Positions 1-64,000 of a DNA stretch of 64,000 nucleotides are shown here, piece by piece; the first letter of the stretch is position 1; every line of letters starts with the position of its first letter. The stretch lies in assembly GCA_036734945.1 (NCBI GenBank), contig DAIMXP010000002.1, positions 70,981 to 134,980 on the forward strand, written 5' to 3'. The notes below the pieces were generated by a model. It was not told the origin of the DNA. It did not search any database and saw nothing but the letters and a program-made list of their open reading frames with translations. This DNA is from Chloroflexota bacterium (GTDB taxonomy: Bacteria; Chloroflexota; UBA4733). The translations under genes were made by a program, and so were the position numbers.

Positions 1-291
1 CGACAGCACATCGGCTTGCAGCGCCACGCGGTTGCGGTGCTGGCAGGTGATCTGGACCACCGCCTCGTAGCCGGCCTGTTCCAGGCTGACACCGGCGCCG
101 AGACTGGACATGCGGGCCAGGCCGCGCTGGTTGTCGGTCACATTAATTGCGTCGACGGCCTTGCCGAGGTGGCGCGCCGCACGCTCCACAAGCTCCCGGC
201 TGGCGGCCTTGGGCGGCGCGATTTCGCCGGTCACTGTGAAGACGCCGCTGCGCAGTAGTGTCTCCAGGCGACTGACGGGTTGGGAGTTCAT
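1..291 (-). CDS. methylenetetrahydrofolate reductase-like protein, N-terminal part (runs off window edge)
   Basis: Own translation of the minus strand from the ATG at 291-289 gives MNSQPVSRLETLLRSGVFTVTGEIAPPKAASRELVERAARHLGKAVDAINVTDNQRGLARMSS...ITCQHRNRVALQADVLS, a MetF/MTHFR-like pattern. The ATG overlaps the glcF stop (ATGA). It is absent from the ORF track because it is open at the window edge. Confidence 0.55.
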   Translation of the reverse strand, partial: MNSQPVSRLETLLRSGVFTVTGEIAPPKAASRELVERAARHLGKAVDAINVTDNQRGLARMSSLGAGVSLEQAGYEAVVQITCQHRNRVALQADVLS

Positions 292-1601
292 GCGTCGCCG
301 TAGGCCTCGTCCAACAGGTCCATGAGGTGCTGGATCTTCACTGGAGAGCCGCGCCGACGCAGGCCGCTCGCTACCTGCATGATGCAGCCAGGATTGGCCG
401 AGATGATAGTGTCGGCGCCGGTTTCCAGCGCGTTGGCGAGCTTGCGCTCCAACAGCCGTTGCGAAAACTCCGGGTTGGTGACGTTGTAGATGCCGGCGCT
501 GCCGCAGCAGAGACTCGACTCTTCCATCTCCACCAGGCGCAGCCCCGGTATCGCTGCCATCAGGCGGCGCGGCGCGACGGTGATGCGCTGGGCGTGCGCC
601 AGATGGCACGGCTCCTGGTAGGTCACGGTCCTGGGCAGCGGGCCGGGTGGAGTCAGGCCGATCTCGTCCAGGTACTCGCTGGCATCCTTGATGGCGCTGG
701 AAAAGCGCACCGCCCGTGCTTCCCAGGCCGGGTCGCTGTGGAACAGGTGGGGGTACTCCTTGAGCGCCGCGCCGCAGCCGGCGGAGTTAATGATGATGGC
801 GTCCAGACCTTGCCTTTCAAAGGCGGCAATGTTGCGCCGGGCGCACTCACGGCCGATATCCGGTTCCCCCGCGTGGATGGCAAGCGCGCCGCAGCAGCCT
901 TGATCGGCAACGGCGATCACCTCACAGCCATTGCGCGTGAGCACGCGGGCCGTAGCGCGGTCGGTGCCGGCGAAAGCGGTGCTCATGACGCAGCCGGTGA
1001 AGAGGCCAACACGGTGCCGTACCTGACCGTCCGACGGCAACCAGCGCTGTCCAACCGGGACGACCGCCTGCATGGGAATCTCCGGCAGCAACCCTTCCTG
1101 GTCTTCCAGATGGAGGGACTTTAGCAGGCCGGTCCGGCGAGCAATGGCGCGCAGGCCGCTTTTCTGATAGAGGGCGGTGGTCAGCGAGAAAAGACGGAAC
1201 AGCCGCATGTCACCGAAGAGGTGACGGAAGATCACGATACGGAGCAGCCGCTCCCAGAGCGGACGCGGCAGGTGGCGTTCGATCTGGGCCCGTGCTGGCT
1301 CAATGATCTGGCCGTAGGCCACGCCGGAGGGGCAGACCGCCTCGCAGGCCCGGCAGTTGAGACATTGGTACATCTGGTCGCGGAACACCGGGCTATCCAG
1401 GCTGAGGCGGCCATCGGCCACCGACCGCATGAGATGGATGCGCCCCCGTGGCGAGGACGCCTCGTTATAGGTGAGCAGGTACGTCGGACAGGTGGGCAAA
1501 CAGAAGCCGCATTGCACGCAGCGGGCGATGACTTCGTCGGGTGGTATGTCGGTTCCGCTGAACCCTTTCCGGGCAACTGGCGGTGGTGCGAGGAGAGCCA
1601 T
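288..1601 (-). CDS. glcF: glycolate oxidase iron-sulfur subunit
   Basis: 437-aa ORF with two ferredoxin-type motifs (CVQCGFCLPTCP, CLNCRACEAVCP) and Cys-rich CCG-type repeats (CCGALA, CCGSAG). Lies directly downstream of glcD/glcE-like genes. Confidence 0.85.
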   Translation of the reverse strand: MALLAPPPVARKGFSGTDIPPDEVIARCVQCGFCLPTCPTYLLTYNEASSPRGRIHLMRSVADGRLSLDSPVFRDQMYQCLNCRACEAVCPSGVAYGQIIEPARAQIERHLPRPLWERLLRIVIFRHLFGDMRLFRLFSLTTALYQKSGLRAIARRTGLLKSLHLEDQEGLLPEIPMQAVVPVGQRWLPSDGQVRHRVGLFTGCVMSTAFAGTDRATARVLTRNGCEVIAVADQGCCGALAIHAGEPDIGRECARRNIAAFERQGLDAIIINSAGCGAALKEYPHLFHSDPAWEARAVRFSSAIKDASEYLDEIGLTPPGPLPRTVTYQEPCHLAHAQRITVAPRRLMAAIPGLRLVEMEESSLCCGSAGIYNVTNPEFSQRLLERKLANALETGADTIISANPGCIMQVASGLRRRGSPVKIQHLMDLLDEAYGDA

Positions 1602-1690
1602 GCGCGAGCCACATCCTTATTCTCTGAACTGCGGTCAGAGCATACCCGTTGCGCGCTGACATATCGCTGGCGCAATTTGCGAGGCGCGGC

Positions 1691-1796
1691 TGGCGACTGA
1701 AGTCGCGCCTACACGGAGCGAAGCCCGCCTGCGCGGGCTGGGAACGAGTCCGCGCAGGCGGGCTTCGCTCGCTGTAGCCGCGACTTTAGTCGCCAG
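1691..1796. repeat. REP/MITE-like palindromic intergenic element, family 1 (copy 1 of 4)
   Basis: Terminal inverted repeats TGGCGACTGAAGTCGCGCCTAC ... GTAGCCGCGACTTTAGTCGCCAG. The same termini recur at 19811, 42528 and 62225. Confidence 0.8.
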
Positions 1797-1838
1797 GCGT
1801 GCCCTGGCAACGTGAGCCGCCGTGTGCAAATGCTCCAC

Positions 1839-3137
1839 TTACAAACGGCCCAGCAGACGGCCCGGATTCAGGGTAGACCGCGGATCGAACTGTTCCTTGA
1901 TCCGTTGCATCAGCGGAAAGCCTGCCGGCAGTGGCCCCCAGACATCCAGGTGTTGTTTGGCTTCCGTCGGCGCGGCGAGGAGCGTCACGGCGTTCCAGCG
2001 CGTCGCCAGCACGGCAAACAGGGCGGGCAAGGCGGCAGCTAGATTTTCGCTGTGCAAACGGGCGAAGAGGATGCCATTACCAGCATGGGCCGCCAGGCGC
2101 GCCTCCACCATCGACTCGCGAGCAGCGGACTGCACATGTTCGATAAGCTCCTTGAGCTGGGCCGGTGGCACGGATACCCGCAGCAGCGCTTCCCCACCCG
2201 GCGTTGTCGCTGGGGAAAGGAATTCAGCGCAGCGTTGCCACTGGGCGAGCATCGGCGGTCCGTCGGACCAGTCCGCCGCCAGGCCGGCTGCTGCACAGAG
2301 CGCTTCCACGTCGCGGCGTTTGCGCGCCAGACCTTGCTCGGAGCCGGTCAGTCGTACCGCCAGCCGCCAGCCGGCATCGCTGGGATCGGGCGTACCCGGC
2401 CCGAACAGTTCGATGCTGTCCAGTGCCAGTTGGGAACCAGCCAGCGTGGCAGCCAGGTCTAGCAGCGCCGCGCTATCGCCGCTGATGATGGCTGTGCTGT
2501 CTAGGGCCGGCTGCGTGAGGACCTTGAAGTTCAGACGCAGCAGCAGGCCGAGCGTGCCGAGGGCGCCAAGGTGAAGTTTCATCATGTCGTAGCCGGAGAC
2601 GTTCTTGACCACCATCCCGCCAGCCTTGCTGATGGTTCCGTCGGGCGCAGCGACCGTCAGGCCGATCAGCAGGTCGCGGTAACTGCCCATGCCGAAACGG
2701 CGCGGTCCGGCCAGGTTGGTAGCGATAGCGCCGCCGATCGTCGACCGCTGCGGTGCGGCCACATCGAAAGGCAGCAACTGGCGATGCGCCGCCAGCGCCG
2801 AATGCAAGGTGGCCAGCGTCACGCCGGCCTGCACGGAGATCGTCAGGTCGGCCGGCTCGTAATTGACGATCTGGTCCAGGCGTTCCAGGCTGAGTACAAC
2901 ATCAAGCCGGGCAGGTGGGTTGCCGACCGCTTGCAGTGTGCCGCCACCCCATGGTGCGACAGCCAGGCCCTGGGAATTGCAGGCAGCGAGGGCTGCTGCC
3001 GCTGCCTGTTCCGATTCCGGCAGGAGTACCAGCGCCGGGGTCATTCCCTGCACGGCGTAGGATGCGCAGGCGGCTCCCTGCAACGTCGGACAGCCAAAAG
3101 ACACGCCGGCGGATGTGGCTGCCACCTCAGCAAGCAT
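1839..3137 (-). CDS. glcE: glycolate oxidase FAD-binding subunit
   Basis: ORF 1839..3191 with an FAD-binding PCMH-like N-terminus (LLPESEQAAAAALAACNSQGLAVAPWGGGT). I chose the internal start MLAEVAA at 3137, which overlaps the glcD stop by 11 nt. Confidence 0.8.
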   Translation of the reverse strand: MLAEVAATSAGVSFGCPTLQGAACASYAVQGMTPALVLLPESEQAAAAALAACNSQGLAVAPWGGGTLQAVGNPPARLDVVLSLERLDQIVNYEPADLTISVQAGVTLATLHSALAAHRQLLPFDVAAPQRSTIGGAIATNLAGPRRFGMGSYRDLLIGLTVAAPDGTISKAGGMVVKNVSGYDMMKLHLGALGTLGLLLRLNFKVLTQPALDSTAIISGDSAALLDLAATLAGSQLALDSIELFGPGTPDPSDAGWRLAVRLTGSEQGLARKRRDVEALCAAAGLAADWSDGPPMLAQWQRCAEFLSPATTPGGEALLRVSVPPAQLKELIEHVQSAARESMVEARLAAHAGNGILFARLHSENLAAALPALFAVLATRWNAVTLLAAPTEAKQHLDVWGPLPAGFPLMQRIKEQFDPRSTLNPGRLLGRL

Positions 3138-4575
3138 AGATGCCCTCTTTGGCCAGCCGCGCGGCGACGCGTTGGTCGCGCACCTCGCCACAGCCGCGCA
3201 CCGGCGGGAATATCTTGTCGGGATTGAACAGGTCCCGCGGGTTGAAGCATTGCTTCAGGCGGGCCATTGCCGCCAGGTCCTCGGTGCTGAACAGGTAGCT
3301 GATGTGGTCGCGCTTCTCCAGGCCGATGCCGTGCTCCCCAGACACCACGCCGCCCTGATCGACACAGTGGCGCAGGATTTCCATGCCGCCGCGCAGGGTG
3401 CGCTCGATGCTGGAGGCGTCGCGGCGGTCGAAGAGGATGTTCGGGTGCAAGTTGCCGTCGCCGGCGTGGAAGACGTTGGCGATGGGCAGGGCGATGTCGC
3501 GGGCCACCTCTTCCACAAAGCGCAGCGTCTCCGGTAGCTTCGTGCGCGGCACCACGCCGTCCTGAATGTAATAGTTGGGCGCCAGGCGCCCCAGCGCTCC
3601 CAGCGCCCCCTTGCGACCTGCCCACAGTGCCGACCGCTCCGCGGCCGAGCTGGCGCTGCGTACCTCCCGCGCACCGTGCTGGCGGCAGATGGTCTGGATG
3701 CGCTGGTCCAGTTCCGCGACCGACTCCCGCAGGCCGTCCAATTCCACCAGCAGCACTGCCCCGGCATCGGGCGGGTACCCGGCGTGATAAGCGGCTTCCA
3801 CAGCGCGGCAGCAGAGGCCGTCCATCATTTCCAGCGCCGCCGGCACGATACCGGCGCCGATGATCGCCGAGACGGTGCTGGATGCTTCTTCGATAGAGCC
3901 GTAGATGGCCAGCAGGACGCGAATATCCTCCGGCTGCCGCGTCAACTTGACGGTGACCTGGGTGGCGATGCCGAAGGTGCCCTCGGAGCCGACGACTGCG
4001 CCGGTCAGGTCAAGTCCCTGCTGGTCGCCGCCCGGACCGGCCGTGTGGATGACCTCGCCGGTCGGCAGCACCAGTTCCAGGTCGAGGATGTGGTTGGTGG
4101 TGGCGCCATAAGAGAGGCAGTGCGGTCCGCCGGAGTTCTCGGCCACGTTGCCGCCGATGGTGCAGACCTTCTGGCTGGACGGATCAGGGGCATAGAAATA
4201 GCCGGCGTGCTCGATATGGTGCGTCAGTTCATAGTTTACGACACCCGGCTGCACGATGGCCCGCCGGTTGGCGTAGTCGACGGAGAGGATACGGTTCATG
4301 CGCGTCGTCGTCATGACGATACCGCCGCAGGCGGCCACCGCGCCGCCGGACAGACCGGTGCCTGCGCCACGCGGCACCACAGGCAACCCGGCCCGATTGG
4401 CCAGTTGCACAACTGCTACGACCTGAGCAGTGGTCTCCGGGAACACCACGACAGTCGGCAGGTGCGTATCGAGCGAGCCATCGTATTCGTACACGAGCAA
4501 CTCGTCGGCGCGCGAGACCACGCCGTTCTTGCCGACGATGCCCTCCAACGCCGCCACCAGATCTGTGTGGTTCAT
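3127..4575 (-). CDS. glcD: glycolate oxidase subunit GlcD (FAD-linked oxidase)
   Basis: 482-aa ORF. Has an FAD-binding type 4 pattern (VVPRGAGTGLSGGAV, GGIVMTTTRMNRIL) and an FAD-oxidase C-terminal domain (GEHGIGLEK). Confidence 0.9.
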   Translation of the reverse strand: MNHTDLVAALEGIVGKNGVVSRADELLVYEYDGSLDTHLPTVVVFPETTAQVVAVVQLANRAGLPVVPRGAGTGLSGGAVAACGGIVMTTTRMNRILSVDYANRRAIVQPGVVNYELTHHIEHAGYFYAPDPSSQKVCTIGGNVAENSGGPHCLSYGATTNHILDLELVLPTGEVIHTAGPGGDQQGLDLTGAVVGSEGTFGIATQVTVKLTRQPEDIRVLLAIYGSIEEASSTVSAIIGAGIVPAALEMMDGLCCRAVEAAYHAGYPPDAGAVLLVELDGLRESVAELDQRIQTICRQHGAREVRSASSAAERSALWAGRKGALGALGRLAPNYYIQDGVVPRTKLPETLRFVEEVARDIALPIANVFHAGDGNLHPNILFDRRDASSIERTLRGGMEILRHCVDQGGVVSGEHGIGLEKRDHISYLFSTEDLAAMARLKQCFNPRDLFNPDKIFPPVRGCGEVRDQRVAARLAKEGIYAC

Positions 4576-4661
4576 AGTCCCCTTCGACTGTTGCCGCAGC
4601 AGTGTTCATTGTAGTGCATGGGAGCGGCGGGGCGGCAACGGCCGAGGCGTACTTCCTCTGC

Positions 4662-5990
4662 CTACGGCAACGCCCCCTTCATTGCCTGCCAGAACGTGCT
4701 CGCGTACAGTGCGTAGCCGGCGTCGTTCGGGTGGAAGCCGTCGCTGGTGATCAGGTTGGGGTTGGTCGGTAGCACCTGCTCCGAAGGCGTGTAGAGATCC
4801 ACGAGCAGCGCACCGTGCAAGCGCGCCTGGATGGCGATGACGACGTTGTAGGCGAGCACGAGGTCGTGCGCCGCCGTGCGCAAGAACGGCGGCACGGCGG
4901 GGGCCAGCGAGAAATCGGGCATGTTGGCGAGGGCGATGACGCGCGGGTTGCTGGCCTGAACCGTGGTCAGGAGGCGATCGAGGTCGGCGTTGAACTGGTT
5001 TGGCGGCACCAGATTGATGATGTCGTTCGGTCCGACGGTGATGGTGACGAGTGTGGGGTGCAATGCCGCCAGGCGCACCGCTTCCTGATCGGCCACCGTG
5101 GCCGTGGTTGCGCCGACGATGCCGAGATCAGCCGTTTGCACGTTGCCGTAGCGCGTGGCGAGTTGTGTCGCCAGGCGGTCGACGTAGCCATTGGCGGGCG
5201 ATGACGCGCCATAGCCGGCGGCGTCGCTGGCTCCCAGGGCCACGTAGGTGAAACTGGCGCTCGCTGCGGCTGGTGCGGCGGTGGGAGCCAGGGCCGAAGG
5301 TGCAAGCAGTCCGCTGGCTTTGAGGATGTCACCGGCGTTGGCAACGGTCACGGTTCCGGCGGCAGCCCAGGGCTCCTCTTGCTGCCACAATTGCAGCACG
5401 CCGCGTTGGCAGCGCACCACCAGCGCCGGCCCCTCCTCGGTCACCGGCGACACGGGCAGGCCGAAACGTCCCAGCGGGTCGGCTGCCGCGAAATAGGCGG
5501 CGCGCAGCGCCGGGCTGGCATCGAGGTACGCCTGGCGCCGAGCTACGACTGCCGACCAGTTGAGGCCAGTGTCAGCGTCTGTTGCCGACGGTGGCGGCGT
5601 CAACCAGGCTGCCTGCAACCATGCGTCTTTGCCGGCGTCGTGCAGCACGTCCAGCGCGTTGAGGTAGGCAACCGACGTGTCGTTCCATTGCAATACCGTC
5701 TTCTGGAACACCTGCTCGGTGAAGCCGCCATCGCTATAGCGTTGGCTGGCGGGATAGCCCAGTGCCTCGACGCCGCCGGCCTGTAGAAAGGCCGTCCAAA
5801 AGGGGATGCCGCCCTCGTTGGTGACGGCGTAGCCACTGCCGCCGGCGCCGCCCTGCCCGTTGGCCTGACTGTAGAAGTGGCCGTCGCTGATGGCGTAGTC
5901 GGCGGCAGCGGCAGCCTGCGCCGGCGCCGGACCGACGAAGGCCAGGAGCAGGAGCAAGGAAGCGAGGCATGCACGAAAGCGTCGCGGCAA
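4662..5990 (-). CDS. secreted SGNH/GDSL-type hydrolase with N-terminal domain of unknown function
   Basis: C-terminal half has SGNH blocks (YVALGASDAAGYG ... ITVGPND ... DGFHPNDAGY). I chose the TTG start at 5990, preceded by AGGAGGAGGAG, giving the signal peptide (M)PRRFRACLASLLLLLAFVGPAPAQA. The ORF-track start at 6206 looks too long. Confidence 0.7.
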   Translation of the reverse strand: MPRRFRACLASLLLLLAFVGPAPAQAAAAADYAISDGHFYSQANGQGGAGGSGYAVTNEGGIPFWTAFLQAGGVEALGYPASQRYSDGGFTEQVFQKTVLQWNDTSVAYLNALDVLHDAGKDAWLQAAWLTPPPSATDADTGLNWSAVVARRQAYLDASPALRAAYFAAADPLGRFGLPVSPVTEEGPALVVRCQRGVLQLWQQEEPWAAAGTVTVANAGDILKASGLLAPSALAPTAAPAAASASFTYVALGASDAAGYGASSPANGYVDRLATQLATRYGNVQTADLGIVGATTATVADQEAVRLAALHPTLVTITVGPNDIINLVPPNQFNADLDRLLTTVQASNPRVIALANMPDFSLAPAVPPFLRTAAHDLVLAYNVVIAIQARLHGALLVDLYTPSEQVLPTNPNLITSDGFHPNDAGYALYASTFWQAMKGALP

Positions 5991-6152
5991 GAACTCCTCC
6001 TCCTGGCATCGCCTCGTGACACGTCTAACGTCGATATAATACGCGCTCCTTATACTGCTGGTGACGAATTCGTCGGCGCGCCGTGTCTTCCACGGTGAAC
6101 ACCTGTTTCCATCCCGCCGGCCCACGCGATCCCATTCGAAGGAGACGATCAA

Positions 6153-8759
<2,607 letters not shown>

Positions 8760-8777
8760 GACTACCGACCGAGCGTT

Positions 8778-8874
8778 GTAGGGGCAGGCCCCCGTGCCTG
8801 CCCTGTTCGCCTTCGGATGTCCCTACCACCCGAGCCAGGGCAGGCACAAGCACCCAGAGGGTACCCGCCCCTAC
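8778..8874. repeat. palindromic intergenic element, family 2 (copy 1 of 2)
   Basis: GTAGGGGCAGGCCCCCGTGCCTGCCC ... GGGCAGGCACAAGCACCC...CCCGCCCCTAC. Related copy at 59612..59705. Confidence 0.75.
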
Positions 8875-9048
8875 GGGAAAATGCGGTGTGGCAACGGCGC
8901 AAAACGCTACGTTGGCCTCCTTTTACCGCCTGCTCCTTGGCCAATTCGGCGCTAGATGCTACGCTCCTGGTATTGTCGTAGTGCTGCGCGTCGCTGTGTG
9001 CTACCGTCGGAGTGACGGTAGCGATTGTGGCGTGAACACGGAGGAGAC

Positions 9049-11250
9049 ATGGAGCGTTGGCCCTTCCTGTTGCGGGAAGGTCGTCGGACCGCAGCATTGC
9101 TGGTCTGCACGTTGTTGCTCAGCAGTTGTGCCTCGCGGAGTGCGCCGGCGGCGAGCTCCGGTGGCGGCGGCCAGGTGCCCCCGCCGGCTACCCAGCCCAC
9201 CTTCACCGTCACCCGGGGCACCATTACCGACATCATCCAGTCGTCGGGCCGGGTGGTCGCCGCCCAACAGCAGGTGCTGTATTTCCGGCAATCTGGCCAC
9301 CTGAACACGATCTCGGTGCATTTGAACGACAAGGTGAAGGCCGGTCAGGTGCTTGCCACGCTCGATACGAGCGGGCTGCAAACGCAGATTCAACAGGCAC
9401 AGGCAGCCGTGGACGCGGCCAACCTGACGCTAGAGAAAGACAAGGAACTCCAGGTGACCCAGGCGACCAGCGGGACCCAGGCGACCAGCGGGACCACGGG
9501 TGGCACGGTGGTCACGCCGCAGGACGTGGCGTCGGCGGACGCGGCCGTCAAGAGTGCGCAGGCGGCGTATGATGGAGCGCAGGCCAATCTGGCGGCTGTG
9601 CAAACGCCAAATGCGCAGGCCGTCGAGCAAGCGCAAGCTGCCGTTGTGCAGGCGCAGTCAGCTGTGGGTAAGGCACAGCTTCGCTTGCAAGCGCTCACGG
9701 CCGGCCCTAGCGCTACTGATCTGCAGCAGGCGCAGGCGGGGGTGCGCAGCGCTCAGGCCAAGGTAGACGCTGCCCAGCAGCAATTGAAGGTAGTGCAGGC
9801 CGGGCCGACGGCCGTCCAACTGGCCAAGGCGCGCGCCACACTGGAGCAGGCTCAGGCTCAGTTCCAGTCGGCGCTCGCTGCCTATGACGCCTTCCAGAAC
9901 GGACCGACCGATGCGCAACGACAGCAAGCGACGCTGGCCGTAACGCAGGCCAAAAACGCCCTGTTCGCGGCCCAGACGAAGCGAGACAGCGTGTGCAATA
10001 ACGCCGCCAACAAGACCGCGAGCCAGGCCTCCTGCGATGCGGCGAACTCGACAGTGAATACCGCCCAATCCAACCTTGACGCGGCGCAGAGCGCCCTTGG
10101 CCAACTCAGCGACGTGTTACCGACCGATCGTCTCGCCGCTGAAGCCGCCTACAGAAAAGCAGAGGACACCTTCACTGCCGCTCAGCAAACCTATCAGGAG
10201 ATGCTGCAGGGGGCGTTGCCCGCGTCGTCCGGCAGTGGCGCGAGTTCGAGCGGCCACATCAGCCATGCGACGCAGGTAGCGCAGGCGCAAGCTACCGTCC
10301 AGCAAGCACAAGCGTCGGTTATCGCCGCCCAGGCAGCGGTTACCGCCTTGACGCCAACAGCCAACCAGGTTGCCCAGGGTCGCCAGGCAGTGGTTAGTGT
10401 GCAGGCTGGCCTGCAAAGTGCGCAGGCGCAACTCAACAGCCTGCTTAGCCCTCCGGCGACGCTCGTCAGGCAGGCCCAGGACCAGGTGACCCAGGCGGCG
10501 AATGCCATAACAGGCGCACAAGCGCGGGCCCAAAAGTTGCGGGACCTGGTTGGTTCGGCGGATACCGGCGCTCTGAGTCTCGCCATTGACCAGAATGCTG
10601 TCCAGCAGGCGCAACTTGGAGTGGAAGCCTTGCAAGACCAGCTCTCCCAGATGCAGATCGTGGCGCCGTTCGACGGCGCGGTGATCGGCTCCTCCGGCCA
10701 GGCTGGGGCCCAGGTCGGCGCGTATACGCCAGTGCTCACCATCGCCAATCCGCAAACCCTCAAGGTTGCTGTGGACCTCTCGCCAGACCAGATGTCCCGC
10801 GTGGCGATTGGGCAAAAGGTGAATCTCACGTTGCGAGAGTTCCCTGGCCAAAATATCAGCGGTGACGTGACCGGCTTGCCGAGCGCGGTCCTGGCGGCCA
10901 GCAATCAAAACCCGAATAGCCCCGGCGCGGCAGCGGCGGCCGGCGCCGGGGCTGCATCATCGGCGGCGGCGGTTGATCCTGCGGCGGTGATCATCACGCC
11001 GAAGTGGCCGGCCAGCGGCGCCAACATCGGCTCCGTCGCCAAGCTCAGCATCAGTGCGGAGACTCGGAGCGATGTCCTGCTGGTGCCGACGCAAGCGATC
11101 AATAAGTCTAACAACCGCATCTTCGTCCTGGTGGATCAGAACGGCCATGAGGTGCCGGTGAATGTCCAGATCGGTATCCAGAATACTGATCTGACCGAGG
11201 TGCAATCAGGGTTGCAGGCCGGGCAGAAGGTCTTCCAGCGCGCCGGCTGA
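9049..11250 (+). CDS. HlyD/efflux-adaptor family lipoprotein with very long Ala/Gln-rich coiled coil
   Basis: ATG at 9049 follows GGAGGAG. Lipobox LLLSSC, biotinyl-lipoyl-like hairpin (VKAGQVLATLD ... IVAPFDGAVI) and about 400 aa of AQ-rich heptad-like sequence. No ABC or RND partner is adjacent. Confidence 0.75.
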   Translation: MERWPFLLREGRRTAALLVCTLLLSSCASRSAPAASSGGGGQVPPPATQPTFTVTRGTITDIIQSSGRVVAAQQQVLYFRQSGHLNTISVHLNDKVKAGQVLATLDTSGLQTQIQQAQAAVDAANLTLEKDKELQVTQATSGTQATSGTTGGTVVTPQDVASADAAVKSAQAAYDGAQANLAAVQTPNAQAVEQAQAAVVQAQSAVGKAQLRLQALTAGPSATDLQQAQAGVRSAQAKVDAAQQQLKVVQAGPTAVQLAKARATLEQAQAQFQSALAAYDAFQNGPTDAQRQQATLAVTQAKNALFAAQTKRDSVCNNAANKTASQASCDAANSTVNTAQSNLDAAQSALGQLSDVLPTDRLAAEAAYRKAEDTFTAAQQTYQEMLQGALPASSGSGASSSGHISHATQVAQAQATVQQAQASVIAAQAAVTALTPTANQVAQGRQAVVSVQAGLQSAQAQLNSLLSPPATLVRQAQDQVTQAANAITGAQARAQKLRDLVGSADTGALSLAIDQNAVQQAQLGVEALQDQLSQMQIVAPFDGAVIGSSGQAGAQVGAYTPVLTIANPQTLKVAVDLSPDQMSRVAIGQKVNLTLREFPGQNISGDVTGLPSAVLAASNQNPNSPGAAAAAGAGAASSAAAVDPAAVIITPKWPASGANIGSVAKLSISAETRSDVLLVPTQAINKSNNRIFVLVDQNGHEVPVNVQIGIQNTDLTEVQSGLQAGQKVFQRAG

Positions 11251-11340
11251 CGCGGCAGCGTCCTTTCATTTCGCCCATGCGTCTGTATGCCGTAGAGTAT
11301 TGAGTGTTGCGCGTCGAAAGCCGGTCGAGGAGGGCTGTAC

Positions 11341-11835
11341 ATGAAGGCACAAGCGATCAAGGATATGCCGGTAGTCAGCATGGACGAGGGTACAAAAATC
11401 GGCAATGTGCAGGAGTTGTTGTTTGATACCGGCAAACTGCGCCTTGCCGCCCTGCGCCTGACGGCCGCCGGCGGCAAATCGCTTTTACCATTTGAGGCAG
11501 TGCGGAGTTTCGGCAACGACGTCATCACCGTGGAGAATGTGTCCGTCACCCAGGGTACCGAAGGGAACGCCACCGCCGATACGTTCCGTAGTTTGAGCGA
11601 CCTGGTTGGCTTGCGTGTTATCAACGGCGAGGGGACCTGGCTCGGTGACGTGCGCGACATTGAGCTCGCTGTCAAGGACGGGGCGATCGAATTGATTACT
11701 GTGCGCAAGGGCGGCATGCTCGGGCTTGGTGGGACGACCACCAACGTTGCGTCTGCAACCATACGTGGCATTGGCCCAAAGGTGATAACCGTGGACCTGC
11801 CGCCGGAGGCTTCCGGTACTCCGGCCGGGACATAG
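11341..11835 (+). CDS. PRC-barrel domain protein
   Basis: Two PRC-barrel-like repeats (IKDMPVVSMDEGTKIGNVQELLFD; LVGLRVINGEGTWLGDVRDIEL). Confidence 0.65.
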   Translation: MKAQAIKDMPVVSMDEGTKIGNVQELLFDTGKLRLAALRLTAAGGKSLLPFEAVRSFGNDVITVENVSVTQGTEGNATADTFRSLSDLVGLRVINGEGTWLGDVRDIELAVKDGAIELITVRKGGMLGLGGTTTNVASATIRGIGPKVITVDLPPEASGTPAGT

Positions 11836-11976
11836 CGTGCGCGAGATCCATCGTTCTGGAGGCGCTATTCCGGATCTGCCCTGGCATGGATATTGCGTCC
11901 CGGCAGGACGGAACACCTGAGAGCCGGTCGGCAGCCGGCGCCTTGCCGTGAAGAAACCTTAAGGAGTTGGAAGCGC

Positions 11977-12309
11977 ATGGGCGAGTTGTTTGAGGCATTA
12001 TTGGGCGGGGCCGGCTGGGGCGTTGGCCTCGGCGTGGTATTGGGAGCGGCGTCAATTGCCGGGAAGGGCTTGCGACCGCTGGCCAAAGAGGCAGTCAAGC
12101 TTGGCATGACCGCCGGCTCACGAGTCCAGGAGTGGACCGCCGAGATGCGTGAGCAAGTCGATGATATAGTGGCGGAGGCACGGGCCGAACAAGACGGTGT
12201 GGTCGCCGCGGACGCGTCGTCAGCGCCATCGAGCGAGACACTGGAAGCTCCGGCGGGGGAGCCGGCGGTCACGACGGTGTCAAAACGTCGCCGGGCAGAA
12301 ATTAACTGA
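11977..12309 (+). CDS. small Gly-rich/helical hypothetical protein (DUF5132-like)
   Basis: ATG at 11977 follows AAGGAG. Sequence MGELFEALLGGAGWGVGLGVVLGAASIAGKGLRPLAKEAVKLG... The family call is from memory only. Confidence 0.45.
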   Translation: MGELFEALLGGAGWGVGLGVVLGAASIAGKGLRPLAKEAVKLGMTAGSRVQEWTAEMREQVDDIVAEARAEQDGVVAADASSAPSSETLEAPAGEPAVTTVSKRRRAEIN

Positions 12310-12331
12310 GTGGTGGCCGCCTGCGGCCACC

Positions 12332-14446
12332 TCACACTGTCGTCCAAACGTCCTCCGGCGCCCGGTTGAGTTGTTCCGCCAGCGTTGCCGGGTCGCCGGT
12401 GGGCGCCAGGCAGACGAAGTGTTCGCACACGTAGGCGGTGGCTGCGCCGTCGAGCATCGGCCGTCCTGCCAGCAACGGGATGCGGGCCGCAGCGCGCACG
12501 TCGTCTGGATCGGCCACTGCCAGGACGTGGTTGGGCAAGTAGTTGCCGTAAACCTGCTGGACGAGCGCCTCCGTCGCGGCGGAAGCGAGCGGGCCGACGA
12601 TAGCTACCTCTTTCGGTGTGCCCAGGGAGAAGTCAAAGGCACAGAGCAGGCGACCGAAGGCGCTGGGATATTGCTGGGCGACGTCGGCCATAGCGTTCAG
12701 CCACAGGACAGCGCGCTCCTCAAGGTCCGGTTGTTGGGTCAGCGTTGCCATGCGGAGCAAGACGTCGCAGGCGACCGAGTTGCCGGAGGAAATGGCGTTG
12801 TCCATCACGTCCTTCGGGCGCCGGATGAGTTCCTCGTGGTCGTCGCTGGTGTCGAAGAAGCCGGCGCCGTCGGCGTCGTGGAAGTGCGTCACCAGCTCGC
12901 CGATTAGCGCCTGGGCTGCTTCGAACCAGCGGAGATCAAAGGTGGTTTCATAGAGCGCCAGCAGCCCATCGGCGTAGTTGGCATAGTCTTCCAGGTAGCC
13001 GTTGATGTGTACCTGACCGTTGTTGTAGGCATGCAGCAGCCGGCCGCGTACCAGCATATGGTCCAGCACGAACTCGGCGTTGCGGATGGCGGTTTGCTGG
13101 TAGTCGGGACGGCCTAACACTGCGGCGGCTTCGGCGAAGGCGCGTAGCGTCATGCCGTTCCAGGAGACCAGCACCTTGGTGTCGAGGCCGGGCGGTACGC
13201 GCTTTTCCCGAGTGGATAGCAGCAAAGGCCGGGCACGCTCGACCGCCGCCAGTACATCCGTCTCCGGCAGGCGCGCCATTGCCGCCACCACATCGAGGTC
13301 GCGCGGGCAGTGCAGTATGTTGGATCCCTCGAAGTTACCGCCGGTGGTTACGTCGTAGTACGGCGCCAGGATGCGCGCATCGGCTGGGGTGAGCACGGCC
13401 TGCAACTCATCCAGGGACCAGACGTAGAATTTCCCTTCTTCGCCTTCGCTGTCGGCGTCTTCGGCGGAGTAAAAGCCGCCTTCCGGCGATGTCATGCGGA
13501 GCTGGACGTAGTCCAGTGTCTCCTCGGCGATGCGGCGGTAGAGAGGGTTTTGTGTCGCCTGCCAGGCGTTGAGATAGAGGCGCGCCAGTTGGGCGTTGTC
13601 GTAGAGCATCTTCTCGAAGTGCGGCGCCAGCCACTTGGCGTCGGTGGAGTAACGGTGAAAGCCGCCGCCCAACTGGTCGTAGATGCCGCCGCGCGCCATG
13701 CGCTCCAGCGTCTTTTCGACCATAGCCAGCGCTTTGGCGTCATCCTTGCGCTTCCAGGTGCGCAGCAGGAAATCCAGGTTCATCGGCTGGGGGAACTTCG
13801 GGGCCTGGCCGAAGCCACCGTTGGCAGCGTCGTAGCCTTCGGCCATCCCCACGGCGCAGCGATCCAGGAAGCCGCTATCCAGTTGCCGCTCTGTCGCTTG
13901 CCCGGCCAGCCGCCGGCCCAACTGGCCGCGTATCTGCTCGGCGCTCTGCACGATCTCGTCGCGGCGGCTGGTCCAGGCGTCGTGGACGCTCTCCAGTACC
14001 CGCCGGAAGCTGGGTATGCCACGGCCTTCGTTCGGCGGGAAGTAGGTGCCGCCGAAGAAAGGGACACCCTCCGGCGTGAGGAAGGCGGAGAGCGGCCAGC
14101 CGCCTCGACCCGTCAGCGCCTGCACCGCCTCCATGTAGATACTGTCGAGGTCCGGCCGTTCTTCGCGATCCACCTTGATGTTGACGAACTGACGATTCAT
14201 GATCTCGGCGGTATCGACGTCTTCGAACGACTCCCGTTCCATGACGTGGCACCAGTGGCAGGCGGAATAGCCGATCGACAGAAAAATAGGGCGATCTTCT
14301 TTCCGCGCCAGTTCCAGGGCCTCGCTGCCCCATGGATACCAATCTACCGGGTTATGGGCATGCTGGAGCAAGTAAGGGCTGGTCTGCCCTGCCAGCCGGT
14401 TGGTATGCACGGGCGTACCCCCGTTGGTCTCCTGCGTTTCCGTCAT
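12332..14446 (-). CDS. thioredoxin-domain protein of the YyaL/SSP411 (DUF255) type
   Basis: [46 protein letters not shown], followed by a six-hairpin glycosidase-like C-terminal region. I chose the start MTETQE at 14446. Confidence 0.9.
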
Positions 14447-14641
14447 CACTGCTTCTCCATCCGTCCTGGCAACCAGAGGCATGATAACCGTGAGAGGCAG
14501 TGGCGCTGCCGTGACCGCGGGCGGCATCGCTTACTGTCGACCGCTCGCCTCACGCCTGCCCGGTATGCTGGTGCAGGAACCTGCGTGTTTGCCGTTGACC
14601 CATTCGGGACGGTCGCGGTGACAACTGGGAAGGAGCCACAC

Positions 14642-15229
14642 GTGGCGATCGCGGAACACAGTGCGCCGGTACTTACGCGCCGTCGCTTTAACGTGACGGA
14701 GTATTACCGGATGACGGAGGTCGGCATCCTGCGGGAGGATGACCACGTCGAATTGATAGCAGGAGAGATCATCCAAATGAGCCCTATCGGCGCGAGCCAT
14801 GGGGAGTGTACCAGCGCGTTGGAGGAACTTTTGGGGCCACAGGTCCGCGGGCAAGCCCGTCTCCGGGGACAGACCTCGATGCGTCTCGACGATGCGAGTG
14901 AGCCGCAGCCCGATCTGGCATTGGTTCGCTACCGCCGCTATCGGCAGACGCTCCCAACTGCCGCCGATGTCTTTTTCCTGGTCGAGGTCGCGGACTCCTC
15001 GTTGGACTATGATCTCGGCGTCAAACTGCCATTGTACGCTGCGGCGGGGATCGGAGAGGTTTTCGTCGTGGACACGATCCACGATGTGGTCGAGCGGCAT
15101 ACCGAGCCACGCGATGGGCACTATCGGTGCGTTCTTCGCGCCGGACGCGGCGAGTCGCTGACTTCCACCGTGCTGCCGGCGGTTACGTTGCCTTTGGATG
15201 TAGTCCTTGGCTATGAACTGCCAGAATGA
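14642..15229 (+). CDS. Uma2-family (DUF820) endonuclease-like protein
   Basis: C-terminal 195 aa of ORF 13310..15229: FNVTEYYRMTEVGIL...VELIAGEII.MSP...PDLALV...FLVEVADSSLDYD...KLPLYAAAGIGEVFVVD. GTG start at 14642. The upstream part of the ORF is antisense to the YyaL-type gene. Confidence 0.8.
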   Translation: MAIAEHSAPVLTRRRFNVTEYYRMTEVGILREDDHVELIAGEIIQMSPIGASHGECTSALEELLGPQVRGQARLRGQTSMRLDDASEPQPDLALVRYRRYRQTLPTAADVFFLVEVADSSLDYDLGVKLPLYAAAGIGEVFVVDTIHDVVERHTEPRDGHYRCVLRAGRGESLTSTVLPAVTLPLDVVLGYELPE

Positions 15230-15873
15230 TCTCCCGGTGGCTCTTTCTGCTTTCGAGGAAGCCATTGGTCCACGCGCTCGTTCGCTGGGGCTTTGGGCAT
15301 CTGTCAGCAGTCTTGCCGGTCCATCGGATCGCCACGACGGAGCGGGTGATCGCGTTCTATCATCCGCGGCCGGCCTGGTCTCCTCATATCCTGCTGGTGC
15401 CGAAGCTTGGCATCCCAAGCTTCGTCGCCTTACGCCCGCCGGACACCGCGGTCATTGTCGACATCGTGCGGCTCGCGACTGAGATTGTGGCGACATACGC
15501 GCCCACAACCGCGCCCGCCGTGCTCCTGGTCAATGGTGGAGCTTATCAGGACGTCGGCCAGTTGCACTTTCACCTTACCTGGGGGATGGACTGGTCGAGC
15601 TATACCTGTCCAGGCGAGATCACTGACGATCCGATCTTCCAGACTGAACAGGTGACTGTGTACCAGCACCCGCAACCGGTGCGGGCGATCCATCTTGTGC
15701 TTCATCCCAGCACAGAAAACGTTGACCTGAACGTGCTGATCGTGGCGGCGCAACAGGTAGTCCATGCCCTGAATTTGCTGCCCACGGGCTTCAGCGTGGT
15801 CCTGAGCGACAGCCGGACGGGGCCTACGAACACCTGGGAATGCTTCCATCTCGTCTCAGGCGCATTCCTGTAA
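15226..15873 (+). CDS. HIT-family-like protein
   Basis: ERVIAFYHPRPAWSPHILLVPK ... LLVNGGAYQDVGQLHFHL resembles the histidine-triad fold and motif. The start overlaps the Uma2 stop (ATGA). Confidence 0.55.
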   Translation: MISRWLFLLSRKPLVHALVRWGFGHLSAVLPVHRIATTERVIAFYHPRPAWSPHILLVPKLGIPSFVALRPPDTAVIVDIVRLATEIVATYAPTTAPAVLLVNGGAYQDVGQLHFHLTWGMDWSSYTCPGEITDDPIFQTEQVTVYQHPQPVRAIHLVLHPSTENVDLNVLIVAAQQVVHALNLLPTGFSVVLSDSRTGPTNTWECFHLVSGAFL

Positions 15874-16059
15874 GGCAGTGCGGACGTACTGTGCGCGTGA
15901 AGCCCTCCCGTTGCTGGTGTCCATTGCCCTTGTTCTCTCGCTGTTCGGGACCTCCGGTACTCGACGAGATTCTTCCTGTTCTCGACTCCCCGCAATGTCA
16001 AGGGTACACTTGCTATATCCGAATTTCAGAATATCGGATGCGGGGAAAGGCACGGCATC

Positions 16060-16368
16060 GTGACAGAGCAATTGCGGATAGGCAAGCGAGGGGCAGTGGT
16101 CATCCCGGTACAACTGCGGCGGCAGTACCACATGGAGGAAGGTAGTCGATTGGCAGTGGAGGAGCGAGACGGTGGCCTCTTGCTGACGACGTTGCCGGTC
16201 AGTCCCAGTGAAGAAGAACGGCGTCGTTTCTTCGCTGAGTTGACTGACCAGGTGGCTGCGACCCGAGCCAATCCGGGAGCCTGGGAGGAAGAAATGGCGG
16301 AGCGGGCAGTACTAGAGGGCACGCTACTGGATGGTCTGTCTGGCCCGGAAGACGCCGCCGGTGCCTGA
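16060..16368 (+). CDS. mazE: AbrB/MazE/SpoVT-type antitoxin
   Basis: LRIGKRGAVVIPVQLRRQYHMEEGSRLAVEERDGGLLL (swapped-hairpin barrel pattern), directly upstream of a MazF-like gene. Confidence 0.8.
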   Translation: MTEQLRIGKRGAVVIPVQLRRQYHMEEGSRLAVEERDGGLLLTTLPVSPSEEERRRFFAELTDQVAATRANPGAWEEEMAERAVLEGTLLDGLSGPEDAAGA

Positions 16369-16714
16369 CTCGCGACCGACCTACGTACGGGGCGACCTTT
16401 GGTGGGCCAACCTGAACCCCGTGCGAGGGCATGAGCAGGCTGGACGGCGGCCGGTGCTGGTCGTTTCCGATGATCGGTTCAACCAAAGCCCATTGGACAT
16501 GGTCTTTGTCGTTCCGCTGACACGTACAATTCGGCGTTGGCCGACTCGAATCAGACTTGATCCATCCGCTGGTGGAGTCCCGTTCGCCAGCGACCTCATG
16601 TGCGATCAATTGCGTGCTGTTTCTTTGGAGCGGCTGGAACGTCGGATAGGCGCCGTAGATCGCGAACTCCTGGAGCGCGTAGAGAATGTCCTTCGTCTGG
16701 TACTTGTACTCTGA
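16361..16714 (+). CDS. mazF: MazF/PemK-type endoribonuclease toxin
   Basis: RGDLWWANLNPVRGHEQAGRRPVLVVSDDRFN...VVPLT...DQLRAVSLERL. GTG at 16361 overlaps the mazE stop. An alternative ATG lies at 16331. Confidence 0.85.
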   Translation: MPDSRPTYVRGDLWWANLNPVRGHEQAGRRPVLVVSDDRFNQSPLDMVFVVPLTRTIRRWPTRIRLDPSAGGVPFASDLMCDQLRAVSLERLERRIGAVDRELLERVENVLRLVLVL

Positions 16715-16756
16715 GTCATACCAGGAGTGCTGGGGATTGGCACCTGCGTTGTAGGT

Positions 16757-17464
16757 CTACTTCCGTCGATAGTCCACGAATCGATAGCCCAGGCCGCGCT
16801 CTGTCAGGATGTAGCGGGGATGCGGCGGCTCCGGCTCAATCTTCTTGCGCAAGTAGGTGACGTAGAGGCGCACGTAGTTGTCTTCGTCGCGGTACTCCGG
16901 TCCCCAGACTTTGCCCAGCAACTGCTCGTAGGTCTGCACCCTGCCGGGGTTGGAAGCAAGTTGATAGAGAAGGCGATACTCCGTGGGACGCAGTTGCACC
17001 TTCTCGCCGCCGGCAAAGATGTCGTGCCGCACGAAGTCAAGGGTGAGGTAGTCGTCGACGACGATGGCGGCCTCCTCGTCGGTTGTCGCCGCACCGGTGC
17101 GCCGCAGGACGGCCTGGATGCGCGAAGCGAGCTCCGCCTGACCAAAAGGCTTGCGCACGTAGTCGTCGGCCCCCAGGCGCAGCCCCTTGACAACGTCGCT
17201 TTCATCCCCCTTTGCTGTCAGCATCAGTACCGGTGCTGAGGAGAAGGTCCGCAAGCGGCGTAGCGTCTCGAAGCCGTCCATGCCCGGCAGCATGACATCC
17301 AGTAGGATGGCGTCAGGCTGTTCCTGGCGGACCTTTTCCAGCCCCTCTTCACCACTGGCTACGGTGACGACGCGGTAGCCCTCCATCTCCAGATAGAGGC
17401 GCACGGCGTTGCGGAGGCCCGCTTCGTCTTCGACCATCAGCAGCGTGCGCGGCTCACCGGCCAT
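16757..17464 (-). CDS. OmpR-family response regulator
   Basis: Receiver domain (LLMVEDE...ILLDVMLPGMDG...LTAKG...DDYVRKPF) plus a winged-helix output domain (LRPTEYRLLYQL...YLRKKIE...ILTERGLGYRF). Confidence 0.92.
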   Translation of the reverse strand: MAGEPRTLLMVEDEAGLRNAVRLYLEMEGYRVVTVASGEEGLEKVRQEQPDAILLDVMLPGMDGFETLRRLRTFSSAPVLMLTAKGDESDVVKGLRLGADDYVRKPFGQAELASRIQAVLRRTGAATTDEEAAIVVDDYLTLDFVRHDIFAGGEKVQLRPTEYRLLYQLASNPGRVQTYEQLLGKVWGPEYRDEDNYVRLYVTYLRKKIEPEPPHPRYILTERGLGYRFVDYRRK

Positions 17465-19068
17465 TACCTATCCCCCATCCGAGCGGGCATGTCGCCGTGG
17501 CCGGCAGGCAGCGCCGGTCCGATGCCGCGCGGCAGGCTGAAGGTGAAACGCGCCCCCTGGCCCCATTCGCTGTCTACCCGGATCTGGCCGCCGTGCGCTT
17601 CGACGATGGCTTTGACCAGGAAGAGGCCCAGCCCCACTCCGGTGGTCTGGCGGTTCGGGTCACCCTGCACTCGGTAGAAGCGCTGGAAGAGTCGACTCTG
17701 CTCGCTGAGCTTGATGCCCGGCCCTTGATCGCTCACTGACACCTCGACACTACTCGCCGTCACGCGCCCTTCTAATCGGATCGTACCGCCCTTAGGGGAA
17801 TATTTTATGGCATTGTCGACAAGGTTGGTCAGCACCTCCTCGATCCGCTCTGGATCGGCCTGAATCGTCGGGAACGTTCGTGGAAAGTCGACAACGAAGC
17901 GGTGGCGTTCGCTGCGCGCTTCCAGGCGCTTGACGACGCGATGCGCCAACTCCGGGAGCTCGACTTCAACCAGACGGACGGGCAGTGAGTCCGCCTCCAG
18001 GCGTGACACGCGCAATAGGTTGTTGATGAGGCGGGAGAGGCGGTCGGTTTCGGCGTCGATGGCCTCCAGGGCTTCCTGGAGCAGCGGATCACTCTCGCCG
18101 AACTTGCGCTGCAGCGTTTCGGCGTAGGCCTTGATGATCGCCACCGGCGTTTGCAGTTCGTGGGAGGTCATGGAGAGGAAGGTCGAGCGCAGCTCTTCCA
18201 GTTCGTGCAGCCGGGTCATGTTGCGCACGTAGAGGATGATCTGGCCGTCGGGCGCCCGCTCGTCGTCGGGTACGACAGCGACGAGCGCCACATGCTGCAG
18301 CGCGCCGTCTTTCGCCTGCAGGACGAGGTCCACCTCCCGGTTAGCCTCGGCGGTGGCGTCGATCTCTGCGAACAGGCGGACGCCGGCAGTGCCGCGCGCC
18401 GGACGCAGGGTGAGCGCCTCGTCCAGCCGCCGTCCGACCAGTTCGCGGCGGCGATAGCCGCTCATATGCTCCAGCGCGGCGTTGACCGACAGGATGTGCC
18501 GTTCGCGATCACAGACGATGATGCCGTCGGTACTCTGTTCGATCACGCGGCTCAGGTTTTCCTTTTCTCGCCGCAGCGAGGCGACCAGGCCGGCGTTGCG
18601 GACGGAGATGCCCGCCTGATCGGCAAAAGCTCCCAGCACGCGCTCTTCCGCTGCGGAAAAGGCGCTCGCCGAGCGCAGCACGCCAATGATACCGAACGTC
18701 TGCGCGTCAGCCGAGAGCGGCAGCAGGGCCAGGTGATGACGAAGCAGGCCGATGTCGGCGGTGATCTGGGTGGTGAACGGCCGGGGGATGGCGTGCTGCG
18801 AGCGCGCCACGCGCTCCAGGTCTGGCCGTGCCGTCGTCAGGCGCCGACTGATCTCTGCTGCCGCCTGGCCATGCAAGCCGATGGTCACTTCCTGCTCCGG
18901 CGCGGCGCCGCCCGTGCGCCAGAGCACCAACATGCCGGCGCCACCGTCGAGCGCGGCGATAGCCTGGCGCAGGATGCGCTTGAGGATGCCGCGCAGATCG
19001 GCGGCGCGCAAGCTGGAGAGTTCCGCCGGGTCGAGCGGCCCGGGACGCTCTGTGCCGAAGTCGGTCAC
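17464..19068 (-). CDS. sensor histidine kinase (GAF-PAS-HisKA-HATPase)
   Basis: H-box SHELQTPVAII, N-box LVDNAIKYSP, G-boxes DQGPGI and GVGLGL. GAF-like and PAS-like regions lie upstream. A 1-nt overlap links it to the regulator gene. Confidence 0.9.
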   Translation of the reverse strand: MTDFGTERPGPLDPAELSSLRAADLRGILKRILRQAIAALDGGAGMLVLWRTGGAAPEQEVTIGLHGQAAAEISRRLTTARPDLERVARSQHAIPRPFTTQITADIGLLRHHLALLPLSADAQTFGIIGVLRSASAFSAAEERVLGAFADQAGISVRNAGLVASLRREKENLSRVIEQSTDGIIVCDRERHILSVNAALEHMSGYRRRELVGRRLDEALTLRPARGTAGVRLFAEIDATAEANREVDLVLQAKDGALQHVALVAVVPDDERAPDGQIILYVRNMTRLHELEELRSTFLSMTSHELQTPVAIIKAYAETLQRKFGESDPLLQEALEAIDAETDRLSRLINNLLRVSRLEADSLPVRLVEVELPELAHRVVKRLEARSERHRFVVDFPRTFPTIQADPERIEEVLTNLVDNAIKYSPKGGTIRLEGRVTASSVEVSVSDQGPGIKLSEQSRLFQRFYRVQGDPNRQTTGVGLGLFLVKAIVEAHGGQIRVDSEWGQGARFTFSLPRGIGPALPAGHGDMPARMGDR

Positions 19069-19793
19069 CTGACCGCTCCTGCCAGTTGATCCAGGGAGAG
19101 CGTGCGCAGATCACCAATGTGCGCGACCGTGAGGTCTGCGGCGTACATCGGTACTGTCGGCTGCTGCGCATAGTGGCCTTGCGTCACCAGGATGGTGTGG
19201 AAGCGCTGTGGCTCGCGGCGTTGAATCGCCGCCAGGATGCCCGACTTGTCGTCGATCATCACATAGCGATCGGCGGGATAGGCGGCGTAGACGTTCGGCA
19301 ACTCCGTTTCCTTGTGGGTCGTGATGACGACGCGGCCTTCAACGGCAGCGGTGATACCGGCGCGCACGATCTTGGCAGGCTGAAAGACCGGGTCGCCATC
19401 GGAGACGATCACCGTGGTGCCCAACGTCGCCAGATGGGCCAGGGCTTCTAGCGCACCCGGATAGCGATACCGCTCAAAGGGGATACCGTTGACGAGCGCG
19501 CTGATGTGTTCTGCCACCGGCTCTGCCACCGCGTCGGCACAGAAGCGGCGCAGAACTTCCGGGAAGTCCACACGGTCGAGGTCGCGGCGCACGTCGTCGT
19601 AGATGGTCCAGAACTCCTGCTCGACCTCCGGTCCGACCTCGCGCTTGAGCGCGCGATCCAGGTCCGCCTTGACGGCATCATTGTCGATCAGCGTGTTGTC
19701 GACGTCCAGCAGGAATGCCCAACGCAGCGCTGCCAAGGTGTGGTTCCTCCAGTTGTGGCACGATTGGCGAACGTTGCTGCTAGGGTACCGCAT
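19065..19793 (-). CDS. HAD-superfamily hydrolase
   Basis: Motif I FLLDVDNTLIDND and a later SDGD. The true start may lie downstream of 19793. Confidence 0.7.
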   Translation of the reverse strand: MRYPSSNVRQSCHNWRNHTLAALRWAFLLDVDNTLIDNDAVKADLDRALKREVGPEVEQEFWTIYDDVRRDLDRVDFPEVLRRFCADAVAEPVAEHISALVNGIPFERYRYPGALEALAHLATLGTTVIVSDGDPVFQPAKIVRAGITAAVEGRVVITTHKETELPNVYAAYPADRYVMIDDKSGILAAIQRREPQRFHTILVTQGHYAQQPTVPMYAADLTVAHIGDLRTLSLDQLAGAVR

Positions 19794-19810
19794 CTGGCGA
19801 CTAGAGGGGC

Positions 19811-19927
19811 TGGCGACTGAAGTCGCGCCTACAACCGAGCAAATGGTCAGCCTGCGGCTGCCGGCACCTTTGCGGACTGATTAGTCCGCGCAGGCGGACT
19901 TTGCAAGGTAGGCGCGACTTCAACCGC
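19811..19927. repeat. REP/MITE-like element, family 1 (copy 2 of 4)
   Basis: Same termini as 1691..1796. The interior is almost identical to copy 3 (GAGCAAATGGTCAGCCTGCGGCTGCCGGCACCTTTGCGG.CTGATTAGTCCGCG). Confidence 0.8.
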
Positions 19928-20455
19928 ACCGGCGCCTTCCAGGCGGTGCAGCACCTGCTGGGGCTTGGCCATCGGGAGATTGCCTCCGTCGGGGGACCAA
20001 CACGCGACACTGTCGAGGTAAAACGCTTCGACGGCTTTTGTCAAGCGCTAGCCGCCAGTGGGCAATTACGCAACGATGCCTTGACGTTCTTCCCCGGCGT
20101 CGACTGCGCGAACGGCTATGCCGCGATGAGTCAGGTGCTGCAGTTGCCGCGACGCCCCACCGCCGCCTTCGTCGCCAGCGACATGGCCGCGATGGGCGCC
20201 CTGCAAGCGCTCGGCCAGCACGGACTGCGCGTGCCGCAAGACATGGCGCTGGTGGGCTTCGACGACACCCTCGGCGCTGTCGCCAGCCCGCCTTTGACCA
20301 CGGTCGCCCTGCCCATGTGGGAGATGGGGGCGGCAGCGGTGGACCTCATTGTCCGCCGCACCACGGCAGATGCCGCGTCGCCGGCGGAACGGATCGTGCT
20401 GAACACGCGGCTGGTGATCCGAGATTCCACAGGGTCTGTAGCAGGGGCGCGGTAG
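19901..20455 (+). pseudogene. LacI-family regulator, C-terminal ligand-binding part only (no HTH)
   Basis: GLGHREIASVGGP...AFVASDMAAMGALQALGQHGLRVPQDMALVGFDD is typical of the LacI/PBP1 core. The N-terminal ~110 aa, including the HTH, are missing. The ORF begins inside the repeat element at 19811..19927. Confidence 0.7.
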
Positions 20456-20496
20456 AGAGCGCCGCCCTGCTGGCGACACGCAGCGATTCCTTGCTC

Positions 20497-21066
20497 TCAC
20501 GGCAGGAGTTGGAACCGATAGGTGTCGAGGATATCGACCAGCAAAGGCAGATGCACCTGGTCAGCGAGCCCGCCTTGCACTTGAGCCTGCAAGACCCCTT
20601 GCGCCCGGTCAAAGAGCACGAGGCTGCCCCGTTGTGGGTCGTGCCGCGACGAGTAGTAGAGACCATCAGGCTGCTGCGGATGTCGCCAGAAAGCAAGCGC
20701 CCACCTTCCGCACAGCGCATAGTCGCGTCCGGCCCACAACCCCGCATCGGCGCCAACGTGCGCGAGTCCTGCCCCAGTCAGGTCGACGAGATCAAGCGGT
20801 CGCGACGTTTCCAGTCGCACGAGGCACATGTCCCCTATGGTTCGCCTATCCACGCGATTGTTTCCAGTGTCGCGTCCCAACGTCTCAATGAAAGCGCCAT
20901 GGGCATCAGCCGCAGCGTACAGGGCGCGATAGGCACCCTGGGGGCAGCCCGGCGCATCGAAGCGATTGTGTCCGGTGCAGCCGAAGTACACGGCGCCCGT
21001 TTGACAGGAGTGCAAGCGCCACCAGGTCTGCCCGAAGGCGGTCAACGGCAGAGATCGTTGCTGCAA
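20497..21066 (-). CDS. RES-domain toxin
   Basis: WWRLHS...GHNRFDAPG...YAAADAHGAFIETL...YYSSRHD is a RES-family pattern. It lies downstream of an Xre/DUF2384-type gene. Confidence 0.78.
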   Translation of the reverse strand: MQQRSLPLTAFGQTWWRLHSCQTGAVYFGCTGHNRFDAPGCPQGAYRALYAAADAHGAFIETLGRDTGNNRVDRRTIGDMCLVRLETSRPLDLVDLTGAGLAHVGADAGLWAGRDYALCGRWALAFWRHPQQPDGLYYSSRHDPQRGSLVLFDRAQGVLQAQVQGGLADQVHLPLLVDILDTYRFQLLP

Positions 21067-21110
21067 GTCAGCGGGAGGCTCAGGATGAGGCGCCGGCGCC
21101 GAGCTGGCGA

Positions 21111-21758
21111 TTACCCTGCTCCATGCTCGCCAAAGGCTCGCGCCGCGCGTCGCACGTCCTGTATCCGGCCATCACGCAACGCATGGAGCGGAGTCACACC
21201 TTCCAATCGGCGGTCACCCGTAGTCATGAAGTGTGCTTGCATCCAGGGGCTAAAATGCTTCAGGTCGCCCAGTACATCCTCAAGACCCGTGAGGGCGCCA
21301 CTTTCGGCGAATTGCCAGACGGGATAGGCATAGCCACGCCGCCCCAGACTGAGCCCGATCAACCGATTGCCACGCCGTCGGTTGTCGACCGACTGGCGCG
21401 TCACGTGCAGGAGGCGCGCAGCCTCACTGGCGGTAATCGTCCCGCCCTCGGCTTGTAGCAACTCCTCCCGTCCCTGCAGACCACGCAGCAGGGCGGGCGC
21501 CAGGGGACTCTCTACGCGCAGCGCGGCCAGAACTTCGGGCTGCTCCAACAGACGGAGGAGCACGCCGTAGCTGGATGCTTCGCCAGCAGCGTCTCCCGCG
21601 GCGCGCGTATCCATGCGCGGCACAGCGTCCGCGACAGCGTTGAGCGCTCGTGTCACGAGTGCTTGCTGGGCTGTATTCTTGCTGGCGCGCAAGACGCGCG
21701 CGATCGCCTGCGCCGTGCTTTGCGGTGCTTGCGCCAGTAAATCCGCTGCAGCGCTCAC
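21111..21758 (-). CDS. Xre/MbcA/ParS-like antitoxin (DUF2384 C-terminal domain)
   Basis: HTH-like ITASEAARLLHVTRQSVDNRR and C-terminal WMQAHFMTTGDRRLEGVTPLHALRDGRIQDV. Forms an operon with the RES gene. Confidence 0.7.
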   Translation of the reverse strand: MSAAADLLAQAPQSTAQAIARVLRASKNTAQQALVTRALNAVADAVPRMDTRAAGDAAGEASSYGVLLRLLEQPEVLAALRVESPLAPALLRGLQGREELLQAEGGTITASEAARLLHVTRQSVDNRRRGNRLIGLSLGRRGYAYPVWQFAESGALTGLEDVLGDLKHFSPWMQAHFMTTGDRRLEGVTPLHALRDGRIQDVRRAARAFGEHGAG

Positions 21759-21889
21759 TGTTCTCGCCCCTCTTTACGAGGTATATCATACCGGAGAAGG
21801 ATATAGCTCGTCAAAAGGAGGACAGGCAGGCAACGAGGAGAGCGAGACTGCCTGCCACCGTCCCTGCCGTGCCACGCACGGTGGTTTCT

Positions 21890-22188
21890 CGCTGATGTCC
21901 GTTCGCGGGGCACTGCCCACCCACGCTGATCCCAGCCCGACCAAAGACCTCTTCCGCGACCAGGGATATTTTGCTCAGCCCCGCCCGCGCGACATGCTGT
22001 TCGACCTGACCGTCGATCCGCTGGAACAGCACAACCTCGCCGACGACCCGGCGCACCAGGCGATACGGACAAAGTTGGACGAGGAGCTGGAGCGCTGGCG
22101 GTGCGCGACTGACGACCCGCTGCTCCAGGGCGAGATCCCGGCGCCGCCGGGAGCACGGCTCACCGCCCTGGATACCTACGGGCGGTGA
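21890..22188 (+). pseudogene. sulfatase C-terminal fragment
   Basis: RDMLFDLTVDPLEQHNLADDPAHQAIRTKLDEELERW is a typical sulfatase C-terminus. No catalytic N-terminal domain lies upstream. Confidence 0.6.
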
Positions 22189-22514
22189 TGAGGCGGCGCG
22201 CGCTGGCGTTCGCTCCGCACCATCGCCGGCACTGCGACGGTAGCGAGCACGCCGCTTTCCCGCCCAGCTCACGGCGTCGTAGGCTATGTCTGGCTTGGCA
22301 CACTGGTCGTGCCTTGGGGGTACGAGTACGGGAGCGCATACACTGTCACCACTTTGTCTCACCGGCGTCCGCCTGGACGGCGCGACGCTGTTCCTGGACG
22401 CGAAAGCGGTGAAAGATGGGGCACCGTGCTCCGCCCCGCCGCCAACCACCGCGTTGACCTCTCGATGCTTGAGAGTGGTGCCGCTGGCGCCGCCAGCGAG
22501 ATGCCACCCTGGTC

Positions 22515-22594
22515 GGAACGCAAGGAATCTTTTGCGATTGTAGACCGTTCGCAAACGCAACTTTGCGCCCGCTTGCCGTATAGTCCCTGCAGTC
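22515..22594 (+). promoter_or_regulatory. conserved upstream element U1 of the peptide cassettes (operator/promoter candidate)
   Basis: About 80 bp, near-identical to 25938..26017. Contains the palindrome TTTGCGA-N11-TCGCAAA (22531-22555), then TTGCGCC-N7-CGTATAGT. Ends 46 bp before the MauE-like start. Confidence 0.5.
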
Positions 22595-22640
22595 CTTCAC
22601 ACTCTTGCTGGGCACCGTGGAGTTGCGGTGGAGAGAAGCC

Positions 22641-23219
22641 ATGGCATCGAATACCGTCGCGCAGGTGCAACTGGTGCTGCGGCTGACGCTGGGTTTAATC
22701 TTCCTGGCCTCCGCGCTGGCGAAGTTACGTCATCCAACGCTCTTCGTGCGCGGCGTGCTGGACTATCAGGTGCTGTCAACACCGTTGGCGGGGGCGTACG
22801 GGCGGCTGCTGCCGTTCATCGAACTTGGGACGGCACTACTACTGTTCAGTGGCTTTCTTCTGTTGATCGCCATCGGGCTTTCGATACTGATCCTCCTCAG
22901 CTTTGCTATCGCCATCGTGGTAGTCCTGACGCACGGGCGGCAGTTGCGCTGTCACTGCTTCGGTGAGGCTTCCACCGGATATGTCGGCTGGCATACCCTT
23001 GGTCGAGATGTGCTGCTCTTGCTCGTTGCCCTGTGCCTACTGGTCCTGGTGCACCTAACAGGTGGAAGCGCCCCCGGTTGGCTGAGTACTGACTTTGGCT
23101 GGGACGCTGTTGCGTTTGCCACTGCAGCGCTCATTGCGCTCACCTATGAACTGATCGCGCAGGGACTTGATGTGCTCATGAGCTTGCGGCATCCGCGGGC
23201 CATTGGGGAGCGGTGGTAG
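22641..23219 (+). CDS. MauE/DoxX-family redox-associated membrane protein (cassette A)
   Basis: Multi-TM protein. LRLTLGLIFLASALAKLRHPTLFVRGVLDYQVL ... RCHCFGE is the MauE-type pattern. ATG at 22641 follows GGAGAG. Confidence 0.8.
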   Translation: MASNTVAQVQLVLRLTLGLIFLASALAKLRHPTLFVRGVLDYQVLSTPLAGAYGRLLPFIELGTALLLFSGFLLLIAIGLSILILLSFAIAIVVVLTHGRQLRCHCFGEASTGYVGWHTLGRDVLLLLVALCLLVLVHLTGGSAPGWLSTDFGWDAVAFATAALIALTYELIAQGLDVLMSLRHPRAIGERW

Positions 23220-23237
23220 CAGGAACAAGAGGATGGA

Positions 23238-23867
23238 ATGGGTGCCGAAATGTGGTGGCATGTGGCTACGATTATCGCCTTGGTCCTGGCGGCGGCCGAG
23301 GCCATCTTACTGCTCGGTTTGACGCGGGTGGTAGCGCCGCTTGTGACAGGATCTGGTCCACGGCAATCGGCCGAACGCGGGGTGGCCGTGGGGACAATAA
23401 TGCCGGCAATGCGGTTGCCGGCGGCGGATGATGGGTGCCTGCAACCCGTGATCGGAGACGGCATCGATCGTGTCGTGCTTTTCATTTCACCGTCCTGCCA
23501 CGTATGTACCACCGTGCTACCAACGCTGCAGCCAGCAATTACACAGAGTGGTCGCCGTTGGGAGGTCGTCGCGGTAGTTTGCGGTCCACGAGCGGCTGCT
23601 GAGGAATACGCGCGCGCTATCGATCCACGAATACGCACCTTGCTTGATCCAGACAGCGCGGTCGAATCAGCCTTCGCGACCGGTCGCGCCTACCCCTTTG
23701 CCTTTGCCGTCAGCAGCGAGGGGATTGTTCGCGCCCGAGGTGTGGGAGGAAGTTGGGAAAGGCTGAATCACCTCGTGGCTGAGGGCGCAGGTGCTGGAAG
23801 ATTTACATCCGAGGCCGTGATAACCAGCGTCGTGGCGGCGGATCGGTCCGTTGTCACTCGTGGTTAG
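23238..23867 (+). CDS. membrane-anchored thioredoxin-like protein, divergent MauD-like (cassette A)
   Basis: N-terminal TM helix (WWHVATIIALVLAAAEAILLLGL) followed by VVLFISPSCHVCTTVLPTL (CxxC on a thioredoxin-like fold). Confidence 0.65.
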   Translation: MGAEMWWHVATIIALVLAAAEAILLLGLTRVVAPLVTGSGPRQSAERGVAVGTIMPAMRLPAADDGCLQPVIGDGIDRVVLFISPSCHVCTTVLPTLQPAITQSGRRWEVVAVVCGPRAAAEEYARAIDPRIRTLLDPDSAVESAFATGRAYPFAFAVSSEGIVRARGVGGSWERLNHLVAEGAGAGRFTSEAVITSVVAADRSVVTRG

Positions 23868-23896
23868 GTGCAAAGGACAAGAAAGGAAGTTGGGCC

Positions 23897-24169
23897 ATGA
23901 CTGATCTCAGTGGACGTTCGGCGATTTGGATAGGAGAGCAACTGAATCGGCGCGGGTTTGTCGGCCGCTTGGGCCGGGCAGCGACGCTAGCGACGTTTGT
24001 GGCGGCTGGTTTGGCGCTGGTGGCACCGGAGATTGCCAGTGCGGACTTACCCTGTTGCTCTAGCTGCTTGGTGTCGTGCTGTGATTCCATGTCCTGTTAT
24101 TGTTGCTCCTATAACACGGGGCAGTGCCCCAACGCTTCGTGCTCCGGCACGTGTAATCCTACCTGCTAG
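23897..24169 (+). CDS. Tat-signal cysteine-rich precursor P1 (49-aa leader + 41-aa core, 12 Cys)
   Basis: NRRGFVGRLGRAATLATFVAAGLALVAPEIASA | DLPCCSSCLVSCCDSMSCYCCSYNTGQCPNASCSGTCNPTC. RR motif, hydrophobic region and AxA cleavage site. Confidence 0.8.
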   Translation: MTDLSGRSAIWIGEQLNRRGFVGRLGRAATLATFVAAGLALVAPEIASADLPCCSSCLVSCCDSMSCYCCSYNTGQCPNASCSGTCNPTC

Positions 24170-24198
24170 CCGGGCGCGCATCCGCTAGGATACGTCCA

Positions 24199-25686
24199 AT
24201 GGAGGGATCGTTAACGACACGCCGAGCCGTCCTGGGTGTGCTTGCGGGCGGGATCGCGGTGGCGCTAAGTAGCTGTGCTGCCCCAATGCCGTCCCTCCCA
24301 TTCCGTCCGACGCCGCTTCCGACCCGAGTCACCGTTGTGGTCGGTGACGCCTACGTACACGCCACCGGTGATCCAGCGCACCGCGAGACGCAGGTCATTA
24401 ACCTAGACGACTCAGTGCCCAAATGGGTGACAGCGGCCGAGGAGATGCTGCGTGGACGGGTAGCGATGACCGTTCAGACCGCCGACCTTCTCCATGCTAC
24501 CTTCTGGCAGGAAATTACTGCCGGGGGCGTGACAATGGAGCAGCGACTGTATCTCACTAGCCACGCCATGCTCTGGCGTTTGCGTGCCGGGGGCCTCGTC
24601 GCGGACGTACATGGGCAGATGGCACAAGACAAGGGCCTGGCGGGAGGGCGCCTCCATCCAGATGCGGTCGCCGCGCTACAATGGCAAGGACAGCAAGCGG
24701 GACTGCCGGTGGCACTCTGGCCGATGCTGGCGGCAACGGATGCGCGGCTGCCGGCGCCACCAGTTGATTGGACGTGGGAGGATGCCGCCAGACTTCCTGC
24801 GGGCGCCGGGTGGCCGGTGCAGCTCATGCCCAATGCTCCACCACTGGAGGCGTGGCTCTGGTCCCATCAGGCTGACCTCGCCACAGCGGATGGGTCCAAG
24901 CTGTTGATTAACGAGTCAACGGGAATAGCCGCGCTCGCCGCCTACGCGCGAGCGTTCGGGCCGACTGGGGCCTTGAGTCCATTGCCTGGTGGCACAACGC
25001 CGTTCGGCGCAATGCCTCAGGTGATTCAGGCTTGGACAGCGCAGGCAGTGGCCATGCGGGACCGACAGATACAGAACCGGCAGGTCGTCGCGTGGTTCCC
25101 CGCTGATGAGTGGCCGCCCACTACCACCGGCGCGCATCGTTGGCAGGATGCCGTTGGCTCGCTGCGTCGTCTTGCCTCACCGGGCGCGACACAGTCTGGC
25201 CTGCCCATGGTCGTATACGGGCTGGGCATCCCTAACGCTGCCCCCAAGCCCGATCTCGTGTATCAGGTGGCACGGGCATTGCAAGATGCGGCGCCCAAGT
25301 TCCTTGCGTACTCGCCGTTCAGGCTCGACCAGGGTGCGGACGGGCTGCGACGCCAATGGGGCCAACTCGATATAGACCAGGCGGCGATGCTGGCGCAGCT
25401 CCTCACGCTTCACCTTCGCCCGGTCTGGGGAGTTCCCCGTCCGCCGTTTGCCTTGGGTAACTGGCCGCTGGGCGATCCGTCCACGATCACCGATGCCATG
25501 CAGTTCACCGGCACAGGACCGACTGGCATGCTTTCCAACCAGGCAGAAACCTCTGCCATGTTCGACGCGCTGACCAAGAGCGTGAGCCTGGTAACGGCGC
25601 TCCGCATTCTGGCACCGGGAGCTACTGCTGCCAATGCTGGGCATCTGCTCTCCGTCATCTTCAGGCTCATGGCGCAGCCGGCTTGA
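24199..25686 (+). CDS. orphan solute-binding-protein-like lipoprotein L1 (cassette A)
   Basis: TTRRAVLGVLAGGIAVALSSC (RR plus lipobox). The central region loosely resembles ABC family-1 SBPs and the paralogue at 38984..40450. No permease or ATPase is nearby. Confidence 0.6.
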   Translation: MEGSLTTRRAVLGVLAGGIAVALSSCAAPMPSLPFRPTPLPTRVTVVVGDAYVHATGDPAHRETQVINLDDSVPKWVTAAEEMLRGRVAMTVQTADLLHATFWQEITAGGVTMEQRLYLTSHAMLWRLRAGGLVADVHGQMAQDKGLAGGRLHPDAVAALQWQGQQAGLPVALWPMLAATDARLPAPPVDWTWEDAARLPAGAGWPVQLMPNAPPLEAWLWSHQADLATADGSKLLINESTGIAALAAYARAFGPTGALSPLPGGTTPFGAMPQVIQAWTAQAVAMRDRQIQNRQVVAWFPADEWPPTTTGAHRWQDAVGSLRRLASPGATQSGLPMVVYGLGIPNAAPKPDLVYQVARALQDAAPKFLAYSPFRLDQGADGLRRQWGQLDIDQAAMLAQLLTLHLRPVWGVPRPPFALGNWPLGDPSTITDAMQFTGTGPTGMLSNQAETSAMFDALTKSVSLVTALRILAPGATAANAGHLLSVIFRLMAQPA

Positions 25687-25937
25687 GGTAGGTACTGGGA
25701 AGTGGAACGTTTTGCATCCCCCGCCTGAGGCACGCCATAGCAGCAGGGATAGGAGGTCACCGCCAGGCTACATACGTCGATTCGACCAGGTAGGCTACCA
25801 CGCTTGCTAGCCGGATGTTGACAGTGCGTCCCTACGGTGCGCAACTGCAGCGCTTGCAAGGGGATGCGCCAGAGCAACTGGTGCTCTTTTTCCACGACAG
25901 CCACGGCTATTGGGTCGCCCTGGGACCACCAGCCGTT

Positions 25938-26017
25938 GGAATGCAAGGAATCTTTTGCGATTGTAGACCGATCGCAAACACAAATTTGCACCAACTTGTC
26001 GTAGTGTGGTTGCAGTC
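25938..26017 (+). promoter_or_regulatory. conserved upstream element U2
   Basis: GGAATGCAAGGAATCTTTTGCGATTGTAGACCGATCGCAAACACAAATTTGCACCAACTTGTCGTAGTGTGGTTGCAGTC. Near-identical to U1 and ends 25 bp before the MauD-like start. Confidence 0.5.
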
Positions 26018-26042
26018 TTGGCTCCGTAGCAGAAGGCCCCAG

Positions 26043-26600
26043 ATGACTGGAATTTGGCTCACCGCATTCGTGGCCCTCTGGCTAGTCGTGCTGCTTCTCG
26101 TAGCCATCGTGATCGGGGTGCTTCGCCACATCGGTATTCTCTATGGTCAGATGGTCCGTTCTTCGGGACCTCCAACAGAGTTGCGTATCGGGCAGTTGCT
26201 GCCAGACCTGAATTTACTGACGTCCAATGAGACAACAATGACCATCGGCCAATTCGCAGGAAGAATCTCAGATGTCGTTTTGATTAGTCCCGGATGCACC
26301 GAGTGCGAAAGGCTACTGGATCTCTTGGTAGAGGGCGATGTAGCCGGAGATCCAGCGGATAGACGAGTGATCATCAGCATAGGAGATATGCTGGCGACAC
26401 GCGAGATCCTGCAGAGTCATCAGGTTAGTCTGGATGATACAGTCTTGATCGATACAGGGGACAAGATTAGAAGGTTGTGGGGAGCCCACACAACGCCCGT
26501 GACAATTGTGGTTGACGAGCATTTAATGGTGGTGAGACAGGTCGTAGGTGTGGTCGATTCTCGGCACCTTCTACCTTTACCACAGCAGATTTGTGTTTAA
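26043..26600 (+). CDS. MauD-like membrane-anchored thioredoxin (cassette B)
   Basis: MTGIWLTAFVALWLVVLLLVAIVIGVLRHIGILYGQ ... VVLISPGCTEC. Same architecture as the copies at 31041 and 37721. Confidence 0.8.
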   Translation: MTGIWLTAFVALWLVVLLLVAIVIGVLRHIGILYGQMVRSSGPPTELRIGQLLPDLNLLTSNETTMTIGQFAGRISDVVLISPGCTECERLLDLLVEGDVAGDPADRRVIISIGDMLATREILQSHQVSLDDTVLIDTGDKIRRLWGAHTTPVTIVVDEHLMVVRQVVGVVDSRHLLPLPQQICV

Positions 26601-26679
26601 GAATCTTGTAGAAACTGGGATTTAGGCGAAGCTACGCTCTATATCTGTAACTGGGCGATAGAGAGAGGATCGTGGAGCC

Positions 26680-27096
26680 ATGCCAGGAGCACCGTCGGTC
26701 AATGTGCGGCCGTTGTCGCCAAAGCGGGACATTCCCGGTATCCTCTGGTCTTATACGCCGACATTGGGCGACGTTGGTGACGAGGCGTACTTGGGGCGCA
26801 TCGTAGTGGAGGTTACCGATGACGCAGAAAGGGTCGTGTTTATCGGTGTGAATGAGTCGATCGCTCGGCGGGCTGCAGCAGCCCTACAAGGAGGACATTC
26901 GTTTCCGCGGTCGGCCACCATTTGGCCGACAGTACCGATTACCGGAGCGGTACCCTCCGGGCAAATATATCGAGGGAGGGTGATTCTGGAATTCTGGAGT
27001 TCTACTATGAACATCGCGGTCTCAGAACTCGGCGGAAGAGCCGCCGAGTTGGTACTGCGCGCAGGCAAGGTGCTGGAGTCCTTCCCGGCTGCGTAG
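26680..27096 (+). CDS. uncharacterised cytoplasmic protein, cassette-specific family X (copy 1)
   Basis: 138 aa, with no signal peptide or TM segment. Shares YLGRIVVEV...IWP...YRGRVILEFW with 31699..32145 and 33757..34200. Confidence 0.7.
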   Translation: MPGAPSVNVRPLSPKRDIPGILWSYTPTLGDVGDEAYLGRIVVEVTDDAERVVFIGVNESIARRAAAALQGGHSFPRSATIWPTVPITGAVPSGQIYRGRVILEFWSSTMNIAVSELGGRAAELVLRAGKVLESFPAA

Positions 27097-27260
27097 TACT
27101 GGATGGGTAGACACCGACGTGAGTCGTTGCGTGGCCGGTGCATGCGCAACCGATGCGGTGGTACCTGTGTGCCGTATCTGTTTGGCGAATGCGGCAGTAA
27201 GAAAGCGTGGCAAGAGTGAGCGGCCTGGCATTGGGCGGTGGCAGGATCGGAGGAACTTCG

Positions 27261-27620
27261 ATGAACGAGAAGCTGACTGTGCTGGATCGACTGACGAGGT
27301 CTGCGGCATTACGGCTGTCACGTCGTCGTCTTGGTGGGAAAGTGCTGACAGCTGGTCTCCTTGCAGCGCTCGTACAGTTATTCGGGTTGGGTGTGCTGCC
27401 TGCCTATGCCATCACCTGCTGCGGTGATCCCTATTGCAAAGACTGCAGTGTGACATGCAGTGGCTGTGCGTGCGGCGGCACGTATAGCGGCGTGGTTTGT
27501 AGTCCAAACGGGCTGTACTGTGCGGATGACACTTGTCCCGATTGCTACGGTTATCTCTATAAGTGCTGTGCTTACGCGTGTAATAGCGGCTGCACAGGCG
27601 GATATTTGTCGGTATGCTGA
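27261..27620 (+). CDS. Tat-signal cysteine-rich precursor P2 (50-aa leader + 69-aa core, 16 Cys)
   Basis: ATG follows GGAGG. MNEKLTVLDRLTRSAALRLSRRRLGGKVLTAGLLAALVQLFGLGVLPAYA | ITCCGDPYCKDCSVTCSGCACGG...CSPNGLYCADDTCPDC...LSVC. Confidence 0.8.
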   Translation: MNEKLTVLDRLTRSAALRLSRRRLGGKVLTAGLLAALVQLFGLGVLPAYAITCCGDPYCKDCSVTCSGCACGGTYSGVVCSPNGLYCADDTCPDCYGYLYKCCAYACNSGCTGGYLSVC

Positions 27621-27868
27621 AGATGGTCCGTGGAAGGAACGGGATGTCGCGCCGATGGTGATCGGCAGCGCCGCCATGAGTGGCATGAGCAACTGCTCCA
27701 TCTGATCTTGGGCTGTTGTCACACTGGTGCTGTATGCTCCACATGCCCCCGTACAGGAGCCTTTGGAGATATCGTGGTGAGAAGAAGCATGAAGATTTCC
27801 GGTAGGTTTTCTAGAACGTCTCAACCGGGTAGTTGCCGAAGTGCCTATGTCGTTATGGCGTCTATATA

Positions 27869-28225
27869 ATGGCAATATTCTTCCTAATCAGCCATCTAAT
27901 TAGTGGGATATTATTTCTGGAAGCTGCAGACGAAGCCACAGTCGCGGCTTCGTTGACTACTGCGACAATGTCAGCCACGACAACGTCCGCCCAGGTTGCA
28001 AATGTCTATCATTGTTATGTATCATCCTATGCGTATTCACCAGGGGAAGCGGAAAATTTTCCTCCTCAATGGAGAGGGCAGCCGCCTGTGAGTATCGATC
28101 ATGAGCACACTGTTGTATCTTCCTACTACGTTTTGCCTCTGCCATCGACCAGCGAGTGTGTCTGGAGAGATTCGCGGGGCGCACATGTCCAGTTGAGACA
28201 GCTTCGGGAGGCTCCTGGAGACTAA
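27869..28225 (+). CDS. hypothetical small protein with N-terminal hydrophobic segment (weak call)
   Basis: MAIFFLISHLISGILFLEAADE... lies in a visibly AT-richer stretch. No recognisable family, and a competing minus-strand ORF exists. Confidence 0.25.
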   Translation: MAIFFLISHLISGILFLEAADEATVAASLTTATMSATTTSAQVANVYHCYVSSYAYSPGEAENFPPQWRGQPPVSIDHEHTVVSSYYVLPLPSTSECVWRDSRGAHVQLRQLREAPGD

Positions 28226-28434
28226 TACTCGTTGCTGCTGCGAAATGAACGTGGCCTGCGACGATATACTTGAGATTGCTGGCTATGAGTCCCCAGCCGA
28301 CATGAGGAAAAAACGCCAGGGCTGCAATCGTTGCATTCGCGGAAGGAGCGTCGGCAAGGTTAGAGCATGCCACGTGAACGTGTTCACGCGCGGTTTGCGC
28401 AGCCTGCCGGCGCCGGATCCGACATGGAGGCGTG

Positions 28435-29931
28435 TTACGCCGGCGGTACTGTACCTTTCACGAACTCGGTCGGGCTCAGGATGGTGCGATCTTCCGGCGT
28501 TGTCTTCGCGCACATCTCTCGTCCACGGCGCTTGAGTTCCTCGACGACATCTTGACGCGCCTTCCAAGGCAGCAGCTCCAATTGGCGCTGGAAGAGGCTG
28601 ACGCCGTGGACGAGAAACGCCACGGAGATTTCGGGGTCCAGCAGCCGCCAGGGAACGTCGCGGAGGATCGTCTGCACGTCCTGCAGCCCCGCCTCCCGGA
28701 AGCACTGCGCCGTCTCGCCGGGCACTGGGAGACGTCCGGGGAGGAGCGGCGGCGAGCCGCCCTTGCTATGCTGCCGGGCGAGGTCCAAGATCGGAGCGAA
28801 CCACTCCCGGCACCAGGGCTGATCGAGGGAGAATTGGCATGCTGACCACACCGCAACAGCACCACCGGACTTCGTCACACGCCGCATCTCCGTCAGCGCT
28901 CGCGGCGCCTCCGTGAGGTGGAGGAAGGACGTGCCCACGGTAGCAGCGAAGGCGCCGTCGCGGAACATGGGCAAGTGCTCGGCCGCTGCCCGGGTGAAGG
29001 TGACGTTACGGGCGTGCCGCTGCTTGGCCTTCGCCTTTGCCCGCTCCAGCATGCCGGGGGCGGGGTCTGTGGCGACGATCGAGCCGGTCGGTCCGATGGC
29101 CTCCCACAGCCCGCCCTCGAAGGTCTGGGTGGCCATGCCGCAGCCTACCTCCAGCACCTTGCCGCCGATGGGCAGCGACGCGAAGGCGGTAAATGCCTTG
29201 CGGCCTTCCAGGGCATCCGGCACCATTTGGGCGACCCGGGTGTCCCAATCCGCGAAGAGGTTGAACTGAGACAGGTAGATCAGCTGGAGCCGCCGCTCCA
29301 GGTAGCCGGAGGACTCCAGGACCTGACGCACCTCGTGGTAGTGCGCCTCGCCGAACGTGGTCTGCACCACTACCCGCCGCCCATCTCGCACCTCCATGGC
29401 GAGGAGGCCGGCGGCGATGCCGCCCAACAGTTCATCGTTGAGGGCATAGCCGACCCAGGGGCGGTGCAGTTTGCCGCGTACGAAGTCCTCTTCGGCGATA
29501 GCCCCGTAGTGGCGGACGGCGGTGTGGTTCTCGGCGAAGGTGACGACGCCGTAGACCCGCACCAGGGCCCCGAAGCCGCGCGCGGCGACGAAGCGGCGCA
29601 CGCGGGCGATCGCCATGGCTGCGAGGTCGGGACTGACGCGGATGCGCCCGAGTGTCTCGTGCGCGGCGGCTGCGGCCGTGGAGACGAGCGTCTCGTGGGC
29701 AGCCGTCCGCCCCATACGGATGGGGGCGGGGTAGCCGTCGAGAACCTGAGTGCGCAGGGGCTCCTTCCAGTGATCGACAGCGAGTTGGGCCGCCTCCTGA
29801 GCGAGCTGGTCCTGGCTGTCGAAGGCGATATATTCCTGTTCCAGCCCGGCGAGCCAGGGATCCACAATCAGGCCGTCCGCCAGGAAGGCGCGCAGGTCGT
29901 CCTCCAGGCCGACCAAGAGCGGCGGCGGCAT
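28435..29931 (-). CDS. class I SAM-dependent methyltransferase with ~250-aa N-terminal domain of unknown function
   Basis: I chose the start MPPPLL at 29931, preceded by AGGAGG. Motif I is VLEVGCGMA, with DPAPGMLERA downstream. It is the only minus-strand gene inside the cassette array. Confidence 0.8.
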   Translation of the reverse strand: MPPPLLVGLEDDLRAFLADGLIVDPWLAGLEQEYIAFDSQDQLAQEAAQLAVDHWKEPLRTQVLDGYPAPIRMGRTAAHETLVSTAAAAAHETLGRIRVSPDLAAMAIARVRRFVAARGFGALVRVYGVVTFAENHTAVRHYGAIAEEDFVRGKLHRPWVGYALNDELLGGIAAGLLAMEVRDGRRVVVQTTFGEAHYHEVRQVLESSGYLERRLQLIYLSQFNLFADWDTRVAQMVPDALEGRKAFTAFASLPIGGKVLEVGCGMATQTFEGGLWEAIGPTGSIVATDPAPGMLERAKAKAKQRHARNVTFTRAAAEHLPMFRDGAFAATVGTSFLHLTEAPRALTEMRRVTKSGGAVAVWSACQFSLDQPWCREWFAPILDLARQHSKGGSPPLLPGRLPVPGETAQCFREAGLQDVQTILRDVPWRLLDPEISVAFLVHGVSLFQRQLELLPWKARQDVVEELKRRGREMCAKTTPEDRTILSPTEFVKGTVPPA

Positions 29932-29980
29932 CAGGCACTCCTTCCTCCTGGGGAAGACGTGGGCGGACGCTCCCCGATTA

Positions 29981-30721
29981 TTGCGAGTGTATGCTATCCT
30001 CGTTGGCAAACCTCGGGGCCGGCGGCGCCACTCCCTCACGCAAAGCCGGTTCTTGCTCACCACGAGTCGGCACTTCCGGTCGCTCCTAGATGAGATCCTC
30101 CTGCAGTACGACCTCACGGCGACGTCGGCCACGTTGCGGGCGGCGCTGGAAGACCGGGAGCAGCCGGTCGTGCTCCTGCACGTCGAGCGCTGGGATACGG
30201 AGGCGGCGGGCCTCGTTGGGCGTCTGCTGGAGAGCACACCGCACGTCTACGTCATCTGTCCGCAGGCGGCCGATCTGCGCGTCGTCATCACCGTCTTGAA
30301 GACCGCCGCCGCCGATGCAACCGCTGACACCCCGCTGGCATAGCATGCCCTCGCGCTCAAGATTCGGCGGGTCGTGCGGGAACCGGAGCCCTGGCAGTGG
30401 CAGCTTGGTAGCCGCCGCTTCGTCCCGGCGGAAGGCCGTCTGTACGATCAGGGAAAGCGTATTGCGTTGACGGCAGCGGAGGTGCGGCTGCTCCGGCGGC
30501 TCTGCCTGGTCAGCGGAACGGAACCGCCCGGACGGTTGACGGTGGAGCAACTGGCATGGGAATTGGGCGGTAAGGCGACCAGCCGCGTGTCTTCGGCCCG
30601 CAACTACATCACGCAATTGCGGCGCAAGCTGGGCGATGATCCCAAAAAGCCGGTGATTCTCCGGCGCGACCGGGACGGGTATTGGGTCATCCTCGGCCTC
30701 CTCCCGGAACCATTGCATTGA
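29981..30721 (+). pseudogene. OmpR-type regulator with pseudo-receiver domain, interrupted by in-frame TAG (30341-30343)
   Basis: ORFs 29981..30343 and 30374..30721 share one frame. The read-through junction is ...ADTPLA*HALALKIRRVVRE, which falls in the receiver-output linker. The receiver lacks the acidic pocket and the phospho-Asp (FLLTTS, VLLHV). The output domain is LTAAEVRLLRRL...ITQLRRKLGDD...RDGYWVI. Confidence 0.6.
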
Positions 30722-30751
30722 CAGCACCGGGCCACCCCAACGCAACCCCCA

Positions 30752-30805
30752 ATTGCAAATTTGTCGTTATTGCAAGGCCAAAGTTGCAGCATCCTGTCGT
30801 AGACT
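30752..30805 (+). promoter_or_regulatory. upstream element U3 (diverged relative of U1/U2)
   Basis: ATTGCAAATTTGTCGTTATTGCAAGGCCAAAGTTGCAGCATCCTGTCGTAGAC. It keeps TTGCAA-N11-TTGCAA and TTGCAGC-N7-CGTAG at the same relative spacing as U1/U2. Confidence 0.4.
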
Positions 30806-30863
30806 TCTGGGAACCTATCCCCTGGTACGGGCCTGATCGCAGATCCTGCGGGGAGGACCGGGT

Positions 30864-31010
30864 ATGACGTCGAGTGGTCTCACCGAGGTGCAGCTGGCGC
30901 TGGGGCTGATCTTTCTCATCTCCGCCGGGGCCAAACTGCGCAACACGGCCGCTTTTGTGCGCGGACTGGCGGATTATGATGTCAAACTCTTCTCGATGAT
31001 GGCCACATAG
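30864..31010 (+). pseudogene. MauE-like N-terminal stub (48 codons)
   Basis: Own translation: MTSSGLTEVQLALGLIFLISAGAKLRNTAAFVRGLADYDVKLFSMMAT*. It aligns with the first ~45 aa of the MauE-like proteins at 22641 and 37107 and then stops. Confidence 0.6.
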
Positions 31011-31040
31011 TGCGGTAGTACTATATGTTGAGGAGCATCT

Positions 31041-31610
31041 ATGAGCGGTCTTTGGCTAGTCTCGTACGTTGTCATGTGGATCACTATTCTGCTCGTCGTT
31101 GCCTTGCTAATTGGAATCCTAAGGCATATTGGAATATTGTACGAACAGAGCGGCCGGCACCGAGCGTCGACTGATCTTCGTGCAGGTCAGGTTCTTCCTG
31201 ACCTCACCTTGAGTACCTTCGACGGAAGTCGTCTCCGCATATCTCATTTTGCGGGACATGCGACACATTTCGTGGTTGTGGCTCCTAACTGTTCAGCTTG
31301 CGGCGAGTTGCTGAGTCGCTTGCAAAAAGCAGCCAGCGACGACAGCGGTGCCATGGAACGACACGTCATCGTGAGCATGGGAAATCGGGCGGCCACGGCG
31401 GAATTACTTCAAGTGGCCGGAATGGTGCCTAATAGCTCGGTTCTAATTGATGAAGATGAGAAGATCAAAGGGGCTTGGGGAGTTCGGGCTACTCCGGTCA
31501 CACTGGAAGTTGACGAACAACTGAAAGTACTTAGGCAGATCATAGGTGCCGCCGACCTACGTCAACTTCCTCCACTAGTGCAACTCAGCGGAGCGCCGCA
31601 AGCAAACTAG
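31041..31610 (+). CDS. MauD-like membrane-anchored thioredoxin (cassette C)
   Basis: MSGLWLVSYVVMWITILLVVALLIGILRHIGILYEQ ... FVVVAPNCSACGELL. Confidence 0.8.
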   Translation: MSGLWLVSYVVMWITILLVVALLIGILRHIGILYEQSGRHRASTDLRAGQVLPDLTLSTFDGSRLRISHFAGHATHFVVVAPNCSACGELLSRLQKAASDDSGAMERHVIVSMGNRAATAELLQVAGMVPNSSVLIDEDEKIKGAWGVRATPVTLEVDEQLKVLRQIIGAADLRQLPPLVQLSGAPQAN

Positions 31611-31698
31611 CATCCGCTCCCGTAGAGCGAGAGGTGACTCAACAGCCAGATGGGCAGGTATTGCAGATCCTGTGTAGGCGGAAAGTTGAGGTGAGGCG

Positions 31699-32145
31699 AT
31701 GGCTACCGGTTCAAGTGGCCTAATCCCGGCGGTAGTCCCTATGCCAGGTTCCGGCCGGTCATCACCGGTTGCAGCTGTTCCAGGAGTCTGGGCGCACTTC
31801 ACGACCCTTGGGACTGTAGCCGGTGAGCAGTATCTGGGACGCATCGTGGTCGAACTGTTCGATGGGCGTGATCCCCCCGCGGTGGCCTTCATTGGCGCAG
31901 ATCGACAACTCGTTGAACGCGCAGTCGCCGCCTTGGGTGGGGGGGATGTGCCAGGGCCGGAACCTGCTATGTGGCCAGCCGGATCAATCATCGTCCCCAG
32001 CGAGCCAGCCGCAGCGTATCGCGGGCGGATCATGATGGAGTTTTGGCAAAGAACGGTGAAAGTTACCGCGTCGGGATCTGCTGGCAATACGGCGGATCTT
32101 GTCCAGCGAGCACTTCAGGCTTTGCAACGGGTTGGAGCGAGGTAG
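31699..32145 (+). CDS. uncharacterised cytoplasmic protein, family X (copy 2)
   Basis: YLGRIVVELFDG...MWPAGSIIVPSEPAAAYRGRIMMEFW. Paralogue of 26680..27096. Confidence 0.7.
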   Translation: MATGSSGLIPAVVPMPGSGRSSPVAAVPGVWAHFTTLGTVAGEQYLGRIVVELFDGRDPPAVAFIGADRQLVERAVAALGGGDVPGPEPAMWPAGSIIVPSEPAAAYRGRIMMEFWQRTVKVTASGSAGNTADLVQRALQALQRVGAR

Positions 32146-32312
32146 CTGCTCTTTGTCGCCTTCCGACTTCGTACGAGACTAGTTCAACTGGAGCGTCCTT
32201 CTGTAAAGACAAGTGGTGGGTGGCGTCGCTTAGCTCCTGATGTTCAATTGCCAAAACGCAGCGGAGTACCGCAAGCAAACAAGCATCCTCATTTAGTCGG
32301 GGGAGAGGCCGG

Positions 32313-32702
32313 ATGGATATGACCAGGCACGACGTGACAGACAGACTCGGCGATCAACGCGCGGAACTGGGAGCATTCGATCGACTGACCAAAGCAACAG
32401 CGCTAGCATTGTCTCGGCGGCGAGTGCTAGTCGCTGGAGTGGTTACCTGGGCGGTACAACTGCTCGGCGTCGAGATCGCCAGCGCAAACGCATGCGAGTA
32501 CGGGTGCAACACTTGCTGCTTCGCTGCATGCGGGAATTGCGGCGTTTGTCCACCGGGAGGTGCCATGTGTTGCAGCTCAGGCGGCGTTTGCCAATCGGTT
32601 CCTTGCTGCAGGTGCGGAAGTTGTGGCGCATGTGGCTACTTTAGTCTTTGCTTCAAGGTCTGTGATGATGGCTGTAGTGAGACTTGGTGCCCCGCATGCT
32701 AG
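32313..32702 (+). CDS. Tat-signal cysteine-rich precursor P3 (58-aa leader + 71-aa core, 20 Cys)
   Basis: ...AFDRLTKATALALSRRRVLVAGVVTWAVQLLGVEIASA | NACEYGCNTCCFAACGNCGVCPPGGAMCCSSGGVCQSVPCCRCGSCGACGYFSLCFKVCDDGCSETWCPAC. Confidence 0.8.
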   Translation: MDMTRHDVTDRLGDQRAELGAFDRLTKATALALSRRRVLVAGVVTWAVQLLGVEIASANACEYGCNTCCFAACGNCGVCPPGGAMCCSSGGVCQSVPCCRCGSCGACGYFSLCFKVCDDGCSETWCPAC

Positions 32703-33201
32703 GCGACACGCAGTGTTATGGCGATGGAGCGGCATGATCATTAGCAGAGGAGGCTTGGTCGGCGCCTGGAAAGAGTCCGCTCGGATGAAGACACTCCATC
32801 AAGTTGAACGCCCTCGCGGTAGCGCGGGGAGTGTTGTTCCACTTCGGATGCGCGTCTCTGAATCTGGTGGATGAGCGGGAAGCACCCTGTCTCTGCCGAT
32901 CTGGCCAACCAAGCGCAGGAGGCACCTTGAATGGTGGGATCGTGGAAAAGATGGTGACTGAATTGCTCGGGCAGGCGAAGTACCAATGCAACGGCGCCCA
33001 AGTACGCGCCGACGCAGCGAGATTGAAGCCGGGGAGTCTGCTAAGAGAATCACGCTGATGATCGGTCGCCGCTCATTGATGGCGGAAGGTGTGCGTGTAA
33101 CCAGAGAAGCCATTGAGATGCGACAGAATTGACAGTTGGCACCAATTGGCCCAGCGCTGTTGGGCGATTGGGCGTCACCGCCTTAGAAAGGAGCGATTAC
33201 C

Positions 33202-33618
33202 ATGGAACCCGATGCCGCGGCCACGCAATGGAGCGCGGCCCTTCGCAAATCCGGTACCTTCGATCGGCTGATCAAGGCTACGGCGATCAGGCTGTCTCGT
33301 CGCCGCTTCGCCGGGAATGTGCTGGCCGCGACAGCGGCCGCCTGGGCGGTGCAGCTATTAGGCTTCCCTACGCCCCCCGTATATGCATTTGACTGCACCA
33401 ATTGCAATTGCTGTACCGGTGTCTGTAGCTGCCTATACGCCCCCGCGAGTTGTTGTAGCCCGAATGGTGTCTACTGCTACTCGGGAGATTGCACTTGTCA
33501 GGGTCGAGACTGTCAGTGCGGATGCTTTGCAATGTTCTTCAACGTCTGCAATGACGGATCACATGCCACGAGTTGCCCGGCCTGCAACTACCCTTGTCCA
33601 ACCTGCAACCCTTGTTGA
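33202..33618 (+). CDS. Tat-signal cysteine-rich precursor P4 (62-aa leader + 76-aa core, 20 Cys)
   Basis: ATG follows AAAGGAG. ...TFDRLIKATAIRLSRRRFAGNVLAATAAAWAVQLLGFPTPPVYA | FDCTNCNCCTGVCSCLYAPASCCSPNGVYCYSGDCTCQGRDCQCGC...CPTCNPC. Confidence 0.8.
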   Translation: MEPDAAATQWSAALRKSGTFDRLIKATAIRLSRRRFAGNVLAATAAAWAVQLLGFPTPPVYAFDCTNCNCCTGVCSCLYAPASCCSPNGVYCYSGDCTCQGRDCQCGCFAMFFNVCNDGSHATSCPACNYPCPTCNPC

Positions 33619-33756
33619 GACAAGTCTGACCTCTTACGAAAATTCTCGAAGTGGGGGAAGTGTGTTTCTTCTCGCGAGAGAGCAAGCGGGTTCTGGGTTG
33701 ACGGTTACAGCAGAGCGTCAATGAGCGGTGAGGTAAAGCTTCGAGGAGGTGGCATA

Positions 33757-34200
33757 ATGTCAGGAGTCGGTTATCAGCCAACATTCGCGCCAGTACGAGT
33801 GCCCCAACAATGGATCGCCCGAATAGGCCCGAGTAGTAGTCCCGCCGTTTGGTCATTGGTTCCGACATTGGGGCGGGTGGCTAGCGAGAAGTATTTGGGC
33901 CGCATCGTGGTAGAGGTCTTCGACACTGGAGGTAAAATCGCCCTGCTTGGCATCGGGAAGGAATACATCCCACGGGCGATCGCGGCTCTGCAACAGACGG
34001 GGGCATTGCCGCACGAGACGACAGTTTGGCCTTCCGAACCAATCATGGGCCACCAATTACCCGACCAGACCTACCGTGGCTGAGTTGTCGTTGAGATGTG
34101 GGAGGTGGGTACTAAAGTGAATGGATCGTCCAGCACCGATGCGAGCGTAAGCTTGTTGCATCGAGCCAGCGAGGCCTTGAGGATTTTCCCTATCCTGTGA
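33757..34200 (+). pseudogene. family X paralogue (copy 3) with in-frame TGA at 34081-34083
   Basis: KYLGRIVVEVFDTGG...VWPSEPIMGHQLPDQTYRG*VVVEMWEVGTKVNGSS...ALRIFPIL*. The TGA replaces the Arg of the conserved YRGR(V/I)xxEFW motif, and the frame stays open to 34200. Confidence 0.6.
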
Positions 34201-34966
34201 GAACGACTTCGGCCATCCCCACAATCCTGGGCCAAGTGATGACCAGGAGGACAGCATTGGCGCGCCAGAGTTCATTCACCTCGGGCTGAAAGGCGGACGT
34301 GCGAACGCTCCTCCGAGATGGAAGTCCACAACGGGTCGCGTCCCGCGGAACTGTGGTCATGCCGTCCGCTTGGATGTTGGCTGGTACCTGCGGCGTTTGC
34401 GCGGCGCCGTGCAAAGGAACATGGACCAGATGAAGCAACAGGCCCGCCTTGCTTCGCCCGTGCGCTGCGTTGGTTGCATGCCTTCCGCGAATGCCGGTCC
34501 GGGCGGCCCCTCCGAGCTCAGCGGAGCCGTGGGCGACACCGCCCAGGCGGTGGCAGGCCTCGCACTTGACAACGTGGCCGAACAGGAAGGCTCCGGGTCA
34601 GCAGCAGGAACATCCACATCGGCCAGTGCGCATGCGGTCGCGGTAGCTGCGCCGAAAGGCGGTGACGTAGCCGGGCAGGCCCACCGCATGGCAGTGCATG
34701 TTCCCCTGCCCGATCGGCCCACGCAACTCACATTCAGGCTGGTGGCAGAAGTGGTCCTGCCGGTCCAACGCCAGCTCCCCATGCTCCTCATGGATACGTC
34801 CTTGATGGATACGTCCTTGCAAGCGCAGCTGGGCCGGACGGACCCAGCCCTCTTCAACCGATCAACCGCCGATTACGGTTCCACGGAATGCTGCCCGACT
34901 ACCGCTGTCTGAACCTTTCGCCATCGCGAGAGATATATATTAGGGAGTAGAAAGGACGGGAACGTC

Positions 34967-35554
34967 GTGCGACTTGACTATCTCAACGAGCAGACGGCCG
35001 TTCGTCTCTGTCAGCGAGGCGATCCTGCAGGTCTGGCTTCGCTCGTGCTGCGACAACAGGCTGAAGCGCTCAGAGTGGCTGCGTTGATCACCCGAGATCC
35101 GCAACTCGCGGAAGATGTCGTGGCGGATGCCTTTCTCACCGCGTTTCGACGCATCCATAGCTTTGATGCTGAGCGCCCGTTCCGGCCTTGGTTCCTGCGC
35201 GTGGTTACGAATACGGCGCTGAAGTCGCTCCGCTCTCGTCGTCGCGAGATACCCTGGCTTGCTACTGCGGATCATGGGTCGTCTACGGTACCCGTGCCCT
35301 TCGGTATCGCTGCGCGGGCGGAGGAGAGCACAGCCAAGGACATAGCGACGGTAGACGATCATGAAACCGTCCGTTGGGCACTGCGGGCACTTCCACCGAA
35401 GCAACGCGCTGCGATCATTCTCAGGTACTTCGCTGATCTGAACGAAGGGGAAATCGCGCTGGCACTGGGCATTCCAAGGGGAACGGTGAAGTCGCGTCTT
35501 TCCAATGGAATTGCTCGCTTGCGCGTCAAACTCGTCGAGACCTGGCCATCCTAA
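34967..35554 (+). CDS. ECF-type sigma-70 family factor (1)
   Basis: Region 2 (AEDVVADAFLTAFRRIHSFDAERPFRPWFLRVVTN) and region 4 (LPPKQRAAIILRYFADLNEGEIALALGIPRGTVKSRL). GTG start. Confidence 0.85.
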   Translation: MRLDYLNEQTAVRLCQRGDPAGLASLVLRQQAEALRVAALITRDPQLAEDVVADAFLTAFRRIHSFDAERPFRPWFLRVVTNTALKSLRSRRREIPWLATADHGSSTVPVPFGIAARAEESTAKDIATVDDHETVRWALRALPPKQRAAIILRYFADLNEGEIALALGIPRGTVKSRLSNGIARLRVKLVETWPS

Positions 35555-35572
35555 GCACTTGGAGGTTCCAAC

Positions 35573-36931
35573 ATGGATCCGTCAACCATTCGCCAAGTCC
35601 TGGAAGAGGAAGCCGAAGTATTGGTTCCTTTCCCTGCCGATCTCAGGCCACGCGTTCTGCTAGCGCTCAGCGCTGAGCGCGCCGCCGCGCAGAGACGGCG
35701 CTTTGGTGTCGTTGGAGCCATCCTTGTGGCGGTTGTCGCGCTTGCCGTCACTCTGGGGCCCGCCTACGCGGGCGCTATCGGCCAAGACGTGGTCGCGCGA
35801 CTGCAGGTAGCGCTTGGTGGAAGGACCGAAGTGCAAATGCAGCGCGACGTGCAAGCGCCAGTCGCTGTCGCTCCCAGTCCTCCCTTTTCCGTATTCCAGC
35901 CGACCGCCCTTCCCGTGGACCTGCCGCGTCGTGGGGTGACCTATGACCCCGGCGCGATAGACCCCGCTACGGGGCTGCGCTTACCCTCGGTGGAGGGAAC
36001 AGGTGACGTCGACTACGTGCGCCTTGGTCTTCGCATCGAGCGGCGGGATGCGTTTCTCCTCGTGCGCTACGTCGGCTCAGCCGACCGGGGCACCGGGGGT
36101 CGCGAACTCATTCTACTCGAGCGCCAGGCGACACACGCGGAGCAACTTCCCGCTGGCTCCCGCATGCAAGTCCTCGGTCAGCCAGCGTCACTCGGAAGGA
36201 CAGCGAACGGGCTCCTGCTGTCCACCATCATGAGTGGTACCTGGCTACAGGTCTGGACGAATGTGAGTCAGATGGAGCTGGATCAGGTTGTGCGAAGCTT
36301 ACAAATGACTTCCCCTGGCAACGGCGCACCGGCACCTCCGACCTATCCAACGGCGACACCCGCTCCCAGCCCTGTTCCCGGCAGCTATCCTCCCTTAGTG
36401 CATCCGACATATCTCCCGGCCGGCTTCGACAACGCGAGTATCGGCTACTTTACGATCCCTCCTGAGGGCCAGAACCTCAGGCTTCCACCGTTGAATTCCG
36501 GGGTCTCCGGGCCGGTCCGACGATCGGACCTCAAGCCGATTCTGGAGCGGCTTGACTGGCCGCAAATCGAAAAGGCCTGGAACGCCGTAGGAGGCGGCGT
36601 GTTCGGAGGCTTCTTTACGGGCGACACCAAGTTGGACTTTCTTGAGATCGGACCGGTCCGTCTCGATGGCAGCCCGGATGGCACTGCTATGACCACCGAC
36701 GGAGGCCGCACCGTCTGGATGGTCGGGAGTGAGGCAGGCGCCGGGTTCAAAGCCCGCTGGCGAGACGGTTCTCCTTTGGATCTCACGGAGAGCTACCTTG
36801 CCCAAAACCCCAATCCCAGAGCGCGAGAGGTAGTCATCTGGGTCGATGGAGATCGCGTCGTGTGGCTACGCTCCGACCTACCGCAGACCGAGATGCTCAG
36901 ATTCATCGACGGGCTGACGACGAATCGCTGA
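35573..36931 (+). CDS. single-pass membrane protein, putative anti-sigma factor with large extracytoplasmic domain
   Basis: Starts 19 bp after the sigma gene. Short cytoplasmic N-terminus, then TM segment FGVVGAILVAVVALAVTLG, then ~380 aa outside the membrane. No zf-HC2 motif was seen, so the role is inferred from position. Confidence 0.5.
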   Translation: MDPSTIRQVLEEEAEVLVPFPADLRPRVLLALSAERAAAQRRRFGVVGAILVAVVALAVTLGPAYAGAIGQDVVARLQVALGGRTEVQMQRDVQAPVAVAPSPPFSVFQPTALPVDLPRRGVTYDPGAIDPATGLRLPSVEGTGDVDYVRLGLRIERRDAFLLVRYVGSADRGTGGRELILLERQATHAEQLPAGSRMQVLGQPASLGRTANGLLLSTIMSGTWLQVWTNVSQMELDQVVRSLQMTSPGNGAPAPPTYPTATPAPSPVPGSYPPLVHPTYLPAGFDNASIGYFTIPPEGQNLRLPPLNSGVSGPVRRSDLKPILERLDWPQIEKAWNAVGGGVFGGFFTGDTKLDFLEIGPVRLDGSPDGTAMTTDGGRTVWMVGSEAGAGFKARWRDGSPLDLTESYLAQNPNPRAREVVIWVDGDRVVWLRSDLPQTEMLRFIDGLTTNR

Positions 36932-37106
36932 CACTTCAGCAGGTTGGCATACGTTCTGAATGTCGGCGGCGACAATCTCGTGAATCATATCCGGTCGCAT
37001 GCTGGCGCAACCGAACATTGCAGAATCGCCCTCATTCACAGAGAATAATTGCGCCGAAACGCTGTAAGATTTCCACACTGATAGTCAAAGGGCATGGAGG
37101 CAGGGC

Positions 37107-37682
37107 ATGCCGCTCGCGATCACGTCAGCGGTTCAAGCCGGTTTAGCATTCTTTGTCGGTGTCGTTCTCCTGCTCTCCGGCGCTCCAAAAATCGCGGCTC
37201 CGCGCTCGTTTGTCCGTGTCGTGGTCGATTACGAGGTGCTTCCTACCGCACTCGCGCGCCTCTATGGCGTTGCATTGCCTTGGGTGGAGTGCGTGGTTGG
37301 TTTGCTGCTGCTGACCGGCTTCTTGTTGCAGGTCGCGGCCGGGCTCGCCGTCCTCACATTCGTGAGCTTCTTGATCGCGGTGTCCATCAATCTGCGCCGT
37401 GGGCGCGACATGGACTGCCACTGTTTTGGCGACGCTCTTTCTGATCGCATCGGTCGGAGTACGGTCGTGCGCTTGGTGTTGGTTCTTATCCCTTCCTTGC
37501 TTGTGCTGCTGTCCGCGCCGCCGGGAGTAGGCGGTCCCTGGATCGGTGGTCAGGCCTCACGCCTCGGTGGCGATCTTGGGATTCTCCTTCCGCTAGCCTT
37601 CGTGTCCCTCACGCTGGTGTTGCTGTACGTCCTAGTGACGCAGGTGCTCGCCATGGCCGAACAGCGGGCGAGTAATGCCTGA
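37107..37682 (+). CDS. MauE/DoxX-family redox-associated membrane protein (cassette E)
   Basis: GVVLLLSGAPKIAAPRSFVRVVVDYEVLP...LPWVECVVGLLLLTGF...DCHCFGD. Confidence 0.8.
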   Translation: MPLAITSAVQAGLAFFVGVVLLLSGAPKIAAPRSFVRVVVDYEVLPTALARLYGVALPWVECVVGLLLLTGFLLQVAAGLAVLTFVSFLIAVSINLRRGRDMDCHCFGDALSDRIGRSTVVRLVLVLIPSLLVLLSAPPGVGGPWIGGQASRLGGDLGILLPLAFVSLTLVLLYVLVTQVLAMAEQRASNA

Positions 37683-37720
37683 TACGCCATTGGGGTAAAA
37701 CACGAAAGGAGCGTTGATCG

Positions 37721-38347
37721 GTGAACGGCGCCTGGCTGGCTTCGTACGTCGTGATGTGGGTCCTTTTGCTCGTAGTCGGCTTCTTGGTGCTTGGTTTACT
37801 CCGCCAAGTCGGGCTACTCAACGAGCGCCTCGTGAAAACCGATCAATCCAGAGTTGCAGGGCTTGATCCTGGCGCAACTGCGCCACTGTTCCACGCCATT
37901 GGCTTGAACGGTCGAGAGATCTCGCTCGGCGGGCTCATGGATCAGGAGAAGACCGTCTTGCTCGTGTTCGCCAGTCCGCGCTGCGGCCCGTGCGTGCAGA
38001 TGGCCTCGGTGTTCGAGGCGTTCTATCAGCGGGTAAGCGACCGCGGATGGGAAGTGCTTATGGTCGGTGTCGGCACCGGCCGCGCCGGGGTCGAGGCCTA
38101 TGCCAGAGATACGGGCGTGCATTTCCCGCTCATTGCTCAGGAGCGTGACGAGATCTCGTTGCCTTATAAGTTTGCGGGGTCGCCGTTCGCTTTCGTTCTA
38201 CATGGCGGCATCGTTAAGGCGCGACGGAAGGTCGAGGACGAGCAGCAGTTTGCCGTGCTATTGCGGGAAGGAGGGTTCTCATCGACAGGGAATGCACTGT
38301 TACCGGCGGTGGCCAACGGGAAACGAGCGCTCTTTGCAGGGCGTTGA
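37721..38347 (+). CDS. MauD-like membrane-anchored thioredoxin (cassette E)
   Basis: (V)NGAWLASYVVMWVLLLVVGFLVLGLLRQVGLLNERL ... LLVFASPRCGPCVQM (CGPC). Confidence 0.8.
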   Translation: MNGAWLASYVVMWVLLLVVGFLVLGLLRQVGLLNERLVKTDQSRVAGLDPGATAPLFHAIGLNGREISLGGLMDQEKTVLLVFASPRCGPCVQMASVFEAFYQRVSDRGWEVLMVGVGTGRAGVEAYARDTGVHFPLIAQERDEISLPYKFAGSPFAFVLHGGIVKARRKVEDEQQFAVLLREGGFSSTGNALLPAVANGKRALFAGR

Positions 38348-38398
38348 GCACGCTCCAACTCGGGAGTATTCGAGGCAGAGTAAGAGGGAGTGGCGGCG

Positions 38399-38788
38399 AT
38401 GAATAAGATATTGTGGGATGAGAGCTTTCGGGATCTTACGGTGCAACTTGCGCGCGCGGAAGCGCGCCGAGGCTTTCTCAAGATGGCAGGAAAGGTGGCC
38501 GGGCTAACCGCTGGTGCCCTATTCGGCTCAAGCACCGTCGCCTGGGCGAGTAAGGGAACACCGGATTGCGTACCCGACTGTAGCTGTACGATCTCCTGCG
38601 ACCCGGGTTCTGCTTGCAATTGCCATCCTGGCGATCACAGTTATTGTGGGTCATGTACAACGAGCCATGGCACTATTGGCGTCACGACTACTGTTGACTG
38701 TTCCTGCACAACGTACGTCAACTGCTGCACAGGGGTGCCGTGTCAGACATACTGCAATTCAACTACTGACTGTCCTGATTGTCCGTGA
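38399..38788 (+). CDS. Tat-signal cysteine-rich precursor P5 (50-aa leader + 79-aa core, 16 Cys)
   Basis: ATG at 38399 follows AGGGAG (the ORF track starts at GTG 38390). ...ARRGFLKMAGKVAGLTAGALFGSSTVAWA | SKGTPDCVPDCSCTISCDPGSACNCHPGDHSYCGSC...NCCTGVPCQTYCNSTTDCPDCP. Confidence 0.8.
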   Translation: MNKILWDESFRDLTVQLARAEARRGFLKMAGKVAGLTAGALFGSSTVAWASKGTPDCVPDCSCTISCDPGSACNCHPGDHSYCGSCTTSHGTIGVTTTVDCSCTTYVNCCTGVPCQTYCNSTTDCPDCP

Positions 38789-38983
38789 TGACGGTTGAGG
38801 ACGCTCGCCGACAATATGAGGAGGCGTCCGTTCTCGCTTCGGCGGCGAATGCTATTCACTCGGGGGATCAGCAGAATGGTCGATCCTGGATTTTGCGTAC
38901 GATGGCCATGACCGTGTTGACGCCATTCCAGGCCGCGACGATGATGCAATCGAAGCCGGAGGAACTGCAGGAGATAGTCCCCC

Positions 38984-40450
38984 ATGATTTGCACGACACG
39001 CCGGTCGGTACTCCAGGCAGCAGCGAGCGCCCTCGCCGTTGGCCTGTGCAGCGCCTGTTCGGCCCCGATCTTCTCCAAAGGTTCGGTGGTCCGGGCGCTC
39101 CCCAAGCTGACCATCCTCGCAGCCTATCCGAGGTCGTCGTCTGGCGTCGCCAAGCCGGCCTGGCTGACGCCGCTGCGAGAGGCGGCCGACCATCTCAACG
39201 CCACCCGGCAGGACCAACTCGGCGCGGTATTGGACCTTCGCACTTTTACCGTTGACCAAGCACCGGGTGCCGTCGCCACCGCCGGCAACGGCCAAGTCAG
39301 CAGCTTCAACATGACCACCTACGACAATGCCCTGGCCGAGGCCGTCAGCGAACAGGCCGACGTGCTCATCTCCATGGAGACGCTTGGACTGGGCATGCTG
39401 ACGCAGTTGGACCACGCCAAGGTGCTGGCGGCGTTGGACACGTACTTGGCGCGGGAACGACCCAGCCAGCAGGTCGACTACTACCCGGGCGTCCTCGGCC
39501 TGGGCCGCATCGCCGGACGGCAAGTCGCTCTTCCCCTGCAGGTGCAGCCCTGGCTGATGCGCTACGACGCCAAGCTGTTCCAGACCATCGGCGTCGGCTC
39601 CCCGCCGCCCGACCGGCCTTGGACCTGGCAACAGCTCATCGACCTTGCCCCCAAACTCGTCCAGCGCGATCCCAAGACCGGCGCCAACCTCCGCTGGGCA
39701 TGCCGGATCGAGACCTTGCCGGTGGAGATCGCCATCTGGCAGGCCGGCGGCGATATCGTGAACGCCCAGAATGCCGTCGTCTTGGACCAGCCGGCGGCGA
39801 TTCAGGGCGTCACCTTCTGGCGCGACCTGGAGGTTGCCGATCAACTTGATGCGCCCAACACCCTGCCGCCCCGGCTCACCGGCACGCGCTCCCATCCCTA
39901 CGCCATCGCCACGCTCGGCGGGGGCTTCGCCGCCACCACCTTCGAGCCAACCACCCGGTACAGTTACCATCTGGCGGACATCCCCAAGAACTGGGACGCG
40001 GGCCTGGGCTTCGCTCCTATCCCCGCCGGGGCGCCGGCCGGCAACGTGCCGGTGACCAAGCTCGATCTGGAGTTGGCGGGTGCCGTCGCCGCTCACAGCC
40101 GGCAGCCCGACCTGGCCTTCACGGCGCTGCGGGCGCTGGAGCAGGCCATCGGTCCCGCGCTGCTGCTCTCGGCGATCCGTCCGCTGGCGTCTCGGCGCTT
40201 GAAAGACGGCAGTATCGATCCGCGCCTGGCGACGGCGCTGGGCTGGGGCATGGCCCTTGGCCGCGCCAGTAGCGCCGATGCGCTCGGCGCGGATGCCCTC
40301 AATCGGCTGGTCGACGTGTTCCCCGGCCTGCCGAGAGCCGATGCTCCCGGCCTGCCGCCACAGCAACTCTGCGCCGACGTGGCGAAGCTGCTCCGCTACC
40401 GGCAGGTATGCGGTCCGGTGCCGGCCTACTGCCCTGCCGCCGCGCCGTGA
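38984..40450 (+). CDS. orphan ABC-type solute-binding-protein-like lipoprotein L2 (cassette E)
   Basis: TTRRSVLQAAASALAVGLCSAC (RR plus lipobox). ALPLQVQPWLMRYDAKLFQTIGVGSPPPDRPWTWQQLIDLAPKL...IWQAGGDIV is typical of family-1 SBPs. No transporter genes are nearby. Confidence 0.7.
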   Translation: MICTTRRSVLQAAASALAVGLCSACSAPIFSKGSVVRALPKLTILAAYPRSSSGVAKPAWLTPLREAADHLNATRQDQLGAVLDLRTFTVDQAPGAVATAGNGQVSSFNMTTYDNALAEAVSEQADVLISMETLGLGMLTQLDHAKVLAALDTYLARERPSQQVDYYPGVLGLGRIAGRQVALPLQVQPWLMRYDAKLFQTIGVGSPPPDRPWTWQQLIDLAPKLVQRDPKTGANLRWACRIETLPVEIAIWQAGGDIVNAQNAVVLDQPAAIQGVTFWRDLEVADQLDAPNTLPPRLTGTRSHPYAIATLGGGFAATTFEPTTRYSYHLADIPKNWDAGLGFAPIPAGAPAGNVPVTKLDLELAGAVAAHSRQPDLAFTALRALEQAIGPALLLSAIRPLASRRLKDGSIDPRLATALGWGMALGRASSADALGADALNRLVDVFPGLPRADAPGLPPQQLCADVAKLLRYRQVCGPVPAYCPAAAP

Positions 40451-41033
40451 ACCGCGCACGGCCCTGGTAATAGGCCGGGTGAGACGGAGGCTGTATTGGA
40501 CTGAACCCAACTTTGGCCATTCAAGCGACGCCCTGGCGTTGCCACGCTTCAACTGAGTAACAGCTTCCCGTTCCTCCACCCGCTGCTCCTAGTAGTCTGT
40601 CAAGGCCGAAATGGACGGTAGCACCGCACTCAACCTGGACCCGGCAACTGTTCAAAGTACGCATGACGGACTACTAGTCTCGATCGAGGATACTCACCGC
40701 CTTCATCATCAGTACTATCCGCGAGCTGCCCGAACGGTTTGATCTTGGACTATAGAGCCTCTTCTCCTGGTCCCCGGCACAGTATGAACGGAAGCATAGC
40801 CAGGTAGTGCAACGGTGTATGCGGTTTCCTCCTTGGGCGGCCGGACCAGTCAAGGCGATCTGCTGATCGGATTAGCAGGCCGGTCGTGACTTTTCCGCGA
40901 TGCCGCTGTTTAACCGTATGTGAGCGATATGAGGGACCGAGCGTCTCTGGTTTAGGGGGATCGGACGGAGAATCTCGTGCAGGTCCTTACCAATAGCGTC
41001 GCACCAATCAAGGCGGAGTGCTCTGCGGCACCG

Positions 41034-41594
41034 ATGGGGGTCGAGGACGATCACTGGCTTGTCGAGCGGGCGCGAACGGACCGTCGAGCCTTCGCCGTCC
41101 TCTGCACCCGCTACGTCACGGCGGTCTATCGCTACTGCTACCGCCGTCTGGGCAGTCGGGAGGCCGCTGAGGATGCCACCAGCCAGGTGTTTGTCAAGGC
41201 GCTGGCCGCTCTCTCCACGTACCGCACGTACTCGTTTGCCGGCTGGCTCTTTGCGATCGCCCGGAACGTGGTTGCCGATGCGTACCGGTCGCGGCGGCCC
41301 ACCGAACCGTTGGACGCCGCGCTCGCCGTGGCGGATCAGGCGCCAACTCCTGAGCAGAGCGTGCTACGGGTGGAGGAGACGCGCGAGCTGCAGCGGTGGC
41401 TCGCCGCCCTGACGCCGGAGCAGCGGGCGGTCGTGGAACTCCGCCTCGCCGGCCTTTCTGGCGCCGAGATGGCCGCGGCGCTGGGGTGCAGCCTGGGGGC
41501 GGTGAAGATGCTGCAACTGCGGGCCATCGCCCGGTTGCGGGCGGTGTGGCAGGCGGAGCAAACGGGAGAGGAGGCGCAGGATGGCGCGCGCTGA
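41034..41594 (+). CDS. ECF-type sigma-70 family factor (2)
   Basis: AEDATSQVFVKALAALSTYRTYSFAGWLFAIARN (region 2) and LTPEQRAVVELRLAGLSGAEMAAALGCSLGAVKMLQLRA (region 4). An alternative GTG start lies at 40977. Confidence 0.85.
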   Translation: MGVEDDHWLVERARTDRRAFAVLCTRYVTAVYRYCYRRLGSREAAEDATSQVFVKALAALSTYRTYSFAGWLFAIARNVVADAYRSRRPTEPLDAALAVADQAPTPEQSVLRVEETRELQRWLAALTPEQRAVVELRLAGLSGAEMAAALGCSLGAVKMLQLRAIARLRAVWQAEQTGEEAQDGAR

Positions 41595-42489
41595 GGACGA
41601 ACTGGCCGAGCGGCTCAATAGGCAGTGGGATCAGGTCGTCCGGGGCATGCCCCTGGGAAATGCGGGGCTGGAGCCGGGTGTTGTCGCGACCCTGCGGCGG
41701 TTGGGGGCGCTGGATGCTGCGCCGGCGCCGACCGCCGCCTTCCTGGGCCAGTTGGAGCGCAACTTGCTGGAGGCCGCACCGCCAGCGCAAGCTCGACCGA
41801 GCCTGCTGGGGCGGCTGCAGGTCCCGCGCTGGCGTCGACCACCGCGCTGGCTCCTTGGTGCTGCTGCGGTCCTCCTGGCGCTGGTCGTCTCCGGCGGCGC
41901 TGCCCGGGCGCTGGTCGCGCCGACGATGCCGCTCCATGTCCAGGTCGTGCCGAAGGAGCGCATCATCTACGGGCCAGAGTCCGCGCATCCGACGCCTCTG
42001 CCCCCAGGAGTTGCGCCGCCGCTCCACGTGATAGTCGGCCCTGGCCCACGAGACCCGGGAACGCCGATGTCCCTGGACGACGCCCAGCGCGCTGCCGGCT
42101 TTCACCTGTTGCGCAGTGTGGGCGATCCGCAGGCACAACTGCAGAGCGTTACCTACTTCGCGCGGACCAGGGAGATCGACGGTCGCTCGGAGAGTAATCC
42201 CTCCGCGCAGGTGCAACTCATCTACCGCCTTGGTAAGGGCATGGCAGGCGTCTACCTGCTGCCCAACCCGGCTGCTGGGCAACCGCTTAAAATCTTCCAG
42301 TTGGGGGTGAATCCCCACGAGCGGGTCGAGCAGCACGATGGGTCGGAGTACCTCGTGACGCGTACGCCAGACGACCAGCGTGTAGAGGATGTCTGGTTCG
42401 CCACCGCGAGCACCGCAGCCGACGTACACTTCTCCCCGCCTTATGTGGGCTGGCCCACCGCGGCGGACTTCATTGCGCATCTTCAGTGA
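41581..42489 (+). CDS. single-pass membrane protein, putative anti-sigma factor
   Basis: Overlaps the sigma gene by 14 nt. TM segment WLLGAAAVLLALVVSGGAA, followed by an extracytoplasmic domain. Role inferred from position. Confidence 0.5.
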   Translation: MARAEDELAERLNRQWDQVVRGMPLGNAGLEPGVVATLRRLGALDAAPAPTAAFLGQLERNLLEAAPPAQARPSLLGRLQVPRWRRPPRWLLGAAAVLLALVVSGGAARALVAPTMPLHVQVVPKERIIYGPESAHPTPLPPGVAPPLHVIVGPGPRDPGTPMSLDDAQRAAGFHLLRSVGDPQAQLQSVTYFARTREIDGRSESNPSAQVQLIYRLGKGMAGVYLLPNPAAGQPLKIFQLGVNPHERVEQHDGSEYLVTRTPDDQRVEDVWFATASTAADVHFSPPYVGWPTAADFIAHLQ

Positions 42490-42527
42490 GGGCGGACGCT
42501 TGCAGTCCACGTTGCCGACCTGACGCC

Positions 42528-42647
42528 TGGCGACTAAAGTCGCGGCGACCGTGAGCAAATGGTCAGCCTGCGGCTGCCGGCACCTTTGCGGGCTGATTAG
42601 TCCGCGTAGGCGGACTTTGCCAGGGTAGGCGCGACTTCAGTCGCCAG
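42528..42647. repeat. REP/MITE-like element, family 1 (copy 3 of 4)
   Basis: TGGCGACTAAAGTCGCGGCGAC...GTAGGCGCGACTTCAGTCGCCAG. The interior matches copy 2. Confidence 0.8.
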
Positions 42648-42661
42648 CCCGCCGATCGCCC

Positions 42662-43798
42662 TTACGAACCAACACCAAGGTGGGCGAGTGTGCCCTGATC
42701 CAGGGTCACGCCGAGACCCGCACCTTCCGGCACACGCAGCATCCCATTCCCTGTCCACAGCGGCTCGGTGAGCAGTTCCTCCCGCAATGGATTAGGGTTG
42801 ATATCGTACTCTACGAGCACGCGGTAGCGCGTCGGCAAGGCGGTGAACAGGTGGATCGTGGCGGCCAGGCCGACCGCGCTGCCGAAGAAGTGCGGCGCTA
42901 ACTGGAGGCCGCGCTCGGCGGCAAGAGCGAGAATCTCGCGGCTTGCGCTGATACCGCCGCATTTACAGAGGTCCGGCTGTACCACGTCCAGTAAGCCCTG
43001 ATCGAACCAGCGCTCGAACTGGCGCCGGCCGTAGAGGTTTTCGCCGCCCGCTCGCGGCAGACCGAGGGATTCCTGGGCCGATTGCCAGGCCGGATCGTCG
43101 TCAGCCGGGAACGGCTCTTCGATCCAGGCAGCCCGTGCAGCCGCCAGCGCCGGGCGCATTGCCGCCGCCGTGTCCGGCGTCCAGCCCTGATTGGCGTCGG
43201 TGAAGAGCGTCGCCTCGGCGACGGCGGCGCGCACTGCCAACAGGTTGCGTTCATCCACCTCGCGGCCAAAGCCGACTTTCAGCTTCACGGCGCCGAACCC
43301 CGCTGCCATGGCATCTGCCGCCTGCTGCTCGACGTTCGCGGGACCAAGGCCGCTGGCGTAGGCCGGTACGCTCGCCTGCTGTGCCGCTCCCAACAGTTGC
43401 CAGACTGGGGCGCCGGCAATCTTGCCGGCTAGGTCCCAGAGCGCCAGGTCTGCTCCGCTGATCGCCTGGTAGATGGGACCGATCGCGCCCCACTGCAAGG
43501 CCAGATGGTGCAGGGCGCCGACGCATTTCCGCCAGAGGCGGACGGGGTCGTCGACCTCCTCACCGATCAACAGCGGGCGCAGGCCGTGGGTGATGGTCGC
43601 CAGGCGTTCGGCGGGTCCCCAGCTTGGGTAGTTGACCCAACTCTCGCCGATGCCCGTCAACCCGGCGTCGGTGTCGATCAGCACCAGCACCGTCTGGCGC
43701 GCCTGCAACTGGCCGACGGCCATACGCACAGGCGTGGCGATAGGCGCGCGCAGTAGGAGGGGACGGACATCGGTGATGCGTGGTAAGCGCTTGGCCAT
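42662..43798 (-). CDS. enolase-superfamily enzyme (mandelate racemase/muconate lactonizing family)
   Basis: I chose the start MAKRLPRITDV at 43798. Matches include LIDTDAGLTGIGES, KLKVGF, DANQGW and EEPFP. Confidence 0.85.
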   Translation of the reverse strand: MAKRLPRITDVRPLLLRAPIATPVRMAVGQLQARQTVLVLIDTDAGLTGIGESWVNYPSWGPAERLATITHGLRPLLIGEEVDDPVRLWRKCVGALHHLALQWGAIGPIYQAISGADLALWDLAGKIAGAPVWQLLGAAQQASVPAYASGLGPANVEQQAADAMAAGFGAVKLKVGFGREVDERNLLAVRAAVAEATLFTDANQGWTPDTAAAMRPALAAARAAWIEEPFPADDDPAWQSAQESLGLPRAGGENLYGRRQFERWFDQGLLDVVQPDLCKCGGISASREILALAAERGLQLAPHFFGSAVGLAATIHLFTALPTRYRVLVEYDINPNPLREELLTEPLWTGNGMLRVPEGAGLGVTLDQGTLAHLGVGS

Positions 43799-43802
43799 GC
43801 GG

Positions 43803-44777
43803 TCAGCCGACCCTGCTGCCAAAAGCGGCGATAGCGTCCAGCACGATCTGCAGCGACTTGAAGTTGTCGAAACAGGTCGTCGCCGGTGGTTGCCCGGTGG
43901 TGATCGCCGCCACGAACTCGTGCAGCAGATACGGTTGGGCCGCGAGCGGCAGGGCGACGAGGGGCATTTCCTGCCGTTCTTGCGCCTGGCGGCGGGTCCA
44001 GACGTGGTCCTCTTCCAGGAGCACGACACCCTGCGAGCAATCGAAGCGCCAGTTGCCGTTCCAGGGGGTGTCGCCGCCCTGCCCGCACCAGGTGCCACTG
44101 TAGGTCGCTACGACCGGGTCGAAGTCGATGACCACCGTGGCCGACGCATCGCCTTTGAACCAGCTCCAGGACGGATTCCAACTGCGCCCGGAGATGCCCA
44201 CTGGGTCCATGCCCAGCAGGAAGCGCAGCATGTCGAAGTGGTGGATCGACATGTCCATGATCAGCGGATAGGGCATCACCTCGCGGAAGCCGCCGAAGTG
44301 CGGACCACGATAGAACCGGACATTGACCGCCCCGATCGTGCCGAACTCACCGGACTCCAGGACCTGCTTCAGCGTCTGGACTGGCCGGCTGTAGCGGTAG
44401 TTCTGGGCGACCATATGCAAGACGCCGGTCTCACGGGAGACGCGCACAATCTCCTCCGCCGCTTCGCGCGTGTCAGCGAGCGGTTTTTCGGAGAGGACCG
44501 GCATACCGGCGCGCATGGCGGCTACGGAGATGGCGCGGTGCGTCTGCGGCGGCGTAACGACGATCACGCCGTCGGCCCGCACGGCAGCGAGCGCCTCCTC
44601 CAGCGAGCCGAAGATGAGCCGGCGGTCAAGGCCGTGCTTCGCTGCCTGCGCCTCCGCAGTGGCCGGGTTGATCTCCACCAGGGCTGCATACTCCACCTCG
44701 TCCGACGCCGCGCAGGCGTTCAGCCAGGTATTGCCCATGCCTCCGATGCCGACCTGAATCAGCTTGAAGTGCGCCAC
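43803..44777 (-). CDS. Gfo/Idh/MocA-family oxidoreductase
   Basis: Rossmann N-terminus (V)AHFKLIQVGIGGMGNTW. I chose the GTG at 44777. The ORF track extends to 44903, but that extension lacks family features. Confidence 0.78.
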   Translation of the reverse strand: MAHFKLIQVGIGGMGNTWLNACAASDEVEYAALVEINPATAEAQAAKHGLDRRLIFGSLEEALAAVRADGVIVVTPPQTHRAISVAAMRAGMPVLSEKPLADTREAAEEIVRVSRETGVLHMVAQNYRYSRPVQTLKQVLESGEFGTIGAVNVRFYRGPHFGGFREVMPYPLIMDMSIHHFDMLRFLLGMDPVGISGRSWNPSWSWFKGDASATVVIDFDPVVATYSGTWCGQGGDTPWNGNWRFDCSQGVVLLEEDHVWTRRQAQERQEMPLVALPLAAQPYLLHEFVAAITTGQPPATTCFDNFKSLQIVLDAIAAFGSRVG

Positions 44778-44975
44778 AGAGTTTCGCAGTGCCTGCTTGC
44801 CTCCCTCAGGGGGATCGGCCGCATGCACTGTATCGCCGTGAATCGCTCCACTGGGCAGCAACCGACCGGCGCGAAAACTTGTGGCGCACTTTCGCTTGAC
44901 CATACGATGTAGGCTCCTTCATTGTCTACTATATTGGGAGGTTATAGCACGCGGGAAGGAGGAGGGGTGTGATGC

Positions 44976-47900
44976 TCAACCGCTAAACACGTCGTCGTGC
45001 GCGGCGGTGCTCGTGTCAAAGGGCTTATCGACGGGAACAACAACGACGCGATACCCCAGGTCGGCCAGCGCTTCGCGCTTGAGCAGGTCGGTCTGGCGTT
45101 GCGACTCAGCCTGATGGGCTGGGCCGTCAATGAAGACGCAGACGCCGCGCCGGCCGTCGCGCTTATAATAGAAGTCCGGTTGAACTGCAACTTCTTCGGC
45201 TGGCTGGTGCTGGGCTAGGTCGGGGAGGCGCAGCTTGCGCTCGTGGAGGTGGCGCAGGAAGTCGCGCTCCAGGTTGGAGGCGGGGTCGGTTCGCTCCAGC
45301 AACCAGTGGTAGTGCGCGTCGTAGTCGCGCGTTTCGGTTCGTGCCAGCAATTCAGCACGGCTCAGTTGCAGCAGGTAGTCGCGCACGAGATGCCGATCCA
45401 GGTGGCGATGGACCGTCTGATGGCGATAGCTGAGCAGACAGTCGTAACAGGCGGCGGCGCAGCGACGGTTCCATCCCGCAAGCTCTGCGCCCGTTGCTGG
45501 ATCGATGTGGCAGATGCGCAGGGCTTCGCGGGCGATGGCGGCGATGGAATGGGTATCGCTGCGGATGCGCTCCCAGATACCGGTGCCGCCTTCGGCCTCT
45601 TCCCAGAGGAGCAGACGGCGCTGCGGACCCTCGCCGATCAGGTCGACGGCGACCTCATTCTCCATCACCTGGTAGACGGCCTGGATGCCGCGCTGGAGGG
45701 CGTAGGCCAGCGTCTGGAGAAAAGGAGTTTCGTCGCCGGGGAGCTGGCTGGGCCGCAGCAGGAGCACGTTGCGATGGTCGGTCACATAGGGGCGGATGCC
45801 GGACATTCTGGTTCGGGCAGCGACTACGGCGTCTGAGACATCATCGTCGGCGGGGGCGTCTTCGTTGCCGCCCCAGGCGCCGCTCTCGGCATCGATGGTG
45901 AAACCGCGCGGCGGGTTGGACCGTCGCCAGCCGTTGTTGATGCGCCAGAGCTCCGTCTGCGCGGCGACTGTCACTTCCAGCAGCGTCTGACCGGCCAGGC
46001 GCGCTTCAGCCCGTTGCATGGTCTCCTCGCCGGGCAGGCGCAGCGCAAGCTCGATAGCGAAGCCCTCGCGCTGCCGTTCTTCCTCATCCGAGGAGATACG
46101 GGTCCACTGACTCGCTCGCGTCACCGGCTGATCGAACAGCCGCTGCGGGAATGAGGCAGCGGGTCCTTCCAGCAGCGCGCCGCAGTGTGTACAGCGGTCC
46201 AGTTGGGCGGCTTCGCCGGGATAAATTGCGCCACAGGTATGGCAGATCTTGGCCTGCGTGAGTCGCTCTTCCACGCCGCCCACCGGCAGGATACAGCTCG
46301 TGACGCGGTGCTTGCGGCCCTCGTGGTAGACGACGTTGAGCGGGCCGAACTCGGAAAGGCCGAGGAAGCGCGGCCGGTCGATAGCCTGCACGCTGCCGTG
46401 CGATGAGACCAGCACGCGCAGCGGCAGGCGGGGGAAGTTGTATCCGGGTAAAAAGCCTTCGTTGGCGAGGTGGCGATAGGGGTAGAAGTCCGACTCGGTG
46501 ATATCGCCCTGGTTGACCAACAGGGCAATCTCCCGTTTCGCTTCTTGCTCCTGCTGCTCCGCCGCCTCTCGTTCCTGCCGTTGCAATCTCGGCAGGTTGC
46601 CTTTGCGGTAGGCTTCGTCGCGCCGGCGCACAGCCGCCTGGTACAACTCCCGCCAGCGATCCAGTGAATGGTCAAATGCTTCCGGCGCTTCACGGACGGT
46701 GCGGAGCAGCCAGTCCTCGTTGAACCAGCCGGCCGCCGCGATGGCCGCCGAGTCGACAACTTCGTTGAAGGCGCGGGCCACCTCCCGCAGCCGTGTCTCG
46801 GACAGCTTGAGTTGCGCCGCCACGTCGGGCAGCAGGGGACAGCTCGGGTCAGCCAGATCGAGCACCTCGGCCAGCGACGAAGCCAGCGCCAGGCCGACCG
46901 TCGCCAGCCAGACGGAGCGCAGGTGCGCCTCGACCAGTTCGCGGTTGGTCAGGTCGAGACGCGGCGGCGCGACGGCACCGGCGACCATGTCGACGCGCCG
47001 GCGGAAGAAGTACTCATCGTGGGCGTTGCCCTGGCTACAGAAGGCCAGCACCAGGGCGGGCCGGCCGTTGCGGCCCGCCCGCCCGCTGCGCTGGGCATAG
47101 TTGGCCGGTGTCGGCGGCACGTTGCGCAGATGGACGACGGCAAGGTCGGCGATATCCACGCCGAGCTCCATGGTCGGCGAGCAAAAGAGGGCCTTGAGCT
47201 TGCCGGAGCGGAAGTCGCGCTCGCGCTCAATGCGCTCCAGCATGCCGACCTGGCCGGTGTGCTCGCGCCCGACGACGCGCCGAAAGTGACCGGCGCCTTC
47301 GGTGTAGAGCCGGCTGAAGTAGTGGTTGGGCTGCTGGCTCCGTCCCTCTGGTCGGCGCAACTGCAAGGCCCGGCTGCGCACCGGGTCCGGACCCGGCACG
47401 CTGCCGTCACCCTGCTCCCAGCGCAGCGCGCCGGGCTTGATCTGCACGCCGTAGGGTTCATCCAGGTGGCTATGGACCGTCAGGATGTGGCCGCGCAGGG
47501 CGGCTACGATGGCCCGCACCAGCGCGTCGGCTTCGTCAGTGCTCAGCCGCTCCGGTACGTCCCAGGTTTCCGCTGCTCGCAAGTAGCGGCCGACCGTAGA
47601 GCGCCAGCCCAGGCCGAAGGTGGCGACGCGGCTGTTGCGTGGTAGTTCGGACTCGGGGAGCAGGGCGATAGTGCTCCAGCGCAATCGCTCCTGCCCGTCG
47701 ATGGCCCAGGGTGGCCGCAGCCATTCCCCGGCCTGGCGCTTCAGGCGTTCCGTCTTCTCCGGTTGCAGGCAGGCCGCGCCGATGGCGAGTTGCCCGCGCA
47801 GATGATCGAGCACCGCCTGCAAGACGGCCTCACGTCGCTCCGGCGAGGCCGCCGCCATTTTCGGGACGCTCGCCCAGGGCGTGTCCTCGGCGGCGATCTC

Positions 47901-50141
47901 GGCCAGACCGCTGTAGCCGATACGCAGCAGACCACACTGCTCCAGGTTCGGTTGGGCCACGCGCCAGGCGCGACGCAGGTCGGCAAAGGCCCGGTACTCC
48001 AGGACGGCCTGCATCGCGCTGACGGAGGCTTGATAGCCGGCGCCGGACTCCACAGGTTCCAGCATGTAGTCGGCGGGCGCCGGCGCCATGGCGTCGAAGA
48101 TGGCCTGCCCCAGACGCTCGAAGCTGAGCCCGGACCCCGTCGAGACCGCCCGGGTCAGCGCGCCGCGCAGGAGTGTCACCTGGGTAAAGTCGTTCAAGTG
48201 GCCGGCTTGCAGGGAAGCGTCCTGGCGATTATCGGTGAAGCTGAGCACCTTCTGCGCGCTGTCGTCCAGTTCGCTCTGCTGTAGACCGAGCAGGGTGCTG
48301 CCGACCGTGATAGTCGTCGCGGTAGACCGCCCGATCTGACTGAGTGTCGCCAGTTTGCCGAAGTCGCTCTTCTCGCGCAGATCGTAGGCGGTTCGACAGC
48401 GCAGGCAGAGCATGAGCGGACGCAACTGGAACCAGCCCGCAAGGGCGCTCGCCGCCGGCTCCTCGCTGCACTGGCCGTCCGGCTGCACCCAGAGTCGCCG
48501 GGGACGGTGGGGAGCGTAGCCGGCCTTGAGGCGTGTTTCCTTCCGGCGCTGCTCCAGCCAGTAGTCGGGCAGCGGCTCCTCGTCGGACCAGAGGTCATCG
48601 TGGTCGAGACTGAAGAAGCCCAGCTCGCCGGCATCGTCGTCACCGCTGGGGTTGAGCAAGGGGGAGCGGGGAAGCAGGCGCTGGCTGAGCCGGTTGTCCA
48701 GCGCTTCTCCGCTCTCGTCAAGCTGATCATCGTCCTGGCGGACGAAGGAGACGAGGTAATACTCTTGGCCGCACTCCCGGCAGAAGGCCAGGGGATAGAG
48801 CAGGCGGCGCTGTCCCGAGCCGTCGTCCGCTGCGACGTACTGTCCTTCAGTTGTCCGCTCGCGGACATCGGGCGCCTGTACTGTGGCGTAGACACTACTG
48901 CCGGAGCCGAGGAACTGGTGCAGCCGGAAGGCGAACACCGGCTCACCGGAAGGCAGGATCGCCCCGGCGCCGGCATCCAGCACGGCCTGGAGGCGCTGCC
49001 GGCACAGCGCTTCGTCCAGGCCGGTCTGCTGGACGAGGGTACGCAGCCCTTCCTGGAAGGTGATCGGCCGCCGCCGCACCAGGCGGCCGTCATCCACATC
49101 CAGGCCGAAGGTCTGCTCGACCCAGGCTGCTAAAGGATGCTCCGTCACCGCGGTTACCGCCGCCGGCCCACCCGCTGTGGTGTCCGGCGGGCTGACGGAT
49201 ACCGCCGCACGCAACGCTGCCGGCGTTGGCGGTGGCGGCGCTGAACAGACGCGGCGCAGCGTCTCGTCGACAACCGCATCGGCCGCTACCTCGACGCCGA
49301 ACAGGGTAGTGGCGGCCTCGGCGATGCGTTCCCGGCGTTGCCGGCGGTCGCCTTCCGAGGCCAGCGTCGCCGAGGTCCCGACAAAGCGCAGGTCGGGGTT
49401 CTCGGCGCGCTGGCGGACGCGGCGCAACAGCATCGCCACGTCGGCGCCCTGGCGTCCCCGGTAGACGTGTAGTTCGTCCAGCACCAGGAACTGCAGGTCG
49501 CGTGTCGCCTGCTGGACCAGCGTGCGCTCGTGGGGACGGATCAGCATGTATTCCAGCATCACGTAGTTGGTGAGCAGGATGTGCGGCGGGTCTTCCAGAA
49601 TCTGCGCGCGGTCCTGGCGGTCCTGGCCGGTGTAGCGGTCGAAGCGAATGGGGCAGTCCGACCAGTTGGCCTCACGGAAGCGCTGTAGCGCCTCCAACTG
49701 GCTCTTGACCAGCGCGTTCATGGGATAGACGATGATGGCGCGCACGCTGTGGCGTTCCGGCTGCCGCCGGAAGACGGCGTCGACGATGGGGATCAAGTAA
49801 GTGAGGCTCTTGCCGGAACCGGTGCCGGTGCTGACGACGTACGGCTGGCCACGCTGGGCGATGCGGATCGCTTCTTCCTGGTGAATATGCAGCCGCAGCT
49901 TTTCGCCGAAGAATCGCGCCGTCGCCGACGTGATGACGCCCGCGCGGGCCAGTTCCGCCAGCGTGGCGCCGTGCTGGTAGGCCGGGTTGAGCTGGAGCAC
50001 GGCATCGGGCCACCACTCCGCCCGCTCCAGGCACTGCTGCACGAACTGCCGCAGGCGCTCATCCCGCACGTTGAGGAAGCTGGCAAAGTAGTCGCGGTAC
50101 TCCGCCACGACCTGGTCACGAAGGGCAAAGACGTCCATCAA
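44976..50141 (-). CDS. giant DExH helicase - DUF1998 (MrfA-like Zn module) - C-terminal DUF559/Vsr-like nuclease-fold fusion
   Basis: 1721 aa. Helicase motif I GTGSGKS, motif II DELH, motif III SAT, motif VI QRSGRAGR. Four-Cys module CHTCGA...CTHCGA and CAAACYDCLLSY. The C-terminus (PDFYYKRDGRRGVCVFIDGPAH...LGYRVVVV) resembles the DUF559 restriction-fold. Confidence 0.9.
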   Translation of the reverse strand: MMDVFALRDQVVAEYRDYFASFLNVRDERLRQFVQQCLERAEWWPDAVLQLNPAYQHGATLAELARAGVITSATARFFGEKLRLHIHQEEAIRIAQRGQPYVVSTGTGSGKSLTYLIPIVDAVFRRQPERHSVRAIIVYPMNALVKSQLEALQRFREANWSDCPIRFDRYTGQDRQDRAQILEDPPHILLTNYVMLEYMLIRPHERTLVQQATRDLQFLVLDELHVYRGRQGADVAMLLRRVRQRAENPDLRFVGTSATLASEGDRRQRRERIAEAATTLFGVEVAADAVVDETLRRVCSAPPPPTPAALRAAVSVSPPDTTAGGPAAVTAVTEHPLAAWVEQTFGLDVDDGRLVRRRPITFQEGLRTLVQQTGLDEALCRQRLQAVLDAGAGAILPSGEPVFAFRLHQFLGSGSSVYATVQAPDVRERTTEGQYVAADDGSGQRRLLYPLAFCRECGQEYYLVSFVRQDDDQLDESGEALDNRLSQRLLPRSPLLNPSGDDDAGELGFFSLDHDDLWSDEEPLPDYWLEQRRKETRLKAGYAPHRPRRLWVQPDGQCSEEPAASALAGWFQLRPLMLCLRCRTAYDLREKSDFGKLATLSQIGRSTATTITVGSTLLGLQQSELDDSAQKVLSFTDNRQDASLQAGHLNDFTQVTLLRGALTRAVSTGSGLSFERLGQAIFDAMAPAPADYMLEPVESGAGYQASVSAMQAVLEYRAFADLRRAWRVAQPNLEQCGLLRIGYSGLAEIAAEDTPWASVPKMAAASPERREAVLQAVLDHLRGQLAIGAACLQPEKTERLKRQAGEWLRPPWAIDGQERLRWSTIALLPESELPRNSRVATFGLGWRSTVGRYLRAAETWDVPERLSTDEADALVRAIVAALRGHILTVHSHLDEPYGVQIKPGALRWEQGDGSVPGPDPVRSRALQLRRPEGRSQQPNHYFSRLYTEGAGHFRRVVGREHTGQVGMLERIERERDFRSGKLKALFCSPTMELGVDIADLAVVHLRNVPPTPANYAQRSGRAGRNGRPALVLAFCSQGNAHDEYFFRRRVDMVAGAVAPPRLDLTNRELVEAHLRSVWLATVGLALASSLAEVLDLADPSCPLLPDVAAQLKLSETRLREVARAFNEVVDSAAIAAAGWFNEDWLLRTVREAPEAFDHSLDRWRELYQAAVRRRDEAYRKGNLPRLQRQEREAAEQQEQEAKREIALLVNQGDITESDFYPYRHLANEGFLPGYNFPRLPLRVLVSSHGSVQAIDRPRFLGLSEFGPLNVVYHEGRKHRVTSCILPVGGVEERLTQAKICHTCGAIYPGEAAQLDRCTHCGALLEGPAASFPQRLFDQPVTRASQWTRISSDEEERQREGFAIELALRLPGEETMQRAEARLAGQTLLEVTVAAQTELWRINNGWRRSNPPRGFTIDAESGAWGGNEDAPADDDVSDAVVAARTRMSGIRPYVTDHRNVLLLRPSQLPGDETPFLQTLAYALQRGIQAVYQVMENEVAVDLIGEGPQRRLLLWEEAEGGTGIWERIRSDTHSIAAIAREALRICHIDPATGAELAGWNRRCAAACYDCLLSYRHQTVHRHLDRHLVRDYLLQLSRAELLARTETRDYDAHYHWLLERTDPASNLERDFLRHLHERKLRLPDLAQHQPAEEVAVQPDFYYKRDGRRGVCVFIDGPAHQAESQRQTDLLKREALADLGYRVVVVPVDKPFDTSTAAHDDVFSG

Positions 50142-50619
50142 GACCCCGGCGACCGACGAAATGCAGGTGTGTGATTCGGCTGGATCTCAACCCGGTGGGC
50201 TCCCAACAGCGCCAGGGCATCATCGCGTCGCACTGCCTGGCCTCCTCGTCGCCACCTTGCAGACCACAAGTGTATGTTGCCGCGCTGTCGAGTGCCAGAG
50301 CGAGCAGAAGCTGCTGGACCTGCGTACCTTCGTGAACACCTACCCGAACACCTCTGGCAATCGCTAGTTGGGACGTTTTGCGTCTGGGTCAATGCCCAGA
50401 CGGCATAGTGCCGAGACACATCGTATTCAGGTGTGACACAAAGTTTCGCAGTGTCTGCTTGTCTTCAGGGAATCTTCACAGGCGTATGCTAGCATGCGCT
50501 GATGGCGACAGCGAGTCGTTGCGGTTCGGTTCTGCAGACAAAGGGAGAGTCCGATGCCATCGTCCCAACCGTTGTGATCGATACAGTGGGGGGTGTGCTA
50601 TCGTGATGGGTAGTGCCAT

Positions 50620-51525
50620 TTGAATGGACAAAAAAGGGGGGGCGGGATCCCGATGCAGGATGAGATTGAACTGCTCGACGTGAGCATCATCTTGCTCCTC
50701 GACCAACCACCGGCCGAATTGGACAGGGTGCTCCACCTCTTAGAAACGGATGTGTTTTCGAAGATTCTCCGGAGGCCCGTGTCGTATGCCCAAGGTCTGG
50801 TAATAGAAGCCGGCGTTGGCCCCCGGGCGTCACACCAACTCGAGAGCATGAAAAGTCAGAAGAGCGTGACTATCAACCCTGGGCGCCTGGAAGTTCATGA
50901 TCGTTCTGGGGTGTTGGCTCCTGATCAGAGCGACCTCGCAGCGACGACAGCGGAAGTTGTGCGCATCCTTGGTATCACGGGGAGTAAGAGCATCGGGGCC
51001 AACTACGAACTGCTGTTTTCTGCGCCCACCGGCCAGACCGCTGCACGCTACATCGCCGACACGCTATTCCCATCCGGCCTGGGCATGCTCCCGGAAGGGT
51101 TGAAACTCGTCGGCGGCCAAGCGCGGTTTGTCTTGGAACGCGATGTAGACACGAGTCACATCCTCGCCGTGGAACCGCGCGCGATGGACCCCGCGACGAC
51201 CAAGGTATGGGTGCTCTGCAACACCGAGTTCAAGGGCCAAAACGCGAACGCTCCCGAGACGTTCGCGACCCTCCTCCGGTACGGTCACGATTTGGTGAAC
51301 CATGTGCAGAAGCACCTTATAGGTCTCCTTCTAGATTCGGTGCGGCAAAACTTAGGCACGCGCTCGATAGCGGCACTAGAACATGCGGAAGATAAGCATG
51401 AAGACCGCGACTTTGAGCTATGCGAACCTCGTGACCGTGCCATGATGGCAAGTAGAGGCAGTGACCGGCTTGCGCGTATGCTCATCGAACGATCAGATGT
51501 TGTCGAGATCGATCTGCCGATATAA
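50620..51525 (+). CDS. hypothetical protein (no family recognised)
   Basis: 301-aa ORF in a visibly AT-richer stretch, with non-repetitive composition. An alternative start MQDEIELL lies at 50653. The next ORF starts 17 bp downstream. Confidence 0.55.
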   Translation: MNGQKRGGGIPMQDEIELLDVSIILLLDQPPAELDRVLHLLETDVFSKILRRPVSYAQGLVIEAGVGPRASHQLESMKSQKSVTINPGRLEVHDRSGVLAPDQSDLAATTAEVVRILGITGSKSIGANYELLFSAPTGQTAARYIADTLFPSGLGMLPEGLKLVGGQARFVLERDVDTSHILAVEPRAMDPATTKVWVLCNTEFKGQNANAPETFATLLRYGHDLVNHVQKHLIGLLLDSVRQNLGTRSIAALEHAEDKHEDRDFELCEPRDRAMMASRGSDRLARMLIERSDVVEIDLPI

Positions 51526-51542
51526 GCAGATCCAACGCTTCC

Positions 51543-52010
51543 GTGAGCTACACTATCTTGAACGATGGAAGATTACGTCAGGGAGACATCATCACGGGTG
51601 TCTATCTCTTTCGTAAGTCTCCAGGCGTTTATGGTGTTTCAGGCGAAACACAGGCATTCACCGTTATGGTCTTCAGTCGAGGGTGCGAGATTGACAAACT
51701 AGATAGACCACCTGCGTCCTCCGATAGTGTACACGTCGCAGTAGTAAAGCGATTGGATACGCTGAGTGCTGGTACCCAGGGCAACCTGAAAGCAAACAAA
51801 GTCCTGAATGCATGGCTTATACCGCCATACCGGGAGATATTGCCGGAATCGTACATAGACTGGCGTACGCTTCAACCAGTTGACAAGACCGTACTTATAA
51901 AGGCTCGGACTACCCGTCAGTATCTCTGTACTCTACTCATGGAGGAACGAGCGGCGGCCTTCGATGCGCTGTGGGATTTCTTGACCCGGAGCGATGCGGA
52001 TGCAGTTTAG
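51543..52010 (+). CDS. hypothetical protein (no family recognised)
   Basis: 155-aa ORF with a GTG start, co-oriented with and 17 bp downstream of 50620..51525. Confidence 0.5.
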   Translation: MSYTILNDGRLRQGDIITGVYLFRKSPGVYGVSGETQAFTVMVFSRGCEIDKLDRPPASSDSVHVAVVKRLDTLSAGTQGNLKANKVLNAWLIPPYREILPESYIDWRTLQPVDKTVLIKARTTRQYLCTLLMEERAAAFDALWDFLTRSDADAV

Positions 52011-52041
52011 CATTCTCGACCGTAGACCTGACCCCTATCTG

Positions 52042-52323
52042 TCAATATAGGATGAGACACGGAGGCCCAAGTGGAATATCCATCTGGTGCTCGAAGGCCG
52101 TCGTGATCCAGATACGACGCGCATCCTCGGCCATCGTCGCCAGTTCGGCCAGACTCTCCGCTTGCGTCATGCAGCCGGGCAGATCGGGGAAGATGGCGAC
52201 GTAGCCACCGTCGGGATCGGCGATGACCTGGAAGGGATATTCCAGCGCCAGATAAGTTTCGACAGACGTGCGAACAGCGGTGGCTCTGGTATCTCGATTC
52301 GACGCTCCGGTGTGTGGGGTCAT
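52042..52323 (-). CDS. HicB-family antitoxin-like protein
   Basis: YPFQVIADPDGGYVAIFPDLPGCMTQAESLAELATMAEDARRIW is the typical HicB/UPF0150 N-domain. No HicA was recognised next to it. Confidence 0.72.
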   Translation of the reverse strand: MTPHTGASNRDTRATAVRTSVETYLALEYPFQVIADPDGGYVAIFPDLPGCMTQAESLAELATMAEDARRIWITTAFEHQMDIPLGPPCLILY

Positions 52324-52338
52324 GACGGGGTCTCCCGC

Positions 52339-52764
52339 CTACTTCGCTTTTCCACCGCGAATGAGCCGGAGGACATAAAGCTCTACCTCATCGGCCCCTT
52401 CCTCCAGGTAGGGAGCGTAGGACACATAGCCAGGCAAGTGGAGCAGAAAATCATCCGGCACAAAATCATGCGGCAGAGTGCGCCGGAGCTCCTGCACAAC
52501 CGGATCAGACTCACCCACGGCCATAATGTCCGTCCGCGACAGCCGCAGGTCGGGGAGGCCGCGTAACGCGGCGCCGATGCGCTGATACGCGGGCAGGCTC
52601 CCCTCAGCGTCCACCAAGGGCGAAGCAATGATCAGGCGCCGCCCGAGACCGCCCTTGGCAGACACAAAAAACGCCGCCGTGACAGCGAATCCGAGGCGAT
52701 CGAGATCAGCAAGGAGCCGCGCCCCGTCCGCAACTTCCGGCCTTACCAGTGACGCCGTAGCCAT
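52339..52764 (-). CDS. hypothetical protein between the HEPN and HicB-like genes
   Basis: I chose the start MATASLVRPE at 52764. No motif recognised. Tightly packed in an operon (16-bp gap, 22-bp overlap). Confidence 0.45.
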   Translation of the reverse strand: MATASLVRPEVADGARLLADLDRLGFAVTAAFFVSAKGGLGRRLIIASPLVDAEGSLPAYQRIGAALRGLPDLRLSRTDIMAVGESDPVVQELRRTLPHDFVPDDFLLHLPGYVSYAPYLEEGADEVELYVLRLIRGGKAK

Positions 52765-53198
52765 TGCAGCACTCCATGTTCCGATTGGGACACCGCGGTA
52801 TAGAGACCGTGCGCGTCCTGCTCCTGAAAGACAGCATAACGGCTCTGCTCGCTCCAACGCACTGCCACGTCCCAAAAGTCGGCAAAGTCGCTGTCGGCGC
52901 CTGTCTCGGCAACGAAGGAGGCCGTCAGTTCTGCCTCATGGATCAACAGGTCTAGATCGTGTATGTAGACGTTACCTCTCGCCCGAGCCTTCGAGGGAAA
53001 GCTCGCTCCCGGATACTGACGACAGATGCACGCTTTAAGCGCGCACTCCACCGCATACCCGGCCAGATAGTATGCGCCGCTGTACTCGCCAGCGGCAATC
53101 AATATCCTCGCCTCACGCAAGCGAGCATCAGCGAGCAGCTGAAGGTCCGAGCGCGTCAATGCCGGGCCGGGCATGTGCCCACTCCTCTTCAGATGCAA
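52743..53198 (-). CDS. HEPN-domain protein
   Basis: LREARILIAAGEYSGAYYLAGYAVECALKACI ... IHDLDLL ... VRWSEQSRY is a HEPN helical-bundle pattern. Confidence 0.72.
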   Translation of the reverse strand: MHLKRSGHMPGPALTRSDLQLLADARLREARILIAAGEYSGAYYLAGYAVECALKACICRQYPGASFPSKARARGNVYIHDLDLLIHEAELTASFVAETGADSDFADFWDVAVRWSEQSRYAVFQEQDAHGLYTAVSQSEHGVLQWLRRHW

Positions 53199-53252
53199 AG
53201 CATTGCACGGCGTGGCGCCGGGGCCGCATGCCGTGCCGGATCGGTCCCAAGG

Positions 53253-53543
53253 CTACCTCGTGGCCAGGGTCAGCATCGGCCAACCGGGGAGCGTTTGGCC
53301 GTAATTGCTTCTGGGATTGCCCTTTTGGCCGAGGACTGCCCGCTCGGCTAGCGCGGTACCCTCAGCGATCAAGGCCTCACGGCTGCTGTCCGGGTCCCGA
53401 CGCAAGAGGCCCAGCGTCAGGATCGCCTCGGATTCCCGGCCGTAGCGCGCAATATCCTCGGTGAGGGCCTGGAGTGCTGCATCCTCGGTTGGATATGTCC
53501 CGACCCGGTTGCCCGTCTCGCCATCCCAGAGTTCATACCACAT
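53253..53543 (-). CDS. small hypothetical protein
   Basis: 96-aa ORF MWYELWDGETGNRVGTYPTEDAALQAL... with plausible composition. No family recognised. Confidence 0.4.
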   Translation of the reverse strand: MWYELWDGETGNRVGTYPTEDAALQALTEDIARYGRESEAILTLGLLRRDPDSSREALIAEGTALAERAVLGQKGNPRSNYGQTLPGWPMLTLATR

Positions 53544-53864
53544 GGCAGCTACTCTACCACGCCCGTGCGGGCGTCTAGCGTGCCCGGTGTCGGAAAGAAT
53601 GCTCCGGCATGACGGCGGTCACTCGCCGCACCCTACTCGTGGCTACCTCTCCAAACGGTGGGGGGACGGGTTCTACTGATCATGTTGCAGATCGTTCCAG
53701 CGCAGGATGGCGCGGTGCGCCGCGCCTAACAGCGACATTCCCGCCAAGGGGTAGGTCACCGCTGAGTAGGTCCTGGGACAGCAGCAACAGCATGCCAACC
53801 ACCCGTCTCTGCCGGCGCCCGCCTGGTCGCATGCTCCTGGGTAGTTACTTTCCAAGAGGGCATG

Positions 53865-54056
53865 TCACTTTCCTTTCTGTCGCGTTGCCGGCCAGCACTC
53901 GCCGGTGAAGACCAGGTACACAGGCGGCCTTTGCTTGCGCCACGGTGGCAGCGGTACGTCCTGCCGTGCTGCCGGTGGTACTGGCGGCGGCGGTGCAGCC
54001 GGGGCGGACGGGGCCGCATCGAATAGGCTCGGCTGCAACCGGGTCGCGTTGCTCAT
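53865..54056 (-). CDS. small hypothetical protein (Pro-rich)
   Basis: 63-aa ORF whose ATG overlaps the stop of 54053..54424 (ATGA). Weak call. Confidence 0.3.
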   Translation of the reverse strand: MSNATRLQPSLFDAAPSAPAAPPPPVPPAARQDVPLPPWRKQRPPVYLVFTGECWPATRQKGK

Positions 54057-54424
54057 GCTGCATCACCTCCGAGGTTCTGGCCCTGCGCCTTCCACAGCGC
54101 GCGGGCATAGGCCACCACTGCCCGGTAGTCAGAGCCGCTCCGGTAGCCGTTGAACGTCTTCACTCGCTGCCCGGCTAGGCAGACCACGACGGCCCAATCG
54201 TCGCCGTCGATCACCTCGCGCGGTACCAGGAAGGTGCCGCGTGGCGGGCTGCCGTTGACGGTCAGTACCAGGCCAGCCGGGCCGTAGGCTCCGGTATAGA
54301 TCGTCGCCTCAATGTCGCGGGCATCGAAGTCAACCCGGCCCCTGGGCGTGTCGAGGCCGGCGTAGCGGGCGGCCACGTCGCGGAATGCTGCTGCCAAAGT
54401 CGCCGGGTCAGTTGCTGTGTTCAT
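54053..54424 (-). CDS. hypothetical protein
   Basis: 123-aa ORF that overlaps the primase-like gene by 17 nt. No family recognised. Confidence 0.45.
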   Translation of the reverse strand: MNTATDPATLAAAFRDVAARYAGLDTPRGRVDFDARDIEATIYTGAYGPAGLVLTVNGSPPRGTFLVPREVIDGDDWAVVVCLAGQRVKTFNGYRSGSDYRAVVAYARALWKAQGQNLGGDAA

Positions 54425-55826
54425 CGTCTATCCTTTCGTCTGCGTACCGAGTCAACGCGCGCTGGGCATCGCGCAAGCGGTCTACCGGTCCGTTTGCCAG
54501 GAACGCGCGCCAGTTCGATTCGCCAGCGGCCAGCCGTTCACCAGGTCGTAGTTGCAGCGCCGGCCAGCCCAGCCGCTCGCCGGCAGTCAGGACGGCGGCT
54601 ACCAGCTCCGGATCCCGTACCTCGGCTGCCTTGCGACGGCGGTAGCTCGCAGGTCGTACCAGCCGCTCCCACTCGTCACGGGCAGCCGCTACGGCGCTGG
54701 CGATCTGCTCATCCGTCAGGTCCGCTGGGGCTGGCGAGGGCGGTTCGATCTGGTGTACCCGGTCGTACAGCCACAACGGAAGCATCCCAGCCGGAAGACC
54801 GGCCGGCAGTGCCACCGGCGTTCCACGGCTCACCTCCGGCGGGTGCTGAAAGCTGTACTCCGTCCGCTGGATACGATGGCCGGCGCCGCACTCGGCTTGC
54901 CACACGTCCGGGCCGATGGGATGCCACGGGCCGACAGCGACGGCAGTGCAGCCGGCGTACCAGCAACGGTACGGGGCAGCGTGCCGTTCGTCGTCAGGAT
55001 GCCCTGTAGCGCCGGCGTCGTGCTGGGATGGCATTGTCGCCGGCATCGGGTCGTGTGGGCAGTCCTGGGGCGTGTGAACGGGTGTCTTGCCGCACAGGTC
55101 GGCTACCTGCTGTTGCAACGTCCCGGCTTGCAGTAACTCATTCCAGTCTTTGCCGCCGGCCGGTCGCCAGCGTTCTACTTTCGCTCCGAACGATTCCAGC
55201 AGTGGACGGAGCTTCTCAGCCGCCGTATCGCCGGCATCGTCGGCATCGAACGCCAGCGCCACGCGACGGAAGACGCATGTTCCGGGTAGCCAGTCCGGCC
55301 AGCTCATACCGCACAAGGCGACGGTCGGCACGCCGCACGCCGCCAAACTCAGCGCGTCAATGGGCGCCTCAGTGACTACCGGCGTTGCCGCTTCCCTTGC
55401 GCCTGGTATCGCAAAGAGCGTGCGTCCCTTCGGCCCGGCGGTACGCGCCTTCGGGTCGCCATCGTCAAGATGCCGACCGGAGCATGCGGTGAGTGCTCCA
55501 TCCTGGTCAAAGAGCGGAAAGAGCACAGCCGGCCGACCGTAGAAGTTCGGTTGATAGGCGATCGTTGCCTGCCCGGCCAATTCCAGGGGGATGCCACGGC
55601 GCGCAAGGTAGGATGCCGCCGGGCTACCCGTCAGGGCTTGCACGCCGGCCAGCGCCGCTACCAATGCTGCCATGTCCGGTTCCACCGTGATCTGCGGCGG
55701 GCCGGCGATGGCGCGGTGGGCGGCGGCTTTGCGCGCAAGAGCGAGTGACGCACTCGCCGTCAGCGTGCCGTCGCTGAAACGCGCGAGGAAGGTGCTCGTC
55801 AGCCGCGCGGTGATGCGGCGGAACAA
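54408..55826 (-). CDS. Toprim-domain protein (phage/plasmid primase-like)
   Basis: VVTEAPIDALSLAACGVPTVALCG...RVALAFDADDAGDTAAEKL is a Toprim E...DxD pattern. Confidence 0.62.
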   Translation of the reverse strand: MFRRITARLTSTFLARFSDGTLTASASLALARKAAAHRAIAGPPQITVEPDMAALVAALAGVQALTGSPAASYLARRGIPLELAGQATIAYQPNFYGRPAVLFPLFDQDGALTACSGRHLDDGDPKARTAGPKGRTLFAIPGAREAATPVVTEAPIDALSLAACGVPTVALCGMSWPDWLPGTCVFRRVALAFDADDAGDTAAEKLRPLLESFGAKVERWRPAGGKDWNELLQAGTLQQQVADLCGKTPVHTPQDCPHDPMPATMPSQHDAGATGHPDDERHAAPYRCWYAGCTAVAVGPWHPIGPDVWQAECGAGHRIQRTEYSFQHPPEVSRGTPVALPAGLPAGMLPLWLYDRVHQIEPPSPAPADLTDEQIASAVAAARDEWERLVRPASYRRRKAAEVRDPELVAAVLTAGERLGWPALQLRPGERLAAGESNWRAFLANGPVDRLRDAQRALTRYADERIDDEHSN

Positions 55827-56294
55827 TACTAACGAGGCTGCGCCTCAGACCGACGAGTTGTAGCGCCGGTGGTATCCTTGCTCGTACAAGAGCGGCAGAT
55901 CTGGTCGCGCGCCAGCAGGCAGAAGCACGGCAGAAACGGGTCGCCACGCTGCGGCCCTCTTTGGCGCCTGATCTTCAGGCCCCGGCAATCTCTAGCCACC
56001 CGCTGTCGCCAATGGCACGCACCGGTTCCGTCACCTTGCAGCTCAGCACCGAGCCCCTTCACTGGGGAGGGGGAGTTTGTGTGCTGCGTCAACATGACGG
56101 CGAAAACTTGACGCAATCGCAACGACTTTTGGACACCTAGTCTTCTAGCAGGGGTGAGCGGGCGGCTACGTCGTTAATCGCGCCGGCATCCGGCGGCGCT
56201 CCGGTCGCTTGTGTCTCGGCGGCGCGCCGGGCGGTGGCGCGCCGTGCTGCTGCGCGCAGTAGGTCGTACACCTCCGCGAGCCTGCCGGTCGATG

Positions 56295-56555
56295 TCAGCA
56301 GGGACTCTCGCACTTTTGCGACTCCTCCCGCTCCGCAAGCCAGCGCCGCAGCGTCTCCACCGATACACGCCGATCCGAGCCGACACGCAAGCTCGGCAAC
56401 TCGCCGGTCGCGATTAGTCGGTAGACCGTCGCCCGACTGACGCCTAGTAGATGGCTCGCATCCTCAGGCTTGACCACCAGTGGTTCCATGCCCTCCCTTT
56501 CTTTACGTCGCGTTGCGTCACTCTGTGACACCCACAGTATCCCCGAGATGTGCAT
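56295..56555 (-). CDS. excisionase-family (MerR-like) helix-turn-helix DNA-binding protein
   Basis: LLGVSRATVYRLIATGELPSLRVGSDRRVSVETLRRWL. Confidence 0.8.
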   Translation of the reverse strand: MHISGILWVSQSDATRRKEREGMEPLVVKPEDASHLLGVSRATVYRLIATGELPSLRVGSDRRVSVETLRRWLAEREESQKCESPC

Positions 56556-56606
56556 AAGTTGGAAGAATACTTACAATCCTTCCGGCAGAGATGGTAGAAT
56601 ACACCT

Positions 56607-57629
56607 TTGGCGCGCGTTGGAGGGCATATGCAACAGATAGCGGAACGTCCGTCCCCTCGGATCACGATTCAGAAATTGCTGGCGCTGAACCCGGCTGATT
56701 CTGCTGTCGTCTCCGATTTCCTGGGTAGTCTCGCCAATCCAAGGTCCGAACACCGTCTGGAGATTCCCGAACCTTCGGCAATGGCCGTGCTCGGTCCCGA
56801 CTATTACTCACTATTGGATCGTGAAGACCACACCCCCGGATACCTGGCGGCTCCCCACTTCGCCGCACTCCTCATGGAGATCGACGGACAAATACGTTTA
56901 GGCATCGATCGTGCGCTGGATGCCACCTCGGGCATCCCCCATGAGTGGAGGGACTTCCAACGGGATTATGCCGGTGTCGAGGCTGCCATCTCTCCGACCA
57001 ATTCGATTCGATCTGAGTCGCGCCGTCTCGAAAGCCGACTGCTCATCATGGCGCAACTGGAACTTGGGCGATTATGGAAACGCATCAACCGCAGCGACTG
57101 GTCACCGGATGATCTATCAAAGGCCCGGCACGTCCTTTTTGACGATGTGGATCTAATGCTTAGGCGTTCCCGGCCATTCCTGGCGTTCTCAGCAAACAGT
57201 AGTGCCGACGACGAGGGCATCCAGCGCGCGGTTTGGATCAAGTCGTCGTGGTACACCTTCGGCGGTTTGGCGGATTGCTATTATCAAACCTTGGCGTACT
57301 ATACCAAGGCTTACGAGCGCATCCTTCCGCAGCCCGGGCTACGCTGCCTCTATTGCAAGAAGCCAATGCCCCCTGAACGCAAATGGCGAGCAGACATCCG
57401 CACGTGTGGCGATGCGGCGTGCAAAAAGCAGTACGAGGCAGACCGGCATTGGTACCGTGACAACGAGAATGATGTCCGCCCCGTGGTCGTGCAACATCTC
57501 GGCCTCTCGAATGGAGCCAATCTACATCCCGGTGTTGCGCGAAACGAGTGGGCAAGGCTTGGCTATTCGTGCGACAGACGTAGGGGGAGCGGTCGCCCAA
57601 GGGCCGATGGGAAGTCACTAACGCCGTAG
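56607..57629 (+). CDS. hypothetical protein with C-terminal Cys4 zinc-ribbon-like motif
   Basis: 340-aa ORF divergent from the HTH gene, containing LRCLYCKK...IRTCGDAACKK. No family recognised. Confidence 0.45.
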   Translation: MARVGGHMQQIAERPSPRITIQKLLALNPADSAVVSDFLGSLANPRSEHRLEIPEPSAMAVLGPDYYSLLDREDHTPGYLAAPHFAALLMEIDGQIRLGIDRALDATSGIPHEWRDFQRDYAGVEAAISPTNSIRSESRRLESRLLIMAQLELGRLWKRINRSDWSPDDLSKARHVLFDDVDLMLRRSRPFLAFSANSSADDEGIQRAVWIKSSWYTFGGLADCYYQTLAYYTKAYERILPQPGLRCLYCKKPMPPERKWRADIRTCGDAACKKQYEADRHWYRDNENDVRPVVVQHLGLSNGANLHPGVARNEWARLGYSCDRRRGSGRPRADGKSLTP

Positions 57630-57724
57630 AACCGGTCGCCTGCTGCGCGGTTCGAAATGTCCTCCCGTAGCCGTCGCCACCAGTGGCGCTAGTGCCCGTT
57701 CAGGTGAAGCAGCCAGCCTTCGGC

Positions 57725-58771
57725 TTAGCTCACCTCAAGAGCCGTCAGCCCGTGCCGCAGGTGCCATTCATCCAGTTCAGGAGTAAAGTACTTTATCCGT
57801 ATCTTCTTATACTCCTTGCTCGAGAAGAGCATGGCATATTCCGTGAGACCGGTTTCGGCCTTGATGGCTTCGACGGTCTCCTGACAATCCTTTGCGGAAC
57901 GGCCATGGATCATGCCGAAGAGGTTGTATGGCCAGTCGGGGTACACAGGACGCTGATAACAATGGCTCACTGACCGGAAGGAGGCCATGCGAGTGCCGCA
58001 CTCCAGAATGCTGTCCTCCGGCGCCTTCCAGACGGCCATCGCGTTCGCCTTGTAGCCGGCGGCGCGGTGGTGCAGGATTGCGGCAAAGCGACGCAGACGG
58101 GCGGAATCGACCATTGCCTGCGCTTCGGCAAAGAGGTCATTTTCGCTCACATCGAGTCGCTCGGCCATCGCCTGGAAAGGCCGCGCGATGAGCGGTATGT
58201 CTTCTTGCAGCTCGCGAATCACCGCAATCTCGCGCGGCGTGAGGGGCGGATTCTCCCGCTCCCGGCGTGTGTGATCGTATTCCGGCTTGCCGCGCGCCGT
58301 CATGCCGCGCTCGCCAGTCATGTCCAGGTCGACGCCGATCTTGAACAGGCGCAACGTCGGCATTAGGCGAGTGGCCGTCGCCTGCGTGTCCTGACCGATG
58401 AGCTCGACGGTGCGGGCGAGATCGACCGACGGCGGTACCGCGATGGTGAACCAGAGGTTATAGGCATGGTTCCGGCGATAGTTGTGGCTCACCCCCGGGT
58501 GTTGATTGATAATCTCCCCTGCCTCGTCCACTCGTTCATTGGGTACCTGCATGGCGACCAACGAGCTCTTGTAGCCGAGCTGACGCGTGTCGAAGATGGC
58601 GGAAATTTGGCGAATGATCTGGTCGCGCTTCATGCGGGCGACACGGGCGATGACGTCGCCCTCCGTGAGACCCAACCAGTCACCGAGCACGGCGAAGGGC
58701 TGCGCTACCAGCGGGAAGTCGCCTTGGATGCGATTGAGCAGCCGCCCATCAACGTCGTCGACCGTTTGCAT
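57725..58771 (-). CDS. fused siroheme decarboxylase (AhbA/AhbB- or NirDL-type, Lrp/AsnC-like)
   Basis: Two tandem halves, each with the pattern D..D..LL..IQ.DFPL...PF and a following ACT-like part (LGYKSSLVAMQVP; AGYKANAMAVW). Confidence 0.78.
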   Translation of the reverse strand: MQTVDDVDGRLLNRIQGDFPLVAQPFAVLGDWLGLTEGDVIARVARMKRDQIIRQISAIFDTRQLGYKSSLVAMQVPNERVDEAGEIINQHPGVSHNYRRNHAYNLWFTIAVPPSVDLARTVELIGQDTQATATRLMPTLRLFKIGVDLDMTGERGMTARGKPEYDHTRRERENPPLTPREIAVIRELQEDIPLIARPFQAMAERLDVSENDLFAEAQAMVDSARLRRFAAILHHRAAGYKANAMAVWKAPEDSILECGTRMASFRSVSHCYQRPVYPDWPYNLFGMIHGRSAKDCQETVEAIKAETGLTEYAMLFSSKEYKKIRIKYFTPELDEWHLRHGLTALEVS

Positions 58772-58827
58772 TGCTTTTCCTTACTGAACTGAACCAGCCG
58801 GGCACACGACCCGGACGACTAAAACTC

Positions 58828-59043
58828 TCAACCCTTTTCGCCCTTGAAGCCGATCTCGACCCGACCATCGGCGTGAACGAAGACCGGCACAGTGTTCTGC
58901 TGGGTGAGGCGGACCACCTCTTCCTGCCAGATCTCTTCATCGTCCACCTGCCGTTCGGTGAAGGCGATGCCGTCAGCGCGGAGGTCTCGTTTCGCCTTGA
59001 TGCAGACAGGGCAGTCGGACATCGAATACATCATGAGCGTCAT
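58828..59043 (-). CDS. glutaredoxin/NrdH-like small redox protein
   Basis: 71 aa. MYSMSDCPVCIKAKRDL...TVPVFV is a CPxC glutaredoxin-fold pattern. Confidence 0.8.
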   Translation of the reverse strand: MTLMMYSMSDCPVCIKAKRDLRADGIAFTERQVDDEEIWQEEVVRLTQQNTVPVFVHADGRVEIGFKGEKG

Positions 59044-59106
59044 GCCGCGTCCACCTTCATCCTCAGGATCATTTGTCTAGCGTACCAGGGTACACGCGGT
59101 CCGTGG

Positions 59107-59529
59107 TTAGGATGCGGGTTTACGCAGCATGCGTTCCACCAGTTCCGGGAAGTGCTCGATCAGGTGCGAGTTGGCAACGATGTGGTCGGCCCCCGCTGCA
59201 CGGGCCTGCCTCCAGCGCGGCTGGTCCATGTGGGAACCGAAGGCCAAAACGGGGACGCCGTCCAGGCGAGCGGCTTCGATGAGTGGCTGCCATTGTGTCT
59301 GTGGACTGCTCAGATCGGCCAGCAACAGTGCTCCATCGTGCATCGCCGGCATGGGCGTCGCCGTGACCGGCCGGCCGTCGGCCTGAAGGCGCGCCAGGCC
59401 TTCGGCCAGGCGAACACTGAAGAAGAGGTCGCGTGCCAGGTAGTAGACGACGGGCTTCTCGCCCGTTGCTGGCTCGGCCAGCGGCTCAGGCGTTGTTGGC
59501 GTCAGGGTCGGCCTCCTCTCGCGGTGCAT
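59107..59529 (-). CDS. hypothetical protein
   Basis: I chose the start MHRERRP at 59529. The upstream part of ORF 59107..59739 runs through the family-2 repeat. No family recognised. Confidence 0.4.
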   Translation of the reverse strand: MHRERRPTLTPTTPEPLAEPATGEKPVVYYLARDLFFSVRLAEGLARLQADGRPVTATPMPAMHDGALLLADLSSPQTQWQPLIEAARLDGVPVLAFGSHMDQPRWRQARAAGADHIVANSHLIEHFPELVERMLRKPAS

Positions 59530-59611
59530 CGCCCACGTTGGACTCGATTTAGGAACAGAATGCCGGCGACGGATGAAGTTTGACACATGGATCGGGGATT
59601 CGGGTAGAGCT

Positions 59612-59705
59612 GTAGGGGCAGGCCCCTGTGCCTGCCCTGCTCGCGTCGCGACGACGGATCCTTGTTTGCAACCGGACCAGGGCAGGCACAGGGGCCTGCC
59701 CCTAC
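59612..59705. repeat. palindromic intergenic element, family 2 (copy 2 of 2)
   Basis: GTAGGGGCAGGCCCCTGTGCCTGCCC...GGGCAGGCACAGGGGCCTGCCCCTAC. Confidence 0.8.
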
Positions 59706-59771
59706 GCGAGGCGCTTACAATCACCGTTTGCTTCGTCAAACTTCATTCGTCCCCGGCCAACACGGCGTCCC

Positions 59772-61559
59772 TCACGCCGGCATAGTCTCCCTGGCTGCAG
59801 CGTCCGGCGCCAGCGGCGGTACCTGAATTGTCCGCTCACCGACGTAATAGACAAGACCTGGTTTTCCGCCCGGTTGCCGGCGCACATTGCCGACGCTGGT
59901 GTAGTCGACGGCCGCTCGCGACTCGCCGCGGGCGGAGCTGAGATACGCTGCGACGCCAGCGGCGCGTGAGAGCACGTCATCCGGCACCGGGCGTCCGGCG
60001 GAGCGCACCACCACATGCGAGCCGGGAACCCCTTTGGCATGGAGCCACATATCCTGACGCGCTGCCAGGCGAAAGGTCAGCGCGTCGTTGATCTGACTGG
60101 TTTTGCCGAAAAGCACCTCGAACCCCTCGACACGAATCGCCGAAGGCGTGGCCGTGGCGGCCGCCGGCCCGCGTGTACCTTTACGGGGCGCCTTTCGACC
60201 TTGCGTGCGACCACCGGCAGCGCGCTCCCGTTCCGCAAAGAAACCGCCACTTCGCAATTCCGCTTCCAGGCGCACATAGTCTGCTGGCGTCTCGCAGAGA
60301 GCAACGTCGTTGAGCACCTGGCGCGCAAAGGCCAGGTCTAGCGACAGTTCAGCCTGTTGCGGCCCAAGGGCCTCAATGGTGCGTTTGGCGCGTGCGTAAC
60401 GCTTGAAAATTTGCTGAGCGTTTTGGACGGCGGTGAGCGACGGATCAACCGGTATGTGTACAGTGTCGCCTGCAAAGTCCTCCAGGAGGACCTCCCGCTG
60501 GTCGCGTGCTATGTCAGGCTGGTAGGTGAGCAGCACTTCGCCCATCTGGCGCAACTGCAACTGATCCTGCGCTTTGGCTACCTGCTGCTTGATCGTGGCC
60601 AGGCGGCGCTCGGTACGCTCCGCCACCGGTTTCACCATCGCCAGCAAGCGGGTGCGTTGCGTTGTCAGGCGGTCATCGCTTTCGCGCGGCGCGAAGTAAC
60701 GCTCGACGGCCAGGCTGATCGAATTGGCATCCTCGACCGTCGCGGTCGTTTCAAAGGAACGCAGTCGGTATGGCGCGAAGGCCAGGAGTTGTGCTCCTCG
60801 CCGTGCAAACGATGGCGTGCAGGGAGCGCCATTGACAAGCGGCGCGAAGAGATCATGTAGCACCGTTGCCAGTGCCCCGGCATCGGGGCTCTCCCTGTGC
60901 GTGCGGAAGACGGCCTCGCTGGCGGCAGTGGGGCTTATCGCCAGAACGCGCGGCAAATGCTCGATCAGATTTCGACCCTGAGCCTCCGCCAGGGCAGCGT
61001 TGAGGTCCTCCGGCGTGACGTTACTGGGATCAAGCCGCGCCGCGCCGCTGCCTCCCGTGGCGGTGGCTGGCGGTGGCGGCACGTAGGTCAGGTGTGGCTG
61101 GATGACACGGGTGCGGCTCATCTCTCCAGTGACGTGGCGCAGGGCGCCGAGTACGACGCCGGCCTCATCGGTCAATATGGCGTTGCTTTGCCGCCCAAGC
61201 AACTCTATAATGAGCGTGCGCCGCGGTTCGGCGCCGTGTACCGTCTCCAGGTGTAGGATGCGCTCCAACGGGGGTTGATGAACCGAAACAATGCGCGCGC
61301 TTTCCAAATGCTTGCGCAGGAGCATGACAAAGGGCGTCGGCGCGTCGAAGCCGCTGCCCAGCTTGCGTTCGCGTACCAGGTGGGCACGCGCAAAGCGAGG
61401 GTTGAATGACTGAAAGACCTGCCAGTTCTGGTTCTGGCTGCGAACCAGCAGCGCAAGCGACCAGGCATCGGGCTGAAAAATCTTGTCGATTCGACCGCCC
61501 AGCAGCACGCGGCGCCACTCCTCGGCCACCGCGCCGGACGTCAGCGCGTCATAATGCAT
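59772..61559 (-). CDS. rqcH: NFACT-family ribosome quality-control protein (RqcH/FbpA-like)
   Basis: N-terminal MHYDALTSGAVAEEW...GGRIDKIFQP is an NFACT-N pattern. Also has a coiled-coil middle region and C-terminal WLHAKGVPGSHVVV (NFACT-R). Confidence 0.85.
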   Translation of the reverse strand: MHYDALTSGAVAEEWRRVLLGGRIDKIFQPDAWSLALLVRSQNQNWQVFQSFNPRFARAHLVRERKLGSGFDAPTPFVMLLRKHLESARIVSVHQPPLERILHLETVHGAEPRRTLIIELLGRQSNAILTDEAGVVLGALRHVTGEMSRTRVIQPHLTYVPPPPATATGGSGAARLDPSNVTPEDLNAALAEAQGRNLIEHLPRVLAISPTAASEAVFRTHRESPDAGALATVLHDLFAPLVNGAPCTPSFARRGAQLLAFAPYRLRSFETTATVEDANSISLAVERYFAPRESDDRLTTQRTRLLAMVKPVAERTERRLATIKQQVAKAQDQLQLRQMGEVLLTYQPDIARDQREVLLEDFAGDTVHIPVDPSLTAVQNAQQIFKRYARAKRTIEALGPQQAELSLDLAFARQVLNDVALCETPADYVRLEAELRSGGFFAERERAAGGRTQGRKAPRKGTRGPAAATATPSAIRVEGFEVLFGKTSQINDALTFRLAARQDMWLHAKGVPGSHVVVRSAGRPVPDDVLSRAAGVAAYLSSARGESRAAVDYTSVGNVRRQPGGKPGLVYYVGERTIQVPPLAPDAAARETMPA

Positions 61560-61628
61560 GATCTTTCGCCCCCCGCCGGGCAGTCTACCACTGGCGTCGA
61601 TGCGCGCCAGTCGGGGCGCTCAGACGGG

Positions 61629-62234
61629 ATGCCGAAGCGGCGTGGCATGCTGTTCATCCTTTCTGCCCCTTCGGGTGCCGGTAAAGATTCCTTGATCGCG
61701 GTTCTGAAGCCGGCGGAGGTTGGGCTTGAGCGCGTCGTCAGCTATACGACCCGCCCGCCGCGGCCCGAGGAGGTCAACGGCGTGGCCTATCACTTCAGTG
61801 ATGAGCAGACGATGCGCGCGATGTTGGCTGCCGGCGACCTCGTGGAGTGTACCGAGTTCATTCCAGGCAGGTTCTACGGCACGCCTCGGCGGGCTGTAGA
61901 CAACGCCCTGGCTGCCGGCCGCGACGTCCTCATCAAGCCGGAAGTGCTGGGCGCCGCCAAGGTGAAGGCGGCATATCCAAATGCGGTCATGATCTTTCTC
62001 GCGCCGCCGAGCCCGGAAGAAGCCACCCGCCGGATGGATACACGCCAGTCGGAAACCGCCGACGATGCCAGAGCGCGGGTTGAGGCGATGGCGCGGGAGT
62101 TCGCCGCGGCCAGCACCTACGACTACGTTGTCGTCAATGAGACCGGCCGGCTTGATGAGGCCGTTGCGCGGGTGCGGGAGATCGTGGCCGGGGAGCGGCG
62201 GAAGCGGCTGGGTGGGAAGGGGCCTGGCGACTGA
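61629..62234 (+). CDS. gmk: guanylate kinase
   Basis: MLFILSAPSGAGKDS (P-loop), YTTRPPRPEEVNGVAYHF, GTP. I chose the start at 61629 (MPKRRG). Confidence 0.9.
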   Translation: MPKRRGMLFILSAPSGAGKDSLIAVLKPAEVGLERVVSYTTRPPRPEEVNGVAYHFSDEQTMRAMLAAGDLVECTEFIPGRFYGTPRRAVDNALAAGRDVLIKPEVLGAAKVKAAYPNAVMIFLAPPSPEEATRRMDTRQSETADDARARVEAMAREFAAASTYDYVVVNETGRLDEAVARVREIVAGERRKRLGGKGPGD

Positions 62235-62356
62235 AGTCGCGGCTACCACCAGCAAAGCCGCCCTTCGGCGGCTGAGCAGCCTGGTGGCTGCCCCAGTCCG
62301 CGCAGCGCCCAGAGGGCACCCGCTTCGCCCCGTGTAGCCGCGACTTCAGTCGCCAG
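62225..62356. repeat. REP/MITE-like element, family 1 (copy 4 of 4)
   Basis: TGGCGACTGAAGTCGCGGCTAC...GTAGCCGCGACTTCAGTCGCCAG. Its 5' end overlaps the last codons of gmk. Confidence 0.8.
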
Positions 62357-62383
62357 GCGTGCCCGGTTGCACTCGCACCTTTT

Positions 62384-64000
62384 CTAGCCTCCCGCCAGGC
62401 GCTTCACCGCTGCCTCGATATGTCCGGCGTCGATACCCGCAGCATTCATCAGCTCGGCCGGCTCACCGGAGCCGGGCATTCCCTGGACGGCCAGGTGGAC
62501 CACCGTGGGGTCGAGGCCCTTGCTGCTCAGTGCCTCAAGTACCGCGTCGCCCAGGCCACCCTCGGGCCTGTGATCCTCGACTACCACCAGGTTGCCGTGG
62601 CACTCCTTGACGGCGGCGGCGATCGTTTCGGCGTCAAGCGGCTTGACTGAGTAGGCGTCAATGATACGGACGGCGATGCCCTGCCTCTGGAGCTTCTCGT
62701 AGGCGGCGAGCGCCTCATGAACGGTGATGCCTGCCGCCACGACCGCTGCCTGGTCGTTGTCGGAACGCTTGAGCACCGCGCTGCCACCAACGCGCACATC
62801 GACCTCGGGCGGATACAGCACCGTTGTTGATTCACGGGTCGAGCGCAGGTAGGAGATGCCGGGCTGCTGGGCCATCAGTTCCACCAACTTGATCGTCTGG
62901 TTGGCGTCACTTGGATAAAGCACTGTGCTGCCGTGTACGGCGCGCATCATGGCGAGGTCCTCCAGCGCCATCTGGGAGGGACCATCGGCGCCGATCGACA
63001 CTCCGGCGTGCGAGCCGCAGAGACGGAGGTTAGCGCGAGAAATGGCGGCCATCCGAATAAAGTCGTAAGCGCGGCTCATGAAAGCAGCGAAGGTGGAGGC
63101 GAAGGAAACGTAGTGCCGCACCTGCATGCCGATGGCCGCCGACACCAACTGCTGCTCGGCGATGAACATCTCGAAGAAGCGCTCGGGATAGGTCTTGCCG
63201 AAGATGTCGGCGAACGTCGAGTTACTGACCTCGGCGTCGAGGACGACGACATCCTCTCGTGCGGCGCCGAGAGCCCGGAGGGCGTCGCCGTAGGCCCGCC
63301 GCGTGGCCATCTTCGAGCCAAGTGGGTATCCGGCGAACTGCACGGCGCTCACCGGGAAGTCACGCCGGCTGCCGGCGGCAGGAGCTTTGGGCTTGACGGT
63401 CAGGTGGCGCTCGCCCCCGAGCTCAGCGATAGCCCTCGTCGCGTCTTCGGGCGGTAGAGCCTTGCCATGCCAGCCGCCGACGTCTTCCAGCCAGGCTACC
63501 CCTGCCCCCTTCTTCGTTTTGGCCACGATGAGCGTCGGAGCCTGAGTCTCGGCGGTCGCTTGCTTGTACGCCGCGTTGATCGCGTCGACGTCGTGACCGT
63601 CAATCTCGATGGCATTCCAGCCGAAGGCACGCGCCCGCGCGGCGTAGGCCGGGCTGTTCCAGCCCAGTTCGGTGGGGCCGCGCTGACCCAGCCGGTTCAT
63701 ATCGAGGATGGCGATCAGGTTGTTGAGTTTTCGATTGCCGGCGTGGTCGAAAGCCTCCCAGATCGAGCCTTCGGCCATCTCGCTGTCGCCGAGGAGCACC
63801 CAGACGTGGTAGTCCAGCTTGTCGAGGAACTTGCCGGCCAGCGCCACACCCACGCCGATCGGCAGACCCTGGCCGAGCGAACCGGTGGCGACGTCAACCC
63901 AGGGGAGGATTGGCGTCGGGTGCCCTTCCAGCCGGCTGCCGAATTTGCGCAGCGTCAGGAACTCCTGGTCGCTGACCGCATCGGCAGCACGGTACATGGA
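62384..64000 (-). CDS. tkt: transketolase (N-terminus beyond window end)
   Basis: GHPTP...VATGSLGQGLPIGVGVALAGK...LLGDSEMAEGSIWEA (TPP-binding), plus the pyrimidine-binding and C-terminal domains. The frame is open to the window edge. Confidence 0.9.
   Translation of the reverse strand, partial: SMYRAADAVSDQEFLTLRKFGSRLEGHPTPILPWVDVATGSLGQGLPIGVGVALAGKFLDKLDYHVWVLLGDSEMAEGSIWEAFDHAGNRKLNNLIAILDMNRLGQRGPTELGWNSPAYAARARAFGWNAIEIDGHDVDAINAAYKQATAETQAPTLIVAKTKKGAGVAWLEDVGGWHGKALPPEDATRAIAELGGERHLTVKPKAPAAGSRRDFPVSAVQFAGYPLGSKMATRRAYGDALRALGAAREDVVVLDAEVSNSTFADIFGKTYPERFFEMFIAEQQLVSAAIGMQVRHYVSFASTFAAFMSRAYDFIRMAAISRANLRLCGSHAGVSIGADGPSQMALEDLAMMRAVHGSTVLYPSDANQTIKLVELMAQQPGISYLRSTRESTTVLYPPEVDVRVGGSAVLKRSDNDQAAVVAAGITVHEALAAYEKLQRQGIAVRIIDAYSVKPLDAETIAAAVKECHGNLVVVEDHRPEGGLGDAVLEALSSKGLDPTVVHLAVQGMPGSGEPAELMNAAGIDAGHIEAAVKRLAGG

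Follow-up and report, generated by a model that had tools for sequence, protein, structure and literature searches.

A conserved leader box adjoining the Tat motif in precursors of putative exported disulfide miniproteins

The window analysed here, a 64 kb stretch of DNA taken as a whole, carries three genes (P2, P3 and P4) for small precursors whose leaders have in common a 12-residue box, (L/F)DRLT(K/R)xAA(L/I/V)xL, fused to the Tat motif SRRxF (Table 1). A shared box had been proposed for these leaders in the initial annotation, and all three strings that it quoted were found in place on the forward strand. A six-frame regular-expression scan of the window returned exactly three matches to the box.

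Table 1. Box-bearing precursors, their cassette genes and neighbouring genes in the window
Feature	Position	Strand	Description	Basis
MauE, P1 cassette	22605..23219	+	Intact, CHC site; neighbouring cassette	
MauD-like thioredoxin, P2 cassette	26043..26600	+	Membrane-anchored, CTEC; no MauE gene in front	
Family X, copy 1	26680..27096	+	138 aa, no signal peptide; directly upstream of P2	
P2 precursor	27261..27620	+	119 aa; predicted Tat leader of 50 aa ending AYA; mature part 69 aa, 16 Cys	Shine-Dalgarno site GGAGG 7 nt upstream of 27261; family alignment
P2 box	27282-27329	+	LDRLTRSAALRL + SRRR (string VLDRLTRSAALRLSRRRL)	Sequence scan, alignment
Winged-helix (Trans_reg_C) regulator	30374..30721	+	First gene of P3 cassette, as in L001	
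MauE remnant, P3 cassette	30864..31010	+	48 aa, N-terminal part only, without CXC site	
MauD-like thioredoxin, P3 cassette	31041..31610	+	Membrane-anchored, CSAC	
Family X, copy 2	31699..32145	+	148 aa, no signal peptide; directly upstream of P3	
P3 precursor	32313..32702	+	129 aa; predicted leader of 60 aa ending ANA; mature part 69 aa, 20 Cys	
P3 box	32376-32423	+	FDRLTKATALAL + SRRR (string AFDRLTKATALALSRRRV)	Sequence scan, alignment
P4 precursor	33202..33618	+	138 aa; predicted leader of 62 aa ending VYA; mature part 76 aa, 20 Cys	
P4 box	33259-33306	+	FDRLIKATAIRL + SRRR (string TFDRLIKATAIRLSRRRF)	Sequence scan, alignment
Family X, copy 3	33721..34200	+	Directly downstream of P4; in-frame TGA (34081-34083) at a conserved Arg	
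ECF sigma factor	34967..35554	+	Same neighbour after the module in L001, L014 and L104	
452-aa protein	35573..36931	+	After sigma factor; candidate anti-sigma factor by position only, no family match	
MauE, P5 cassette	37107..37682	+	Second intact copy, CHC site	

The box would be lost from these proteins if translation began downstream of it, a possibility that the initial annotation had raised. Shine-Dalgarno sites (GGAGG, GGAGAGG and AAGGAG, respectively) precede the ATG codons of P2, P3 and P4 at a spacing of 5-8 nt, which places the starts upstream of the box and leaves 7, 21 and 19 residues N-terminal of it. In P4, there is no in-frame start codon between M1 and RRR.

Relatives of these precursors are few. 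A word-indexed search found four, each with the box, and a leader profile recovered 20 family members, counted as peptide-sized cluster representatives, among 1.84 billion representative proteins; the family is rare and undescribed. Across it, the predicted Tat leaders are 48-65 aa long and consist of a variable, mostly acidic N-extension, the 12-residue box, SRRxF, a hydrophobic region of about 20 Gly/Ala-rich residues and an AxA-type site, the last present in nearly all 20 members (AYA, ANA, VYA, ASA, AEA and similar sites before the first Cys). This is the tripartite n/h/c layout, with a signal-peptidase site, of a Tat signal peptide, and the leaders agree with the S/T-R-R-x-F-L-K consensus: the RR is invariant, S occurs in 18 of 20 members and F at +2 in 15 of 20, and several members have exactly SRRxFLK. 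The third arginine of SRRR is dispensable, as SRRV, SRRH, SRRS, SRRN and SRRT also occur, so the 3' part of the box as originally drawn is the canonical Tat motif SRRxF(L)(K/G). The 12 residues before it thus form the family-specific portion of the conserved segment. We infer from sequence that the precursors depend on Tat and that their leaders are cleaved.

Cysteines are absent from the leaders of all 20 members, and the mature parts (60-81 aa) have 10-20 of them, in even number in every case, which suggests that the mature products are disulfide-packed miniproteins. The even count points to disulfides only, with no cofactor; in Pfam and NCBIfam searches of the precursors no cofactor motif or cofactor-family match was found, so the cytoplasmic cofactor of a REMP-type substrate is not apparent. 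P4, whose closest relative is P0004 of L001, shares CSPNG(L/V)YC with P2, as had been observed. However, the cores are not hypervariable apart from their cysteines, as was claimed, because CCSPNGxxC and (V/I)C(N/D)(D/G)G....CPxC are conserved across the family alignment. Given this conserved framework, the premise of a conserved leader joined to a hypervariable core was overstated.

The box itself is the most conserved part of the 20 precursors outside the Tat motif, with an identity of 0.53; the h-region (0.34), c-region (0.30), core (0.28) and N-extension (0.12) are all less conserved. Its D and central A, like the RR, are invariant or nearly so. Box codons are near synonymous saturation (pS 0.75, pN 0.25), with a pN/pS of 0.34 versus 0.54 in the core; for instance, the box codons of P3 and of the L016 peptide differ at 14 synonymous positions and one non-synonymous position. 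Since the differences are mostly synonymous, the box must be translated and selected as protein. It is kept in every relative found, far beyond chance, as the initial annotation would predict. Its proposal that the box is a recognition sequence is upheld with regard to translation, purifying selection and conservation exceeding that of the h-region, c-region and core, but not with regard to the hypervariable core. We consider this pattern to be what a recognition element would look like.

The box is also specific to the P2-P4 precursor family: an HMM of it scores below zero with MauA, P1, P5 and the other Tat leaders in the window. P1 and P5, the two precursors of the window without family X, have no box, and neither do two lipoproteins of 495 and 488 aa that are also Tat substrates of this genome. 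Within L001, two precursors have nearly identical leaders (pS 0.3) and saturated cores (pS 0.84).

In related loci, the usual operon encodes a MauE-like oxidase with a CXC site, a MauD-like thioredoxin with CxxC, the precursor and family X, and this order recurs in L001, L002, L013, L014, L101 and L104. The mauE-mauD pair lies directly upstream of a small Cys-rich substrate in L001, L002, L013, L101, L104 and the P1 and P5 cassettes of the window. That box cassettes lack an intact MauE, as stated earlier, is true of this window only: a full-length MauE with a CXC site is directly upstream in L001, L002, L013 and L104, and L101 likewise has a MauE with this site directly upstream, cut by the contig end. 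In the window, the MauE of the P1 cassette could serve the box cassettes in trans. In all 14 independent places whose flanks could be read, family X adjoins the precursor, consistent with the co-occurrence noted at the outset, and X is, as judged from these flanks, an obligate neighbour of the box precursor. A modifying enzyme had been suggested as the partner of the leader, but the cassettes have none besides the MauE/MauD disulfide pair, and no RRE, modifying enzyme, leader protease or transporter occurs among the neighbours in the 14 places. Neither the window nor any related locus has a tat gene.

Family X has no relative in Pfam, NCBIfam or PADLOC or among PDB sequences, and a Foldseek search with its model gave a best E-value of 0.12 and TM below 0.3. 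We rejected X as a member of a known Tat chaperone family (NapD, TorD/DmsD/NarJ, HyaE/HybE or FdhE), as neither sequence nor fold matches. The model consists of two repeats of a beta-hairpin plus helix, not a winged helix, and the invariant polar residues (GRxxxE in both repeats) are on predicted beta-strands. One X is present for the two precursors of L001. An orphan X adjoins IS genes. A hydrophobic N-terminus is absent in 9 of the 12 X proteins examined, and the X of L101 and L104, found later, also appear signal-less. The three others (L013, L098 and L007) have an N-terminal hydrophobic segment with KD19 above 2.2, a putative signal or anchor. Because the N-flank of the L098 protein is strongly positive, its X domain should lie outside the cell; X domains predicted outside the membrane, as in these three, could not meet an n-region. 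The box is intact in the precursors adjoining X in L013 and L098 (no precursor lies near the X of L007).

Co-variation between the box and X, which had been proposed as a test of their pairing, was not found. In Mantel tests on 13 pairs, which are related and near-saturated so that contact and co-inheritance are not fully separable, X divergence does not follow box divergence (r -0.01, or -0.28 controlling for MauD) and tracks the mature core instead (r 0.69; partial r on MauD 0.70, p 0.0008). No charge complementarity was found either. Bacteriocin-immunity pairs would show the same pattern, with a cognate neighbouring gene diversifying along with the mature part, as X does here at a Mantel r of 0.69.

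Our tentative reading is that the box could be a cytoplasmic-side docking element of an exported disulfide miniprotein precursor made by the four-gene module. The box may well be bound by some trans-acting factor, and X probably contacts the mature core; it is doubtful that X is the factor that binds the box. We suspect that the mature domain is the main partner of X, which is also a possible reader of the box. In this scenario, the box would dock on the cytoplasmic side, probably as a helix together with the Tat motif, and binding at the box before export would hold back the reduced, unfolded Cys-rich chain until it is handed over to the Tat receptor. After export the leader would be cut off, and MauD and MauE would then introduce 5-10 disulfides. 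X would act as the cognate partner of the mature domain, as escort or folding helper, and the invariant box may offer it a second point of attachment.

It is also conceivable, if rather unlikely, that X never touches the box and is the cognate partner of the mature Cys-rich domain only. X could then be a dedicated folding template or subunit acting outside the membrane, which exits by its own signal (L013, L098 and L007) or, in its signal-less forms, rides through Tat bound to the precursor, and the box would be read by conserved parts of the export machinery, for example the TatBC receptor or a particular Tat paralogue, or by another conserved cytoplasm-facing component. That X divergence follows the core and not the box would fit, as would the three X variants with signal or anchor segments, two of them beside precursors that keep the box. 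A highly conserved reader would also suit a box that is nearly invariant where X, MauD and the cores have about 35% identity, and hitchhiking would account for the use of Tat by a cofactor-free substrate. However, the box is confined to precursors with X, and its absence from P1, P5 and the two lipoproteins makes a general Tat requirement unlikely; moreover, hitchhiking of X is only hypothetical, and the loci lack tat genes of their own.

We regard as improbable that the module encodes toxin-immunity pairs, in which the miniproteins would be secreted bacteriocin-like toxins, X the immunity protein, and the box no more than a conserved stretch of leader common to a gene family, maintained as recombination exchanges the cores behind it. 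One-to-one adjacent pairs, three of them in one locus, the co-divergence of X and core, the orphan X beside IS genes, integrase and phage-like genes adjoining the module in L001 and L002, and the lower synonymous divergence of leader than core within L001 all speak for such pairs. Across genomes, however, the box retains its amino acids although its codons have reached synonymous saturation, so recombination alone does not explain the conservation; toxin activity is putative, with no PADLOC or other family match, and the stop codon in the third X beside an intact P4 would be awkward for an essential immunity gene. Finally, it is very improbable that the box has an intrinsic role without a dedicated reader, for example as a positive helix on the cytoplasmic membrane surface, or in N-in topology, slower Tat engagement or protection from proteolysis. 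The net charge of box plus RR(R) is +3 to +5 in all members, a model of the leader shows one continuous helix from the box through the h-region, and a co-varying partner of the box was not detected, which is in keeping with such a role. The leader model is of low confidence, however (pLDDT about 50), and the D-R-L-T-K run and central A are conserved regardless of helical face, which exceeds the needs of a generic amphipathic or charged segment.

The arrangement resembles NapA-NapD, TorA-TorD and DmsA-DmsD in that the gene of a small protein adjoins that of a Tat substrate with extra conserved leader sequence next to SRRxF. In NapA, the epitope to which NapD binds overlaps the RR motif at the N-terminal end of the signal peptide, which takes a helical form upon binding (PMC3712460); the specificity of TorD and DmsD is in the h- and c-regions, not the n-region (PMC3316669). 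However, X resembles none of NapD, TorD/DmsD, HyaE and FdhE in sequence or fold. Unlike REMP substrates, the substrates here are disulfide miniproteins of 60-81 aa that show no trace of a redox cofactor. Unlike REMP chaperones, X co-varies with the mature part, not the leader, and in three variants seems to be exported or anchored outside.

A leader more conserved than the core, with a small non-enzymatic protein beside the precursor, also recalls RiPPs whose leaders are read by an RRE (PqqD-like). We rejected an RRE-dependent RiPP precursor: an RRE, modifying enzyme, dedicated protease and ABC exporter are all missing from the module in the 14 places, the X model is not a winged helix, and the leader is a predicted Tat signal peptide with a signal-peptidase site. 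Candidate RiPP families of Streptomyces from decRiPPter have mauE (and mauD) next to precursors with at least 8 Cys (PMC7794033), and thus similarly place mauE or mauD beside a small Cys-rich precursor outside methylamine metabolism. In contrast, those precursors are 57-66 aa long and have short leaders with neither a twin arginine nor the box (PMC7794033, S2 Table), and an X-like gene was not reported for these families.

A parallel in gene order is the mau cluster, which in Paracoccus yeei has the same oxidase-thioredoxin-substrate arrangement (mauE-mauD-mauA). MauA is likewise a small, disulfide-rich substrate (12 Cys), and its long Tat leader, mentioned in the initial annotation, is 57 aa in P. 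yeei. Aligned with the box leaders, however, a MauA leader shows generic Tat similarity only (mean shuffle z 2.3; box HMM -1.9 bits), the mature parts are not homologous by Pfam or NCBIfam, and MauA has no X. The genes mauB, mauG, mauF and that for amicyanin are absent; the genes called at the loci include no homologue of mauB or mauG. The precursor was rejected as a MauA homologue in a mau cluster on the lack of a family match and of mauB and mauG. A pairing of CXC MauE with a thioredoxin-fold partner outside the mau cluster is known for the general DsbB-like MauE, which replaces DsbB experimentally (bioRxiv 10.64898/2026.03.05.709764); dedicated substrates, Tat leaders, the box and family X are not described in that study. 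The same pairing here supports oxidative folding as the job of the module.

Five Cys-rich open reading frames were found in the window, four strong ones (P1-P4) and a fifth, P5. P2, P3 and P4 are alignable end to end and contain the box strings quoted for them in the initial annotation; a six-frame scan of the 64 kb gave exactly three box matches. Shine-Dalgarno sites lie 5-8 nt upstream of the ATG in all three genes, and P4 has no further in-frame start codon ahead of its RRR, which rules out the suspicion that the true translation starts lie downstream of the box. ClpB assigns the source organism to the Chloroflexota, being 77% identical to the protein of an uncultured Chloroflexia MAG and about 64% to the hits that follow.

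Features of the window that bear on the box precursors and their cassettes
Feature	Position	Strand	Remarks
P1 cassette	22605-25686		MauE, MauD, Tat precursor P1, Tat lipoprotein (24199-25686)
P1	23897-24169	+	Cys-rich ORF
X1	26680-27096		ahead of P2
P2	27261-27620	+	Cys-rich ORF; GGAGG before ATG
MauD-like thioredoxin	26043-26600		P2 cassette
MauE remnant	30864-31010		48 aa
MauD-like thioredoxin	31041-31610		
X2	31699-32145		ahead of P3
P3	32313-32702	+	Cys-rich ORF
P4	33202-33618	+	Cys-rich ORF
X3	33721-34200		after P4; in-frame TGA at 34081-34083
P5 cassette	37107-40450		MauE, MauD, Tat precursor P5, Tat lipoprotein (38984-40450)
P5	38390-38788		Cys-rich ORF
83-nt direct repeat	22512-22594 and 25935-26017		83% identity; just 5' of MauE (22605) and of MauD (26043)
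34-nt repeat	31582-31615 and 32255-32288		88% identity; 5' of X2 and of P3
Methyltransferase ORF	28435-30237	-	600 aa; between P2 and P3 cassettes

Only four precursor relatives outside the window turned up among 5.8 billion proteins in a word-indexed search. A profile of the leader alone, run against 1.84 billion cluster representatives, gave 20 peptide-sized matches of 118-143 aa, plus two large proteins judged spurious, and additional members were taken from the DNA of related loci (given here as L numbers). In an alignment of 20 precursors, mean pairwise identity is 0.12 in the N-extension, 0.53 in the 12-residue box before the Tat motif, 0.78 in the SRRxF motif, 0.34 in the h-region, 0.30 in the c-region and 0.28 in the mature core (0.17 at its non-Cys positions). 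The box and Tat consensus reads (L/F)-D-R-L-T-(K/R)-x-A-A-(L/I/V)-x-L-S-R-R-x-F, with the D kept in 19 of 20 members and the central A and two R invariant. The box is confirmed and extended to a family. Other residues can take the place of the third R, so the box as first delimited has the canonical Tat motif SRRxFLK at its 3' end (PMC3712460).

Nei-Gojobori counts gave pS 0.75 and pN 0.25 (ratio 0.34) for the box and pS 0.84 and pN 0.45 (ratio 0.54) for the mature core; between P3 and the L016 peptide, the box codons differ by 14 synonymous changes and 1 non-synonymous change. Synonymous saturation with so few amino-acid changes indicates that conservation acts on the protein; neither gene conversion nor a conserved DNA or RNA feature can account for it. 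The segment FRDLTVQLARAEARRGF of P5, which resembles the box by eye, was rejected at -2 bits against the box HMM.

The leaders (48-65 aa) are Cys-free, with an AxA-type site at the end, and the mature parts (60-81 aa) have 10-20 Cys. All 20 members have an even mature Cys count, as do P1 and P5, which is expected if all Cys were paired in 5-10 disulfides per domain; such unbroken even counts would imply complete disulfide pairing, with Cys gained or lost in pairs. Beyond the CSPNG(L/V)YC of P2 and P4, the cores had been described as hypervariable apart from their cysteines; they are not, with CCSPNGxxC and (V/I)C(N/D)(D/G)G....CPxC present across the whole family. A low-confidence AlphaFold2 model of the precursor (pLDDT 63) shows a single helix that runs through both box and h-region, together with a beta-rich core, and had no PDB match by Foldseek at E 0.001. 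Sequence profiles of the PDB returned only the NapA signal peptide (E 0.22, insignificant), and Pfam, NCBIfam and PADLOC gave no match to the precursors. A search of 5.8 billion proteins with P5 found only P5 itself.

Family X, the small partner protein, adjoins a box precursor in all 14 independent places with readable flanks (the window three times, L001, L002, L008, L013, L014, L015, L016, L098, L100, L101 and L104). The usual gene order is regulator, MauE-like oxidase, MauD-like thioredoxin, precursor and X, with an ECF sigma factor often coming next. The P1 and P5 cassettes have intact MauE and MauD and a Tat lipoprotein of ~490 aa, and have no X. Box leaders had been linked to cassettes without an intact MauE, a pattern that holds in the window only: L001, L002, L013 and L104 encode full-length MauE with the CXC site, and the MauE of L101, truncated by the contig end, retains the CXC. 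The absence of an intact MauE is thus peculiar to the two rearranged cassettes of the window, near which lie two intact MauE genes.

X proteins have a disordered, Pro-rich N-terminus followed by about 110 conserved residues that are internally duplicated (W..PTLG..YLGRIVVEVF..RA.AAL, then WP..PI.G..YRGRVV.ELW..A..AL). The AlphaFold2 model repeats a beta-hairpin and helix twice (pLDDT 77, pTM 0.73). X had no relative in Pfam, NCBIfam or PADLOC; PDB sequence profiles gave only uL6 (E 0.018, insignificant), Foldseek searches of the PDB with the model gave no match at E 0.001, and profile scans of genome and metagenome contigs gave nothing. Among 5.8 billion proteins, X had just eight relatives outside the window. 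Reading frames closed just upstream make a signal peptide impossible in 9 of the 12 X proteins examined, and the other three (L013, L098, L007) have a strongly hydrophobic N-terminal segment. For L098, an N-flank charge of about +5 predicts that the X domain would lie outside the membrane. The X of L006 (378-953) and L007 (1469-2044) is an orphan variant of 191 aa whose N-terminus resembles a signal peptide ending in AWA-Q; its neighbours are transposase-like or IS genes, and the flanks contain no Cys-rich ORF. In X3, the in-frame TGA stands in place of an Arg that nearly all relatives conserve (YRG[R]VVVEMW), with the frame open beyond it as far as 34200, so that X3, beside an intact P4, may be a pseudogene or carry a sequencing error. 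In L100, the N-terminal part of a MauE is joined in frame to one X repeat (FLGRVIVEFWDG...) at 3491-3832; a complete MauD-precursor-X set follows a few genes downstream, and the fusion was probably left behind by a rearrangement.

A test of co-variation between the box and X had been proposed. In Mantel tests of 13 precursor-X pairs, a small, related and near-saturated sample in which contact and co-inheritance are not fully separable, X showed no correlation with the box (r -0.01, p 0.54), a correlation with the h-region (r 0.45, p 0.0035) and a stronger one with the mature core (r 0.69, p 0.0002). MauD, available at 11 loci, served as a proxy for shared history (r 0.40 with X; r 0.26 between MauD and core). 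Partial on MauD, X versus core gave r 0.70 (p 0.0008), X versus box r -0.28 and X versus h-region r 0.15, and the correlation with the core holds with the closest pairs removed. These results indicate that it is the mature domain, and not the box, with which X diverges in step. The charges of X and core showed no complementarity (r -0.02). Relaxation of the box where X is membrane-anchored was also rejected, given that the L013 and L098 precursors keep the box and rank 14th and 16th of 20, neither being an outlier.

X as box reader is still favoured by its strict co-occurrence with the box, by P1 and P5, which lack both, and by L001, where one X serves beside two precursors with near-identical leaders and saturated cores. 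The invariant GRxxxE of both X repeats could be a match for the invariant box. The proposal that the box is a recognition sequence for a dedicated partner is partly supported: the box has the properties of a recognition element, but the evidence does not demonstrate that X reads it. The two L001 precursors (1898-2290 and 3179-3580) flank the single X; their leaders show pS of about 0.3 and 1 non-synonymous box change, and their cores pS 0.84 and pN 0.49, as if either the leader had been homogenised or the core exchanged behind a common leader.

Our best reading, held tentatively, gives the box a docking role on the cytoplasmic side of the Tat leader, before the reduced Cys-rich chain is exported. 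MauD and MauE would oxidise the chain after export, and X would mainly partner the mature domain, possibly clamping the box as well. An X that makes no contact with the box, which conserved export machinery would read instead, is rather unlikely; the Mantel values agree with it, and the strict co-occurrence speaks for X. We consider it improbable that precursor and X, paired at every readable locus and correlated through the core, are toxin-immunity pairs. Least probable is a role intrinsic to the box with no reader.

We also give little credence to a more elaborate scheme, Tat quality control for a cofactor-free substrate. Here a signal-less X would bind the reduced miniprotein and clamp the box, so that only X-loaded precursor reached the Tat receptor, and X would then hitchhike through Tat along with it. 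Outside, X would act as a template steering MauD and MauE to the single correct pairing of up to 10 disulfides, and the two steps would have come apart in lineages whose X acquired a signal peptide.

The closest working analogy is the pairing of a dedicated chaperone with a Tat signal peptide. In the NapA leader, the NapD site is at the N-terminal end and overlaps the RR motif, and the bound peptide is helical (PMC3712460); for TorD and DmsD, recognition is through the h- and c-regions (PMC3316669). X belongs to none of the NapD-, TorD- or DmsD-type families, and the substrate here is apparently cofactor-free. MauA with MauE and MauD is the closest genetic analogy, although the cores are not MauA homologues and no mau gene beyond MauE and MauD is present. 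Homology of the box to the long MauA leader was not borne out (box HMM -1.9 bits; local alignment z about 2.3, a generic Tat similarity). The mauE-mauD-substrate order is the same in a genuine mau cluster on a Paracoccus yeei plasmid (NZ_CP020445), and a conserved N-terminal MauD helix, considered as a feature of the box class, also occurs in the genuine Paracoccus MauD. MauE can replace DsbB and has a CXC active site, with MauD as its likely DsbA-like partner (bioRxiv 10.64898/2026.03.05.709764), which points to a module that serves to fold an exported miniprotein oxidatively. Streptomyces clusters that pair mauE, and in one case also mauD, with precursors containing at least 8 Cys have been put forward as candidate RiPP families (PMC7794033); the precursors, of 57-66 aa, have short leaders that lack both the RR and the box. 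RiPP leader recognition was rejected here, as no RRE, modifying enzyme, leader protease or ABC exporter was found. A scan of the window for TatA-like motifs gave none, and a literature search found nothing on MauE/MauD together with Tat cysteine-rich peptides.

These families touch on why disulfide-only proteins of the MauA type use the Tat pathway and very long leaders, and on how a chain of 70 residues that forms up to 10 disulfides can be folded correctly in the cell. They offer a compact, testable four-gene case with a sharply defined leader motif, an orphan-fold partner and natural variation in whether X has its own signal peptide. The newly proposed MauE/MauD oxidative folding pathway gains dedicated natural substrates, and two annotation-free protein families, the miniprotein and X, are added, so far from metagenomes only.

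Several smaller features were noted around the cassettes. In L008, a box precursor and X occur together with a 485-aa protein; by eye, the latter shares LDQPAAIQGVT(F/C)WRDL with the 488-aa protein of the window, and the only direct BLASTP comparison, with the 495-aa protein, gave E 0.004. The methyltransferase ORF (600 aa, class I domain) has no equivalent at that position in related loci (the Methyltransf_19 of L103 is unrelated and several genes upstream) and is thus probably unrelated to the module. A 34-nt repeat lies upstream of X2 and P3. Integrase, phage replication and HTH genes lie near the module in L001 (7127-8020) and L002 (2020-6376 and 18689-19756), so the module may sit in mobile or variable islands. 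The 83-nt repeat holds the palindrome TTTGCGA-N11-TCGCAAA and, where MauE is absent, directly adjoins MauD; an operator or promoter common to both cassettes is a candidate role for it.
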